Shown here piece by piece: positions 1 to 64,000 of a stretch of 64,000 bases of DNA (its first letter is position 1; each line of letters opens with the position of its first letter). The notes below the pieces were generated by a model. The model had not been told where the DNA came from. It searched no databases and worked only from the letters and a program-made list of their open reading frames with translations. A program made the translations under genes and the position numbers. The DNA lies in assembly GCF_964355755.1 (NCBI RefSeq), contig NC_092678.1, forward strand, positions 17,625,365 through 17,689,364, in the 5' to 3' direction. This DNA is from Antedon mediterranea (Eukaryota > Animalia > Echinodermata).

Positions 1-420
1 TGTGATGGCAGGATCGAGTTTAGCCATGAATAGAGGAAAATACTTTGTTGAAGATGGTTAATATCCTGAATTTTAAGAAGACCAAATGAAGAAAATAAAG
101 GATTGGAATGGGATAAAGGAGGAGCATTTGCTATGTATCTTACGGTTTTCTTTTGGATCAATAACAGTTTGTTTAAGTAGGACGGGTATGTATTACCCCA
201 AATAATATTACAGTAAGTGAGGTAAGGGAGGATTAGTGAACAGTAAAGAATCCGGAGTATGTTTTGAGGGATGAAAGATGATAATCTATATATGATACCA
301 GAACTTTTGGATATTTTGTTTTCGACTTGAGTAATCTGATGTTTCCAATTTAGCTTACAGTCCAGATAAACACCAAGAAATTTAGTTTTCTCAACAATAG
401 GTATTAATTGATATTTAATT
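1..420 (-). pseudogene. Degenerate CR1/L2-group LINE reverse transcriptase C-terminal fragment
   Basis: Manual minus-strand translation gives IVEKTKFLGVYLDCKLNWKHQITQVENKISKSSGII* and then ILRILYCSLILPYLTYCNIIWGNTYPSYLNKLLLIQKKTVR, matching the KFLGV-D-L-W and LY-SLI-PYL-YC-IWG motifs of CR1/L2 RT. Contains a stop and frameshifts. Confidence 0.8.
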
Positions 421-2750
421 TAAGAAGATACAATGAAAGTGTCAATCCTATCTTTATTGTGTGTTGTGCCTGTGTTTGTATAATTATACTTAACTAACCG
501 TCACACTTCAGTGATTCTATTGTGATGGGTATCAACACAAGCACAGCACAACCATATGGTTTATGCAAATTAGACCTATTTATTATGTATACTTGTGCAG
601 TGTTCTTTTGTAATATATGTAGCTTGTTGAGTCGATACAATTACAGCTTAGCCTGAAGTGGACTGAGGTTTAGAGGCTTAAAGAAGGCTAGAGTTAGAGT
701 GAGGGCTGGATTAAAGGGTTTATTAGAAGCATGAAGATGCTGAATGACCTACAGTAGTAGTATAAGTCTTATGTAGCCCACAGCTCAGCTAGAAAAAGCA
801 CGTGTTTGTATTATACTCACTTTATAGGCATATCATTATATCGTTGTAATTATGGTATAACCAATGGTTATGTATTTCTCAAAATAAAGTTTGTTATTTA
901 TTTGTAGTAAATCGGATCGATGTATGGATTTCCGGATAGAAACAGAAAGATGGAATTAAAGTCTGCAGTATTGAATATTGTTTTGTGCAGAATTACATGA
1001 AGTACGGTAGCATTTGGAAAAACAAATCATTGTACAATAAATATATGAGGCTTGATTGTTGTGATAATGAAGTGTTGTAAGGTCATTAATGCAAAATCAA
1101 AAATGCAATAACAAAAACATTTAGAAAACAATAAACTGTAAAAATGATTGATATAAACACGATTAAATTATTAGTCTTCGTCTGGAAATTTCAGAGGAAA
1201 CCTTGTTTTTAAGTTTTACGAGTTGTACACAAAGCGTCATCAACAAACAGTTTATTTCCGCAACACTTACTATGGAAAGCAGAGCATATGTCTGCCACTT
1301 CCGCTAACCAGAAGCCGATGGCCAGGATGAAAGTATCCGTGGCCATCTTGATTGTAACGTTGTTAACGGAATATGCTTTATCGCATTCTCAGTTCAGAAA
1401 TCAGGAGCCATCGTCTGCAGAAGGAAAAAAAACGTAAAAACAATTATTAAAAATGGAAAGAAAATTAGTTGTTGTTTCCGATAATCATAATGCGTTTCTT
1501 TTCAAACGGGGTAGTGGGATATTCCTGAGGAAATTATCGGCCTCGTTTGGGATTTTTACAATTGCCTATATGTTCACATGCAAACTAGGTAGGCCTAAGT
1601 GCCAAGCCGGTTCACACTGAGCATTTACACGTCACGCGAAAAGATTCGCCAGAAGGTAGACAAAGTTCTATCGATTTTGCGAGTTGCAAATTCACCACTT
1701 TAAATTAAAATCCACTGGCGTTCAACACAGGCATGGGAACGGTGAGACGGAGGGCAATTGACCTCCCAAAACTTAAATCATGGGATGGCAAATAAAAATA
1801 GCATTTTAAAGAGATTTCTTTTCAACAACATATTCTTATAACTCCTTTCGCTCAGCAATACAAACATGATAATATAATAATAACAGCCAGACCGAAACAA
1901 TGCGCTTGTCGCGAGAAAAGGATTTCTGTAAAATGCTTCTGAATTTGTAAAACTTAATGGAATTGGTATGAATGTTTTTTTACCGGTCACATTATTGTAA
2001 CTGCTTAAAAAATATAAAAACTGAAAAAAAAACAAACATTGTTTGTCTATAATATACAGAGAATATAATATAGAGAAAGATGTAAAGTGTACAGCAGAAT
2101 GAAATAAATGACCCAAAAAATGAAGAATAAAATATTACTTAGTTAGGTGGATTGTCAGTGTTAAGGTAAGATAACACAGTGCTGTGTATTCATATACTAC
2201 TGTACATTACCGTAAAATCTTCGGTGCTTCTTGTCGAATCCATCGGACACATCAACTCTCGAAATTTTCCCTTTAATATTTCTTTACATGCCGCAAGGGT
2301 AACTCTCGGAGAGCAGACTTCAATTTTATAAACAAGGCAGCAAATGCGGCGATGATCCGATTTCCTATTTTTGGTGATGTACAAATAAAAACATGATATA
2401 GTTATTCACTTAGACCATGGATCAAGAAAAAATAATAAATTTCCTGAAAAAACTGTAATTTATTCAGATTGGCGTTTATGTTTTATAACTGAAAACATTT
2501 GTTTTTTTTCCTTATATTTTTAGTAGTAAACTTTATTCAAACTACAAATGACCTATTCATTTTTTATGTTTTTTTGTACAATACACATGTTATCGAAATA
2601 TCTTGCTATATATCGACATAGTAATTCGATAACGATGTCTTACCTGAATATACGTTCGTACTTTTAAGTCGATTAATTTGATTAGATTTAAGTTATCTTA
2701 TATCTTATGCAAAATTCATGTTACGAATGAGAGTACGTTTATTGTAAATA

Positions 2751-2883
2751 CATAATATAAAAATAACGCTTAAAAGAGAACGACGTTTCGACTCCATCAT
2801 GGGGTCATTATCAAGTCCATTGATAATGACCATATTATGGAGTCGAAACGTCGTTCTCTTTTAAGCGTTATTTTTATATTATG
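2751..2883. repeat. Inverted repeat of two Penelope-like pLTR fragments
   Basis: The outer 47 bp of each arm are exact reverse complements (cataatataaaaataacgcttaaaagagaacgacgtttcgactccat); each arm carries a hammerhead-like core. Confidence 0.75.
2778..2818 (-). ncRNA. Minimal type I hammerhead ribozyme, U3:A8 variant (Penelope-associated)
   Basis: Minus strand reads GGAC-UUGAUAA-U-GAC-loop-GUC-GAAAC-GUC-GUUC: stem I GGAC/GUUC, stem II GAC/GUC, palindromic stem III, GUC cleavage triplet. A mirror copy lies on the plus strand at ~2820-2856. Confidence 0.6.
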
Positions 2884-3827
2884 AAATTCATGTTTTTAAG
2901 TTAATTTGATTAAAGTATGTGACCATCGGATCAATAATCAATATCAATGTAAACTTTACACCGACTTGTAGGTTCATGTTTTTTATATTAATTGTATATT
3001 AATATATTGCACACTTTTGACGATGATCTTAGCTTTAAAAAACCATGTGAATACTTACAATTCGTTTATGTTGATCAAGTTTTCAAAAGTACTATCTTTG
3101 TAATTTTTTAATTCGTTGTCATATATCCAACTGCAAAAAAAACATTTTAAAATAAAAATGAGTAAAAGATTCAGTGGTGTTAGGTCATGAAGAAATTTCT
3201 CATTCTTATGTCTTTAGTGGTTTACTAACTTGGACGTAACGCACGGACGCTGTAATACAAAAATAGGTCATCCGAACTGTTGCTTTTGATTGAAATATAT
3301 ACAGTAGTTCATTTTAGATATTATATCTAAGCATATATTACTATTATATTTACAATAATTTAAACTAATTTCTTTACAAAACAGACAGATTTAACTACAA
3401 GTTATGACTTCATACTGTAATTTAAATATGATAATATAATATAATATAACATGTATATCTATCCGTGCCACCACCACCACCACCAACCATTAATTAAGGA
3501 GATATGAGACTTCAAGTGGTAAATGGCGATCATTTTGAATTTATGTTAATTAACCCAATTTCCTTTTGGTAAACTTTAGATATGATGTTCATTTGGACCA
3601 TATCAAGCAAACAAAACCAAACAAAATTGTTGTTGCAATTTGTTTTAATGTTGACTTATCTTTACTGGACAAAGATACAATGACCTCATGGCAATGTTTT
3701 AAAGACGCCGTTGTGTGCTCAAATGCGCGTTCATGTCTAAAATATGGCACTGATGTTATGTCATTTTAAAGTAGACTTAATGGTCAAACATCATATTTAA
3801 AAAGAAACAATGTAATGTTTAGTGAGA

Positions 3828-4620
3828 GAAAGGTTGTAGTCAAGAGGCAGGAAACTGCAGGTGTTGTTTATTGCCTTTAGACATAAACAGGTACCACCGT
3901 ACGAGAATCGGGTGTCCAACGGACGAGTACCATGTGTGTATATCGGGAACAAAGCTATTATAAAGTGTACAGATTTTACAGACTATGTCTACGACACATA
4001 ATCTGTTGTATGACAAGAATTAATGAATGAGTCCGATAATTGTACAGAGCATCAAACAACTACATGCAGATTATTAAACATTTTGACAAACATAGCGTTT
4101 CATACGTATGGTAAGTGTACACACTGCATAGAAAACATCGAAACGCGACAACAGAAAAAAGACAATAACAGAGACTTGGGACAAGTCTACACAGTATTAA
4201 CTTACAGTATTGAAAGTGATGAAGCAAAAGCAGAAAATGCACCTTGATCTATGGTAGTTATAGCGTTATCGTTTAAATACCTACAGATATTGAAAAAAAA
4301 AGACACACATTTCAAACGGATTGATTTAAAACAATATTAATAATAATACTGTACAACAATACAATAAATAGATAACCACTACATTTGTCTGCTATATTTC
4401 ACAGTACAGTTATTTGTATTCAGCATTTCAGTGGGCGATTTAGACTTCGTTTGACACTCGAAACAATGTCAAATGAAAGGCAAGCTAATATTGCCATGAG
4501 GAGGTGCAAATCTGAGGTAGAGGGGAAAATGTAATGTGTACAAACAGATATCACCTCACCTTTATTTATAAAAGTTGAAAATCAGAAAAAAGGGGAGAAT
4601 GTAGTGTATTATTTTTTGTT
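3828..4620 (+). repeat. Partial dispersed copy of the duplicated LRR-locus unit
   Basis: Near-identical to ~34908-35700 and ~49524-50590 (e.g. ggtaccaccgtacgagaatcgggtgtccaacggacgagtac); it ends where the LINE poly(A) tail begins. Confidence 0.85.
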
Positions 4621-4992
4621 GTTTTTTTTTTTCTCTTTTGTGGCGCAAACACCACTTTTATTCACATTCATATTATCTCATATTACATAAAATCGTATTA
4701 TTTAACTTGTAAATGTCGTTACAGTTCATAAGTAACATTTTTAAATATATGAATTCTGTATTACTCCTTTTTTCATTAATTTTCGTATATTTTGTTATAC
4801 ACTTGACAGGATCATCATTGTCATCTATCCCGTTTTAAAATAGTTCACACATTTTCATTTGTTTGTTTTCATTTTACAACCCGGATTATACAATATATTT
4901 ATATACATGATAAAAAAAACAATAATAACTCAGTACCACCAGTAACCCGTATCACTGTAATTCTTTTTCGGTTAATCGTATCAAATTAGAAA

Positions 4993-6814
4993 TTATATTA
5001 TCATAATCTTATTTCTTAAAGCTACCCATTTTTCTATACTTGTTTCTTTATTGTTATATGTTTCACATTCAATGTTATATAACATATTGCTTTTAAATGA
5101 ATTCCATAAAGATTTACCCACTGGCTTATTTAGTGCAGATAACATTTTTATTCTATAAATAGTAAATGCTGCAAAAGTGTAAATATAATCTATTAGCTTA
5201 TCTCCCGTTCCTAGTATTAATTGTTTAAATGATATATTATTGTGATTTAAACTTACAAAGATACTAAGCATTTTCCTCCAATATTTCTGAATAAATCTAC
5301 AACTAAAAAACAAATGATTTTCATTTTCAATTTCTCCACATTTGTCACACGTTTGTGTTTCCTTAACTTTCCACTGATACAGCCGTTTGTTGGTAGGCAG
5401 TATTCTATGTAACATCTTATAATTGAATTGTGCTAGTTTCTTATCTTTCATTTTACATACTTTCCGTAACCAAGAAGTTTTCCAATCAATGTTGTTATCA
5501 TTGAAGTACTCTTCCCATTTTAGTTGTGACATTGGAATAATGAAATATTCTTTCACAAACCATGAGTATATTAGTTTGGTAGTATTAATCTCATACTTTG
5601 TCCCAACTAATTCATCATTATCATCACAATTGAAAATATCTACCTCCTTAATAATACGTTTCCATTGAATTGGTATTGCCTTAATAATGCACAAATACTC
5701 ATTTAACCAGTTTGTTTTACATTGTAGTTTCACCAGTATTTCGTTTGATGTTAAAAAAGTGTTCTTATTAACAATGTCTTTAATACTGATAATGCCACTG
5801 TCAATCCAATGCTTGTAGAAAAGCGATTTTTTTTTTTAGTTTAACGTAGTGGTTTCCCCAAAGTTTCAGGTTTTTTTTTTAGAGATTCTGTTATAATTTA
5901 TGTAGGCTTTTATCATATTTTTGTAAAACAGTGGAATTTTATCAGAATTAACATCAATAATGTTATAACATGACATATTAAGTAAAACATTAACATCACA
6001 TATTTTTTTAATATAATACATTGGAATATTTTTCCATTTAGCACCATCATCATTAATAATTCTTTTTAACCAGCCACACATGAGTGCGTTAACATGAAGA
6101 GTAAAATCAGGCATTTTAATGCCTCCCATCTCAACATCACCAATTAGAGTTTTTCTTTTTATCTTTTTCCTTTTATTGTTCCAAATAAAATTATTTATTA
6201 GATTTGTAACTTGTGTATATACATATTTTGGAACATCAGTGATATTTGCAGCATATGTTAATTTAGATAGTGCAAGACTTTTCAGGATTATTATTCTACC
6301 AAAAATTGAGAGATTTCTAGCATTCCATTGTTTTAAAGTCTTTTCTAGCTCTATTAATTTAACATCCCAGTTTTTTCTGGTACATTCTTCTGTATTATAT
6401 CCTACATATATGCCTAAAATTTTGATCGGGTGTTTTACCCAATTTAATTCTAAAGGTCTATCTATTCTGTTCTTCCATTTACCAATCCAAAAAGCATTGG
6501 TTTTTTTTTTATTTAGTGTCATTCCAGATACTTCACAAAAACGTTCAATTACACTGACTGCTGACTTAATACTTTTGTCATTACCAACATACAAAACAGT
6601 ATCATCGGCTAATTGGCTTATTCTAGCTTCTATGTTATTTTCATTATTTGGAAGTTTAATACCCTTATAGTCATATTTGTTTCTTATTCTAGATGCCATT
6701 ACTTCAACCACTAAAATGAATAACAGAGCAGATAGAGGACAACCTTGTCTAATACCTCTTTCCATTTTACAATTGTTTGAAACCCAACCATTGTTAACTG
6801 TGACACATTCAACG
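4993..6814 (-). pseudogene. LINE ORF2 (RT and C-terminal zinc knuckle), frameshifted
   Basis: ORFs 5866-6765 and 4993-5733 are consecutive parts of ORF2, broken at homopolymer runs near 5828-5880. Confidence 0.9.
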
Positions 6815-8690
6815 CAGTGGTGGCGCCAGCGGGGGGGGGGGGGGCTACGGGGGCTCTAGCCCCCTCGTCGGGGAGCCTAGCCCCCCCGTCGGGGAACACG
6901 GGTACTTTTTGTCGGGGAATATAACATACAGTAAAAAACGTTCGCGTTCACTTCATATAGCTTCAGCGCCTAGAAAACCACGACGTTCCATTGACCGTGA
7001 GAGTACGTCAGAGGGCTATTATGCACTTTTATGCATTCATTATTGCCAGAGATCTAACTACTAAACAATAGCTATAGGTACGCACTTGTCTGGCGGTATC
7101 CCTTTGTACGAATCGTTCACCGTTGGGTGAGACGCGTGATATCATGTTCCATCCAGGGACCAAAATGTGTAATGTAGTTATTTTCCAGGCGAAGTTTTAC
7201 CGACGGTTACCAAAGGGAACACGGGTACTTTTTGTCGGGGAATATAATATACAGTAAAAAACGTTCGCGTTCACTTGGTAGCTTCAGCGCCTAAAAAACC
7301 GCGACGTCTCATTGACCGTGAGAGTACGTCAGGGTGCTATTATGCAATTTATATGCATTCATTATTGCCAGCGATCTAACTTACTACTAAACATTAGCTA
7401 GGCACGCTTTTGTCTGGCGGTATCCCTTTGTACGAATTGTTCAACGTTGGGTCGAGACGCGTGATATCAAGTTCCATCCAGGGACCAAAATGTGTAATGT
7501 ATTTATTTTCCATGCGAAGTTTACCGACGGTTCGGGTACTTTTTGTCGGGGAATATAATTCGTTCGCGTTCACTTCGTAGCTTCAGCGCCTAGAAAACCT
7601 CGACGTTTCATTGACCGTGAGAGTACGTCAGAGTGATATTATGCACTTTATATGCATTCATTATTGCCAGTGATCCAACTTACTACTAAACAATAGCTAT
7701 AGGTACGCACTTGTCTGGCGGTATCCCTTTGTACGAATCGTTCAACGTTCGGTCGTGATATCATGTTCCATCCAGGGACCGAAATGTGTACCGTGTAGTT
7801 ATTTTCCAGGGGAAGTTTACCGACGACGGTTACGTTGTGTACTGTGTCGACGTACGCTACACTACAGCAAAAACAAATTATGTTAATTGTTCGTATGTTC
7901 ACCAATTTTTTAATTTACAATTAACCTTCTGTACCGTGGGGCACCTAAAATAAATATTTCATCTATTACTAAACAAAAAACATGCCATTTTCGCTTAGCC
8001 AACATCTTATTATAGCTAAGTTATTAAATTTTCAATGTCCTGTATGTCATGAATTTCTCACCACTCGGAAGTCCAGATGGTACGCAGGCATACACTTGGG
8101 AGGAATAAACTTATTTCCCCGACTAAAAAGGTCTACGCTTGCGTTTTTTAAGCCTCTGGGCCTGATGTTTCCAAAGTATAAAATGCAATTTTTTGAAGAC
8201 CACCTGCAGCTCTAGTTTGAAACATTTTCTTAGCTCAGCCCCAACAATAAAGCTGATCATATTTCGAAGTACAAGAAGTGTATTTTCCGGGACCTAACAT
8301 CTCTATTTTTCAAACATTTCTTAGCTCAGTCACAACCATGATAGGGACTTATATATTTTGTTTCATGTTTTGAAGTATAATAAGTCCAGGACCTCCAACT
8401 CTATTTTTCTAAATTTTCTTTGAACTTTTATTTTTTAAATTGAAAAATATGGATTGAAACAGTCATCGCGCATCGTTTTTTTGCACGCAGTATTTTATTT
8501 ATGCATTATAAAAAATGGAAAAAATGGCTACCCTAAATTTGATTAAAATGACCTCAAATGACGCTAGAACGCGTTGCTTCGGCCCTTGGCGGCCCCCTGG
8601 CCCCCAGCCTTGTGTTGCTCGCTTCGCTCGCATAGCCCCCTCGTCGGGGAATGTAGCCCCCGCGTCGGGAAGATCCTGGCGCCACCCCTG
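6815..8690. mobile_element. Non-autonomous hAT-superfamily DNA transposon
   Basis: 8-bp TSD ATTCAACG at 6807-6814 and 8691-8698; 15-bp TIRs CAGTGGTGGCGCCAG and CAGGGGTGGCGCCAG (1 mismatch); no transposase ORF. Confidence 0.92.
6893..7830 (+). repeat. About three ~320-bp tandem units inside the hAT element
   Basis: cgggtactttttgtcggggaatataa recurs at ~6899, ~7221 and ~7533 with colinear downstream sequence. Confidence 0.85.
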
Positions 8691-8698
8691 ATTCAACG

Positions 8699-8911
8699 TT
8701 ATTGTATAATACTTTTACCCAGTTACAAAAGAACATTCCAAAGTTAAACTTTTCTAGAACATTGAACATAAAATCTCTACTAATAGAGTCAAAAGCCTTC
8801 TTAAAATCTACGGTAATTATTGCCCCTTCGATATCATTATACTCTGTATAATAAAGCAGGTCTTCTATTAACCGAATGTTTTCACCAGCGAAACAGCCTT
8901 TTTTATAAAAC
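8699..8911 (-). pseudogene. LINE ORF2 upstream RT piece
   Basis: GENIRLIEDLL...VDFKKAFDSISRDF...LYNNVE joins in frame to CVTVNNGWVS...MERGIRQG once the hAT insert and one TSD copy are removed. Confidence 0.9.
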
Positions 8912-9484
8912 ACGATTTTGTGCCATAACGGATTTCTACAATCCGCATTATTTATAGAATTTTCCTAAAAAAAAGCTATCATTAGAATTAAAAATATTAT
9001 TTGAAAAAACAGATGTGGTTGTAAGATTTGTTTAATTATTGAGAAAGCATACAGTTTGATAATGTCAGCCATAATGTACATTATGGTAAATATTTTAGAG
9101 ATAGAAAAAGATCAATAAAATAGATCGACAATATGCAAATCCTTGTTTATTCTATAAATTTATAATTCGCTATCATTTTTATAATTATAGAAAAAAACAT
9201 ACTAGCTTTTTTAGGTTAAAATATACTGTCCGTTTTCCAAAACAACAATAGACATTACACAATGAGTTTTGTTCGGATTATGAGCTTCTTATTTAAACTA
9301 GGTTTAATGTGCAGAAACTGCTTTATTTAATTAAAAAATAAATGGTATGGGCCAAAAAAATCTTTATAATGTCCATTTTTTTCGCGAAGTACACACAAAG
9401 CAAAGAAAACAAATTTTAATAACTGCAGAATATTTTTAATTTTTAATCATTCATTGTTTTAATACAACTTTACTATAAAGTTCA

Positions 9485-10036
9485 TCTACATGGTCATAAA
9501 CATTATGACTACAGTATATGGTTGAGCTATTGTTATAAAAACTACATGGTCATAAACTTGACTACAGTATATGGTTGAGCTACTGTTATAAAAACTACAC
9601 GGTCATAAACATTATGACTCCAGTATATGGTTGAGCTATTGTTATATAAACTACATGGTCATAAACTTTATGACTACAGTATATGGTTGAGCTATTGTTA
9701 TATAAACTACATGGTCATAAACTTTATGACTACAGTATATGGTTGAGCTATTGTTATACAAACTACATGGTCATAAACATTATGACTACAGTATATGGTT
9801 GAGCTATTGTTATATAAACTACATGGTCATAAACTTTATGACTACAGTATATGGTTGAGCTATTGTTATATAAACTACATGGTCATAAACTTTATGACTA
9901 CAGTATATTGTTGAGCTACTGTTATACAAACTAGATGGTCATAAACTTTATGACTACAGTATATGGTTGAGCTATTGTTATATAAACTACATGGTCATAA
10001 ACTTGACTACAGTATATCGTTGAGCTACTGTTATAT
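9485..10036 (+). repeat. 56-bp minisatellite, ~10 copies, with an internal hairpin
   Basis: Unit ctacatggtcataaactttatgactacagtatatggttgagctattgttatataaa; contains the GTCATAAA-C-TTTATGAC inverted repeat. Confidence 0.92.
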
Positions 10037-12619
10037 ACAATTATGAAATTGGTTGAAAATTAAATAATTTTTTTTAGATTCATTATACATGTAAAATTCC
10101 ATTAATGTGCACCCTATTGTGACAACCAGTGAGTTGTAAAACTCCCTGCATTAACTTTCATTTAAAAAGTCATCTCTTAATTCTTTTAATTTAACAATAA
10201 CATTGGTAGGCAATCTACTAGTTGGTGTTAAATTAAATATACTTATCACCTCCTCCTTCGATATTATTTCTCGCCATTCTTGTCCATCTTTTTCACACAG
10301 AACAAACCGGGAAGTATACGTTCCAGTGTACCACACTACTTCTACCTCATTGTTATTTATGCTGAATATTTTGCCTATCTGAGGCCATTCTGTGGGATAT
10401 CTCCTTAAAGCTGTTGCTACCATAGCACCAACATCGAGTTGCTGTGGTGGCTTACGCTTCGAAAATTTACCAATGTGTACCTAGTAGTGTGGGAGAAAGC
10501 ATAGAAAAGTCATAATCATTTTTCTTACAACCCTAAAAATATAGAATTTTCGTTGATGCATTTGCTTGATGCGATTATGAGATCATATCCCAAATATAAG
10601 CACTGCTTTAAACTATGTTGCATTACATGTTTCAAAGATGTAATTTTGAAAATCTATAATATCTTTATCATACCGGTCTTATTTCATTTTCATTATCCGA
10701 GTCACTAATGTCTGTCTCGTTTCCATCAGATTCCTCCCTCATAGGGCTTGCATTGTTGTCATTAAAAATGATGTCATGGAGCAAAAATCGCTGTTCATTT
10801 CCTAAAAAAAAAGAGTACGCATTAGTTTTAAAAAGTAAATAATATACATTCATACAAAATATCATGATATATTTATGCTGAGGTGTTTGTTGCATAAAAG
10901 CTGGGCCAATACATTGCGCACCATGCTAATCAGATGCTGATTGATTGATTTTATCTTATGAATTAATCAGGAGGCATGTTTCTCCAGTGTACTCCACTAG
11001 ATATCGTTCATGTTATTTGATAATTTTAGGTTCTCACATAAAATGATCAGTGGAAGCATGCATTGGTGAATGTGACCCAACATAGTTGTGTGGAGTAAAT
11101 AGTTGAATTTTGGTATAGCTGCTGAATCTATACTAAAATCAAAATTCTCTTGTTAACCAAAAAATATATGTGTAAAATGGTGAAACATCACACATGCAAT
11201 GTAGTACAGTACATACCTTCTGTGATCTCTTCTATATTATTTAAAAATTCCTCCCACCAGTCACGTTCTTCTATTCGCAAAAAATTTGCAACAGACGCCA
11301 GACTTTTTTTTAACTTTGGTATATCTGCATTACTAAAATCAGGAGTACACAACACTGGTATATCAGCAGGGCTTTCCTTGAGCAAATATGGAAGTGTGTC
11401 CATTTCTCTTGCACATTCACACCAAGTACAATCCGTTGACCAGTTCTTATAGGACATGATGCATTTTCCGGTTTGAGCCAAAACAAACTTAAACTGGTGT
11501 GGTTTGCTGTGGTAACGTATGTCTTGCATGTATGGTACTAACCAGTTCTTAATGTCATGCAGATAGGAAATGATACTTGATGTAATCGGCAACTTTTTGT
11601 ACGAGTTTTCAACAGCACTTCGAAGATGATCAAGTGTAGATGCTCTATATTTGTTCAGGTATTTGGCCACACATGAAAATAATTGGTCAATATCCTCGTG
11701 AGTGTGACCCACCATTAAAAACCCAATCTTTATCTGAAAGAGTAAAAGAAGTAATGATTTAAAATTAAAACTTTTCAAAGCAAAATAAAAAAAATACATT
11801 TTTAGTATATTTCCATTTTTTCCTCATCTAGTTAGACTAGAATGTTATTGAATATTTTATGTCTTTAGATAATTACCAATAGTAAATTAATTACTGTCCT
11901 ATTAGGCTGGTGGAAATCACCCAACACAGGGGATATTTTGTGGTGAACGAGAACAGGGTAAATGAATGATGAACTGGGTTCTTTAAAGTGCACTGTGTAT
12001 ACTGTTTTATTATTTATATATCATTTATAAATGTATAGTCATTTACCTTTCGAAAAATCTTTAACGCTACAAGAAGAGCACATAGGGCAAAAACAAATCT
12101 GTTTTTATTATCCTTTCCGCTATTGTCCAACTGCAGATATAAGACTGGTGGTAGAGGTTGTATCTCTGACAGCACCGTCAGTATAATGTTGCAGGTTAGG
12201 TTTGAGTCATGTGGAAACTGCTTTAGGTCAATGAAGCAGTGCCCATGTCGCCCATGTACCAGAACACCAGTTACATGTGTGGCTAGTTTCCACATCTTCG
12301 ACGTTTCTTTTGATTCGCAAGCAAAAGATGGTAAATCAGTCTTGCTTTGGTCCATTCCATCGATAATTATTGACAAATACTTGTTGGGATTCTGTCTTGC
12401 TTTCTGCATAATTATGTTTATAGTACTTTCGACGTTCAATACTGAAAAATTAAAATCATATGTTTATAGTTTTATTTTGCATTTAATAATACATTTTTGT
12501 TTTGTTTAGTTATATGTTATCTATTAGCCGATGACAAGATGAGACAATGCTTTACTTCTAATCTATTAAAATTATTGATTAAATGTAGAGGTTTTTTATA
12601 TAATAATGATTTTGTTTAT

Positions 12620-12770
12620 CTTTTCTCTTTTTTTGTTTACAACCACTTTTATTCATTCATTGTTCATACACAATAATTATTTTCATTTTCTACCATTTTT
12701 CCCCGTTATTTTCTGTTTTATTTCAATCACTCTTAATTTTATTAAGTTAGAATTATTTTTAAAAACACTA
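12620..12770 (-). mobile_element. Short 3'-tail remnant of an L1/Tx1-like LINE in a transposase intron
   Basis: ttttctctttttttgtttacaaccacttttattcattc resembles the tail at 4630-4670 (ttctcttttg...accacttttattcacattc). Confidence 0.45.
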
Positions 12771-15202
12771 ATAATACTATAGAGGAGGTATACAGTGGAA
12801 GCAATAATTATTTTTCCTATCTATGGTAATACCGGGTATACAAGTTCAACAGAATTTCTTGTTGAAAGGTTTAAACTACTGGTTTTGTACACAAAATAGG
12901 TAGGCATACTTACTTTTGTTTTCGTAAATGCTTCTCTCTCTTCATCATTAGTATTTGCCGTTTTTGCTTTTGATTTGTCTTGTGCAGCTCAAATTTAATT
13001 CTGGTGCATTTGCTGCATTTTGCAAAACGATTTTCCTATTAAAAAAATTGAAAAAATACAGCACGTAAAAATATAAAATTAAACAAATTTTGCATTCAAT
13101 ATAGTGAATGTAGGGAAGGAGTTGTGAGGCCCATCATACATGCATCTGGATTGTACAGTATGTTTTTCCAGTATTTTATTATGAATGAAAATTGAACCTA
13201 CAGGACTTTCTGTATAACATTGAAGTGAATTTATAAAAATACGTTAAAAAATACTTCAGTCAATGAAGATGACATGGATTTTGTCCATTGGTACAAACCA
13301 TAATAAGTGTAAAAACGTAAACATACCTCAGGTATTACAATATGCTTGAATTCAACACACCAAAACTTGTAGAATGTCGCTAATGCACACACATCTTCAT
13401 TTCTTAGCTCAAACTCATCTTTCATATGCATGTACACATCATGTTTGGTAAGCGTTGATGGTAGATGGATTTGTCCATTAGTTGGCATTTGATCACCGTA
13501 TTCATTACAAAATTTAATAAACCAAGCCCGACACTGTTGAGTTGAATTGCTATATACCATCTTTCTGGTGAAGTTGGGTGGTAAAAGATAACAGCATCCT
13601 TCTGAAAAGAAATAAAATGTAAATTTCAAATATTAGGAATTTCAAATACTGTACTATTTTATTATTGTTTGGTTTAATCCATTGATTAATGACTTATGAT
13701 CATTTTGCATTATCTTTCTAACATAGTGTTAAGCATATTAATTTTATTGTGTAAAAATAATTAAACAATAATCAAATGCATTCTATTCATTTAAAAAAAA
13801 GTTATTCTCCACTCCTCGTCAGATCATGCCTATGTCCCTGTATAATACAACTATAAGTATAATGGAAAGTAATCTTCACACAGTCACAGTAATCTTTCCG
13901 TTTCAGCAACATTAAAACACATACATTAAAAGTAATATTAACAGCATGTAAAATTAAATAATGTAAAATGTACTGTAAAACTAAACAATTAATTACCAAT
14001 AGCTTGCTTCCTTATTTTGTAAAAAGTTGACCGGCCAATACCATTTACTAACATCCATGCTTTTGCACAAACTTTGTTAGCACCAACTAGTAGACAGATT
14101 TTGGTGGCACCTCCGGATGTGCTGAGATGTTCATTGAAATATTTAAGGATCCAACAGCGTTGTTCATATTCGGTCATTGCTTGAAATGCTTCCCTTGTCT
14201 GTTTTATTTCTCTAAAATGTAGCATACCAATGCACATTAATGCACAACAGCAGGTCAAATACAAGTTGTGTATTGGCTGTAGGTGATTCCTTTTCCTTTT
14301 TTCTACAGAAAGAATAAACTTGCATTATCCATTGGCAAAAAAAACAAACAAACAAAATAACAATTATATGGTACCAATTGCGGAAAATGTGATCAGTCAA
14401 TACGGTTTCAGAAGTTTTGGAGGTTACGTAAAACTAGGTGACTAATTCGCATTAATATATAGATACTTTTAATTCTTTGACAAACAATTTTTTTTTCGGT
14501 TCAGATAATTCAATTTCAATTTTCGAGTGTTCAATTACAGGTTGTGCAGGTGCCTTGTTCATTAGACAGTTGTACCTATTTACATACCATAAAGACATAA
14601 CATTAGAACCTGACCATAGAATCAGACACAAATGGAAACAACCAGCAATTTCCATATCTTTTAGGTACAGCACAACCATCAACATCAAGCACTATTTAAT
14701 AAAAGTAGTTTTAAAAATTAATGACATATCAAACTTACCACTACGCTTACTTGTGTGATTAGAGATTTTAATCTCATCATCACTTGATCCAGATGAATTA
14801 AGGTAATTAGTTTCTACAGTCTCTAGGCCTCCTGTATTTCTCTTGCAGGCTAAATAAAAATATAGTAGTTTAATATTTATAGCAGCCTATGCAACATAAA
14901 TGTACAGTAATTCTTCATTTGGGGTAACTGGTGATTGATAGCAGACATTTTCAAATTTTGGATAGTGGAAGATAATATTTTGATCCAGGAGCTAGAGGCT
15001 TTATGGGAGGTTATTACCATTTATCCTTTTTTTTTCACCATTATTCTCATCGTTATTAATAATGAGGTTTTTGTTGTATTTTGTTATTTCTGAAGAATGC
15101 ACCTTTGTAATTATTAAGTATGCTAATGATTTAAAGGTGTAGTAGGGAAGTAAATCTAAATAAATAAACTAGCCTCTATAGAGGATACTAATATCTACTG
15201 GC

Positions 15203-15257
<55 letters not shown>
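15203..15257 (+). repeat. (TAG)n microsatellite
   Basis: Directly visible run of tagtagtag. Confidence 0.95.
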
Positions 15258-15258
<1 letters not shown>

Positions 15259-15379
15259 TTATTAGGCTGGCTGCTTAAAAGGTAATTCCCTACCCAAGCC
15301 TAGATGAAGTTTTGTATAAAGTTGGTAGGAGCCCTACTAAGAAAGGTTAGCAAAAGCTCATGGTTAATGTTATTGCTAC

Positions 15380-17255
15380 TGACCTGCTGATATGTCATCA
15401 TCGGAAGTATCGACATCGGAAGTATCGACATCTGTTGTAGAAACCTCCCATGCTTTTCTCTCTGCTGCTGGAGGAACTTTGGTAGTTGTTACTAGACAAA
15501 CAGAGTCTATGTTGTAATCAGAAAATGTGCAATTTAAACTATTATCATAGAAATAATTAGATACATTTATTGTTTAAAAGGGACTGCTAATTTCAATTTT
15601 TTATTTTATGATTCCAGATCAATTATTTATTTTACATATCAAAATAATTTCTTTTTTTTCCAGTAAAAAACCCTTGCCAAGGGGACATTATTTTGTTCCT
15701 GAAGCCTTAATAGGGGTTATACTGAACGTAACTAGAGGTGGTCCAGTGAAATAGAAAACGTTAACAATGCAAACTTCTTTGTTAAGAACAATCTCAACGC
15801 ACACAATTGTGTTATAAGTACGGAAAGGTAAATCAACAAAAAAAAAACTATACTCAACGATAAATGTCCCAATCGAATACGACATTGCTACCTCCCAGAT
15901 CGGGCCCATAAAAACATAGGGATAGGCCTAGAGGCGGCCTCTACTCTAACCTAGTAAATAACTACATAACATGTCATTGTATTGTTAAAGTTACTGACCT
16001 GCTGACTCTGTCGGTATGTCATCATCAGAAGTATCGACATCTGTTGTAGAAACCTCCCATGCTTTTCTCTTTGCTGCTGGAGGAACTTCGGTAGTCGAAA
16101 TCCCAGTAGGTGACCCTTCTGTATCATCAACAGCAGAACATCCATTATTGATTGATTGAATTGAACCGTTCCCACGTACAATTAGGCCTACTTCATCATC
16201 TTCACTTGAAGAATAGTAAAGCATACGCTCAGTTGGATAAGCAGTGCTGTGTGTTGTTGTTACTTGACAAACAGATTCTGTATCGTAATCAGAAAAATTT
16301 GCAATTTGATTAAATTATTATCATACATAATTAATTAGATATTAAATCAAGAATGATTCCACCGAAATTTTGAGTTAAAATAACGATAGTGAAGCATATG
16401 AATAGGCAAACTGCCTAAAAATTGACATGTTTTGAGAAACTATTCTCATCATCCACCAGAACAGAAAACAACGCCTAGGCTTAGAGTACTTATATACCAA
16501 TAGGACAGGTTGTATGTAAATGAGGAAGTAATTAGCATGATAAAACAACAAGGAATGTAGGCAACAAACAATCATATGGCAAGCGTGACGCCTATTCATC
16601 AAATGCCTCACTATCGTTATTTTAAATAATTAATTATATGCCACACATCGTAAAATATTATTGAAAATGTGTATGTTTGATCTCTTCTTTGGGACACCCT
16701 TTCCCACAAACAAGTGGATATAGGCCTATTAAGGGGGCCGGCACACATTTTGAGTGTAGGCCTACCTGGCAAATGGTTGATTACCCCTATTAAGTTTGTT
16801 CTATCCCAAACACAGTACAGTACTACATACTAAAATTCCCATATGAATAGGCCTAGGCTAGAGCCTATCTCTAGCTAGGCTTAGTAATAAGTAATATTTA
16901 CTAGGCCCAGGCCTAGGGCCTAGTACTAGGCCTAGGCCTAGTAGTAGTAAATAACTAGGCCTCTAGGCCTAGGCCTACCTAGGTATGAACATTCATTGTT
17001 GTAGGCTAGGCCTATTGTATTGTTACTCACCTGCTGCTGCTGACTCTGTCTGTATGTCATCATCAGAAGTATCGAAATATGTTGAAGAAACCTCCCATGC
17101 TTTTCTCTTTGCTGCTGGAAGAACTTCGGTAGTCGGAAGAACTTCGGTAGTCGAAATCCCAGTAGGCGACCCTTCTGTATCATCTACTCCTAGGACTAGG
17201 CCTAGGCCTTAGGCCTTCTTCATCGTCTTCACTTGAAGAATAGTATAGCATACGC
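15380..17255 (-). repeat. Three diverged copies of an acidic exon-like module upstream of the transposase core
   Basis: PAA(K/E)RKAWEVS(T/S)T..DTSDDDI is encoded at ~15385-15530, ~15995-16295 and ~17031-17255, each ending at a candidate GT donor. Confidence 0.7.
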
Positions 17256-17293
17256 TCAGCAGTTGGAACAGGGTGTTCTGTCGGGTTTACGAT

Positions 17294-17427
17294 GAAATCG
17301 GTCGCGTCTGAAATCGGTCGCGTTTGAAATCGGTCGCGATAAAATCAACTTCCGGTATTTTGTATGGCGCGCCGCTAGAGCTATAATCCTTTTGATGATA
17401 TCGGTCGCGTTTGAAATCGGTCGCGCT
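17294..17427 (+). repeat. Five copies of a 13-bp motif GA(A/T)ATCGGTCGCG
   Basis: Copies at ~17294, 17310, 17326, 17397 and 17413, just 5' of the transposase gene. Confidence 0.75.
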
Positions 17428-18034
17428 ATTTTGTATGGATCGAGCGGGATGCATGCTAGAACGTGGATATACATTTTTCGTATATATATATTTAATTGAT
17501 ATTTTTTAGGAACTAGATTATTTATGTGGATATTTTTTACTTGGTTAATAAATATTTATTATCAATCATTAAATTAATTTTTTTTTTGTATTTCACAGGT
17601 CTCGGAGAAGGACTGTGTCTTTTCAAAATGGCCATTTCTAAACACGTTTAAATATTATATTAGGCATAATGTTATATTAGGCATATAATAATTTACCTCT
17701 ATTAATATGTACTGTAATTAATATATTATATAGAGAATATACGTCTGTCGTGTCTTTTATTACGCAAACAATTACGTAAAAGAGAACAATTTATTTAAAA
17801 ACAAGAATTTTTACAATATAGCCCGTAAAGCCAGCGTATCCATTTTTATACTTATGCATACTGTGGCAGATTATATCATATCCAATTAACAACATACTAT
17901 TCGATCACCTTATTAGGTGATCATTTAGAATAAAATGATCACCTATTGTTATTGTATAAAATCTTTATTATTAGTTATCCGCTTAGTAGCGGATAACTCC
18001 TTGTAATCGTCCTGGATCTTTTTTTTTTTCTTTA

Positions 18035-20846
18035 TTGGTTATCCGCACTTGGCGGATAACCTCTTGTTATTGTCAGGATCTTTTTTTTTTTTTTTTTTTT
18101 TTTGGTTATCCGCAACTTTAAGTTGCGGATAACCCTTGTGATTGTAAATATCTTTTTTTTCATCTTCTTCTTTGTTATTCTTCTTTCTTTCCCGGATTTT
18201 TGTGCGTCGCATATCTCTCATCCTTGTCAACATAAGATTGTATAACTTTGTCAAAAGATTGACCTGTAGCTGTAGATGTGCAAGAAACTTCGTTATATGA
18301 CGTTAGAGTTGCGCAGCGTAAGTTACGCGCGATTTTATGAATTTCAATGATTGGTCATAGATTATAAACCAAAAGTCGTTTTGTATTGACACTTGGTGAA
18401 AATTTAAGTCATATCAAGGGCAAACTTTCTATGGATTAAAAATGACATGTTTCACAAGAAGTTACGCGCGCACACGCATTTAAAATTTAAAAATGCGCAA
18501 AATTAATTTCTAATCAACTTTCTACGCCGATCATGACATTTTTAGCATGTCAAAAATTCCCACGCGCGCGAAAAAAATTACGCGTAAGGTGCGCACGGAG
18601 CATGAAAATCATGTGTTTTTTTCTTGAATTATGATTTTACAGCCTTTCTTAGTCATTTTAAAAAAGATTTACATCATTTCAAATTAAAATGACGTCATAA
18701 GAACACGTTGATTTAGACAATTTGCGTGCGTTTTACTTGCAAAAGTGACAAAATCTTGTCAAAATTATGCCTACTTTGAATCTATTATAGCTCCTCAGGA
18801 TCAACCGTTACCCCCAATTTTTTTAATTTAATATGTAAGCAGATATGTTGCAGATATGAATACATGCAGAATCTTTACCCCTCAGATGTTATGACGTCAT
18901 CGTATGGCCACACGAATGTAAAATATTGGATTTTTGACTGTTTCGCTATTGCTCATTACATTAAATAGAGCGCATATCGCTTATACGTATTCCATTTCCT
19001 CAGATATTTTAATACTGTCTAGTTCAATCAACTATCTTTCGCATGAGTTAAAAATATTTTAATTTTTATGACGTCATCATGTCTAAAAATGTAAATAACG
19101 TGGGTCACCTATTTTCATCTTTACAGTAAATTTCAATCTGTTATAGCTCGTCAGAATAAAAAGTGATCATCATGATTAAAACGTTTTCTGGAAGCTATTG
19201 GATTGTAGATACAGATTCATGTGAATATTTTGCCAATTAGATGTTGTGACGTCATTATATGGCCAGTTGAATACAACAAGTCGTATTTTCATATTTTGCG
19301 TCATAGTTCATCACATTTAAAAGAGCGCGCATCTATATTTTACGGATTTAAATTTCTTAAAATTTGTATTAATGTAATTATTTAGATACTTATCTTCTAG
19401 AATTGTTATCTTTATACGTCAATTTGATGACGTCATCGTGTTAATAATTGGATTTCAAAGATGGGTCTCGTAATATCGTCTATGCTACACTGTATATAAC
19501 ATATACAGCGTATTCTGTAAATACTGTAATATGATGTATGCTACAAAATAGGTACAATTCAGCACTGTTAACATATTTATTTCATGTCATAGGATGGAAT
19601 AATAATTGTCGAGGTTCATATGGTTAAGTTTGTGCATGTTGCGTTTGCGCGGATAACCCGAACTCGTCAAAGTGACGAGTTCAAATCTAGTTTTTCTATG
19701 TTATTCTTCTTTCTTTCCCAAAATTTTGTGTCACGTGTATCTCAAATTCTGATCAACATTACATCGTATAACTTTGTCAGAAGATTTACCTCTATGTGTA
19801 GAAGTGCAGGACAGCTCGTTTTTTTACTTTAGAGTCGCGCAGCGTAAGCTACGCGCGATTTTATGAATTTCGCGTATTTAACATAGACTAAAAAGCAAAA
19901 GTCATTTTGTAATGACACTTGGTGAACATTTAAGTCATATCAAGGGCAAACTTTCTATGGATTAAAAATGGCATGTTTGACATAAAGTTACGCGCGCACG
20001 CGCGTTTAAAATTTCAAATTGCGAAAAATTCATTTCTAATCAACTTTCTACGCGTTTCAGGTCATTTTGAGCATTTCAAAAATTCCCACGCGTGCGCATA
20101 TTTTTTACGCGCGCGTGCGCACGTAGCGCAAAAACATCTTTTTTTTGCTTGATTTTTGTTTTTTCAGCCTTTTCTAGTACATTTACCAATTTTCAATCAA
20201 TTTCGACTTAAAATCACGTCATACGAGCACGTAGAATTGAACAATTTGTGCGCGTTTTTGATGAAAAAGTTCAAAAATTTGTGAAAATTATGCCTTTTTT
20301 TAAAAAGTCATAGATTCTAAACTCCGAGGTGAAAATATTTAAAATTTCAGATTCTGGAAGTAGATGAGTTGTTTTTCTCGAATCATGCATTGATATGGCT
20401 AACCAGACATTGTGACGTCATCGTATGGCCACCCGAATATAAAATATAGGATTTTTTTCTCTTTCGTCATAGCTCGTTAATTTAATAGAGCGCATCTCTA
20501 CTTATCCTTATTCCATTTCACTCAATTTTTTTATATTGTCTAGATCAATCAATTACCTTTCGCATGATCCACCATTTTAAAAAATGTGATGACGTCATCA
20601 TGTTCAAATGCGTCAATAACTTTGGTCACTTATTTTCACCTATTCTGCACTGTATGTAGTACGTATACAGTATATAGTGTTATACCGTATATACTTAGAC
20701 GCGACGCAACATAGAGAGCGCACTAACATTTTTCAATGCCATAATCGTTTTATTTTTTTGCGTGCACTATTCTAACGTATGACGTGCACGTGGCTTTTGC
20801 ACTGCGGATAACCTAACTCGTCCGTAGTGACGAGTTCAAATCTAGT
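18035..20846 (+). mobile_element. Helentron-type non-autonomous element, middle member of the nest
   Basis: Head GGTTATCCGCA..GCGGATAACC at 18035; end TGCGGATAACC-taACTCGTC..GACGAGT-tcaaaTCTAGT at ~20803-20846. Confidence 0.72.
18102..19691 (+). mobile_element. Helentron-type non-autonomous element, innermost member of the nest
   Basis: Head GGTTATCCGCAACTTtAAGTTGCGGATAACC; end GCGGATAACC..ACTCGTC..GACGAGT..TCTAGT at ~19648-19691. Confidence 0.72.
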
Positions 20847-22653
20847 ATTATTCTTCTTTCTTTCTCCTCCATTTTTGTGTCTCGCGTATCTCACAAACTT
20901 GTAAACATAACATTTCATAACTTTGTCAACATATGGGCATTTACGTGAAGTTGTGCACCTCCTATTTTGAATGACGTCAGAGTTGCGCAATGTGACTTAC
21001 GTGCGATTTTATGATTTTTTATGATTGATCATAGGCTAAAAACCAAGCATAATTTTATTTTGACACTTTCTGAAAATGTAAGTCATATCAAGGGCAAACT
21101 TTTTGTGGATTAAAAATGCCATGTTTTGCCAAGACGTTACGCGCGCACGCACATTTCTCCTCTATTTTTGTGTCTCGCTTATATCAAAAATGTGTAAACA
21201 TAACATTTCATAACTTTGTCAACATATGGGCATTCACGTGAAGTTGTGCACCTACTATTGTGAATGACGTCAGAAATGCGTAACGTGACTTACGCGTGAT
21301 TTTATGAATTTCCCGTATTCAACATAGATTGAAAACCATATAACTATGTAAGTTGAAACTTAGCAAAAGTTTAATTTATATCTTGCGCTAACTTTCTGTG
21401 CACTAAAAATGGCATTTTTTAAACGAAGTTACGCGCGCACGCGCATTTAAAATTTAAAATGCGCAAAATTAATTTCTAATCAACTTTCTACGCTGATCAT
21501 GACATTTTGAGCATGTCAAAAATTCCCACGCGCGCGAACAATTTTACGCGCGTGGTCCGCACGTAGCGCTAAAAACATCTGTTTTTGCGTGAATTATGTC
21601 TTTCCAGCCTTTTATAGTAATTTTATCAAATTTTAAAACAATTTAGACTTAAAATTACGTCATACGAGCACGTCGAATTATACAATTTGTGCGTGTTTTT
21701 AAAGAAAAAATTCAAAAATTCGTCAAAATTATGCCTTTTTTTAAACAATCATAGATTCTAAACTACGTGGAGAACTTTTTTTTACTTACATATTCTGGAA
21801 GGTGATGAGTTGTAGATATCGGATCATTAATCAATATGGCTAACCGGACATTGTGACGTCATCGTATGGCCACGCGAATATAAAATATAGGATTTTTGTC
21901 TCTTTCGTCATAGCTCATCACATTTAATAGAGCGCATCTCCACTTATTCGTTGTCCATTTTCACCCCGATTTTAATATATTCTAGGTCAATCAACTATCT
22001 TTTGCATGAATTAAATTTTTTTAAATTTTTTTAACGTCATCATGCCTAAAAATTTAAATTACGTTGGTCATTAATTTCATCTTTACAGTAAATTTTAATC
22101 TGTTATAGCTCGTAAGAATAAAATGTGATAATCACGATTAAAACGTTTTCAGGAAGCTATTGTATTGTAGATACAAAATCATGTGAAAATTGTGCCAATT
22201 GAATGTTGTGACATCATCATATGGCCAGTTAAATAAAAAAAGTCGTATTTTCATCTTTTGCGTTATATTTCATTACATTTAAAAGAGCGCGCATTAATAT
22301 TTCACGTATTCAAATTTCTTCTACACGTTAATATGTTGTTGCTGAGATAATTTCATTCTGAAATTTCTACTTTTGCATTTCATTTTGAAACCGTCAAGAT
22401 GTTAAAAATTACAATAAAATACCGGTCCCGTAATTTCACCTATTTTACACTGTTTGTGATATGTATACAGATTGTACTGTGTATACTATATGACACAAAA
22501 TAACAGAATTCAGAAATAACAACATATCATATTCTTCAGTTCAGGTCATAATGCCTTAATATTTTTCTGTGTGCAATATTCTAACGTATGACGTGCACGT
22601 GGCGTTTGTCGAGCGGATAACTAACTCGTCAAAGTGACGAGTTTCATGTCTAG

Positions 22654-25600
22654 TTGGTTATCCGCCTCAAGCGGATAACCTTTGTTATTGTAGTGTTACT
22701 TTTTTTTTTTATTGGTTATCCGCCTCAAGCGGATAACCTTTGTTATTGTAGTGTTACTTTTTTTTTTTATTATTCTTCTTTCTTTCTCCGATTTTGTGTA
22801 CGCGTTTTCTCTTGAACGTGTTAACATAACATTTTGTAACTTGGTCAACATATAGACAATTAACTGAAGATGTACTGCGAAGCTTTTTGACAATGTCAGA
22901 TCCGCGTAGCGTAAGTTACGCGCGATTTTCTGAAAATCTTAAATCGGTCATAACTTCGAAACCGATAAATATTTTTTAACGAAATTTTCAGCCACGTTTT
23001 CTTCACATCAATGGCTAACTTTTTCGCTCTTCAGCAAATTTTTGAACACTAGAAAGTCTGCGCGTAAACTGCGTTTGAAATTTTAAAATGCTCCTAATTT
23101 GTGCACGCTGTTTCTCTGTAACGCGTTAACATAACATTTTGTAACTTGTTCAACATATAGACATTTTACTGAAGTTGTCCAGCCAAGCTTTTTGACGATG
23201 TCAGAGCCGCGTAGCGTAAGTTACGCGTGATTTTCTGAAAATCTTAAATTGGTTATAACTTCGAAACAAATGAATATTTTTTAACGTCATTTTCAGCCAC
23301 GTTTGCTTCACATCAATAGTTAACTTTTTTAACGCTATCGCAATTTGTAACATTAGAAAGTGCGCGCGTAAATGGCGTTTGAAATTTTAAAATGCTTCAA
23401 ATCAATTTCTGATTAAATTAGAGCACGATTCAGGTCATTTTAAGCGTTTAAAAAATTGCCACTGGTGCGCACATTTTTACGCGCGCACGGCGCAGGGAAC
23501 AGGTATGAGCATTTCTTTTACACGATTTGTGTTTTTAAATCTTCTGTTAACAATTTTACGTTATTTTATTCACTTTTCAACTTGAAATGGCGTTCTACGA
23601 GCACGTTAAACATGACAGGTTGCGCACGAAAACGTCAACAAATTGTGAAAATGTTCCAAAATATGTCTACTTTTAAAAATGACACAGTTCATCAGAATGC
23701 AAGGTTACCCCCATTTTTTATTTTAATTTCTTGCAGTGTATGAATCATAGGTCTGATTTATTATAGTGTTGAATGCTAAAACGTGTTTGATGGCTACATT
23801 ATTTGCATATTAAATATAATTTTTGAAATATTTATCATCAAACAAACATAAACTTATTTAAAGAGCAAAACAATAAACATAACATTTATCTTTTTTCTTT
23901 ACATGTTAATATATAAAACTTGAAAGTATGTACTTTCATAAAATATCAGCGTTTAAAATTTTTGAAGATTTCATCATAGTAAAATTTATGATTTAAGTTT
24001 GATATGTAATAATCAACTTGCATCGAGGGGGTTCACGACATACCGAATGAACGAGGACTCTTTCTTCGGATTTTCGTCAGCAGGTGGTCATATGGCTCGA
24101 TGTGTAATGCAACCGACTTTGGTATCAGAGGTACCGGGTTCGAGTCCCGTCACGGGAAAACAATTAATTAAAAGGGTTTAGTTGGTTATTACACTGAGAG
24201 GGCAGTTTTAATTTTGAATAGCCTACTTTTTTTGGAAAAGTCATAACTTGGAAGTACTTGAATACGCAAGATACGCTTTGTTGCTGGCGGATAACCAAAC
24301 TCGTCCTCAAGTGACGAGTTTAAGTTCTAGTTATTCTTCTTTCTTTCTCCGATTTTGTGTACGCGTTTTCTCTTGAACGTGTTAACATAACATTTTGTAA
24401 CTTGGTCAACATATAGACAATTAACTGAAGATGTACTGCGAAGCTTTTTGACAATGTCAGATCCGCGTAGCGTAAGTTACGCGCGATTTTCTGAAAATCT
24501 TAAATCGGTCATAACTTCGAAACCGATAAATATTTTTTAACGAAATTTTCAGCCACGTTTTCTTCACATCAATGGCTAACTTTTTCGCTCTTCAGCAAAT
24601 TTTTGAACACTAGAAAGTCTGCGCGTAAACTGCGTTTGAAATTTTAAAATGCTCCTAATTTGTGCACGCTGTTTCTCTGTAACGCGTTAACATAACATTT
24701 TGTAACTTGTTCAACATATAGACATTTTACTGAAGTTGTCCAGCCAAGCTTTTTGACGATGTCAGAGCCGCGTAGCGTAAGTTACGCGTGATTTTCTGAA
24801 AATCTTAAATTGGTTATAACTTCGAAACAAATGAATATTTTTTAACGTCATTTTCAGCCACGTTTGCTTCACATCAATAGTTAACTTTTTTAACGCTATC
24901 GCAATTTGTAACATTAGAAAGTGCGCGCGTAAATGGCGTTTGAAATTTTAAAATGCTTCAAATCAATTTCTGATTAAATTAGAGCACGATTCAGGTCATT
25001 TTAAGCGTTTAAAAAATTGCCACTGGTGCGCACATTTTTACGCGCGCACGGCGCAGGGAACAGGTATGAGCATTTCTTTTACACGATTTGTGTTTTTAAA
25101 TCTTCTGTTAACAATTTTACGTTATTTTATTCACTTTTCAACTTGAAATGGCGTTCTACGAGCACGTTAAACATGACAGGTTGCGCACGAAAACGTCAAC
25201 AAATTGTGAAAATGTTCCAAAATATGTCTACTTTTAAAAATGACACAGTTCATCAGAATGCAAGGTTACCCCCATTTTTTATTTTAATTTCTTGCAGTGT
25301 ATGAATCATAGGTCTGATTTATTATAGTGTTGAATGCTAAAACGTGTTTGATGGCTACATTATTTGCATATTAAATATAATTTTTGAAATATTTATCATC
25401 AAACAAACATAAACTTATTCAAAGAGCAAAACAATAAACATAACATTTATCTTTTTTCTTTACATGTTAATATATAAAACTTGAAAGTATGTACTTTCAT
25501 AAAATATCAGCGTTTAAAATTTTTGAATATTTCATCATAGTAAAATTTATGATTTAAGTTTGATATGTAATAATCAACTTGCATCGAGGGGGTTCACGAC

Positions 25601-25892
25601 ATACCGAATGAACGAGGACTCTTTCTTCGGATTTTCGTCAGCAGGTGGTCATATGGCTCGATGTGTAATGCAACCGACTTTGGTATCAGAGGTACCGGGT
25701 TCGAGTCCCGTCACGGGAAAACAATTAATTAAAAGGGTTTAGTTGGTTATTACACTGAGAGGGCAGTTTTAATTTTGAATAGCCTACTTTTTTTGGAAAA
25801 GTCATAACTTGGAAGTACTTGAATACGCAAGATACGCTTTGTTGCTGGCGGATAACCAAACTCGTCCTCAAGTGACGAGTTTAAGTTCTAGT
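22654..25892 (+). mobile_element. Helentron-type element inserted into a near-identical copy of itself (inner copy 22712-24331)
   Basis: Two identical heads (22654, 22712) are followed by two bodies with a 1561-bp period, each ending GGCGGATAACCaaACTCGTC..GACGAGT..TCTAGTT. Confidence 0.8.
24086..24157 (+). other. tRNA-derived segment within the Helentron-type body (second copy ~25647-25718)
   Basis: A-box-like TGGCTCGATGTG and B-box GGTTCGAGTCCC at tRNA spacing; stems are imperfect. Confidence 0.55.
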
Positions 25893-25928
25893 TAGGTTAT
25901 ATGCATATCATGCATATAACCTAACTAG
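25888..25928. repeat. Perfect hairpin with 19-bp arms
   Basis: ctagttaggttatatgcat-atc-atgcatataacctaactag. Confidence 0.9.
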
Positions 25929-25990
25929 CTCGTCCGGGAAATGAACCCGGGGCCTCTCGCACCCAAAGCGAGAATCATACCACTAGACTA
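25928..25990 (-). pseudogene. 5'-truncated tRNA-Pro(TGG) pseudogene
   Basis: Minus strand TAGTCTAGTGGTATGATTCTCGCTTTGGGTGCGAGAGGCCCCGGGTTCATTTCCCGGACGAGC closely follows eukaryotic tRNA-Pro, but the 5' acceptor strand (GGCTCG..) is absent. Confidence 0.85.
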
Positions 25991-26040
25991 GCAATACAGG
26001 TTAATACACCATTTTTTTCAGGAAATACGTATGCAATAAA

Positions 26041-27334
26041 TGTCACACAGCCGCAATTACGGCTCTTTCGGACATGTAATATCTGGTAACCACCGGTAAA
26101 CAACGATAAATAGCCACAACTGTACACATATAAATGTAAAAGTAAATTTAATAATGATCTTTGACCACCAATTCTTCCTTCTAAAATCCAAACCCCCCTA
26201 AAAAAACCCACAAAAAAAAACCCCTAAGCAATTCTCAAACAATGATACAGTATCCCTATTCTCCCACAACTTATACACTTCCCCAAATTCCCAATCCTCC
26301 CAGACAAAATATCGACAATCTTCTTATTGTCAAATATAAATCCCAGAAACCCCCCTTCCAAATACAATAATATCACAAGATGAATAATACAATAATAAAT
26401 GTCCACAATATCGTTCCTTCTTGCCTTTTCTCCTACGCTGACACAAAACAAATTCGAAAGATAAAAGTTAAAACGATTCCGCAGCTAAACAACTCCTCTG
26501 CTCCCGTTCTGCTTGTATTCCCAATTATACTTCTTCTCAACCTGCAACTATCTTCTGACATATAAATAAATAAAATATAAAGTTAAAAATGTTTCTTGAG
26601 GTCCTTCTGCACTGCAATCCGCTCCCCGATCAATTATTTCTTTCTCCTTTTCCACGTAACATAATATCAGTATCACTAAAGTCAGTCTTCGATACTTTCA
26701 ACAAAAGCTTTCTTTAAAAGCAATTAATTCTGCTATTTCCAACAGTTATTATTCGATTTATTAACTTCATGTATCTCACTTTATTTCATTTCTGCTCCAG
26801 CTCTAGATCACCATAATTATTTCCAACTCACAATTTATTAACTTCATGTATATCACCTTATTTCGTTTCTGCTTCAGCTCTATATCACCATAATTATTTC
26901 CAACTCACAATTTACTAACTTCATGTAGATCACCTTATTTCCTTTCCGCTTCAGCTCTATATCACCATACTTCTTTCCAACCCACCATTTATTAACTTCA
27001 TATATACCACTTTACTTCCTTTCTGCTTCAACATAACATAACCCTCCTTCTCTGTCTCCTCTCAATTTTCATCTCCCTCTCAACCTTCCCTCAATTGCAC
27101 ACATACCACCACCTTATCCTTCTCAACCAATCAGCAACTCACACACCAACTCAACTCTTACACCTCTCCTCCAATCAGCAACCTCCACACACTCCTTCTC
27201 TGCACACAAACACTCTGCTCCACTGGCTTCAAACAATAGTTTCCTAAAACAAAAGAAAGGTTCAAATAATGAAAACAAAAGGAAAAGTAAGAATAACTTG
27301 CACAATAAATACAAAACTTATGTCACTTGTGACA
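26041..27334. mobile_element. Possible solo LTR
   Basis: Bounded by TGTCACA...TGTGACA, with AATAAA near the right end, strong strand asymmetry and an internal ~79-bp tandem repeat (26755-27030). No TSD or PBS seen. Confidence 0.4.
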
Positions 27335-27359
27335 CCCAGTACAGGATATATAGGGCCTA

Positions 27360-27950
27360 CACTGTTAAAAAAATTCTTATAAAAAAACTGTAAATTACTG
27401 GCAATCTGGACGCCAGTAATTTACCGTAATGTAGAATTACAGGTACTGTTGAAAATAAATTACTGTAAAACTACAGTAAATTACTGTTGGTCATAAAGTC
27501 GGTTGTCTACCGTAATGTAGAATCACAGGTACTGTTGAAAATAAATTACTGTAAAACTACAAATTACTGTTAACTTGAAAGTCGGATGTCAACTATAACG
27601 TAAAATCACAGGTACCGTTTCTAATAAATTACTACAGTATAATTACTGTTAATCTGAAAGTCTGTTTGTCAACAATAACGTAAAATCACGGGTACCATAC
27701 AACTACGTAAAATTACTGTCGATTTCAAAGGAAGTGGTCTACCATTAATGTAGAATAATGTTGATAAATAACTGTAAAACTACATTCAAATTACTGTCGA
27801 TTTCAATGGTCAATGGTAATGTAAAATCACAGGTACCGTTATTAATAAATTACTGTAAAAGATTCAGTGAATTCCAACCAAACAAAATATTACAAAAATA
27901 TAAATACCATACAAACAAAATAAATACATGCCAATAATCTTATTTCATGC
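27360..27950 (+). mobile_element. One end of a CACTG-type CMC/EnSpm element with subterminal repeats
   Basis: TA|CACTGTTAAAA terminus followed by repeated aaattactgt / aatcacaggtac motifs; no partner TIR found. Confidence 0.6.
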
Positions 27951-28019
27951 CTTATATTAAAATGACCATCAAATAAATGGAAGGTTTATTCCAGAGTACA
28001 GGACCTGGATGTGGTAGAT

Positions 28020-28195
28020 GGACACTTAACAGTAAACCACAGTAAGAATGTTGTTGATCCAATAACAGGAGTCCACACTCAAAACATAGAATCCTACTGG
28101 AATCGTGAAAAATTAAAGTTAAAAAGAATAGGTGTAAACGGGAATGGTTACCGGAATACCTTGACGAATTTATGTGGCGAGAAAGATATGGCATA
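28020..28195 (+). pseudogene. Merlin (IS1016/ISXO2-like) transposase C-terminal fragment
   Basis: HLTVNHSKNVVDPITGVHTQNIESYWNREK, then after a frameshift LPEYLDEFMWRERYG. Confidence 0.85.
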
Positions 28196-29985
28196 ATATA
28201 AATTAAACAGATTAAGTAAGTTAAAATAGTATATGTTCCTTGTGCCTTATTAAATAATGTTAAAGTCTTGTGCCTTATATTTGAATAAAGTTTGAAGAAT
28301 GTATCTTTCGATCTAACGATTTTTTTCTTGTTGTTTGTAGAGGCTATTTGCAACTGTTGAGAAAAAACCAAACATGGATGTATTTATATAAATTAAAACA
28401 TAAATTGGATATTTTATATAAATTAAAACATAAATTAAATAAGATTAAAATGTATATGAATCTTTTTCTTGATATTTTCTTGTTATTTGTAGAGGCTACT
28501 TGATTTAACATGTTAGGGCCTATAGGCTACTGTATATAGTGTAAAATACGATATAATTTACAGACACATAATAAAAGCTATAGGCTAACTACAGCAGCAG
28601 TTTTTTGTTTGTTTTTATCAAACACAGTGAAATACAAAACAATTGGCACAATGACACGAACAATAGAAGCCTCAACAAGCCTGGCACACCCAACCCAACA
28701 TATTGACTAACACCCCTATAAATAATAATGGAATAGTCCTATATTCAAATACATGCCGAAAACTCGGGTTGATCCCTAGTTTTTAATCTTTCTCAGTTTA
28801 CTTTTAATAATGCTTTGTTTTTTTACGTTTTGTTTTATATTTGAAGATATCAAATTTGTCAGTGGTTTGTCATGACAAATTATACTTTTTAAATATTTTT
28901 TTTTATGGTTTTTATGTATATTTTTAAAAAAATATAATTATGTTTATTTACTCTTGTTGCACATCTCCCTCATTGAGACTGTGCCTCTGATAAAGAGATA
29001 CAAAAAAATTCATAACATAATTAACTGTACGCCACATTAAATCTTAAAAAAAAAGTTTATATAAACTTTAGATTCTATCATCAGAACACTTCCCCTATTA
29101 TGATCAAATCATCTTTCATGTAAACTTGGCCTATTTTTCAGAAATGAATATCCTTATAGTAATACGATGAGTGGTAAGTTCAGAGCTTGGGATTTTTTTA
29201 GGAAACAATGAGTTTGAAAGAATCCCAATTTGATTGGTCAAAATTATCGCTACTTATACGTCCGCTATAGATGGCGCTTTTTTTCATACAGATAACTACA
29301 TAAACAGAACACAATTATTAATGAATAATTAATAATATTAAAGAACCAATTCTTTTAATTAATCCTTGTCTAAAAATTGTCCCCATGTATGGCAAGATAT
29401 TCCTAATTTTATCGTATATCATCTTTAATTGTCTGTACACACGAACCATGTTATCTGTATATTTAAATGATTGTTCACACAATTTATTATATCTTATGTA
29501 TTTTTATTGTTTTACTAAGTTTTATGATTGAAATGCAGTATAGATAACCAATTCGATAGTGCTTAGCACTCAAGAAAGGAAATCCCCAGGTTGCTTTGTT
29601 GCGTTGTTTGACTGCATGAAAATTTAATAAAATAATTCTGTTCGATCCTTTTCCTTCATCTATATAGATTGTGTTTTTGTAATTTATGTGTGCATGCTAT
29701 ACATGTTAGCTTCGTCTATGAATTTGTTACCGATTGGCTATTTCCTTTGATTGTTAATGCGTTGGTGGTTGGTTACAATCAGGCCTGCATATTATTTTTC
29801 AAAATTATAACATTTTAAATTTTGTTGTAAATTGATGCTTTCAATAATGATTGTAGATCATTTTCACTATTTCCAATGAGAATTTTATCGTCGGCCAAGA
29901 ATGAGTCTTTTTATCAATAAAAAATATTAATCTCTTTCTCTTTGAAATCTTTTGTAAGTTCATTTATATATAATATTAACAGAAT

Positions 29986-30008
29986 TAGAGAGAGAGAGAG
30001 AGAGAGAC
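29986..30008 (+). repeat. (GA)n microsatellite
   Basis: Directly visible. Confidence 0.9.
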
Positions 30009-30189
30009 AGCCTTTGTGGGTTGAAAAAAATGGATAATTTTCAATATAAATCCAAATTACTGAAAAAAAGACAATGCTGTGGGTATCAGTGTGGCTGTGG
30101 GTATCAGTGGCTTGATCTTAATAAAGATACAAAATAATATAAACAAAAAGCTAAATCTAAACGATACAATTTAAACAACTAGACAAAAT

Positions 30190-30230
30190 TAGCAGAGCTT
30201 TCGGGAAAAACTAGCCCTTCATCAGTGTGT
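30190..30230 (-). ncRNA. Minimal Penelope-type hammerhead ribozyme remnant
   Basis: Minus strand acaca-CUGAUGA-A-GGG-cuaguuuuu-CCC-GAAAGCUC-ugcu; palindromic stem III, weak stem I. Confidence 0.55.
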
Positions 30231-31129
30231 AGAAATCAAGCGCTACCTGAGTGGACTGGAATAAAAGAAATAAAACAAAAGAGGCATAATGCTGGTGAAA
30301 AGAGTGAGATTAGAAAACAATAAAGATAGCTTGGTATATATAAACAATTTAGAAATTGAATTAAAAATCAACTCAAATGGTGGTTAATATTGAAATTATT
30401 AAATTTAGGTAGTCGATGGAATAATTTTACCGATCTGGGAATATGTTCCTAATGTTAAGTCAAAATATTTCGTGGTTTTAAGTAGTAATTCCAAGTGGTT
30501 TTCATGGTCTGCCCTGTCGTGAAAGAACATCTCAATTGACACATTTTAAAAAAGCTTTTTGGGCAATTTAGGGAATGATACACCTTGTGGTGCATTCGGA
30601 TTTTCAATTACTTGCAATTATTGTTCATTCCGGATGATAACAAAAACACGTTTGGTTGATTATCTGAAAATTATGCAGTATGCAGTTGAGAGGTTATTTC
30701 ATGACGGGGCAGAAATGTAGGCTAATAATAATTTGTTTTGCACAATGCATGGTTAATATTAAACATCTTTTTTTATGCGAGTCTTCCTTATTACTTTCAT
30801 TTAAACGAAACACAATTAAGTCACCTATGTGCGCTCACTTTGCTTTTTCACTTTGCAATGTTATCGATAACTTTAAACGAAGGGAGCCAACCGAAGCGCA
30901 CCCGCATCATTTGGACGCAATCATAATGGGTTTTTGGACCGATGTCTTATTAACGTTCCCTTTTGTAATGAAAATTATGTATAAAGGGGTTTTTTTCGGA
31001 CCGACATAAAAGTAATTCGAGATTCATGACATTTTTCGTTCTTTAATTTTTAAATGCCAAGGAGAACTAAAATTAGCAAAAGTATAGTCACGCGAGGGTT
31101 TATGAGTGCTATAGGATCAAGTACAGCAC

Positions 31130-32220
31130 GTTAGTAAATCAGGAAAGGTATGGATGATTTGTATAATGATATTGTTTGTGCTCTATCTAGTGCCTCCAAA
31201 ATGTGTTTTAAAAATAAGAAAATAAAAAATGGGACCCACATTCCAGGGTGGAATGAAAATGTCGCAGAATGCCATAATGTGGCTAGAGAATCATTCCTTC
31301 TATGGGTTAATAATGGAAAGCCTAAATCTGGTTCATTATTTGAGGCGATGCGTTTTAAATGACAAGATCTCAATTTAAAATGAGTTTACGCTAGTGTAAA
31401 TCAGAAGAAGAACAGCATAGGGCTGATTCTATGGTTAAGTCTTTATTAAAAAATGATTATGCTGATTTGTGGAAAAGGTTTATAAGTCTAAATCATGTAC
31501 TCCTGTTCTTACTTCTTCTTTCTTGGAAATTTAAGAAATACTTACAGAATCTTTGGATAATGTTAATGGTGAATATGATAATTATAAGTAACCACTGGGC
31601 AGCTCATTTTGAGGAGCTGTTTAATTGTGTTCATAATGATAGTAATAAGGATTATGTTCACAGTATACTTGTTAATTGTAATGATGATTGTGGTTGTGAG
31701 GTAAATGTCCAACAGGTAGCGGGCATTATTAAAGATTTATCTAGTGATAAATTGTTCCGATTTTAAAATCTAAATCAGGTGATATTACGAGTAAAAGCAA
31801 TTAGGCCTATAGCTTTAGCTAGTGTGGTATCTAAGGTACTAGAATTTGTATTAATTAAATTCTCCGGAGATAGCCTTAAGTCATCTGACCATCAGTTTGC
31901 GTTTAAATCGGGTCACTCCACAGATACATGTATATTAGTCTTAAAACAAGTTGTTGCATTTTATACTCGGCAAAATAGCCCTGTATATGCTTGCTTTCTT
32001 GATGCCTCTAAGGCATATGACAGATTAAATAACTGGACTCTTTTTTAAAAATTGTTAAACAGAAAGATGCCAACCGCAATTGTAAAATTGTTATCGTGTT
32101 GGTACTCACAGCAACAGTTTTGTATTAAATGGGGAAGATCTATCTCCCGATGGTTCTATGTAAGAAACGGAGTGCGACAGGGTGGAATCATGTATCCGTT
32201 ACTGTATAATGTTTACATTT
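31130..32220 (+). pseudogene. Degenerate non-LTR retrotransposon (L2/CR1-group) ORF2 fragment
   Basis: PGWNENV, RPIALASVVSKVLE, QFAFKSGHST, FLDASKAYD and NGVRQGGIMYPLLYNVY in order across broken ORFs. Confidence 0.85.
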
Positions 32221-35200
32221 CCCAAGAACCAGTGGGAATATTAAAAGAAAGCCGATCACGCTTACTAACATCTTTTAAACGGAGTTTTGGACGACGATAT
32301 CAAATGCCTGTTGCCACTGAATTGGACTGTGACTTTCATATCTTGTTTTTACGTGATATTAGGATTTATTGCTAAAAATCATATACAGTATAACCAAAGT
32401 TAAATATAAACTATGAAATATGAGTCTATGAAACATTTTAATTAACGCTTGAACTTTTTTTAAATTAATGTGATTGTAAATAGGGGCCTACCTGATTTGT
32501 ATTAAAATGTTTCTATACTTATCAATTATTCCTTATATTCATCTGAATATAAAACAAAAGTCTACTTCCGAATTGGCAGGGTCGGAGTCACTATAATGTA
32601 ATTAGCTACCCCATTTGGACGGAAAATAATAATAATAATAATAACGTTCAAATTACTAATATAATGTTCAGATACTTTAGTCTAATACCACCTCAGCCCG
32701 ACCATGGGGTTGGTTAGAGCATTTTTTAGGAATATGGACATAGCTTAGATTGCTAGCAATTCCACTATTAACTCTTGATAATATCACAGATAAGTTTAAA
32801 GTTTTAAAAAACCGCTGATTATAGTTTCAAGCAATAAATAGATAGGACTGGACATGCCCTCTAGAGTAAAACTAGGTAAAACTATAGGAATCCATCCCAA
32901 AAACGTATTGGATTTGTTTCCGTTTAAAAAACTTTTCATTTACAATAATTTTTAGTTCATACATTAAATGCCAAGGAAAACTAAATTTAGCAATATTATT
33001 TGTTTAGGAGTGCAAATAAAAGTGAAAACTATAGACAAGATGTAAAGTAGTCTAATGTACCGTTTCTTCGATAATCTTAATTTTACCTATACCTATACCT
33101 TTATTCAGACATTCCGGATTTTTAATCCTCTCAAAAATAATGTTAGCTAAAAGTAAGAGTGCATTGCCTGGTCTATATTCCTGAAAAAAGTTTTGTCGTC
33201 TCTCGATTTTATGATGCTGTGTCCGATTCTATAAATACGTTTTATATTAACACTGGCAGTATTTATCTATATTAACGAACACATCCCTTTTTACTTTCCG
33301 TACGTTTGAACCTTCTGAACATAGTCTGGTTATACTGAGATTGTTTATCTAATTGAATTCGTATCATATATTACGTAATATTAGGATATATTGCTAAGAA
33401 TCAAGAAGTAAATAATTGTTCGGGTTGAGTGCTATAGGATAGAATTACAGTTATGAAAAATGTAACGAACAATACACTTTAGAAGTTGTTTAAATACCTA
33501 TATTCGTGTCATTGATATTACACGATTGCGACATGAATTTTCATCAAAGTATCATACATTAAAAGTTATGCTGGTGATTGTAAATGAAAGCTCTTTTAAA
33601 TGGCAACCATATACCATACGTTTCTTATAGACCTAATCCGTTAGAAAATTAAAATACTTTTAAAACTTTTAATTTGCATCTCCTATTTAGGCATCAAAAC
33701 TTATTGTGTGTTGTCCCTTAGATGGAAACCAGGCAATCTAGCACAAAAAATAATTTCGTAATTATATACTGTAGGCCTAGTGTATATATTAATATAAATC
33801 ACTCGAATAATGACAATACAAGTTATTGCCTATTTCCTATCGAAGTTAAAAGTTCTTCTGTATGACTAAGATACAGTCACTAAAGGCAATATTGTATGTA
33901 TGTTACAAGCCCGTACTTCATCATTCAACATAATTAATAATTTCGCCATGCAAACTTCGAAGTGTTTTTTTGTATACTTTACTAAGTACTTTCCATGTAT
34001 TTTAAATAGTCAATTAAGCTAAGAATATAGAGCACCGTGTTTTTATAGGTTCAGCTTTTAAATCGGTAACGAGTCGGTGACAAACCGAACGGATCATCCA
34101 GGATTTCTGAAAAGTATGGCCAAGTGCGCTCCCTTTGCGAAGTATTATACGGAGGCGTGTCTATTTTTGTTTTCGTATCTAATGTTGGCTTTAAAAACAT
34201 GTCCGCCCCGTCGGAATATTGTCGATATAAAGTGATGGAGGTTCAGACGTTCTGTGGTACATTTAAATTGTATTATTTGTATTCCCTCTTTAAACTTCAT
34301 CTTAATTTCAATATAATGATATCAATTAAGTAATATTGTTTACTTAGAAGCGTGCCAGTTATTCAGCACTGAAGAAAACAAAATCAGAAAAATGTAAACA
34401 CATGTTACCATGTTTTTTTAAAACATTAATAAAGCTAAGTGTGGTAATTAATGACATGTAAAGCACATTTTAGCATGAGGAAGTGAAAATATGGAGGGAA
34501 AGAAAACATAAAGTGTAGACACAGATATCACCTCACAAGCAATCTATTGCTGACCCAGTGTGAAGCTAGAAATCAAGAGTTGTTCCAGCTCCCCAATTAT
34601 TGTGGTCCCTTTATTTATAAAACTTGAAAAGCAGAAAAAAGAGGAGGAGGTGTATGTTTGTTTGTTGGCAGACTATAACGCTGGTTCAGATTTTAAGTTA
34701 AGTTTATCTTACTGACGGATAACGCTAATAATGTACGTACCACAACATTAGGTAACCGATACGTCACCATTATAACACGTGTGAATAAAGAACAAGTGCT
34801 ATTCCACTGTACGGAAGGATAGCTACCCGATGCCTCTCATAATAATATTATTTTTCATTCAATAACATATACTAATAATGATAATAATAATTTACTTTAA
34901 AACAAACGAAAGGTTGTAGTCAAGAAGCAGGAAACTGCATGTGCCTTTAGACATAAACAGGTACCACCGTACGAGAATCGGGTGTCCAACGGACGAGTAC
35001 CATGTGTGTATTTCGGAAACAAAGCTATTATAAAGTGTACAGATTTTACAGACTATGTCTACGACACATAATCTGTTGTATGACAAGAATTAATGAGTAT
35101 GAGTCCGATAATTGTACAGAGCATCAAACAACTACATGTGGATTATTAAACATTTTGACAAACATGGCGTTTCATACGTATGGTACGTGTACACACTGTA

Positions 35201-36479
35201 TAGAAAACATCGAAACGCGACAACAGAAAAAAGACAATATTACAGAGACTTAGGACAAGTCTATACAGTATTAACATACAGTATTGAAATTGATGAAGCA
35301 AAAGCAGAAAATGCACCTTGATCTATGGTAGTTATATTTTTATAGGGTAAATACCTGCAAAAATTGAAAAAAAAAGACAAACATTTTAAACGGATTGATT
35401 TAAAACAATATTAATAATAATACTGTATAACAATACAATAAATAGATAACCACTACATTTGTCTGCTATATTTCACAGTACAGTTATTTGTATTCAGCAT
35501 TTCAGTGGGCAATTTAGACTTCGTTTGGCACTCGAAAAAATGTCAAATGAAAGGCAAGCTAATATTGCCATGAGGAGGTGCAAATCTGAGGGAAAGAAAA
35601 TATAAAGTGTACAATTCCAAACAGATATCACCTCAACTTTATTTATAAAACTTGAAAATCAGAAAAAAAGAGGAGAAGGTAGTGTATTATTTGTGGTTGT
35701 TGCCAGATGCCTAAACTCTAGAAAATGATAAATTAAGTTTATCTTACGGACGGATAACGCTAATAATAACAATTATTAATTCATAGTTATGCTTTATAGC
35801 TTTTTGAGGTTTTTTTTCGTGCACTTAGAAGAACTTATTTAAAGTGCATTTTAAGTATTGTTTTTCTTCTAGATTATTTCAGTCATCACAATAGTTAATG
35901 TTTGTTTTATTTGGAGGTTCAGACTTAAACACAAAGTACAAATGTATATAGTGCACTATGCTGTGTGAAATAAAACTGAAACTGAATGTACATACCACCA
36001 CATTAGGTAACCGATGCGCCCTCATTATGACGTTTTTTATAAGAGAAAGATACAAACCGTGTGTTGCGCGTGCGAATAAAGAACAAGTGCAGCTATTCCA
36101 ACGTACGGAGGGAAAGATAACCAATGCCTCTCATAACAACATTTTTTTTCATTTAATAATATTTACTAATAATGATAATAACAACTAGATTTGAACTCGT
36201 CTATGGACGAGTTAGGTTATCCACAGCGCAAACGCCACGTGCACGTCATACTTTAGAATATTGCGCACAGAAAAACGATTATGGCATTGAAAAATTGTTA
36301 GTGTGCTCTCTATTTTGTGTCACGTCTAACTAATACACAGCAAAATTTGAAATTCTAAGCAAGAAAAAAAAATCTTGTTTTAAGAAAAAATTCTTAAAAT
36401 AAGTATTTTTTTTCTTGTCAAGATTTAAAATTACTTAAAACAAGAAATAATTTTCTAGAAAAGACACATTTTCTTAAAT

Positions 36480-38410
36480 TAAGTTTTGCAATATTCTTGA
36501 AAATGCTTATTACAAGAAATATTTTACTTAAAATAAGAGGTCAATATCATTCTCTTCTTATTAAGAATATTTTTGCTTAAAACAAGATTTGAAAATACTT
36601 AATTTGAAAAGTATTTTACTTAAAATAAGAAATCTATATTATATTTATCCCTATCAAGAATAATTTTTCTTAAATCAAGATTGATGAATTATAAAAATTA
36701 CTTAAAACAATCAATATTTTTCTAGGTAAGACAAAGTTTCTTAAATTAGGTTTCGCAATAGTCTTGAAAATACTTGTTTTGAGAAATATTTTACTTAAAA
36801 TAAGAAGTCAATTTCACACTACCCTTATCAAGATTATTTTTACTTGAATCAAGATTCGCAATATTCTTGAAAATGCTTATTACAAGAAATATTTTACTTA
36901 AAATAAGAAGTCAATATCATTCTCTTCTTATTAAGAATAGTTTTGCTTAAAACAAGATTAGAAAATACTTAATTTGAAAAGTATTTTACTTAAAATAAGA
37001 AATCAATATTATATTTATCCCTATCAAGAATAATTTTTCTTAAATCAAGATTGATGAATTCTAAAAATTACTTAAAACAATAAATATTTTTCTAGGTAAG
37101 ACAAAGTTTCTTAAATTAGGTTTCACAATATTCTTAAAAATACTTATTTTGAGAAATGTTTTACTTAAAATAAGAAGTCAATATCATACTATCTTATCAA
37201 GACTATTTTTGCTTAAATTGAGATTCGCAATATTTTTAAAAATACTTATTTTGAGAAATGTTTTACTTAAAATAAGAAGTCAATATCATACTATCTTATC
37301 AAGACTATTTTTACTTGAATCAAGATTCGCAATATTCTAAAAAATACTTATTTCGAGAAATGTTTTACTTAAAAGAAGAAGTCAATATCATACTATCTTA
37401 TCAAGACTATTTTTGCTTAAATTGAGATTCGCAATATTTTAAAAAATACTTATTTTGAAAAATGTTTTACTTAAAATAAGAAGTCAATATCATACTATCC
37501 TATCAAGACTATTTTTGCTTGAATTCAGATTCGCAATATTCTGATTTTGAGAAATGTTTTACTTAAAATAAGAAGTCAATATCATACTATCTTATCAAGA
37601 CTATTTTTACTTGAATCAAGATTCGCAATATTCTTTAAAATACTTATTTTGAGAAATGTTTTACTTAAAATAAGAAGTCAATATCATACTATATTATCAA
37701 GACTATTTTTGCTTAAATTGAGATTCGCAATATTTTTAAAAATACTTATTTTGAGAAATGTTTTACTTAAAATAAGAAGTCAATATCATACTATCTTATC
37801 AAGACTATTTTTACTTGAATCAAGATTCGCAATATTCTTAAAAATACTTATTTCGAGAAATGTTTTACTTAAAATAAGAAGTTAATATCATACTACAGTA
37901 TCTTATCAAGACTATTTTTGCTTAAATTGAGATTCGCAATATTTAAAAAAATACTTATTTTGAAAAATGTTTTACTTAAAATAAGAAGTCAATATCATAC
38001 TACAGTATCCTATCAAGACTATTTTTGCTTGAATTCAGATTCGCAATATTCTGATTTTGAGAAATGTTTTACTTAAAATAAGAAGTCAATATCATACTAT
38101 CTTATCAAGACTATTTTTACTTGAATCAAGATTCGCAATATTTTTTTAAATACTTATTTTGAGAAATGTTTTACTTAAAATAAGAAGTCAATATCATACT
38201 ATCTTATCAAGACTATTTTTGCTTAAATTGAGATTCGCAATATTTTAAAAAATACTTATTTTGAGAAATGTTTTACTTACTGTAAGATAAGAAGTCAATA
38301 TCATACTATATCCTATCAAGACTATTTTTGCTTGAATTGAAGTCAATTCTATTTTAATATTCTTAAAAATACTTATTTTGATAAATGTTTTACTTAAAAT
38401 AGATTGTCAA
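36480..38410 (+). repeat. Subterminal array of 102-bp units
   Basis: ttgagaaatgttttacttaaaataagaagtcaatatc recurs at 37149, 37251 and onward; outer units are more diverged. Confidence 0.9.
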
Positions 38411-38419
38411 TATCCTTAT

Positions 38420-39330
38420 ATTCACACAACGGTAGAGCAGTTAGCACTTCAGTTTCAACTGATGAAAGAATCTGGGTAATCAAACTGTTCGTGCTTTGAA
38501 TAATCGATTGCACTGCAACCACCTAAAGAAAATAATATTGATTTAATATTTTTTATATTCAAGTTTTAATATGTTTAAAAACTAAGTTGTGCTTTAGTTG
38601 GGGAGCTATGCAGCCTAACAAAAAAAATGTTATTTGTAACAATGAAATTGGTCACAAAAAAATGCAACATAAACTTAGAGTGTATAATGCCTAGGCCTAG
38701 GCCTAGTACCCAAGTCCTATAGTTACTATAGCTAATAGTCCTGTATATAACAGTACCAGCAAGGCCTAGGAAATAGACGTATTTCTCTAATAAAAAATAG
38801 TTTAAAATGCATAATTGTTGTAATTTTAAAGCAAAATGGCTTACCTGTGGAATCTTGTTTCTCTCCTTTAATTTTAGTAGAAAGAAATCAGCATTTTTTA
38901 TACTATTATCTGCTTGTTCATCCTCTAGTTAGTAGGCCTTCTTGCTGAGCATCAACAAGATAATTAATATTAAACAATCATTAACAGTATAACAATACTA
39001 GAATTATCACTACTACTATCGTCAGTTGATAAATCATCCCCGTTATAATAGTTTTTTTCTTCATTAACTTCGTCAGTCTCCTAGTCTAGGCCTAGTTCTA
39101 CTTCATCCTCAATTGGCATCCTCGTTTTCTCCAGGCATACTTATTACTGATGTTTCCATCGTCAACTGCAGGAGGTTGCCGATTGTTATACTCGTCCTTA
39201 AAATGGCGTCTTATGACATGCTTGTAAAACGAATTGTAAATTTCAAAGCTTGCCGGGCAGACAGCGAACCACCAATTCCACATGTTACTCGAAAATTCGG
39301 AGTATTTCCATGAATTGAATTATAATGCCT
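38420..39330 (-). pseudogene. N-terminal remnant of an EnSpm-type transposase (C2H2 zinc finger)
   Basis: HGNTPNFRVTCGIGG/CPASFEIYNSFYKHVIRRH, then ADFFLLKLKERNKIPQ|gt..ag|VAVQSIIQSTNSLI; the catalytic core is deleted. Confidence 0.7.
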
Positions 39331-39738
39331 TAGCAAATAGGGTAGCAAATACTGTACCTACTTCAGTTTACTGGCACCAACTTATCGCTTTTTTTCGGAC
39401 TGCAACAAACATGTGTCATTATTATTGTCTGTCGTATTACTGTTAGTCCAGACGTTTTACAGATTTGCTTTAACCACCATGGAGGTTTATACCTCCATGC
39501 TTTAACGTTGAGCAGTATAATGACCTTATACATTCTGGGTAAAAGGCCAGCGATAAATTTTTGGTTATAGTTGAAAAACAACACTGTGTGTGGTCGATGA
39601 CCTAGCTCCCGGCGGGATCATGGCCAACGGTTTTTTAAAGTAATCATTCAAAATCTAGAGTTTGTAAGTAAAAGACACCTTTCATCGCAATTTATATATT
39701 AAATGCTTCAATAGGCCTAGTAAGATTAGTCTAATATA

Positions 39739-41844
39739 ATGTCGAAGGAAGACGCTTTGTTGAAGATCCGAGAAATAGATGAAGAAGTGGCCAACATTTT
39801 AACAGGTTCGTAGGCCTAATAATTATATTTTAATCTGCCAGCAGTCTAGGCCTAGCCTAGGCTCCTTCCTAGCTAGTAATACTGTAGGCCTGGAACTAGT
39901 AAGTCTAGGCTAGCCTACTATGCCTGTACTGACGGACAGGTGTATAGGTTTAGCTTAGCATTTTAGTTCAGACATTGACAGAGGGGACAAATATTGTCGG
40001 ACCTATTTCAGCTAGGTATAAGGAAGGCCTAATAATAGATAATACAATTATAATGTAACAGTTATTTTGTAATGTAGCCATGAAATATCTACGAAGGATT
40101 ATACTGTATTATATACACATATTCCAATGAGAAATATAATGACATTTAAAAACACTTCTTTATATTTAATTAATTGTACACACTAAGTAATCCCCGAAGT
40201 GATCACATCGATATTGAAACTTTATGTTTTTAACTCTAAATTTAAAAAAAAACATACTAAAAAAACAAACAAAAAACATACGTACTGCATAACTAAAATT
40301 GTTATATTAAATTTCTTTTTAAAAAACTGTGTTATTTACAATATCTTAAATTATTTGTTAGGTAATTGAAGAAGTTCGAAGGATACTAATTATTACTAGG
40401 CAAAGAGGAATGAAATACAAAAGAAAGCTTTTTAAAAAAGTGCTTAGCAAATTTTTCCAAAGAAGAGAATAATATAGTTTATTTTGGTATTTTAAAGAGA
40501 AACACCAGTCCTCCATCTGGTAAGTACAGTGTATGTTTTTGTACTTTTATCTATTCATAAATAGTTTTATAATGGACCAATGGTAGTGAGGAAAATACGT
40601 GTACATATTGTGTACGTATTTTTAACAGCTTGGTTCGACGCAAGCTAGTGTCATGCACTCCTCCCTTTGACAACTAAAATTAAATAAATGACTTATGAAT
40701 ATTAATTTTTGACATATTAATGCTCTCCTGGCCAGCCCACCCTTTCCCCTTCCTTTTACATTGACCACCTACAAAACTGTAGGCTACATTATTAAAAATT
40801 TGAGCTACAGTATATCAAGTTTATGTCCATACATTATTCCACTCATTTAAATAAATTTATATAATATAATGTTTTCAATTTGTTATTTTTGGTTAGGTTC
40901 AACCCATATGTTGTCAAATCTGTCAAACATATTTGTTGGGAAAAACTCATCAAAAAAAGTCTGCCGACCTTGAAGGTATTTAGTGTTTTTTAAAATTTAA
41001 AATACAAGTAACATTATGTACATTAAAAAAAAGTATTTTTTTAAAATCAAATTTATCTTAGCTTAAAATTCGAGGTATATACTATGTTTACAATAATTTA
41101 TTAAAATCAAACAATTAAACAAAATTTACATTTAATTGTATGATTGTTATTATAAACATTGATACGGAATAAAAACATCAATCAGGATTGAGCACCGTTT
41201 TGCGTATTGTCTTCTTAAATAGTAATATTAAAAATAAATTTAGACCCTAATAATTTAACTAAAAATAATAGATACAGCCAGGCCTGTCTTTGGGATCGGT
41301 ATAAACAGGGCAAAGTTTGTGATTAAAAAGTTCAAATGCATATTCCACCCACCCTTATGTCTTATAATGTAAAATTATTCTTACCACCGTTCTAATATTG
41401 CGTCATGTTTTTGTGTTTACCGCCCCAGATATAGGACTCTAAAACCACACCGTACCCAATTAGTTGATGATGTTACACATATTTTAAATACAGTAATAAC
41501 TAAAACTATATTAATCTCTTTTCATTTTTAGGAACATGAATAAAGATCCAGAATCCTGGTCTTCACGCCGATCAGGTAATATGCCGGTATTGCTTTTTGA
41601 CACAGAAATGGCCTACATTAAAGTTTAGCAAACAATTCTAACTACAAAGAAAGCAAAATTAGATGAGGCTCTAGTTACTCTCCTCTCCACTTTTTACCTT
41701 CTGGATTTCGATTATCCAAAATGAAAAGAAGTAGGCCTCACTATCCATTAACAGTTAGTGATTTGTGATGAAAACACACCTGTACACTTGACAAAGGCTG
41801 TTGAATCATCATTAGTATACATTAATAAATTTAAAGACACCTAA
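39739..41844 (+). pseudogene. Spliced accessory (second) gene remnant of the EnSpm-type element
   Basis: Candidate exons ~39739-39805, 40361-40519, 40897-40975 and 41532-41844; the last encodes EALVTLLSTFYLLDFDYPK*KEVGLTI. Contains stops. Confidence 0.55.
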
Positions 41845-42129
41845 TAGTTTAAAGCCCAGGTGCGGGAGAAGAATTTTACGAAATTTGTATTTTACCATTT
41901 TAATGTTTTTAAGTTTTCTTTTGATGGCATTTTATTATTAATAAAAACAAGTTTGTTTTAAAGAAGTTGTATATATTATTGTACCTAATGTCATGTAAAT
42001 TGTAGTTCTTAATGAAAATAACAGTATTGTTAATATTATGTTTAATAACATTCTTGAATTTATTTGTTTAAGTAAAATATTACTTAAAATGAGTATTCAT
42101 TTATCGTTCTTAAAATAAATTTTTAATGA

Positions 42130-43760
42130 TTTATATTTTATAGAATTCTTGTTTCAAGCAATTTTTTTCCCAATATAAGTAAGAATTTACGAATTTTAAT
42201 TTGATAGAATTCTTGTTTCAAGCAATACTTTTCTTAAAATAAGTAAACATTTACTGGTTTTTATTTGATAGACTTCTTGTTTACTTATTTTAAAAAAAGT
42301 TTTGCTTGAAACAAGAATTCTACAAATAAAAATCGGATCTTACTTATTTTAAGAAATATATTGCTTGAAACAAGAAAACTAAAAATATAAATCGGAATAT
42401 TCTTACTTATTTTAAGAAAAATATTGCTTAAAACAAGAATTCTAAAAAATACAAACCGGAATATTCTTACTTATTTTAAGAAAAATATTGCTTGAAACAA
42501 GAATTCTACAAATAAAAATCGGAATATTCTTACTTATTTTAAGAAATATATTGCTTGAAACAAGAATTCAAAAAATACAAATCGGAATATTCTTACTTAT
42601 TTTAAGAAAAATATTGCTTGAAACAAGAATTCAAACAAATACAAATCGGAATATTCTTACTTATTTTAAGAAAAATATTGCTTGAAACAAGAATTCAAAA
42701 AATACAAATCGGATATTCTTACTTATTTTAAGAAATATATTGCTTGAAACAAGAATATTAAAATTAAAAATCGGAATATTCTTACTTATTTTAAGAAAAA
42801 TATTGCTTAAAACAAGAATTCTAAAAAATACAAATCGGAATATTCTTACTTATTTTAAGAAAAATATTGCTTGAAACAAGAATTCTACAAATAAAAATCG
42901 GAATATTCTTACTTATTTTAAGAAATATTTTGCTTGAAACAAGAATTCAAAAAATACAAATCGGAATATTCTTACTTATTTTAAGAAAAATATTGCTTGA
43001 AACAAGAATTCAAAAAATACAAATCGGAATATTCTTACTTATTTTAAGAAAAATATTGCTTGAAACAAGAATTCAAAAAATAAAAATCGGAATATTCTTA
43101 CTTATTTTAAGAAATATCTTGCTTGAAACAAGAATTCAAAAAAATACAAATCGGAATATTCTTACTTATTTTAAGAAATATATTGCTTGAAACAAGAATT
43201 CTATAAAATACAAATCGGAATATTCTTACTTATTTTAAGAAAAATATTGCTTGAAACAAGAATTCAAAAAATACAAATCGGAATATTCTTACTTATTTTA
43301 AGAAATATATTGCTTGAAACAAGAATATTAAAATTAAAAATCGGAATATTCTTACTTATTTTAAGAAAAATATTGCTTAAAACAAGAATTCTAAAAAATA
43401 CAAATCGGAATATTCTTACTTATTTTAAGAAAAATATTGCTTGAAACAAGAATTCTACAAATAAAAATCGGAATATTCTTACTTATTTTAAGAAATATTT
43501 TGCTTGAAACAAGAATTCAAAAAATACAAATCGGAATATTCTTACTTATTTTAAGAAATATATTGCTTGAAACAAGAATTCTATAAAATACAAATCGGAA
43601 TATTCTTACTTATTTTAAGAAAAATATTGCTTGAAACAAGAATTCAAAAAATACAAATCGGATATTCTTACTTATTTTAAGAAAAATATTGCTTGAAACA
43701 AGAATTCTATTTTAAAAAATCGATAAATTGTTACTTATTTTAAGGCAGATACTGCTTAAA
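42130..43760 (+). repeat. Subterminal array of 63-bp units
   Basis: Unit ttgcttgaaacaagaattcaaaaaatacaaatcggaatattcttacttattttaagaaaaata, more than 20 copies. Confidence 0.92.
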
Positions 43761-45030
43761 ACAAGAATGAAAAAAGCAATTAAATTCTTGGTAAGAATAT
43801 TGTTCTTAAAGTATTATTTCTTGGTAAGAATAATTTTCTTGATAAGAATTTGTGTGATTCTTGTTAAGAATTTTACGATTCTTGGTAAGCCAAAAAGTAT
43901 TGAAATACGGACAAGTCAAAATTTACTTGTTTCAAGAAATATTTTGCTTGAAACAAGTTTTTTTTTTCTTAAAACAAGAATCAGAATTTTGCTGTGTAGA
44001 GTATACTTTATATATCTGTATACGTACTACATACAGTGCAGAATAGTTGAAAATACCTGGACCCGTTTTTTCATCCAATTTTTACCATGATGATGTCATC
44101 AAAATGAAACACATAGATAGCAATCTTGGAAGGAAATTATCTGAGCAACAACATATCGTGTTGAATAAATTTGGATACGTAGAATACGGAAGCGCGCCCT
44201 TTTAAATGTCATGAACTATGACGCAAAATATGAAATTACGACTTTTATAATTGAACTGGCCATATGATGACGTCACAACATCCGATTCGCATAATTTGTA
44301 CATGATTTCCAGCTTCCAGAAAACGTTTTAATCATGTGTATCACTTTTTATTCTGAGGAGCTATAATACATTTAAATTTATTGGAATGATGAAAAAAAGT
44401 GATCAAAGTTATTCACGCTTTTGTACATGATGAAGTCATCACAATTTTAAAAATTGTAAATCATGCGAAAGATAATTGATTGACCTAGACAATATAAAAA
44501 AAATGGTGGGAAATGGAATATGGATAAGTGGAGATGCGTTCTATTAAATGTGAGGAGCTATGACAAAAGAGACAAAAATCCTATATTTTATATTCGAGTG
44601 GCCATACGATGATGTCACAATGTCTAGTTAGCCATATTGATACATGATCCGATATCAACAACTCATCTACTTCCAGAATATGTTAAAAAATAAACTTCAC
44701 CATGTAGTTTAGAAACTATGACTGTTTAAAAAAGGCATAAATATGACGATTTATTATACTTTTTCAGCAAAAACGAGCGCAAATTGTCCAATTCGACGTG
44801 CTCGTATGACGTGATTTTAAGTCGAAATTGTTTGAAAGCTGGTAAAATTACTAGAAAATGCTGGAAAAACATAAATCACGCTAAAAAAATAACATTTACT
44901 AATAATGATAATAATAATTATACGAATAGGGCAAAGGGTAAAAAATAAAATAATATGACAATAAGTGTGGTTATATTACAACGAAAATATACTATTTTCA
45001 AAAGTATGATAAACAAGAGAAAGCACTCAC

Positions 45031-45102
45031 AGTATTGTCAATGATTTCAAACCATCAAAAACGTTTTCTGGTAATGTAGTTATTTGGTTACTGGACAACG
45101 AT
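45031..45102 (-). CDS. 72-nt phase-2 LRR exon A of a host LRR gene (intact)
   Basis: ttttcag|a-SLSSNQITTLPENVFDGLKSLTI-ct|gtgagt; typical 24-aa LRR. Confidence 0.85.
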
Positions 45103-45254
45103 CTGAAAACCGTGAAAATGCAATACATAAGTTTAGTTTTGGATGAATATTCTGTCTTTGCAAAGGATAAAAAATGAAATGATGTGACAATAAGTGTGGT
45201 TTTATAACAACAAAAATATACTATTTTCAAAAGTATTATAAACAAGTGAAACAT

Positions 45255-45302
45255 TCGAACACATTTGCTGGTAATGTTGTTATTTGGTTATTGGCCAACC
45301 AC
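45255..45302 (-). pseudogene. LRR exon B, 3' part and donor deleted
   Basis: ttttcag|g-WLANNQITTLPANVF then runs directly into intron-homologous sequence. Confidence 0.75.
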
Positions 45303-46523
45303 CTGAAAATTGTGAAAAATGTAATAAATACTATATACAGTACCAAGGGATAGGATGATAAAACATTATATATTTTATATATAATTTAGAAAAACAAACA
45401 AAACATAACAATACATATCTTATTGTGCCAGCAGAGGTCAAGTCCAATTAGGCGTGTCACTCCAGAAATGAAACCATTACAAGGTATATACAAGGACATA
45501 CTAATACTTGTTTAATGTTACTTTAGCTCGTATTATCATTATTTGCATGTTTTAACTGTTTTTCATTAACTTCTTCTACAGGATATATAATTATGTTTTA
45601 TCTGTATTTTACTGTAATCATGTTGTACTTTGCATATCATATGATGACATAGATCAATATCTACGATACAATACAACCGTTAAATGACGATGATCCATGT
45701 GTTCTGCTATATTTTTACGTTTTGTTATGGCCGCCGATGGTGCTACAGTAAACAATAAACAATGCCAAATAGAAAAACTCAAAAAGAGCAAAAAGAAAGA
45801 TATTACATTTGAACGTATTACGCATGAAACAGACATATTTCATTGAAGTATTAATTCCTAAAATAAAATAATTGTTTTTATGAGGAAAAGAGTTAAACTG
45901 ACGTTTTCATGAGAGGAAGATATATAATATTTGTTCCTCATGCAAAATAAGCTTATTACAACACTATTACACTAAAGCATAAAGTTACACTTAACTGTGC
46001 TTTAAAATAAACATAATTTAAAGCATTACACAGTATAGGCCAATAGTTCACCCGATAACAATTTCTGATTTGTCCAAATTTTTTTTTTTAAATCTGACAA
46101 ATATAAACATGAAGAAATAAAAAAACATGTCGTTAATATACATCAGACTTAAGAATAATGACATCAATTTTCGATAATCATAAGGACGAGTTCTCTCATT
46201 TGTGCCCATGGAATTGATATTTCCTAAGTTCACCTAACTACGGAGGAATAACGCATTTATATTTATATAATGACTACATTAATCATAATATTTAATGATG
46301 CTGTGTTATCGAATTTTCTATGTTACTGGAGAAATCGGGATACAGTACCGATAATCAGGTGTGTTAGACCAGAATACGTTACTCCGGCTTAAAATGGAGG
46401 TATTTGCTTTAACCACGTTCTGAAATGTGTCTGTAAGATTATGTTAGGCAAAAACAACACCTTGTATGCCTTAGCAGCCTGGTCTAGAGACCTATGTATT
46501 GCCTTCGCTAAATCCTTTCTTAA

Positions 46524-47594
46524 CACTTTGACTGCCAGAGGTTTTTCCAGTTAGAAACTGCCACCGCCAGCGTTTTTAGCCCAATTCGATGTTTTTATTA
46601 AAGCTGATTGAAACCATGTATGTGATCTGATTTGTATGTAATTTAGACTAAAATAATCATAAAGATTTTAACTTTACAATGGTACCAAGAACGATTTTTA
46701 AATCGCAATATGTAAATCGTAATAGTAAAATGAAAGTAACCCACTTTTTGAATTTTTCGTAGTTTCGCGCAAGAAAGTCGAGATATTCGCGATTTTGTGC
46801 AAGACATCACAATATGAAAATATCGCCCGGTGAGATCAACAAACAACGAAAAAGTTACTTACACGGCACCGATAGGCCTATACTATAAAAACAAGTTATC
46901 ACTATCGAAAAATGTATTACATTTTATAAATCATAAATCTTACATCAATGTTTCGCCAAAATCCACATAGTAAAGACACCAGGCCTAATTAACCAGGTCT
47001 AAAGTTGGTCCGAAACCGTTTTACGACTAGGGCTAGGCTAGCCTAGTACTAACTAGCCTAGGCCTAGGCCTAGCTAGGAGATAGTAAACTGATGATAATA
47101 ACCATACCATTTCAAAACAAGTTTGTTGCGTGAAACTCGGTCACTTTCAGTAAAACACTAAAACAATTAGGGTATACATACAATAATAAAATTAAAGACT
47201 TCATATTGAAAATGACTCCATTATTTTTTATTCATATTTATAACAAACAAACATGTCAATCCACAAAAACCTTTGTAATGCTTCAGCGGCATAGCTAGCG
47301 CGCGACCGATACACAATGCGCCAAGCCATCGCTCTACGCGCTAACTGTGATGCGCGGTGTTTGTTATTTCGACAGGTACCATTTTGACAGTCGTTCGTAA
47401 CCAGATTAGTTACTTTCAAATTGTAAAATATTCACGGTCCAGACCGAATATAGTGTTCATATTTATAGTATATACCAATAATTAACCTATCTACCGGATT
47501 TCGTAAAAAAACGCGTAAAACGAAGATCTTCGTTTTTGGCAGTCAAGCGTTGTGTTTCCAAAAACGAAGATCTTCGTGTTTGGCAGTCAAAGTG
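46524..47594. mobile_element. piggyBac-type non-autonomous element, 1071 bp
   Basis: TTAA TSD on both sides; 14-bp TIR CACTTTGACTGCCA; empty single-TTAA site in the paralog at ~62523. Confidence 0.92.
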
Positions 47595-49885
47595 TTAAAC
47601 TTGTTCCCACTTATACCTTCTGGAGGAATGTTATCCATCGATATAACCCTAATATACTGCTGATTGGATTCGTCATTTTATAATTGTAACACAATGTGTC
47701 ATAAGAACTGTTCGTTATACCATGGTAGTATGTGGTACAATTAATTAAAGAATTATATGATTTGTAAATAGTTTACACAAAGTGCAACACAGTGTGACGT
47801 ATTATCTGCTACAATATCTAATGATTAGGCCTACACATTTTTAATAATTATTTAAATTCTCATTTAATAAACCACTTATAATAACAAATTACCGTATTAA
47901 ACGTACAAATCAAAGTATACAAACAATAAGTATATACAGTACCAACGGAAATTACGATACAAAAGTATCTATTTATTAATTTCGAAAAAAAAAAATAATA
48001 ACAACAAATTATCTATATTGTGCCAACAGAGGCCAAAAAGACTTATGTCCAATTAGGCGTGTCACTCTGACAGTGAAACAATTACAAGGTATAATTGATA
48101 TAATACTAATTTAATGTTACTTTATCTCGTATTATCATTTCATGTTTTAGCTGTTTTTCATTAACTGTCTTTGCATGATTATAACAATGTTTTATCTAGA
48201 TTGACTGTAATCATGTTGTACTTTCCATATCATATGATTTCTCGTATTATCATTATTTGCATGTTTTAGCTGTTTTTCATATGATTTCTAGATGTATTTC
48301 AATATCTACGATACAATACAACCGTTAAATGACGATGATCCATGTATTCTGCTATATTTTTATTTGTCATTATGGCCGCCGATGGTGCTACAGTAACTGA
48401 ATTAAAGAGACAAAACAATGGCAAAATAGAAAAACTCAAAAAGAGCAAAAAGAAAGATATTATATTTGAACGTATTACACATGAAACAGACATATTTCAT
48501 AGAAGTATTAATTCCTAAAACAAAATAATTGTTTTTATGTTTAACTCTATGCCTCATAGAGTTAAACTGACGTTTTCATGAGAGGAAGATATATACTATT
48601 TGTTCCACGTGCACAATAAGCTTATAAAACTATTGCAGATTATACGTGAATCGGTAACGAGTCGGTGACAAACCGAACGGATCATCCAGGAGTTCTGAAA
48701 CGTCTGGCCAAGTGCGCTCTCTTTGCGCAGTATTATACGGAGGCGTGTCTATTTTTATTTTCGTATCTAATTTTGGCTTTAAAAACATGTCAGCCCAAAA
48801 CAATCGCTACCACTGGATCCGCCCCGTCGGAATATTGTCGATATAAAATGATGGAGGTTCAGACGTTCTGTAGTACATTTAAATTGTATTATTTGTATTC
48901 CCTCTTTAAACTTCATCTTAATTTCAATATAATAATATCAATTAAGTAATATTGTTTACTTAGAAGTATGCCAGTTATTCAGCACTTAAGAAAACAAAAT
49001 CAGAAAAATGTAAACACATGTTACCAGGTTTTTTTAAAACATTAATACAGCTAAGTGTGTTAATTAATTAGATGTAAAGCACATTTTAGCATGAAGAAGT
49101 GAAAATATGGAGGGAAAGAAAACATAAAGTGTAGACACAGATATCACCTCACAAGCAATCTATTGCTGACCCAGTGTGAAGCCAGTAGTCAAGAGTTGTT
49201 CCTGCTCCCCAATTATTGTGGTCCCTTTATTTATAAAACTTGAAAAGCAGAAAAAAGAGGAGGAGGTGTATGTTTGTTTGTTGGCAGACTATAACGCTGG
49301 TTCAGATTTTAAGTTAAGTTTATCTTACGGACGGATAACGCTAATAATGTACGTACCACAACATTAGGTAATCGATGCGCCCCCATTATGACACGTGTGA
49401 ATAAAGAACAAGTGCTATTCCACTGTACGGAAGGATAGCTACCCGATGCCTCTCATAATAATATTATTTTTCATTCAATAACATATATTAATAACGATAA
49501 TAATAATTTACTTTAAAACAAACGAAAGGTTGTAGTCAAGAGGCAGGAAACTGCAGGTGTTGTTTATTGCCTTTAGACATGAACAGGTACCACCGTACGA
49601 GAATCGGGTGTCCAACGGACGAGTACCATGTGTGTATATCGGGAACAAAGCTATTATAAAGTGTACAGATTTTACAGACTATGTCTACGACACATAATCT
49701 GTTGTATGACAAGAATTAATGAATTATGAGTCTGATAACTGTACAGAGCATCAAACAACTACATGTGGATTATTAAACATTTTGACAAACATGGCGTTTC
49801 ATACGTATGGTACGTGTACACACTGTATATAAAACATCGAAACGCGACAACAGAAAAAAGACAATAACAGAGACTTGGGACAAGT

Positions 49886-50197
49886 GAGGGCGTGTGGCGC
49901 AGTGTGTTGGACGTTGGACTACCGATCGTCAGACCTAGGTTCGAATCCAACTCTCGCCGCATTGCTTGTATCCGTAGGCAAGATACTTTACTTACGTTGC
50001 CTCTCTCCACCCAGGTGTATAAATGGGTACCCAGTTAGATCTAGACACAACTGCGCTGGTTACCGGCTGCATTATGGGAGGATGTTTCCATACGTGTTCG
50101 ATCCCAAAAAACACTGGGGTAATAATGCTTGTAAAGCGCCTTTGAGCATGATTACTCATGAAAAGGGCGCTATATAAATCTGGTATTATTATTATTA
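49886..50197 (+). mobile_element. tRNA-derived SINE with conserved central domain and L2-type tail
   Basis: A box TGGCGCAGTGTG, B box GGTTCGAATCC, ccacccaggtgtataaatgggtacc core, gtaaagcgcc...ggcgctatataaat tail, (ATT)n end, short AAGT TSD; absent from paralogs at ~4183 and ~35257. Confidence 0.9.
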
Positions 50198-51070
50198 TAA
50201 GTCTATAAAGTATTAACTTACAGTATTGAAAGTGATGAAGCAAAAGCAGAAAATGCACCTTGATCTATGGTAGTTATAGCGTTACCATATAAGTACCTGC
50301 AAATATTGAAAAAAAAGACACACATTTCAAATTATTAATAATAATACTGTACAACAATACAATAAATAGATAACCACTACATTTGTCTGCTATATTTCAC
50401 AGTACAGTTATTTGTATTCAGCATTTCAGTGGGCGATTTAGACTTCGTTTGGCACTCGAAACAATGTCAAATGAAAGGCAGGCTAATTTTTGCCATTGTG
50501 TACAATTCCAAACAGATATCACCTCAACTTTATTTATAAAACTTGAAAATCAGAAAAAAAGGGGAGAAGGTAGTGTATTATTTGTGGTTGTTGCCAGATG
50601 CCTAAACTCTAGAAAATGATAAATTAAGTTTATCTTACGGACGGATAACGCTAATAATAACAATTATTAATTCATAGTTATGCTTTATAGCTTTTTGAGG
50701 TTTTTTTTTGTGCACTTAGAAGAACTTATTTAAAGTGCATTTTAAGTATTGTTTTTCTTCTAGATTATTTCAGTCATCACAATAGTTAATATTTGTTTTA
50801 TTTGGAGGTTCAGACTTAAACACAAAGTACAAATGTATATAGTGCACTATGCTGTGTGAATTAAAACTGAAACACAAAACCACCACATTAGGTAACCGAT
50901 GCGCCCTCATTATGACGTTTTTTTATAAGAGAAAGATACAAACCATGTGTTGCGCGTGCGAATAAAGAACAAGTGCAGCTATTCCAATGTACGGAGGGAA
51001 AGATAACCAATGCCTCTCATAAAAACATTATTTTTCACTTAATAATATTTACTAATAATGATAATAACAA

Positions 51071-52110
51071 GACGAGTTAGGTTATCCGCAGCGCAAATGC
51101 CACGTGCACGTCATACTTTAGAATATTGAGCACAGAAAAACGATTATGCCATTGAAAAAATGTTAGTGTGGTCTCTATTTTGTGTCACGTCTAAGTATAT
51201 AGAGTATACACTATATATCTGTATACGTACTACTTACAGTGCAGAATAGGTGAAAATACCGGGACCCGCTTTTTCATCCAATGTTTACCATGATGATGTC
51301 ATCAAAACGAAACACGTAGATAGCAATTTTGGAAGGAAATTATCCGAGCAACAACATATCAACGTGTTGAATAAATTTGGATACGTATAATACGGAAGTG
51401 CGCTCTTTTAAATGTCATGAACTATGACGCAAAATATGAAATTACGACTGTTATAATTGAACTGGCCATATGATGACGTCACAACATTCGATTTGCATAA
51501 TTTGTACATGAATTCCTATTGTACAATTCAACAGTTTCCAGAAAACGTTTTAATCATGAGTATCACTTTTTATTCTGAGGAGCTATAATACATTTAAATT
51601 TATTGGAATGATGAAAAAAAGTGACCAAAGTCATTCACGCGTTTGAACATGATGAAGTCATCACAATTTTAAAAATGGTAAATCATGCGAAAGATAATTG
51701 ATTGACCTAGACAATATAAACATATGGGGGAAAATGGAATATGGATAAGTGGAGATGCGCTCTATTAAATGTGATGAGCTATACAAAAGAGACACAAATC
51801 CTATATTTTATATTCGAGTGGCCATACGATGACGTCACAATGTCTAGTTAGCCATATTGATACATGATCCGATATCAACAACTCATCTACTTCCAGAATA
51901 TGTAAAAAAAAACTTCACCATGTAGTTTAGAAACTATGACTTTTGAAAAAAAGTCATAATTTTGACGATTTTTTTACTTTTTCATAAAAAACGGGCGCAA
52001 ATTGTCCAATTCGACGTGCTCGTATGACGTGATTTTAAGTCGAAATTATTTGAAAGCTTGGAAAATTACTAGAAAAGGCTGAAAAAACATAAATCACGCA
52101 AAAAAAATAA
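51071..52110 (-). mobile_element. 5'-truncated Helentron-type element (paralog of 36184-44890, uninterrupted, 3' tip lost)
   Basis: gacgagttaggttatccgc start; colinear with 36206-36335 plus 43997-44890. Confidence 0.75.
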
Positions 52111-52247
52111 CATTTACTAATAATGATAATAATAATTATACGAATAGGGCAAAGGTAAAAAATAAAATGATGTGACAATAAGTGTGGTTATCTTACAACG
52201 AAAATATACTATTTTCAAAAGTATGATAAACAAGAGCAAACACTCTC

Positions 52248-52319
52248 AGTTCTGTCAATGATGTCAAAACATCAAACACATTTGCTGTTAATGTAGTTAT
52301 TTGGTTATTGTACAAGTAC
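52248..52319 (-). pseudogene. 72-nt LRR exon C with mutated donor (GT>GA)
   Basis: ttttcag|g-YLYNNQITTLTANVFDVLTSLTE-ct|gagagt. Confidence 0.8.
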
Positions 52320-52595
52320 CTGAAAACCGTGAAAAAATTCAATAAATAAGTATAGTATATATACAGTACCAAAGAATAGTACGATAAAAATGATCTATTT
52401 TATTAATTTAGAAATACTTTCCATATCATGATTTCTGGATGTAGATGTGTTCTGCTATATTTTTACGTTTGATATAATATGATAGAGGTTCCGACGTTCT
52501 GTGGTATATTTATTATTGTTTTATTTGTATGATCCCTGTAAACTTCATCTTAATTTCAAATATAATAATATCAATAAAGTAATATTGTTTACTTA

Positions 52596-52795
52596 AGCGT
52601 GATTCCCACTAGAACGCAACGCAACATAGCGACGTGTCGACGCAAACTGCTGTATTGCGTAATCACAAATGGGAACCGACGACGCTACAATGCTGCAAAG
52701 CCGCAGGTTTGATTTCACGCAGGCGAGGGAAAACACAATTATCGGAAGGGCATTTTCTTACGCTGCGTAGGTTGCGTTACGTTGCGTCGCTAGAA
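52596..52795. mobile_element. PIF/Harbinger-like MITE, right end damaged
   Basis: agcgtgattcccactagaacgcaacgcaac...gttgcgttacgttgcgtcgctag; absent from paralogs (gtttacttagaag at ~34340, ~48957 and ~63765). Confidence 0.6.
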
Positions 52796-53604
52796 GTTAG
52801 AAGAGTGCCAGTTATTCAGCACTGAAGAAAACAAAATAAGAAAAAATGTAAACACATGTTACCAGGTTTTTTTAAAACAATTATAAAGCTAAGTGTGTTA
52901 ATTAATGAGATGTAAGCACATTTTAGCATGAGGAAGTGAAAATATGGAGGGAGAGAAAACATAAAGTGTAGACACAGATATCACCTCACAAGCAATCTAT
53001 TGCTGACCCAGTGTGAAGGCCGAAATCAAGAGTTGTTCCTGCTCCCCAATTATTGTGGTCCCTTTATTTATAAAACTTGAAAAGCAGAAAAAAGAGGAGG
53101 AGGAGGTGTATGTTTGTTTGTTGCCAGATGCCTATAAAGCTGGTTCAGAGTTTAAGTTATGTTTATCTTACGGACGGATAACGCTAATAATGTACGTACC
53201 ACAACATTAGGTAACCGATACGCCCCCATTATGATACGTGCGAATAAAGAAAAAGTGCTATTCCACTGTACGTAGGGATAGCTACCCGATGCCTCTCATA
53301 ATAATATTATTTTTTATTCAATAACATTTAATAATAATGATAATAATAATTTACTTTAAAACAAACGAATACAAGTAGGCCTCATTACACACAATACAAC
53401 TACAAACATGAGCTTGTGTTAAAAGAAAGGTTTAGGGATCAATCATAATCAAACAAAAACGGGCATATTATATTATTTTAGTTTTGGATGAATATTCTGT
53501 CTTTGCAAAGAGTAAAAAATGAAATGATGTGACAATAAGTGTGGTTATCTTACAACGAAAATATATTATTTTCAAAAGTATGATAAACAATAGAAAGCAC
53601 TCAC

Positions 53605-53676
53605 AGCCCTGTCAATGATGTCAAACCATCAAACACGTTTTCTGATATTGTAGTTATTTTGTTACTTTCCAACCAT
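53605..53676 (-). CDS. 72-nt phase-2 LRR exon D (intact)
   Basis: ttttcag|a-WLESNKITTISENVFDGLTSLTG-ct|gtgagt. Confidence 0.85.
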
Positions 53677-55358
53677 CTGAAAATTGTGAAAAAATGCATT
53701 AAATAAGTAGCCTATATAAATACAGTACCAAATGATAATACGAAAAAAAAAAATTATTTTTTAAATTTGTATATACAAAAAAATATAACAACAAATATCT
53801 TATTGTGCAAACAGAGGCCAAAAAAAGCTTATGTCTATTAGGCGTGTCACTCCAGCAGTGAAAACATTACAGGGTAGGCCTATATACAAGGACATAAAAA
53901 TGTTTGTTTAATGTTACTTTAGCTCGTATTATCATTAGTTGCATGTTTTAGCTGTTTTTCTTTAACTGCTTTTACATGATATAACTATGTTTTATCTAGA
54001 TTTACTGTAAATATGTTGTAATTTCTTTAATATCTACGATACAATACAACCGTTAAATGACGATGATCCATGTATTCTGCTATATTTTCATTTTTCATTA
54101 TGGCCGCCGATATTGCTACAGTAACTGAATTAAATAGTCTTGAGTTCGCATAAACAATGTCAAAATAGAAAAAATCAAAAAGAGCAAAACGAAAGATATT
54201 ACATTTGATCGTATTACACATGAAACAGACATATTCCGTAGAAGTATTAATTCCTACAATAAAATAATTGTTTTTATGAGGCATAGCGTTAAACTGACGT
54301 TTTCATGAGAGGAAGATATAAAATATTTGTTCCTCGTGCACAATAAGCTTATTACAACACTATTACACTAAAGCATAAAGTTACACTTAACTGTGCCTTA
54401 ACACCGTTTAATAGTTCAACCGATACAACATTCTGATTTGTCCAAATTTCTTTTTAAAAAAATCTGACAAATATAAACATGAAGAAATAAAAAGCAATGT
54501 CATTAATATACATCAGGCTTAAGAATAATGACATCAATTTTCGATAATCATAAGGACGAGTTCTCGAATGATTCTCTCATTTGTGCCGATGGAATTGATA
54601 TTTCCTAAGTTTACCTAACTACGGAGGAATAGATGCCTCAAATAATAACGTTTTCATGAGAGGAAGATATATAGCATTTGTTCCCCGTCAACACTATTTC
54701 AAATCCCATGAATCGAAACAATATGTCGAGTGTGCCTATTCCTTCTTGTTCTTATTCCTCTTGAGAGGAATATATATAACATTTGTTCCGCGTGCAAAAT
54801 AAGCTTATAACACTATTGTAGATTATACGTGAATCGAAACAATTATGTCGAGTGTGCCGATTCCTTCTTGTTTTACTGTGGACAACCGCATAGAGAAACT
54901 TTAACATTAACGCCATGCGTCTGGATTGTCTGTGATTTTAAACGATTGTCAATGCTATCTCGACATATGACAATTATTTCTATTTGGTAATACAGAATCT
55001 CAAATGTATCACATGTGGTTCTTGTATCATTAGGTTAAGAATAAACATTTAAAATAATTATATAATTTCTCATTTAATAAAACATACCAGTTATACAACA
55101 AACTACGTACAGGAGCTCGAGCTTGTGTTAAATTAGTACATATTTTTTATCATTTATATTAAGAATACATTAATCATAATGTTTAATGATGCTGTATTAT
55201 CGAATTTTAATGTTACTGGAGAAATCGAGATAGAATACCGATAATCAGGTGTGTTAGACCAGAATACGTTACTCCTGCTTAAAATGGAGGTCTTTGCTTT
55301 CACCACGTTCTGAAATGTGCCTGTAAGATTATGTTAGGCAAAAACAATACCGTGTATA

Positions 55359-58300
55359 CACAGCAAAATTCTGATTCTTGTTTTAAGAAAAAAAAAACTT
55401 GTTTCAAGCAAAATATTTCTTGAAACAAGTAAATTTTGACTTGTCCGTATTTCAATACTTTTTGGCTTACCAAGAATCGTAAAATTCTTAACAAGAATCA
55501 CACAAATTCTTATCAAGAAAATTATTCTTACCAAGAAATAATACTTTAAGAACAATATTCTTACCAAGAATTTAATTGCTTTTTTCATTCTTGTTTTAAG
55601 CAGTATCTGCCTTAAAATAAGTAACAATTTATCGATTTTTTAAAATAGAATTCTTGTTTCAAGCAATATTTTTCTTAAAATAAGTAAGAATATTCCGATT
55701 TGTATTTTTTTGAATTCTTGTTTCAAGCAATATATTTCTTAAAATAAGTAAGAATATTCCGATTTGTATTTTATAGAATTCTTGTTTCAAGCAAGATATT
55801 TCTTAAAATAAGTAAGAATATTCCGATTTGTATTTTATAGAATTCTTGTTTCAAGCAATATATTTCTTAAAATAAGTAAGAATATTCCGATTTGTATTTT
55901 TTTGAATTCTTGTTTCAAGCAAGATATTTCTTAAAATAAGTAAGAATATTCCGATTTTTATTTTTTGAATTCTTGTTTCAAGCAATATTTTTCTTAAAAT
56001 AAGTAAGAATATTCCGATTTGTATTTTTTGAATTCTTGTTTCAAGCAATATTTTTCTTAAAATAAGTAAGAATACTCCGATTTGTATTTTTTGAATTCTT
56101 GTTTCAAGCAATTTTTTTCTTAAAATAAGTAAGAATATTCCAATTTGTATTTTTTGAATTCTTGTTTCAAGCAAAATATTTCTTAAAATAAGTAAGAATA
56201 TTCCGATTTTTATTTGTAGAATTCTTGTTTCAAGCAATATTTTTCTTAAAATAAGTAAGAATATTCCGATTTGTATTTTTTAGAATTCTTGTTTTAAGCA
56301 ATATTTTTCTTAAAATAAGTAAGAATATTCCGATTTTTAATTTTAATATTCTTGTTTCAAGCAATATATTTCTTAAAATAAGTAAGAATATTCCGATTTG
56401 TATTTTTTGAATTCTTGTTTCAAGCAATATTTTTCTTAAAATAAGTAAGAATATTCCGATTTGTATTTTTTGAATTCTTGTTTCAAGCAATATTTTTCTT
56501 AAAATAAGTAAGAATATTCCGATTTGTATTTTTTGAATTCTTGTTTCAAGCAATATATTTCTTAAAATAAGTAAGAATATTCCGATTTATATTTTTAGTT
56601 TTCTTGTTTCAAGCAATATATTTCTTAAAATAAGTAAGAATATTCCGATTTTTATTTGTAGAATTCTTGTTTCAAGCAAAACTTTTCTTAAAATAAGTAA
56701 GAATATTCCGATTTGTATTTTTTGAATTCTTGTTTCAAGCAATATTTTTCTTAAAATAAGTAAGAATATTCCGATTTGTATTTTTTGAATTCTTGTTTCA
56801 AGCAATATATTTCTTTAAATAAGTAAGAATATTCCGATTTTTATTTGTAGAATTCTTGTTTCAAGCAATATTTTTCTTAAAATAAGTAAGAATATTCCGG
56901 TTTGTATTTTTTAGAATTCTTGTTTTAAGCAATATTTTTCTTAAAATAAGTAAGAATATTCCGATTTATATTTTTAGTTTTCTTGTTTCAAGCAATATAT
57001 TTCTTAAAATAAGTAAGAATATTCCGATTTTTATTTGTAGAATTCTTGTTTCAAGCAAAACTTTTTTTAAAATAAGTAAACAAGAAGTCTATCAAATAAA
57101 AACCAGTAAATGTTTACTTATTTTAAGAAAAGTATTGCTTGAAACAAGAATTCTATCAAATTAAAATTCGTAAATTCTTACTTATATTGGGAAAAAAATT
57201 GCTTGAAACAAGAATTCTATAAAATATAAATCATTAAAAATTTATTTTAAGAACGATAAATGAATACTCATTTTAAGTAATATTTTACTTAAACAAATAA
57301 ATTCAAGAATGTTATAAAACATAATATTAACAATACTGTTATTTTCATTAAGAACTACAATTTACATGACATTAGGTACAATAATATATACAACTTCTTT
57401 AAAACAAACTTGTTTTTATTAATAATAAAATGCCATCAAAAGAAAACTTAAAAACATTAAAATGGTAAAATACAAATTTCGTAAAATTCTTCTCCCGCAC
57501 CTGGGCTTTAAACTATTAGGTGTCTTTAAATTTATTAATGTATACTAATGATGATTCAACAGCCTTTGTCAAGTGTACAGGTGTGTTTTCATCACAAATC
57601 ACTAACTGTTAAAGGATAGTGAGGCCTTTTTCTTTTCATTTTGGATAATCGAAATCCAGAAGGTAAAAAGTGGAGAGGAGAGTAACTAGAGCCTCATCTA
57701 ATTTTGCTTTCTTTGTAGTTAGAATTGTTTGCTAAACTTTAATGTAGGCCATTTCTGTGTCCAAAAGCAATACCGGCATATTACCTGATCGGCGTGAAGA
57801 CCAGGATTCTGGATCTTTATTCATGTTCCTAAAAATGAAAAGAGATTAATATAGTTTTAGTTATTACTGTATTTAAAATATGTGTAACATCATCAACTAA
57901 TTGGGTACGGTGTGGTTTTAGAGTCCTATATCTGGGGCGGTAAACACAAAAACATGACGCAATATTAGAACGGTGGTAAGAATAATTTTACATTATAAGA
58001 CATAAGGGTGGGTGGAATATGCATTTGAACTTTTTAATCACAAACTTTGCCCTGTTTATACCGATCCCAAAGACAGGCCTGGCTGTATCTATTATTTTTA
58101 GTTAAATTATTAGGGTCTAAATTTATTTTTAATATTACTATTTAGGAAGACAATACGCAAAACGGTGCTCAATCCTGATTGATGTTTTTATTCCGTATCA
58201 ATGTTTATAATAACAATCATACAATTAAATGTAAATTTTGTTTAATTGTTTGATTTTAATAAATTATTGTAAACATAGTATATACCTCGAATTTTAAGCT

Positions 58301-61300
58301 AAGATAAATTTGATTTTAAAAAAACACTTTAAGATATTTTTTTTTAATGTACATAATGTTACTTGTATTTTAAATTTTTAAAAACACTAAATACCTTCAA
58401 GGTCGGCAGACTTTTTTTGATGAGTTTTTCCCAACAAATATGTTTGACAGATTTGACAACATATGGGTTATCTTTGAACCTAACCAAAAATAACAAATTG
58501 AAAACATTATATTATATAAATTTATTTAAATGAGTGGAATAATGTATGGACATAAACTTGATATACTGTAGCTCAAATTTTTAATAATGTAGCCTACAGT
58601 TTTGTAGGTGGTCAATGTAAAAGGAAGGGGAAAGGGTGGGCTGGCCAGGAGAGCATTAATATGTCAAAAATTAATATTCATAAGTCATTTATTTAATTTT
58701 AGTTGTCAAAGGGAGGAGTGCATGACACTAGCTTGAGTCGAACCAAGCTGTTAAAAATACGTACAAAATATGTACACGTATTTTCCTCACTACCATTGGT
58801 CCATTATAAAACTATTTATGAATAGATAAAATTACAAAAACATACACTGTACTTACCAGATGGAGGACTGGTGTTTCTCTTTAAAATACCAAAATAAACT
58901 ATATTATTCTCTTCTTTGGAAAAATTTGCTAAGCACTTTTTTAAAAAGCTTTCTTTTGTATTTCATTCCTCTTTGCCTAGTAATAATTAGTATCCTTCGA
59001 ACTTCTTCAATTACCTAACAAATAATTTAAGATATTGTAAATAACACAGTTTTTTAAAAAGAAATTTAATATAACAATTTTAGTTATGCAGTACGTATGT
59101 TTTTTGTTTGTTTTTGTAGTATGTTTTTTTTTAAATTTAGAGTTAAAAACATAAAGTTTCAATATCGATGTGATCACTTTGGGGATTACTTAGTGTGTAC
59201 AATTAATTAAATATAAAGAAGTGTTTTTAAATGTCATTATATTTCTCATTGGAATATGTGTATATAATACAGTACAGTATAATCCTTCGTAGATATTTCA
59301 TGGCTACATTACAAAATAACTGTTACATTATAATTGTATTATCTATTATTAGGCCTTCCTTATACCTAGCTGAAATAGGTCCGACAATATTTGTCCCCTC
59401 TGTCAATGTCTGAACTAAAATGCTAAGCTAAACCTATACACCTGTCCGTCAGTACAGGCATAGTAGGCTAGCCTAGACCTACTAGTTCCAGGCCTACAGT
59501 ATTACTAACTAGGAAGGAGCCTAGGCTAGGCCTAGACTGCTGGCAGATTAAAATTTAATTATTAGGCCTACGAACCTGTTAAAATGTTGGCCACTTCTTC
59601 ATCTATTTCTCGGATCTTCAACAAAGCGTCTTCCTTCGACATTATATTAGACTAATCTTACTAGGCCTATTGAAGCATTTAATATATAAATTGCGATGAA
59701 AGGTGTCTTTTACTTACAAACTCTAGATTTTGAATGATTACTTTAAAAAACCGTTGGCCATGATCCCGCCGGGAGCTAGGTCATCGACCACACACAGTGT
59801 TGTTTTTCAACTATTTTCAAAAATTTATCGCTGGCCTTTTACCCAGAATGTATAAGGTCATTATACTGCTCAACGTTAAAGCATGGAGGTATAAACCTCC
59901 ATGGTGGTTAAAGCAAATCTATAAAACGTCTGGACCAACAGTAATACGACAGACAATAATAATGACACATGTTTGTTGCAGTCCGAAAAAAAGCGATAAG
60001 TTGGTGCCAGTAAACTGAAGTAGGTACAGTATTTGCTACCCTATTTGCTAAGGCATTATAATTCAATTCATGGAAATACTCCAAATTTTCGAGTAACATG
60101 TGGAATTGGTGGTTCGCTGCCCGGCAAGCTTTGGAATTTACAATCATAAGACGCCATTTTAAAGACGAGTATAACAATCGGCAACCTCCTGCAGTTGACG
60201 ATGGAAACATCAGTATATAAGTATGCCTGGAGAAAACGAGGATGCCAATTGAGGATGAAGTAGAACTAGGCCTAGACTAGGAGACTGACGAAGTTAATGA
60301 AGAAAAAAACTATTATAACAGGGATGATTTATCAACTGACGATAGTAGTAGTGATAATTCTAGTATTGTTATACTGTTAATGATTGTTTAATATTAATTA
60401 TCTTGTTGATGCTCAGCAAGAAGGCCTACTAACTAGAGGATGAACAAGCAGATAATAGTATAAAAAATGCTGATTTCTTTCTACTAAAATTAAAGGAGAG
60501 AAACAAGATTCCACAGGTAAGCCATTTTGCTTTAAAATTACAACAATTATGCATTTTAAACTATTTTTTATTAGAGAAATACGTCTATTTTCTAGGCCTT
60601 GCTGGTACTGTTATTATACAGGACTATTAGCTATAGTAACTATAGGACTTGGGTACTAGGCCATTTTTTTGTGACCAATTTCATTGTTACAAATAACATT
60701 TTTTTTGTTAGGCTGCATAGCTCCCCAACTAAAGCACAACTTAGTTTTTAAACATATTAAAACTTGAATATAAAAAATATTAAATCAATATTATTTTCTT
60801 TAGGTTGCAGTGCAATCGATTATTCAAAGCACAAACAGTTTGATTACCCAGATTTTTTCATCAGTTGAAACTGAAGTGCTAACTGCTCTACCGTTGTGTG
60901 AATATAGGATATTGACAATCTATTTTAAGTAAAACATTTCTCAAAATAAGTATTTTTAAGAATATTAAAATAGAATTGACTTCAATTCAAGCAAAAATAG
61001 TCTTGATAGGATATAGTATGATATTGACTTCTTATCTTAAGTAAACCATTTCTCAAAATAAGTATTTTTTAAAATATTGCGAATCTCAATTTAAGCAAAA
61101 ATAGTCTTGATAAGATAGTATGATATTGACTTCTTATTTTAAGTAAAACATTTCTCAAAATAAGTATTTTAAAGAATATTGCGAATCTTGATTCAAGTAA
61201 AAATAGTCTTGATAAGATAGTATGATATTGACTTCTTATTTTAAGTAAAACATTTCTCAAAATCAGAATATTGCGAATCTGAATTCAAGCAAAAATAGTC

Positions 61301-62470
61301 TTGATAGGATAGTATGATATTGACTTCTTATTTTAAGTAAAACATTTTTCAAAATAAGTATTTTTTTAAATATTGCGAATCTCAATTTAAGCAAAAATAG
61401 TCTTGATAAGATAGTATGATATTGACTTCTTATTTTAAGTAAAACATTTCTCGAAATAAGTATTTTTAAGAATATTGCGAATCTTGATTCAAGTAAAAAT
61501 AGTCTTGATAAGATAGTATGATATTGACTTCTTATTTTAAGTAAAACATTTCTCAAAATAAGTATTTTTTAAAATATTGCGAATCTCAATTTAAGCAAAA
61601 ATAGTCTTGATGAGATAGTATGATATTGACTTCTTATTTTAAGTAAAACATTTCTCAAAATAAGTATTTTTAAGAATATTGCGAAACCTAATTTAAGAAA
61701 CTTTGTCTTACCTAGAAAAATATTTATTGTTTTAAGTAATTTTTAGAATTCATCAATCTTGATTTAAGAAAAATTATTCTTGATAGGGATAAATATAATA
61801 TTGATTTCTTATTTTAAGTAAAATACTTTTCAAATTAAGTATTTTCAAATCTTGTTTTAAGCAAAACTATTCTTAATAAGAAGAGAATGATATTGACTTC
61901 TTATTTTAAGTAAAATATTTATTGTAATAAGCATTTTCAAGAATATTGCGAATCTTGATTCAAGTAAAAATAATCTTGATAAGAGTAGTGTGAAATTGAC
62001 TTCTTATTTTAAGTAAAATATTTCTCAAAACAAGTATTTTCAAGACTATTGCGAAACCTAATTTAAGAAACTTTGTCTTACCTAGAAAAATATTGATTGT
62101 TTTAAGTAATTTTTATAATTCATCAATCTTGATTTAAGAAAAATTATTCTTGATAAGGATAAATAAAATATAGATTTCTTATTTTAAGTAAAATACTTTT
62201 CAAATTAAGTATTTTCAAATCTTGTTTTAAGTAAAACTATTCTTAATAAGAAGAGAATGATATTGACTTCTTATTTTAAGTAAAATATTCTTGTAATAAG
62301 CATTTTCAAGAATATTGCAAAACTTAATTTAAGAAAATGTGTCTTTTCTAGAAAATTGTTTCTTGTTTTAAGTAATTTTAAATCTTGACAAGAAAAAAAA
62401 TACTTATTTTAAGAATTTTTTCTTAAAACAAGATTTTTTTTTCTTGCTTAGAATTTCAAATTTTGCTGTG
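55359..62470. mobile_element. EnSpm-type element copy 2, 7112 bp, inverted relative to copy 1
   Basis: TA|CACAGCAAAATT...AATTTTGCTGTG|TA; reverse complement of 36336-43996 with indels; empty site at ~46460-46480. Confidence 0.9.
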
Positions 62471-64000
62471 TACCTAATAGCGGCCTGGTGAGACCTATGT
62501 ATTGCCTTCGCTAAATCCTTTCTTAAACTTGTTCCCACTTATACCTTCTAGAGGAATGTTATCCATAGATATAACCCTAATATACTGCTGATTGGATTCG
62601 TCATTTTATAATTGTAACACAATGTGTCATAAGAACTGTTCGTTATACCATGGTAGTATGTGGTGCAATTAATTAAAGAATTATGTGATTTGTAAATATT
62701 TTACACAAAGTGCAACACAGTGTGACGTATTGTCTGCTACAATATCTAATGATTACACATTTTTAATAATTATGTAGTTTCTCATTTAATAAAACATACC
62801 AGTTATAATAACAAATTACCGTATTAAACGTACAAATCAAAGTATAAAAACAATAAGTATATACAGTACCAACGGAAATTACGATAAAAAAGTATCTATT
62901 TTATTAATTTCGAAATACAAAGAAAAAATAACAACAACATATCTATATTGTGAGGCCAAAAAGGCTTATGTCCAATTAGGCGTGTCAGTCTGACAATGAA
63001 ACAATTACAAGGTATAATTGATATAATACTAATTGTATGTTACTTTATCTCGTATTATCATTATTTGCATGTTTTAGCTGTTTTTCATTAACTGTCTTTG
63101 CATGATTATAACAATGTTTTATCTAGATTGACTGTAATCATGTTGTACTTTCCATATCATATGATTTCTGGATGTAGATCAATATCTACAACACAATACA
63201 AACGTTAAATGACGATGATCCATGTATTCTGCTATATTTTTACTTTTCATTATGGCAGCCGACGGTGCTACAGTGACTGAATTAAATAGTCTTGTTCGTA
63301 AACAATGCCAAAATAAAAAAAACTCGAAGAGAGCAAAAAGAAAGATATTACGCTTGAACGTATCACACATTAAACATACATATTCCGTAGAAGTATTAAT
63401 TCATAAAATAAAATAATTGTTTTTGGAGGCATAGAGTTAAACTTACGTTTTCATGAGAGGAGGATAAGATAATATTGGTTCCTCGTGCAAAATAAGCTTA
63501 TTACAACACTATTGCAGATTATAACGTGAATCGGCGGTGATTGTACAGAGGCGTGTCTATTTTTGTTTTCGTATCTATAATTTTGGCTTTCAAAAATGGC
63601 AGCCCAAAGCAATCGCTACCCCTGGATCCGACCCGTCAGACTATTTTGATATACAATGATAGAGGTTCAGACGTTCTGTGGTACATTTAAATTGTATTAT
63701 TTGTATTCCGTCTTTAAACTTCATCTTAATTTCAAATAGAATAACATCAATAAAGTAATATTGTTTACTTAGAAGTGTGCCAGTTATTCTGCACTGAAGA
63801 AAACAAAATCAGAAAAAAAATTTAACACATGCGACCACGTTTTTTTAAACATTATTAAGGCTAAGTGTGTTAATTATTGAGATGTAAAGCACATAGGCTG
63901 ATTTTAGCATGAGGAAGTGCAGACTAGGCGAGAGGTGTTCGGTTTGTTTACAAATCTATACCCACTATTTCTGATTGGTCGCGAGCTTTCAATTGCCATA

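What the first reader, a model, noticed from the sequence alone, without database searches (positions are those of the whole stretch)
45031..53676. Mosaic array of single-LRR exon cassettes with variable binding-face residues
Seen: four 72-nt phase-2/2 LRR exons (A-D) in duplicated intron context. By flanking intron, A pairs with C (aaaaccgtg; tacgaatagggcaaagg) and B pairs with D (aaaattgtg; gttttggatgaatattctg). By exon core, A pairs with D (starts 'a', SN, ENVFDG, donor gtgagtgctttct) and B pairs with C (starts 'g', NN, ANVF). The xLxxN positions differ in every copy (S-SS, W-AN, Y-YN, W-ES) while the framework and adjacent introns are conserved. Known: these positions form the ligand-binding concave face of LRR solenoids and are the diversified sites in lamprey VLRs and in exon-shuffled Ectocarpus LRR genes. 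Inference: exon-limited gene conversion or shuffling is diversifying an invertebrate LRR receptor, with splice-dead exons possibly acting as donors.
Basis: partly seen in the sequence, partly recalled or inferred. Interest (0 to 1): 0.8.

Follow-up and report, generated by a model that had tools for sequence, protein, structure and literature searches.

The report
Half-decayed array of variable LRR exons
Eight tiny exons that each encode one leucine-rich repeat lie in tandemly duplicated, transposon-riddled DNA and differ mostly at the predicted binding surface, so they are likely a partly broken copy of a fast-changing receptor family, likely echinoderm G-protein-coupled receptors, that likely swaps exon sequence between copies in the germline.

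Summary
Partly confirmed. The four minus-strand LRR exons and the crossed exon/flank pairing are real. But only A and D are intact: C has a GT>GA donor and B lost its last 24 nt and donor. The window holds four more LRR exons: three 75-nt copies and one 72-nt exon. All lie in about 2.5 tandem units of about 5.9 kb, split by transposons. Differences pile up at predicted concave-face codons in both exon classes (9/12 vs 8/57 and 6/12 vs 4/60 variable columns). Three non-face exon sites contradict the flank tree, which homoplasy rarely gives in simulation, so germline gene conversion is likely. Public runs show many paralogs and one contig that joins two such exons without an intron. The 75-nt exon carries a motif found in 14 of 121 LRR-GPCRs (named ones are brittle-star) and 0 of 258 other hits, but the window has no cap and no 7TM exon. 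A donor role for dead exons, somatic assembly and expression of this locus are not shown. The scan noted this family before, at other loci of this genome (unreviewed AI notes).

The parts
53605..53676 (-). LRR exon D, 72 nt, phase 2/2, intact AG/GT; carries minority framework residues K6, I10, S11
52248..52319 (-). LRR exon C, 72 nt, acceptor intact, donor GT>GA; an in-frame cryptic donor (GTAAGA) lies 51 nt downstream and would give a 123-nt exon without a stop
50222..50296 (-). 75-nt LRR exon E1 (25-residue repeat, first-LRR-like motif), intact
45255..45302 (-). Truncated LRR exon B: first 48 nt only; last 24 nt and donor deleted; reads into a stop. The same junction appears as a loose end in run X6 (another species label)
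45031..45102 (-). LRR exon A, 72 nt, intact; only about 130 nt separate it from the remnant of B
35280..35354 (-). 75-nt LRR exon E2, open frame, donor GTATGT; ladder Asn changed to Lys within a cluster of changes in codons 3-6
4206..4280 (-). 75-nt LRR exon E3, intact
3059..3130 (-). Divergent 72-nt LRR-like exon X, intact AG/GT, single copy in the window; no Pfam hit on its own
50297..64000 (-). Upstream tandem unit (holds D and C; interrupted by the second large transposon; runs off the window end)
35355..50296 (-). Second tandem unit (E1, B, A): 14,942 nt, about 5,885 nt after removing three insertions
36336..43996 (.). 7.7-kb non-coding transposon with terminal inverted repeats (CACAGCAAAATT), TA target duplication and internal 102- and 63-nt tandem arrays, inserted between A and E2
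55359..62470 (.). Second, inverted 7.1-kb copy of the same transposon, upstream of D; core differs from the first by 26 of 3410 positions
46524..47594 (.). 1.07-kb element with TTAA target duplication and 14-nt inverted ends; empty site seen in runs X1, X5, X6
49882..50198 (+). 317-nt SINE-like insertion downstream of E1 (tRNA-like box recalled from knowledge, TAT tail); empty site seen in X1, X5, X6

Best explanation
These exons are one-repeat-per-exon modules of a leucine-rich-repeat protein gene, likely an echinoderm LRR-GPCR of a large paralog family, that was multiplied here by tandem duplication and is now partly broken, with copies likely exchanging exon sequence by germline gene conversion and the predicted ligand-contact codons likely driven apart by selection. 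Shown: eight phase-2/2 exons on one strand; tandem units whose flanks differ by 3-11%; B and C have lost their normal donors; change is concentrated at face codons; exon and flank trees disagree. Inferred: because every exon is symmetrical and a multiple of three, skipping B and C would leave an open six-repeat frame (D-E1-A-E2-E3-X), so the locus could still contribute to a protein. Inferred: conversion tracts cover the exon plus about 100 nt of downstream intron and draw on the many paralogs in the genome. Inferred: the changing face alters what the ectodomain binds, most likely foreign or environmental molecules. B and C are most simply casualties of turnover, not dedicated donors.
For: Exon anatomy. 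Tandem units and junctions. Face vs other variable columns: 9/12 vs 8/57 for A, C, D (p=6e-5) and 6/12 vs 4/60 for the 75-nt copies (p=9e-4). E1 vs E3 differ at 4 of 12 nt in codons 1, 3, 4, 6 and at 0 of 60 elsewhere, while their flanks differ by 3-4%. Three non-face AD|BC sites arise by homoplasy on the flank tree in at most 0.004% of simulations at flank rates and at most 0.8% at threefold rates. Proximal intron of C vs D: 2/85 differences against 31/240 distally (p=0.002). In runs X1 and X6, 43 and 72 contigs lie on the 161 nt around D. All four bases occur at the middle of codon 23, and the variants at positions 36 and 40 are common in both. Reading rows of equal depth together, an A-like copy in X5 and a D-like copy in X1 differ from the window at face codons (my reconstruction). 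One X5 contig joins two family exons head to tail at exactly 72-nt spacing with no intron. The 75-nt motif occurs in 14 of 121 LRR-GPCRs, always as the first repeat, and in 0 of 258 other hits. The six exons with GT donors join without a stop.
Against: No cap, hinge or 7TM exon was found in the window, so GPCR membership rests on one post hoc motif, weak HMM scores (E 0.013-0.22) and unreviewed AI notes. The 72-nt exons score better against unrelated LRR proteins than against the GPCR set. A first-LRR-like exon repeated three times inside the array is not a normal receptor layout. Framework changes among A, C and D are mostly non-synonymous (6 of 8), as in neutral decay. E2's cluster removes the ladder Asn, which looks like a mutational event and not selection. 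In the 75-nt class only codons 3 and 4 of the four face codons change residue. The joined X5 contig is single, of depth 2.3, matches no exon pair of this window, and X5 is only guessed to be RNA. Only 3-4 copies per class were compared; no dN/dS model was fitted. A possible start exon of another gene lies at 1271-1414, which would leave this array without a 7TM.
Confidence: 0.6

Rival explanations
1. The locus is a dead duplicate. Its differences come from neutral decay plus a local mutation or repair hot spot at the exon 5' end, and any selected diversity was inherited from live paralogs by passive conversion.
For: B deleted, C donor lost, E2 ladder Asn lost. About 30 kb between E2 and E3 that includes LINE and other transposon-like sequence. 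Framework changes 6 non-synonymous to 2 synonymous. No cap or 7TM exon.
Against: Five exons keep splice sites and ladder residues, and no exon with a donor has a stop or frameshift. E1 and E3 have 0 of 60 non-face differences but 4 face differences since a duplication of 3-4% age; the lack of framework change alone is not significant (p=0.11).
Confidence: 0.22
2. Same germline diversification, but the exons belong to a non-GPCR LRR protein (secreted LRR-only, TLR-like or LRR-Ig).
For: No 7TM in the window. The 72-nt repeats are generic and best match VLRs, designed LRRs and unnamed LRR proteins. A possible start exon follows the array.
Against: The 75-nt motif was found only in the LRR-GPCR set (14/121 vs 0/258). 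Unreviewed notes describe 72-nt LRR exon arrays with a 7TM elsewhere in this genome (a lead, not support).
Confidence: 0.12
3. VLR-like system: splice-dead exons are kept as a donor library and are copied into an expressed gene in body cells.
For: Dead copies persist: a C-like face and the B deletion junction also occur in run X6 of another species label. One intronless join exists in X5, which may be DNA.
Against: The exons have ordinary splice signals and all lie on one strand within duplicated introns. VLR cassettes flank an incomplete germline gene whose only intron is in the 5' UTR (PMC3308329, passages). The join was not listed for the far deeper runs X1 and X6. No exact donor tract for the first 22 nt of any exon was found elsewhere in the window beyond 10-13 nt.
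Confidence: 0.05

Closest known systems
Brown-algal ROCO genes with shuffled LRR exons (PMC3341825 and PMC11378527; passages read)
   Same: One LRR per 72-nt phase-2 exon. Inactivated LRR exons among live ones. Positive selection at four concave-face sites (14, 16, 18, 19) whose spacing matches codons 23, 1, 3, 4 here (my mapping). High pseudogene rate.
   Different: Intracellular GTPase in algae with a GxxP-type repeat; here a typical extracellular-type repeat in an animal. No reverse-strand exons here. The two main texts contain 'gene conversion' 0 times.
Expanded LRR-GPCRs without a listed LDLa domain (P0254, P0259, P0261-P0379; named members are Amphiura filiformis)
   Same: A 25-residue first repeat ending in an AFxxFASSLxxL-like motif (P0273, P0277, P0378), followed by 24-residue repeats.
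   Different: Cap, hinge and 7TM are absent from the window. The first-repeat-like exon is internal and triplicated. Many of those proteins were called as single ORFs on short contigs, so they may lack introns (inferred).
GRL101 / type C LGRs (PMC8286064, PMC6267866; passages read)
   Same: LRR ectodomain on a rhodopsin-type receptor. Phase-2 LRR introns are stated for gonadotrophin receptors in PMC11378527 (passage).
   Different: GRL101 has LDLa repeats and is reported as a single gene in crinoids. Here there are many variable paralogous exons, and no LDLa exon was recognised.
Lamprey and hagfish variable lymphocyte receptors (PMC3308329; passages read)
   Same: Very similar 24-residue repeat; antigen binding on the concave face; copying between cassettes.
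   Different: VLR cassettes are templates for somatic assembly into an incomplete gene. These are spliceable germline exons, and no somatic step is shown.

Membership tests
Typical-class LRR repeat | LxxLxLxxNxL consensus, 24-residue period | tested here: met
   Pfam LRR_8 matches for A, C, D, E1, E3; PDB matches to VLR, LGR4/5, LRRTM-type repeats
One-LRR-per-exon shuffled arrays (ROCO-like mode) | 72-nt symmetrical phase-2 exons | tested here: met
   A, C, D, X are 72 nt and E1-E3 are 75 nt, all phase 2/2; B is truncated
One-LRR-per-exon shuffled arrays (ROCO-like mode) | Excess change at concave-face codons | tested here: met
   9/12 vs 8/57 and 6/12 vs 4/60 variable columns; counts only, no codon model; face position inferred from the consensus, not from a fold
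One-LRR-per-exon shuffled arrays (ROCO-like mode) | Sequence exchange between copies | tested here: met
   Three non-face sites against the flank tree and homogenised proximal intron; four copies only
ROCO proteins | Roc-COR GTPase domain | tested here: not met
   No such Pfam hit among the 18 sequences scanned (6 exons and 12 of the 61 long ORFs); short split exons could be missed
Echinoderm LRR-GPCR | First repeat of 25 residues with AFxxFASSLxxL-like end | tested here: met
   14 of 121 GPCRs, 0 of 258 others; the three 75-nt exons are the top three window hits of a cap+LRR1 profile, E 0.013-0.22; motif chosen post hoc
Echinoderm LRR-GPCR | Hinge and 7TM domain in the same gene | tested here: inconclusive
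   No hit in the window; DNA beyond the window could not be read
Echinoderm LRR-GPCR | Cys-rich cap before the first repeat | tested here: not met
   Cap-only profile from 13 proteins found nothing (best E 5.8); a diverged crinoid cap could be missed
GRL101 / type C LGR | LDLa repeats | not tested
   No LDLa profile was run; none was recognised among the candidate exons
VLR | Incomplete germline gene flanked by non-spliced cassettes | tested here: not met
   Exons carry acceptor and donor signals within introns
VLR | Somatic assembly in immune cells | not testable with these tools
   Only unlabelled contig sets were available

The most novel reading that the evidence does not exclude
An invertebrate deuterostome keeps splice-dead LRR exons as a donor library and copies their face codons into live receptor genes, possibly in body cells, giving intronless assembled forms such as the head-to-tail join seen in run X5. 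This would be a VLR-like diversification system outside vertebrates, built on a GPCR.
Probability: 0.06. Interest if true: 0.92.

Novelty: new variant of a known kind. Interest (0 to 1): 0.5.

Why it matters
Diversified germline receptor families are known in echinoderms, and shuffled one-repeat exons with a variable face are known in brown algae. An animal GPCR whose LRR arm is rebuilt from interchangeable, converting exons with a hypervariable face did not turn up in my seven answered paper searches on this point (listings and abstract starts only; open-licence library; no supplements seen). If real and expressed, it offers a testable candidate for non-self or chemical recognition through G proteins, and a model for how VLR-like cassettes could arise from ordinary exons. 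This locus adds a view of turnover: duplication, conversion, exon death and transposon invasion in one array. It is a weaker witness of function than an intact gene would be.

Tried and rejected
No whole genome is held, so flanking DNA and other copies could not be read. Run search: no RNA holder listed; this is no evidence on expression. Laying X5, X10, X1, X6 on 44000-55350 showed no exon-exon joint among the 15 rows shown; 204 more rows were hidden, so absence is not shown. X5 also covers introns and holds unspliced exon flanks, so whether it is RNA stays open. Summed contig depth is no copy number and is not used as one. Protein search with exon A plus upstream frame: 3 candidates, none significant. 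Profile searches returned mostly unnamed long LRR proteins with no exon-specific match. Look-ups of earlier findings near this place and by sequence gave nothing. The 7-kb inverted repeat is not one foldback element carrying the exons: each arm has its own inverted ends and TA duplication, and the left arm interrupts sequence that is continuous at 51,197-51,200. The repeated R/T intron segment has no LRR frame when its insertions are removed. No local donor tract for face codons was found. In one search the face set was codons 1, 3, 4, 6, and only 2 of 6 pairs of the 72-nt class reached p<0.05; one search used 1, 3, 4, 23, chosen after seeing the data and the algal spacing. No fold or complex job was run, because single exons are below the length limit. 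Rfam found one tRNA-like match only.
Full report
Observation. The window is AT-rich animal-like DNA (GC 0.21-0.39); no whole genome is held. On the minus strand a short motif finds four LRR elements: D 53605-53676, C 52248-52319, B from 45302, A 45031-45102. A, C and D are 1 nt + 23 codons + 2 nt, and match Pfam LRR_8 and solved VLR, LGR and designed LRR repeats. A and D have GT donors. C has GA, with an in-frame cryptic GTAAGA 51 nt further on. B keeps 48 nt, is 29 nt shorter than A across the exon end and reads into a stop. So two of four are normal exons.

More exons. A scan for acceptor-donor pairs with an open frame adds three 75-nt exons (E1 50222-50296, E2 35280-35354, E3 4206-4280) and one divergent 72-nt exon (X 3059-3130). 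The order along the strand is D, C, E1, B, A, E2, E3, X. The six with GT donors join to 441 nt without a stop. E2 has Lys at the ladder Asn.

Context. Self-comparison shows tandem units. E1 to E2 spans 14,942 nt, or 5,885 nt without three insertions. A is the positional copy of C (5.4% of 1025 nt differ downstream) and B of D (10.9% of 640 nt upstream); flanks of the 75-nt exons differ by 3-6%. The large inverted repeat is two separate insertions of one 7.1-7.7-kb non-coding transposon, each with its own inverted ends and TA duplication, 0.8% apart in the core. A TTAA element and a SINE-like element have empty sites in runs X1, X5 and X6. LINE and DUF7869 frames lie between E2 and E3.

Mosaicism. 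In the 48 exon positions shared by all four copies, four sites group A with D (1, 12, 36, 40), one groups A with C and one A with B. In the flanks compared (16 nt upstream, 70 nt downstream) none groups A with D. By position alone p=0.071. Simulated on the flank tree, three or more non-face AD|BC sites occurred in at most 0.004% of 50,000 runs at flank rates, 0.1% at twofold and 0.8% at threefold rates (branch lengths set by me). A and C differ at 13 of 72 exon positions against 5.4% in flanks (p=1e-4). The intron just after C and D differs at 2 of 85 positions (6 of 99 with the donor region) against 31 of 240 in homologous distal pieces (p=0.002 and 0.045); selection on splice elements could also explain this. 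At least two exchange events are needed (inference). The variants at positions 36 and 40 are common across paralogs in X1 and X6, which fits repeated conversion from a family pool.

Variable face. With codons 1, 3, 4 and 23, 9 of 12 columns vary among A, C and D against 8 of 57 elsewhere (p=6e-5); this set was fixed after seeing the data. These positions are the exposed residues of the LxxLxLxxN strand (established knowledge). Their spacing matches the four selected sites of brown-algal exons (PMC11378527, passages; my mapping). Against purifying selection here: 6 of the 8 variable non-face columns are non-synonymous.

Other DNA. Eleven runs hold part of the stretch; none is on record as RNA. 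On the 161 nt around D, 43 contigs of X1, 4 of X5, 72 of X6 and 2 of X9 were laid. All four bases occur at the middle of codon 23 in X1 and X6. Reading rows of equal depth together (my reconstruction), a D-like copy in X1 has Gly at codons 1 and 3, an A-like copy in X5 has Trp, Tyr and Thr at codons 1, 3 and 23, and a C-like copy has the same face as C in X1 and X6. A loose end in X6 matches B's deletion junction. The only joint listed is an X5 contig (depth 2.3) that goes back 57 with 15 letters between: a 72-nt period. Those letters read as the last 5 nt of one exon and the first 10 nt of the next. It matches no pair in this window. It is either a spliced transcript of a paralog or an intronless DNA copy; X5's nature is unknown.

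Which gene. Profile searches gave mostly generic LRR proteins, among them two with a 7TM (P0254, Amphiura; P0259, unnamed). A search with the 7TM region of P0259 gave 373 relatives, 120 listed. The 72-nt exons do not single this set out. The 75-nt exon does: its end motif is in 14 of 121 GPCRs, each time as the first repeat, and in 0 of 258 other hits, and a cap+first-repeat profile ranks E3, E1 and E2 first in the window. The motif was chosen post hoc and the scores are weak. No cap, hinge or 7TM was found in the window. Earlier unreviewed notes describe 72-nt LRR exon arrays on GPCR genes elsewhere in this genome and call it a feather star. I took these as the lead for the GPCR test; the organism label is untested here.

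Mechanism. Shown: exon anatomy, tandem duplication, exon loss, face-biased change, tree discordance, many paralogs. Inferred: germline conversion over exon plus proximal intron, diversifying selection on binding specificity, GPCR identity, skipping of dead exons. Not shown: transcription of this locus, ligand, donor role, somatic change. I put 0.60 on this reading, 0.22 on a dead duplicate, 0.12 on a non-GPCR protein and 0.05 on VLR-like assembly.

Known systems. It works like the shuffled LRR exons of brown-algal ROCO genes, which also include inactivated exons (PMC3341825, passages), but no Roc-COR domain was found. It is not a VLR (PMC3308329, passages) and not the single-copy, LDLa-bearing GRL101 (PMC8286064, PMC6267866, passages). 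Seven paper searches (listings only) showed no report of such arrays in an echinoderm GPCR; subscription papers and supplements were not seen.

Verdict. A real feature and a new variant of a known kind. The family-level pattern would interest a specialist, but this copy is half decayed and its most exciting reading is unsupported. Interest 0.5.

Noticed in passing
window 36336-43996 and 55359-62470: Two recent, inverted copies of a 7.1-7.7-kb non-coding transposon with TA duplication, CACAG ends and long internal 102- and 63-nt tandem arrays, 11.4 kb apart and enclosing D, C, E1, B and A. They could promote inversion or deletion of the array.
   Followed up: partly
window 1271-1414 (minus): 144-nt stretch between a good acceptor and a GTAAGT donor, with stops in all three frames before an ATG that opens 25 codons with a hydrophobic core, ending in phase 1. 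Possibly the start exon (signal peptide) of a neighbouring gene.
   Followed up: partly
window 22770-25894: Head-to-tail 1,564-nt duplication at 99.87% identity: a very recent duplication or an assembly artefact.
   Followed up: no
window 10151-14324 (minus): Split frames, two matching DUF7869 above the Pfam cut-off; likely an intron-containing DNA transposon.
   Followed up: partly
window 4993-8964 (minus) and 31395-32375 (plus): Fragmented LINE-type reverse transcriptase frames.
   Followed up: partly
window 47931 and 62858: In both tandem units the pre-exon intron segment breaks off about 25 nt before where an acceptor would be, suggesting one more 72-nt exon was deleted before the duplication.
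   Followed up: partly
window 43999-44889, 51071-52107 and 18165-22630: High-copy repeat inserted downstream of both A and C, with older inverted copies at 18-22 kb.
   Followed up: no
window 25934-25990 (minus): Single tRNA-like Rfam match at the end of the 1.56-kb duplication; probably a SINE head.
   Followed up: no
P0259, P0261-P0379: 373 LRR-plus-7TM proteins related to P0259, with named members from Amphiura and no LDLa domain listed in the 120 rows shown; several per contig. Suggests a large brittle-star expansion of the same receptor class.
   Followed up: partly
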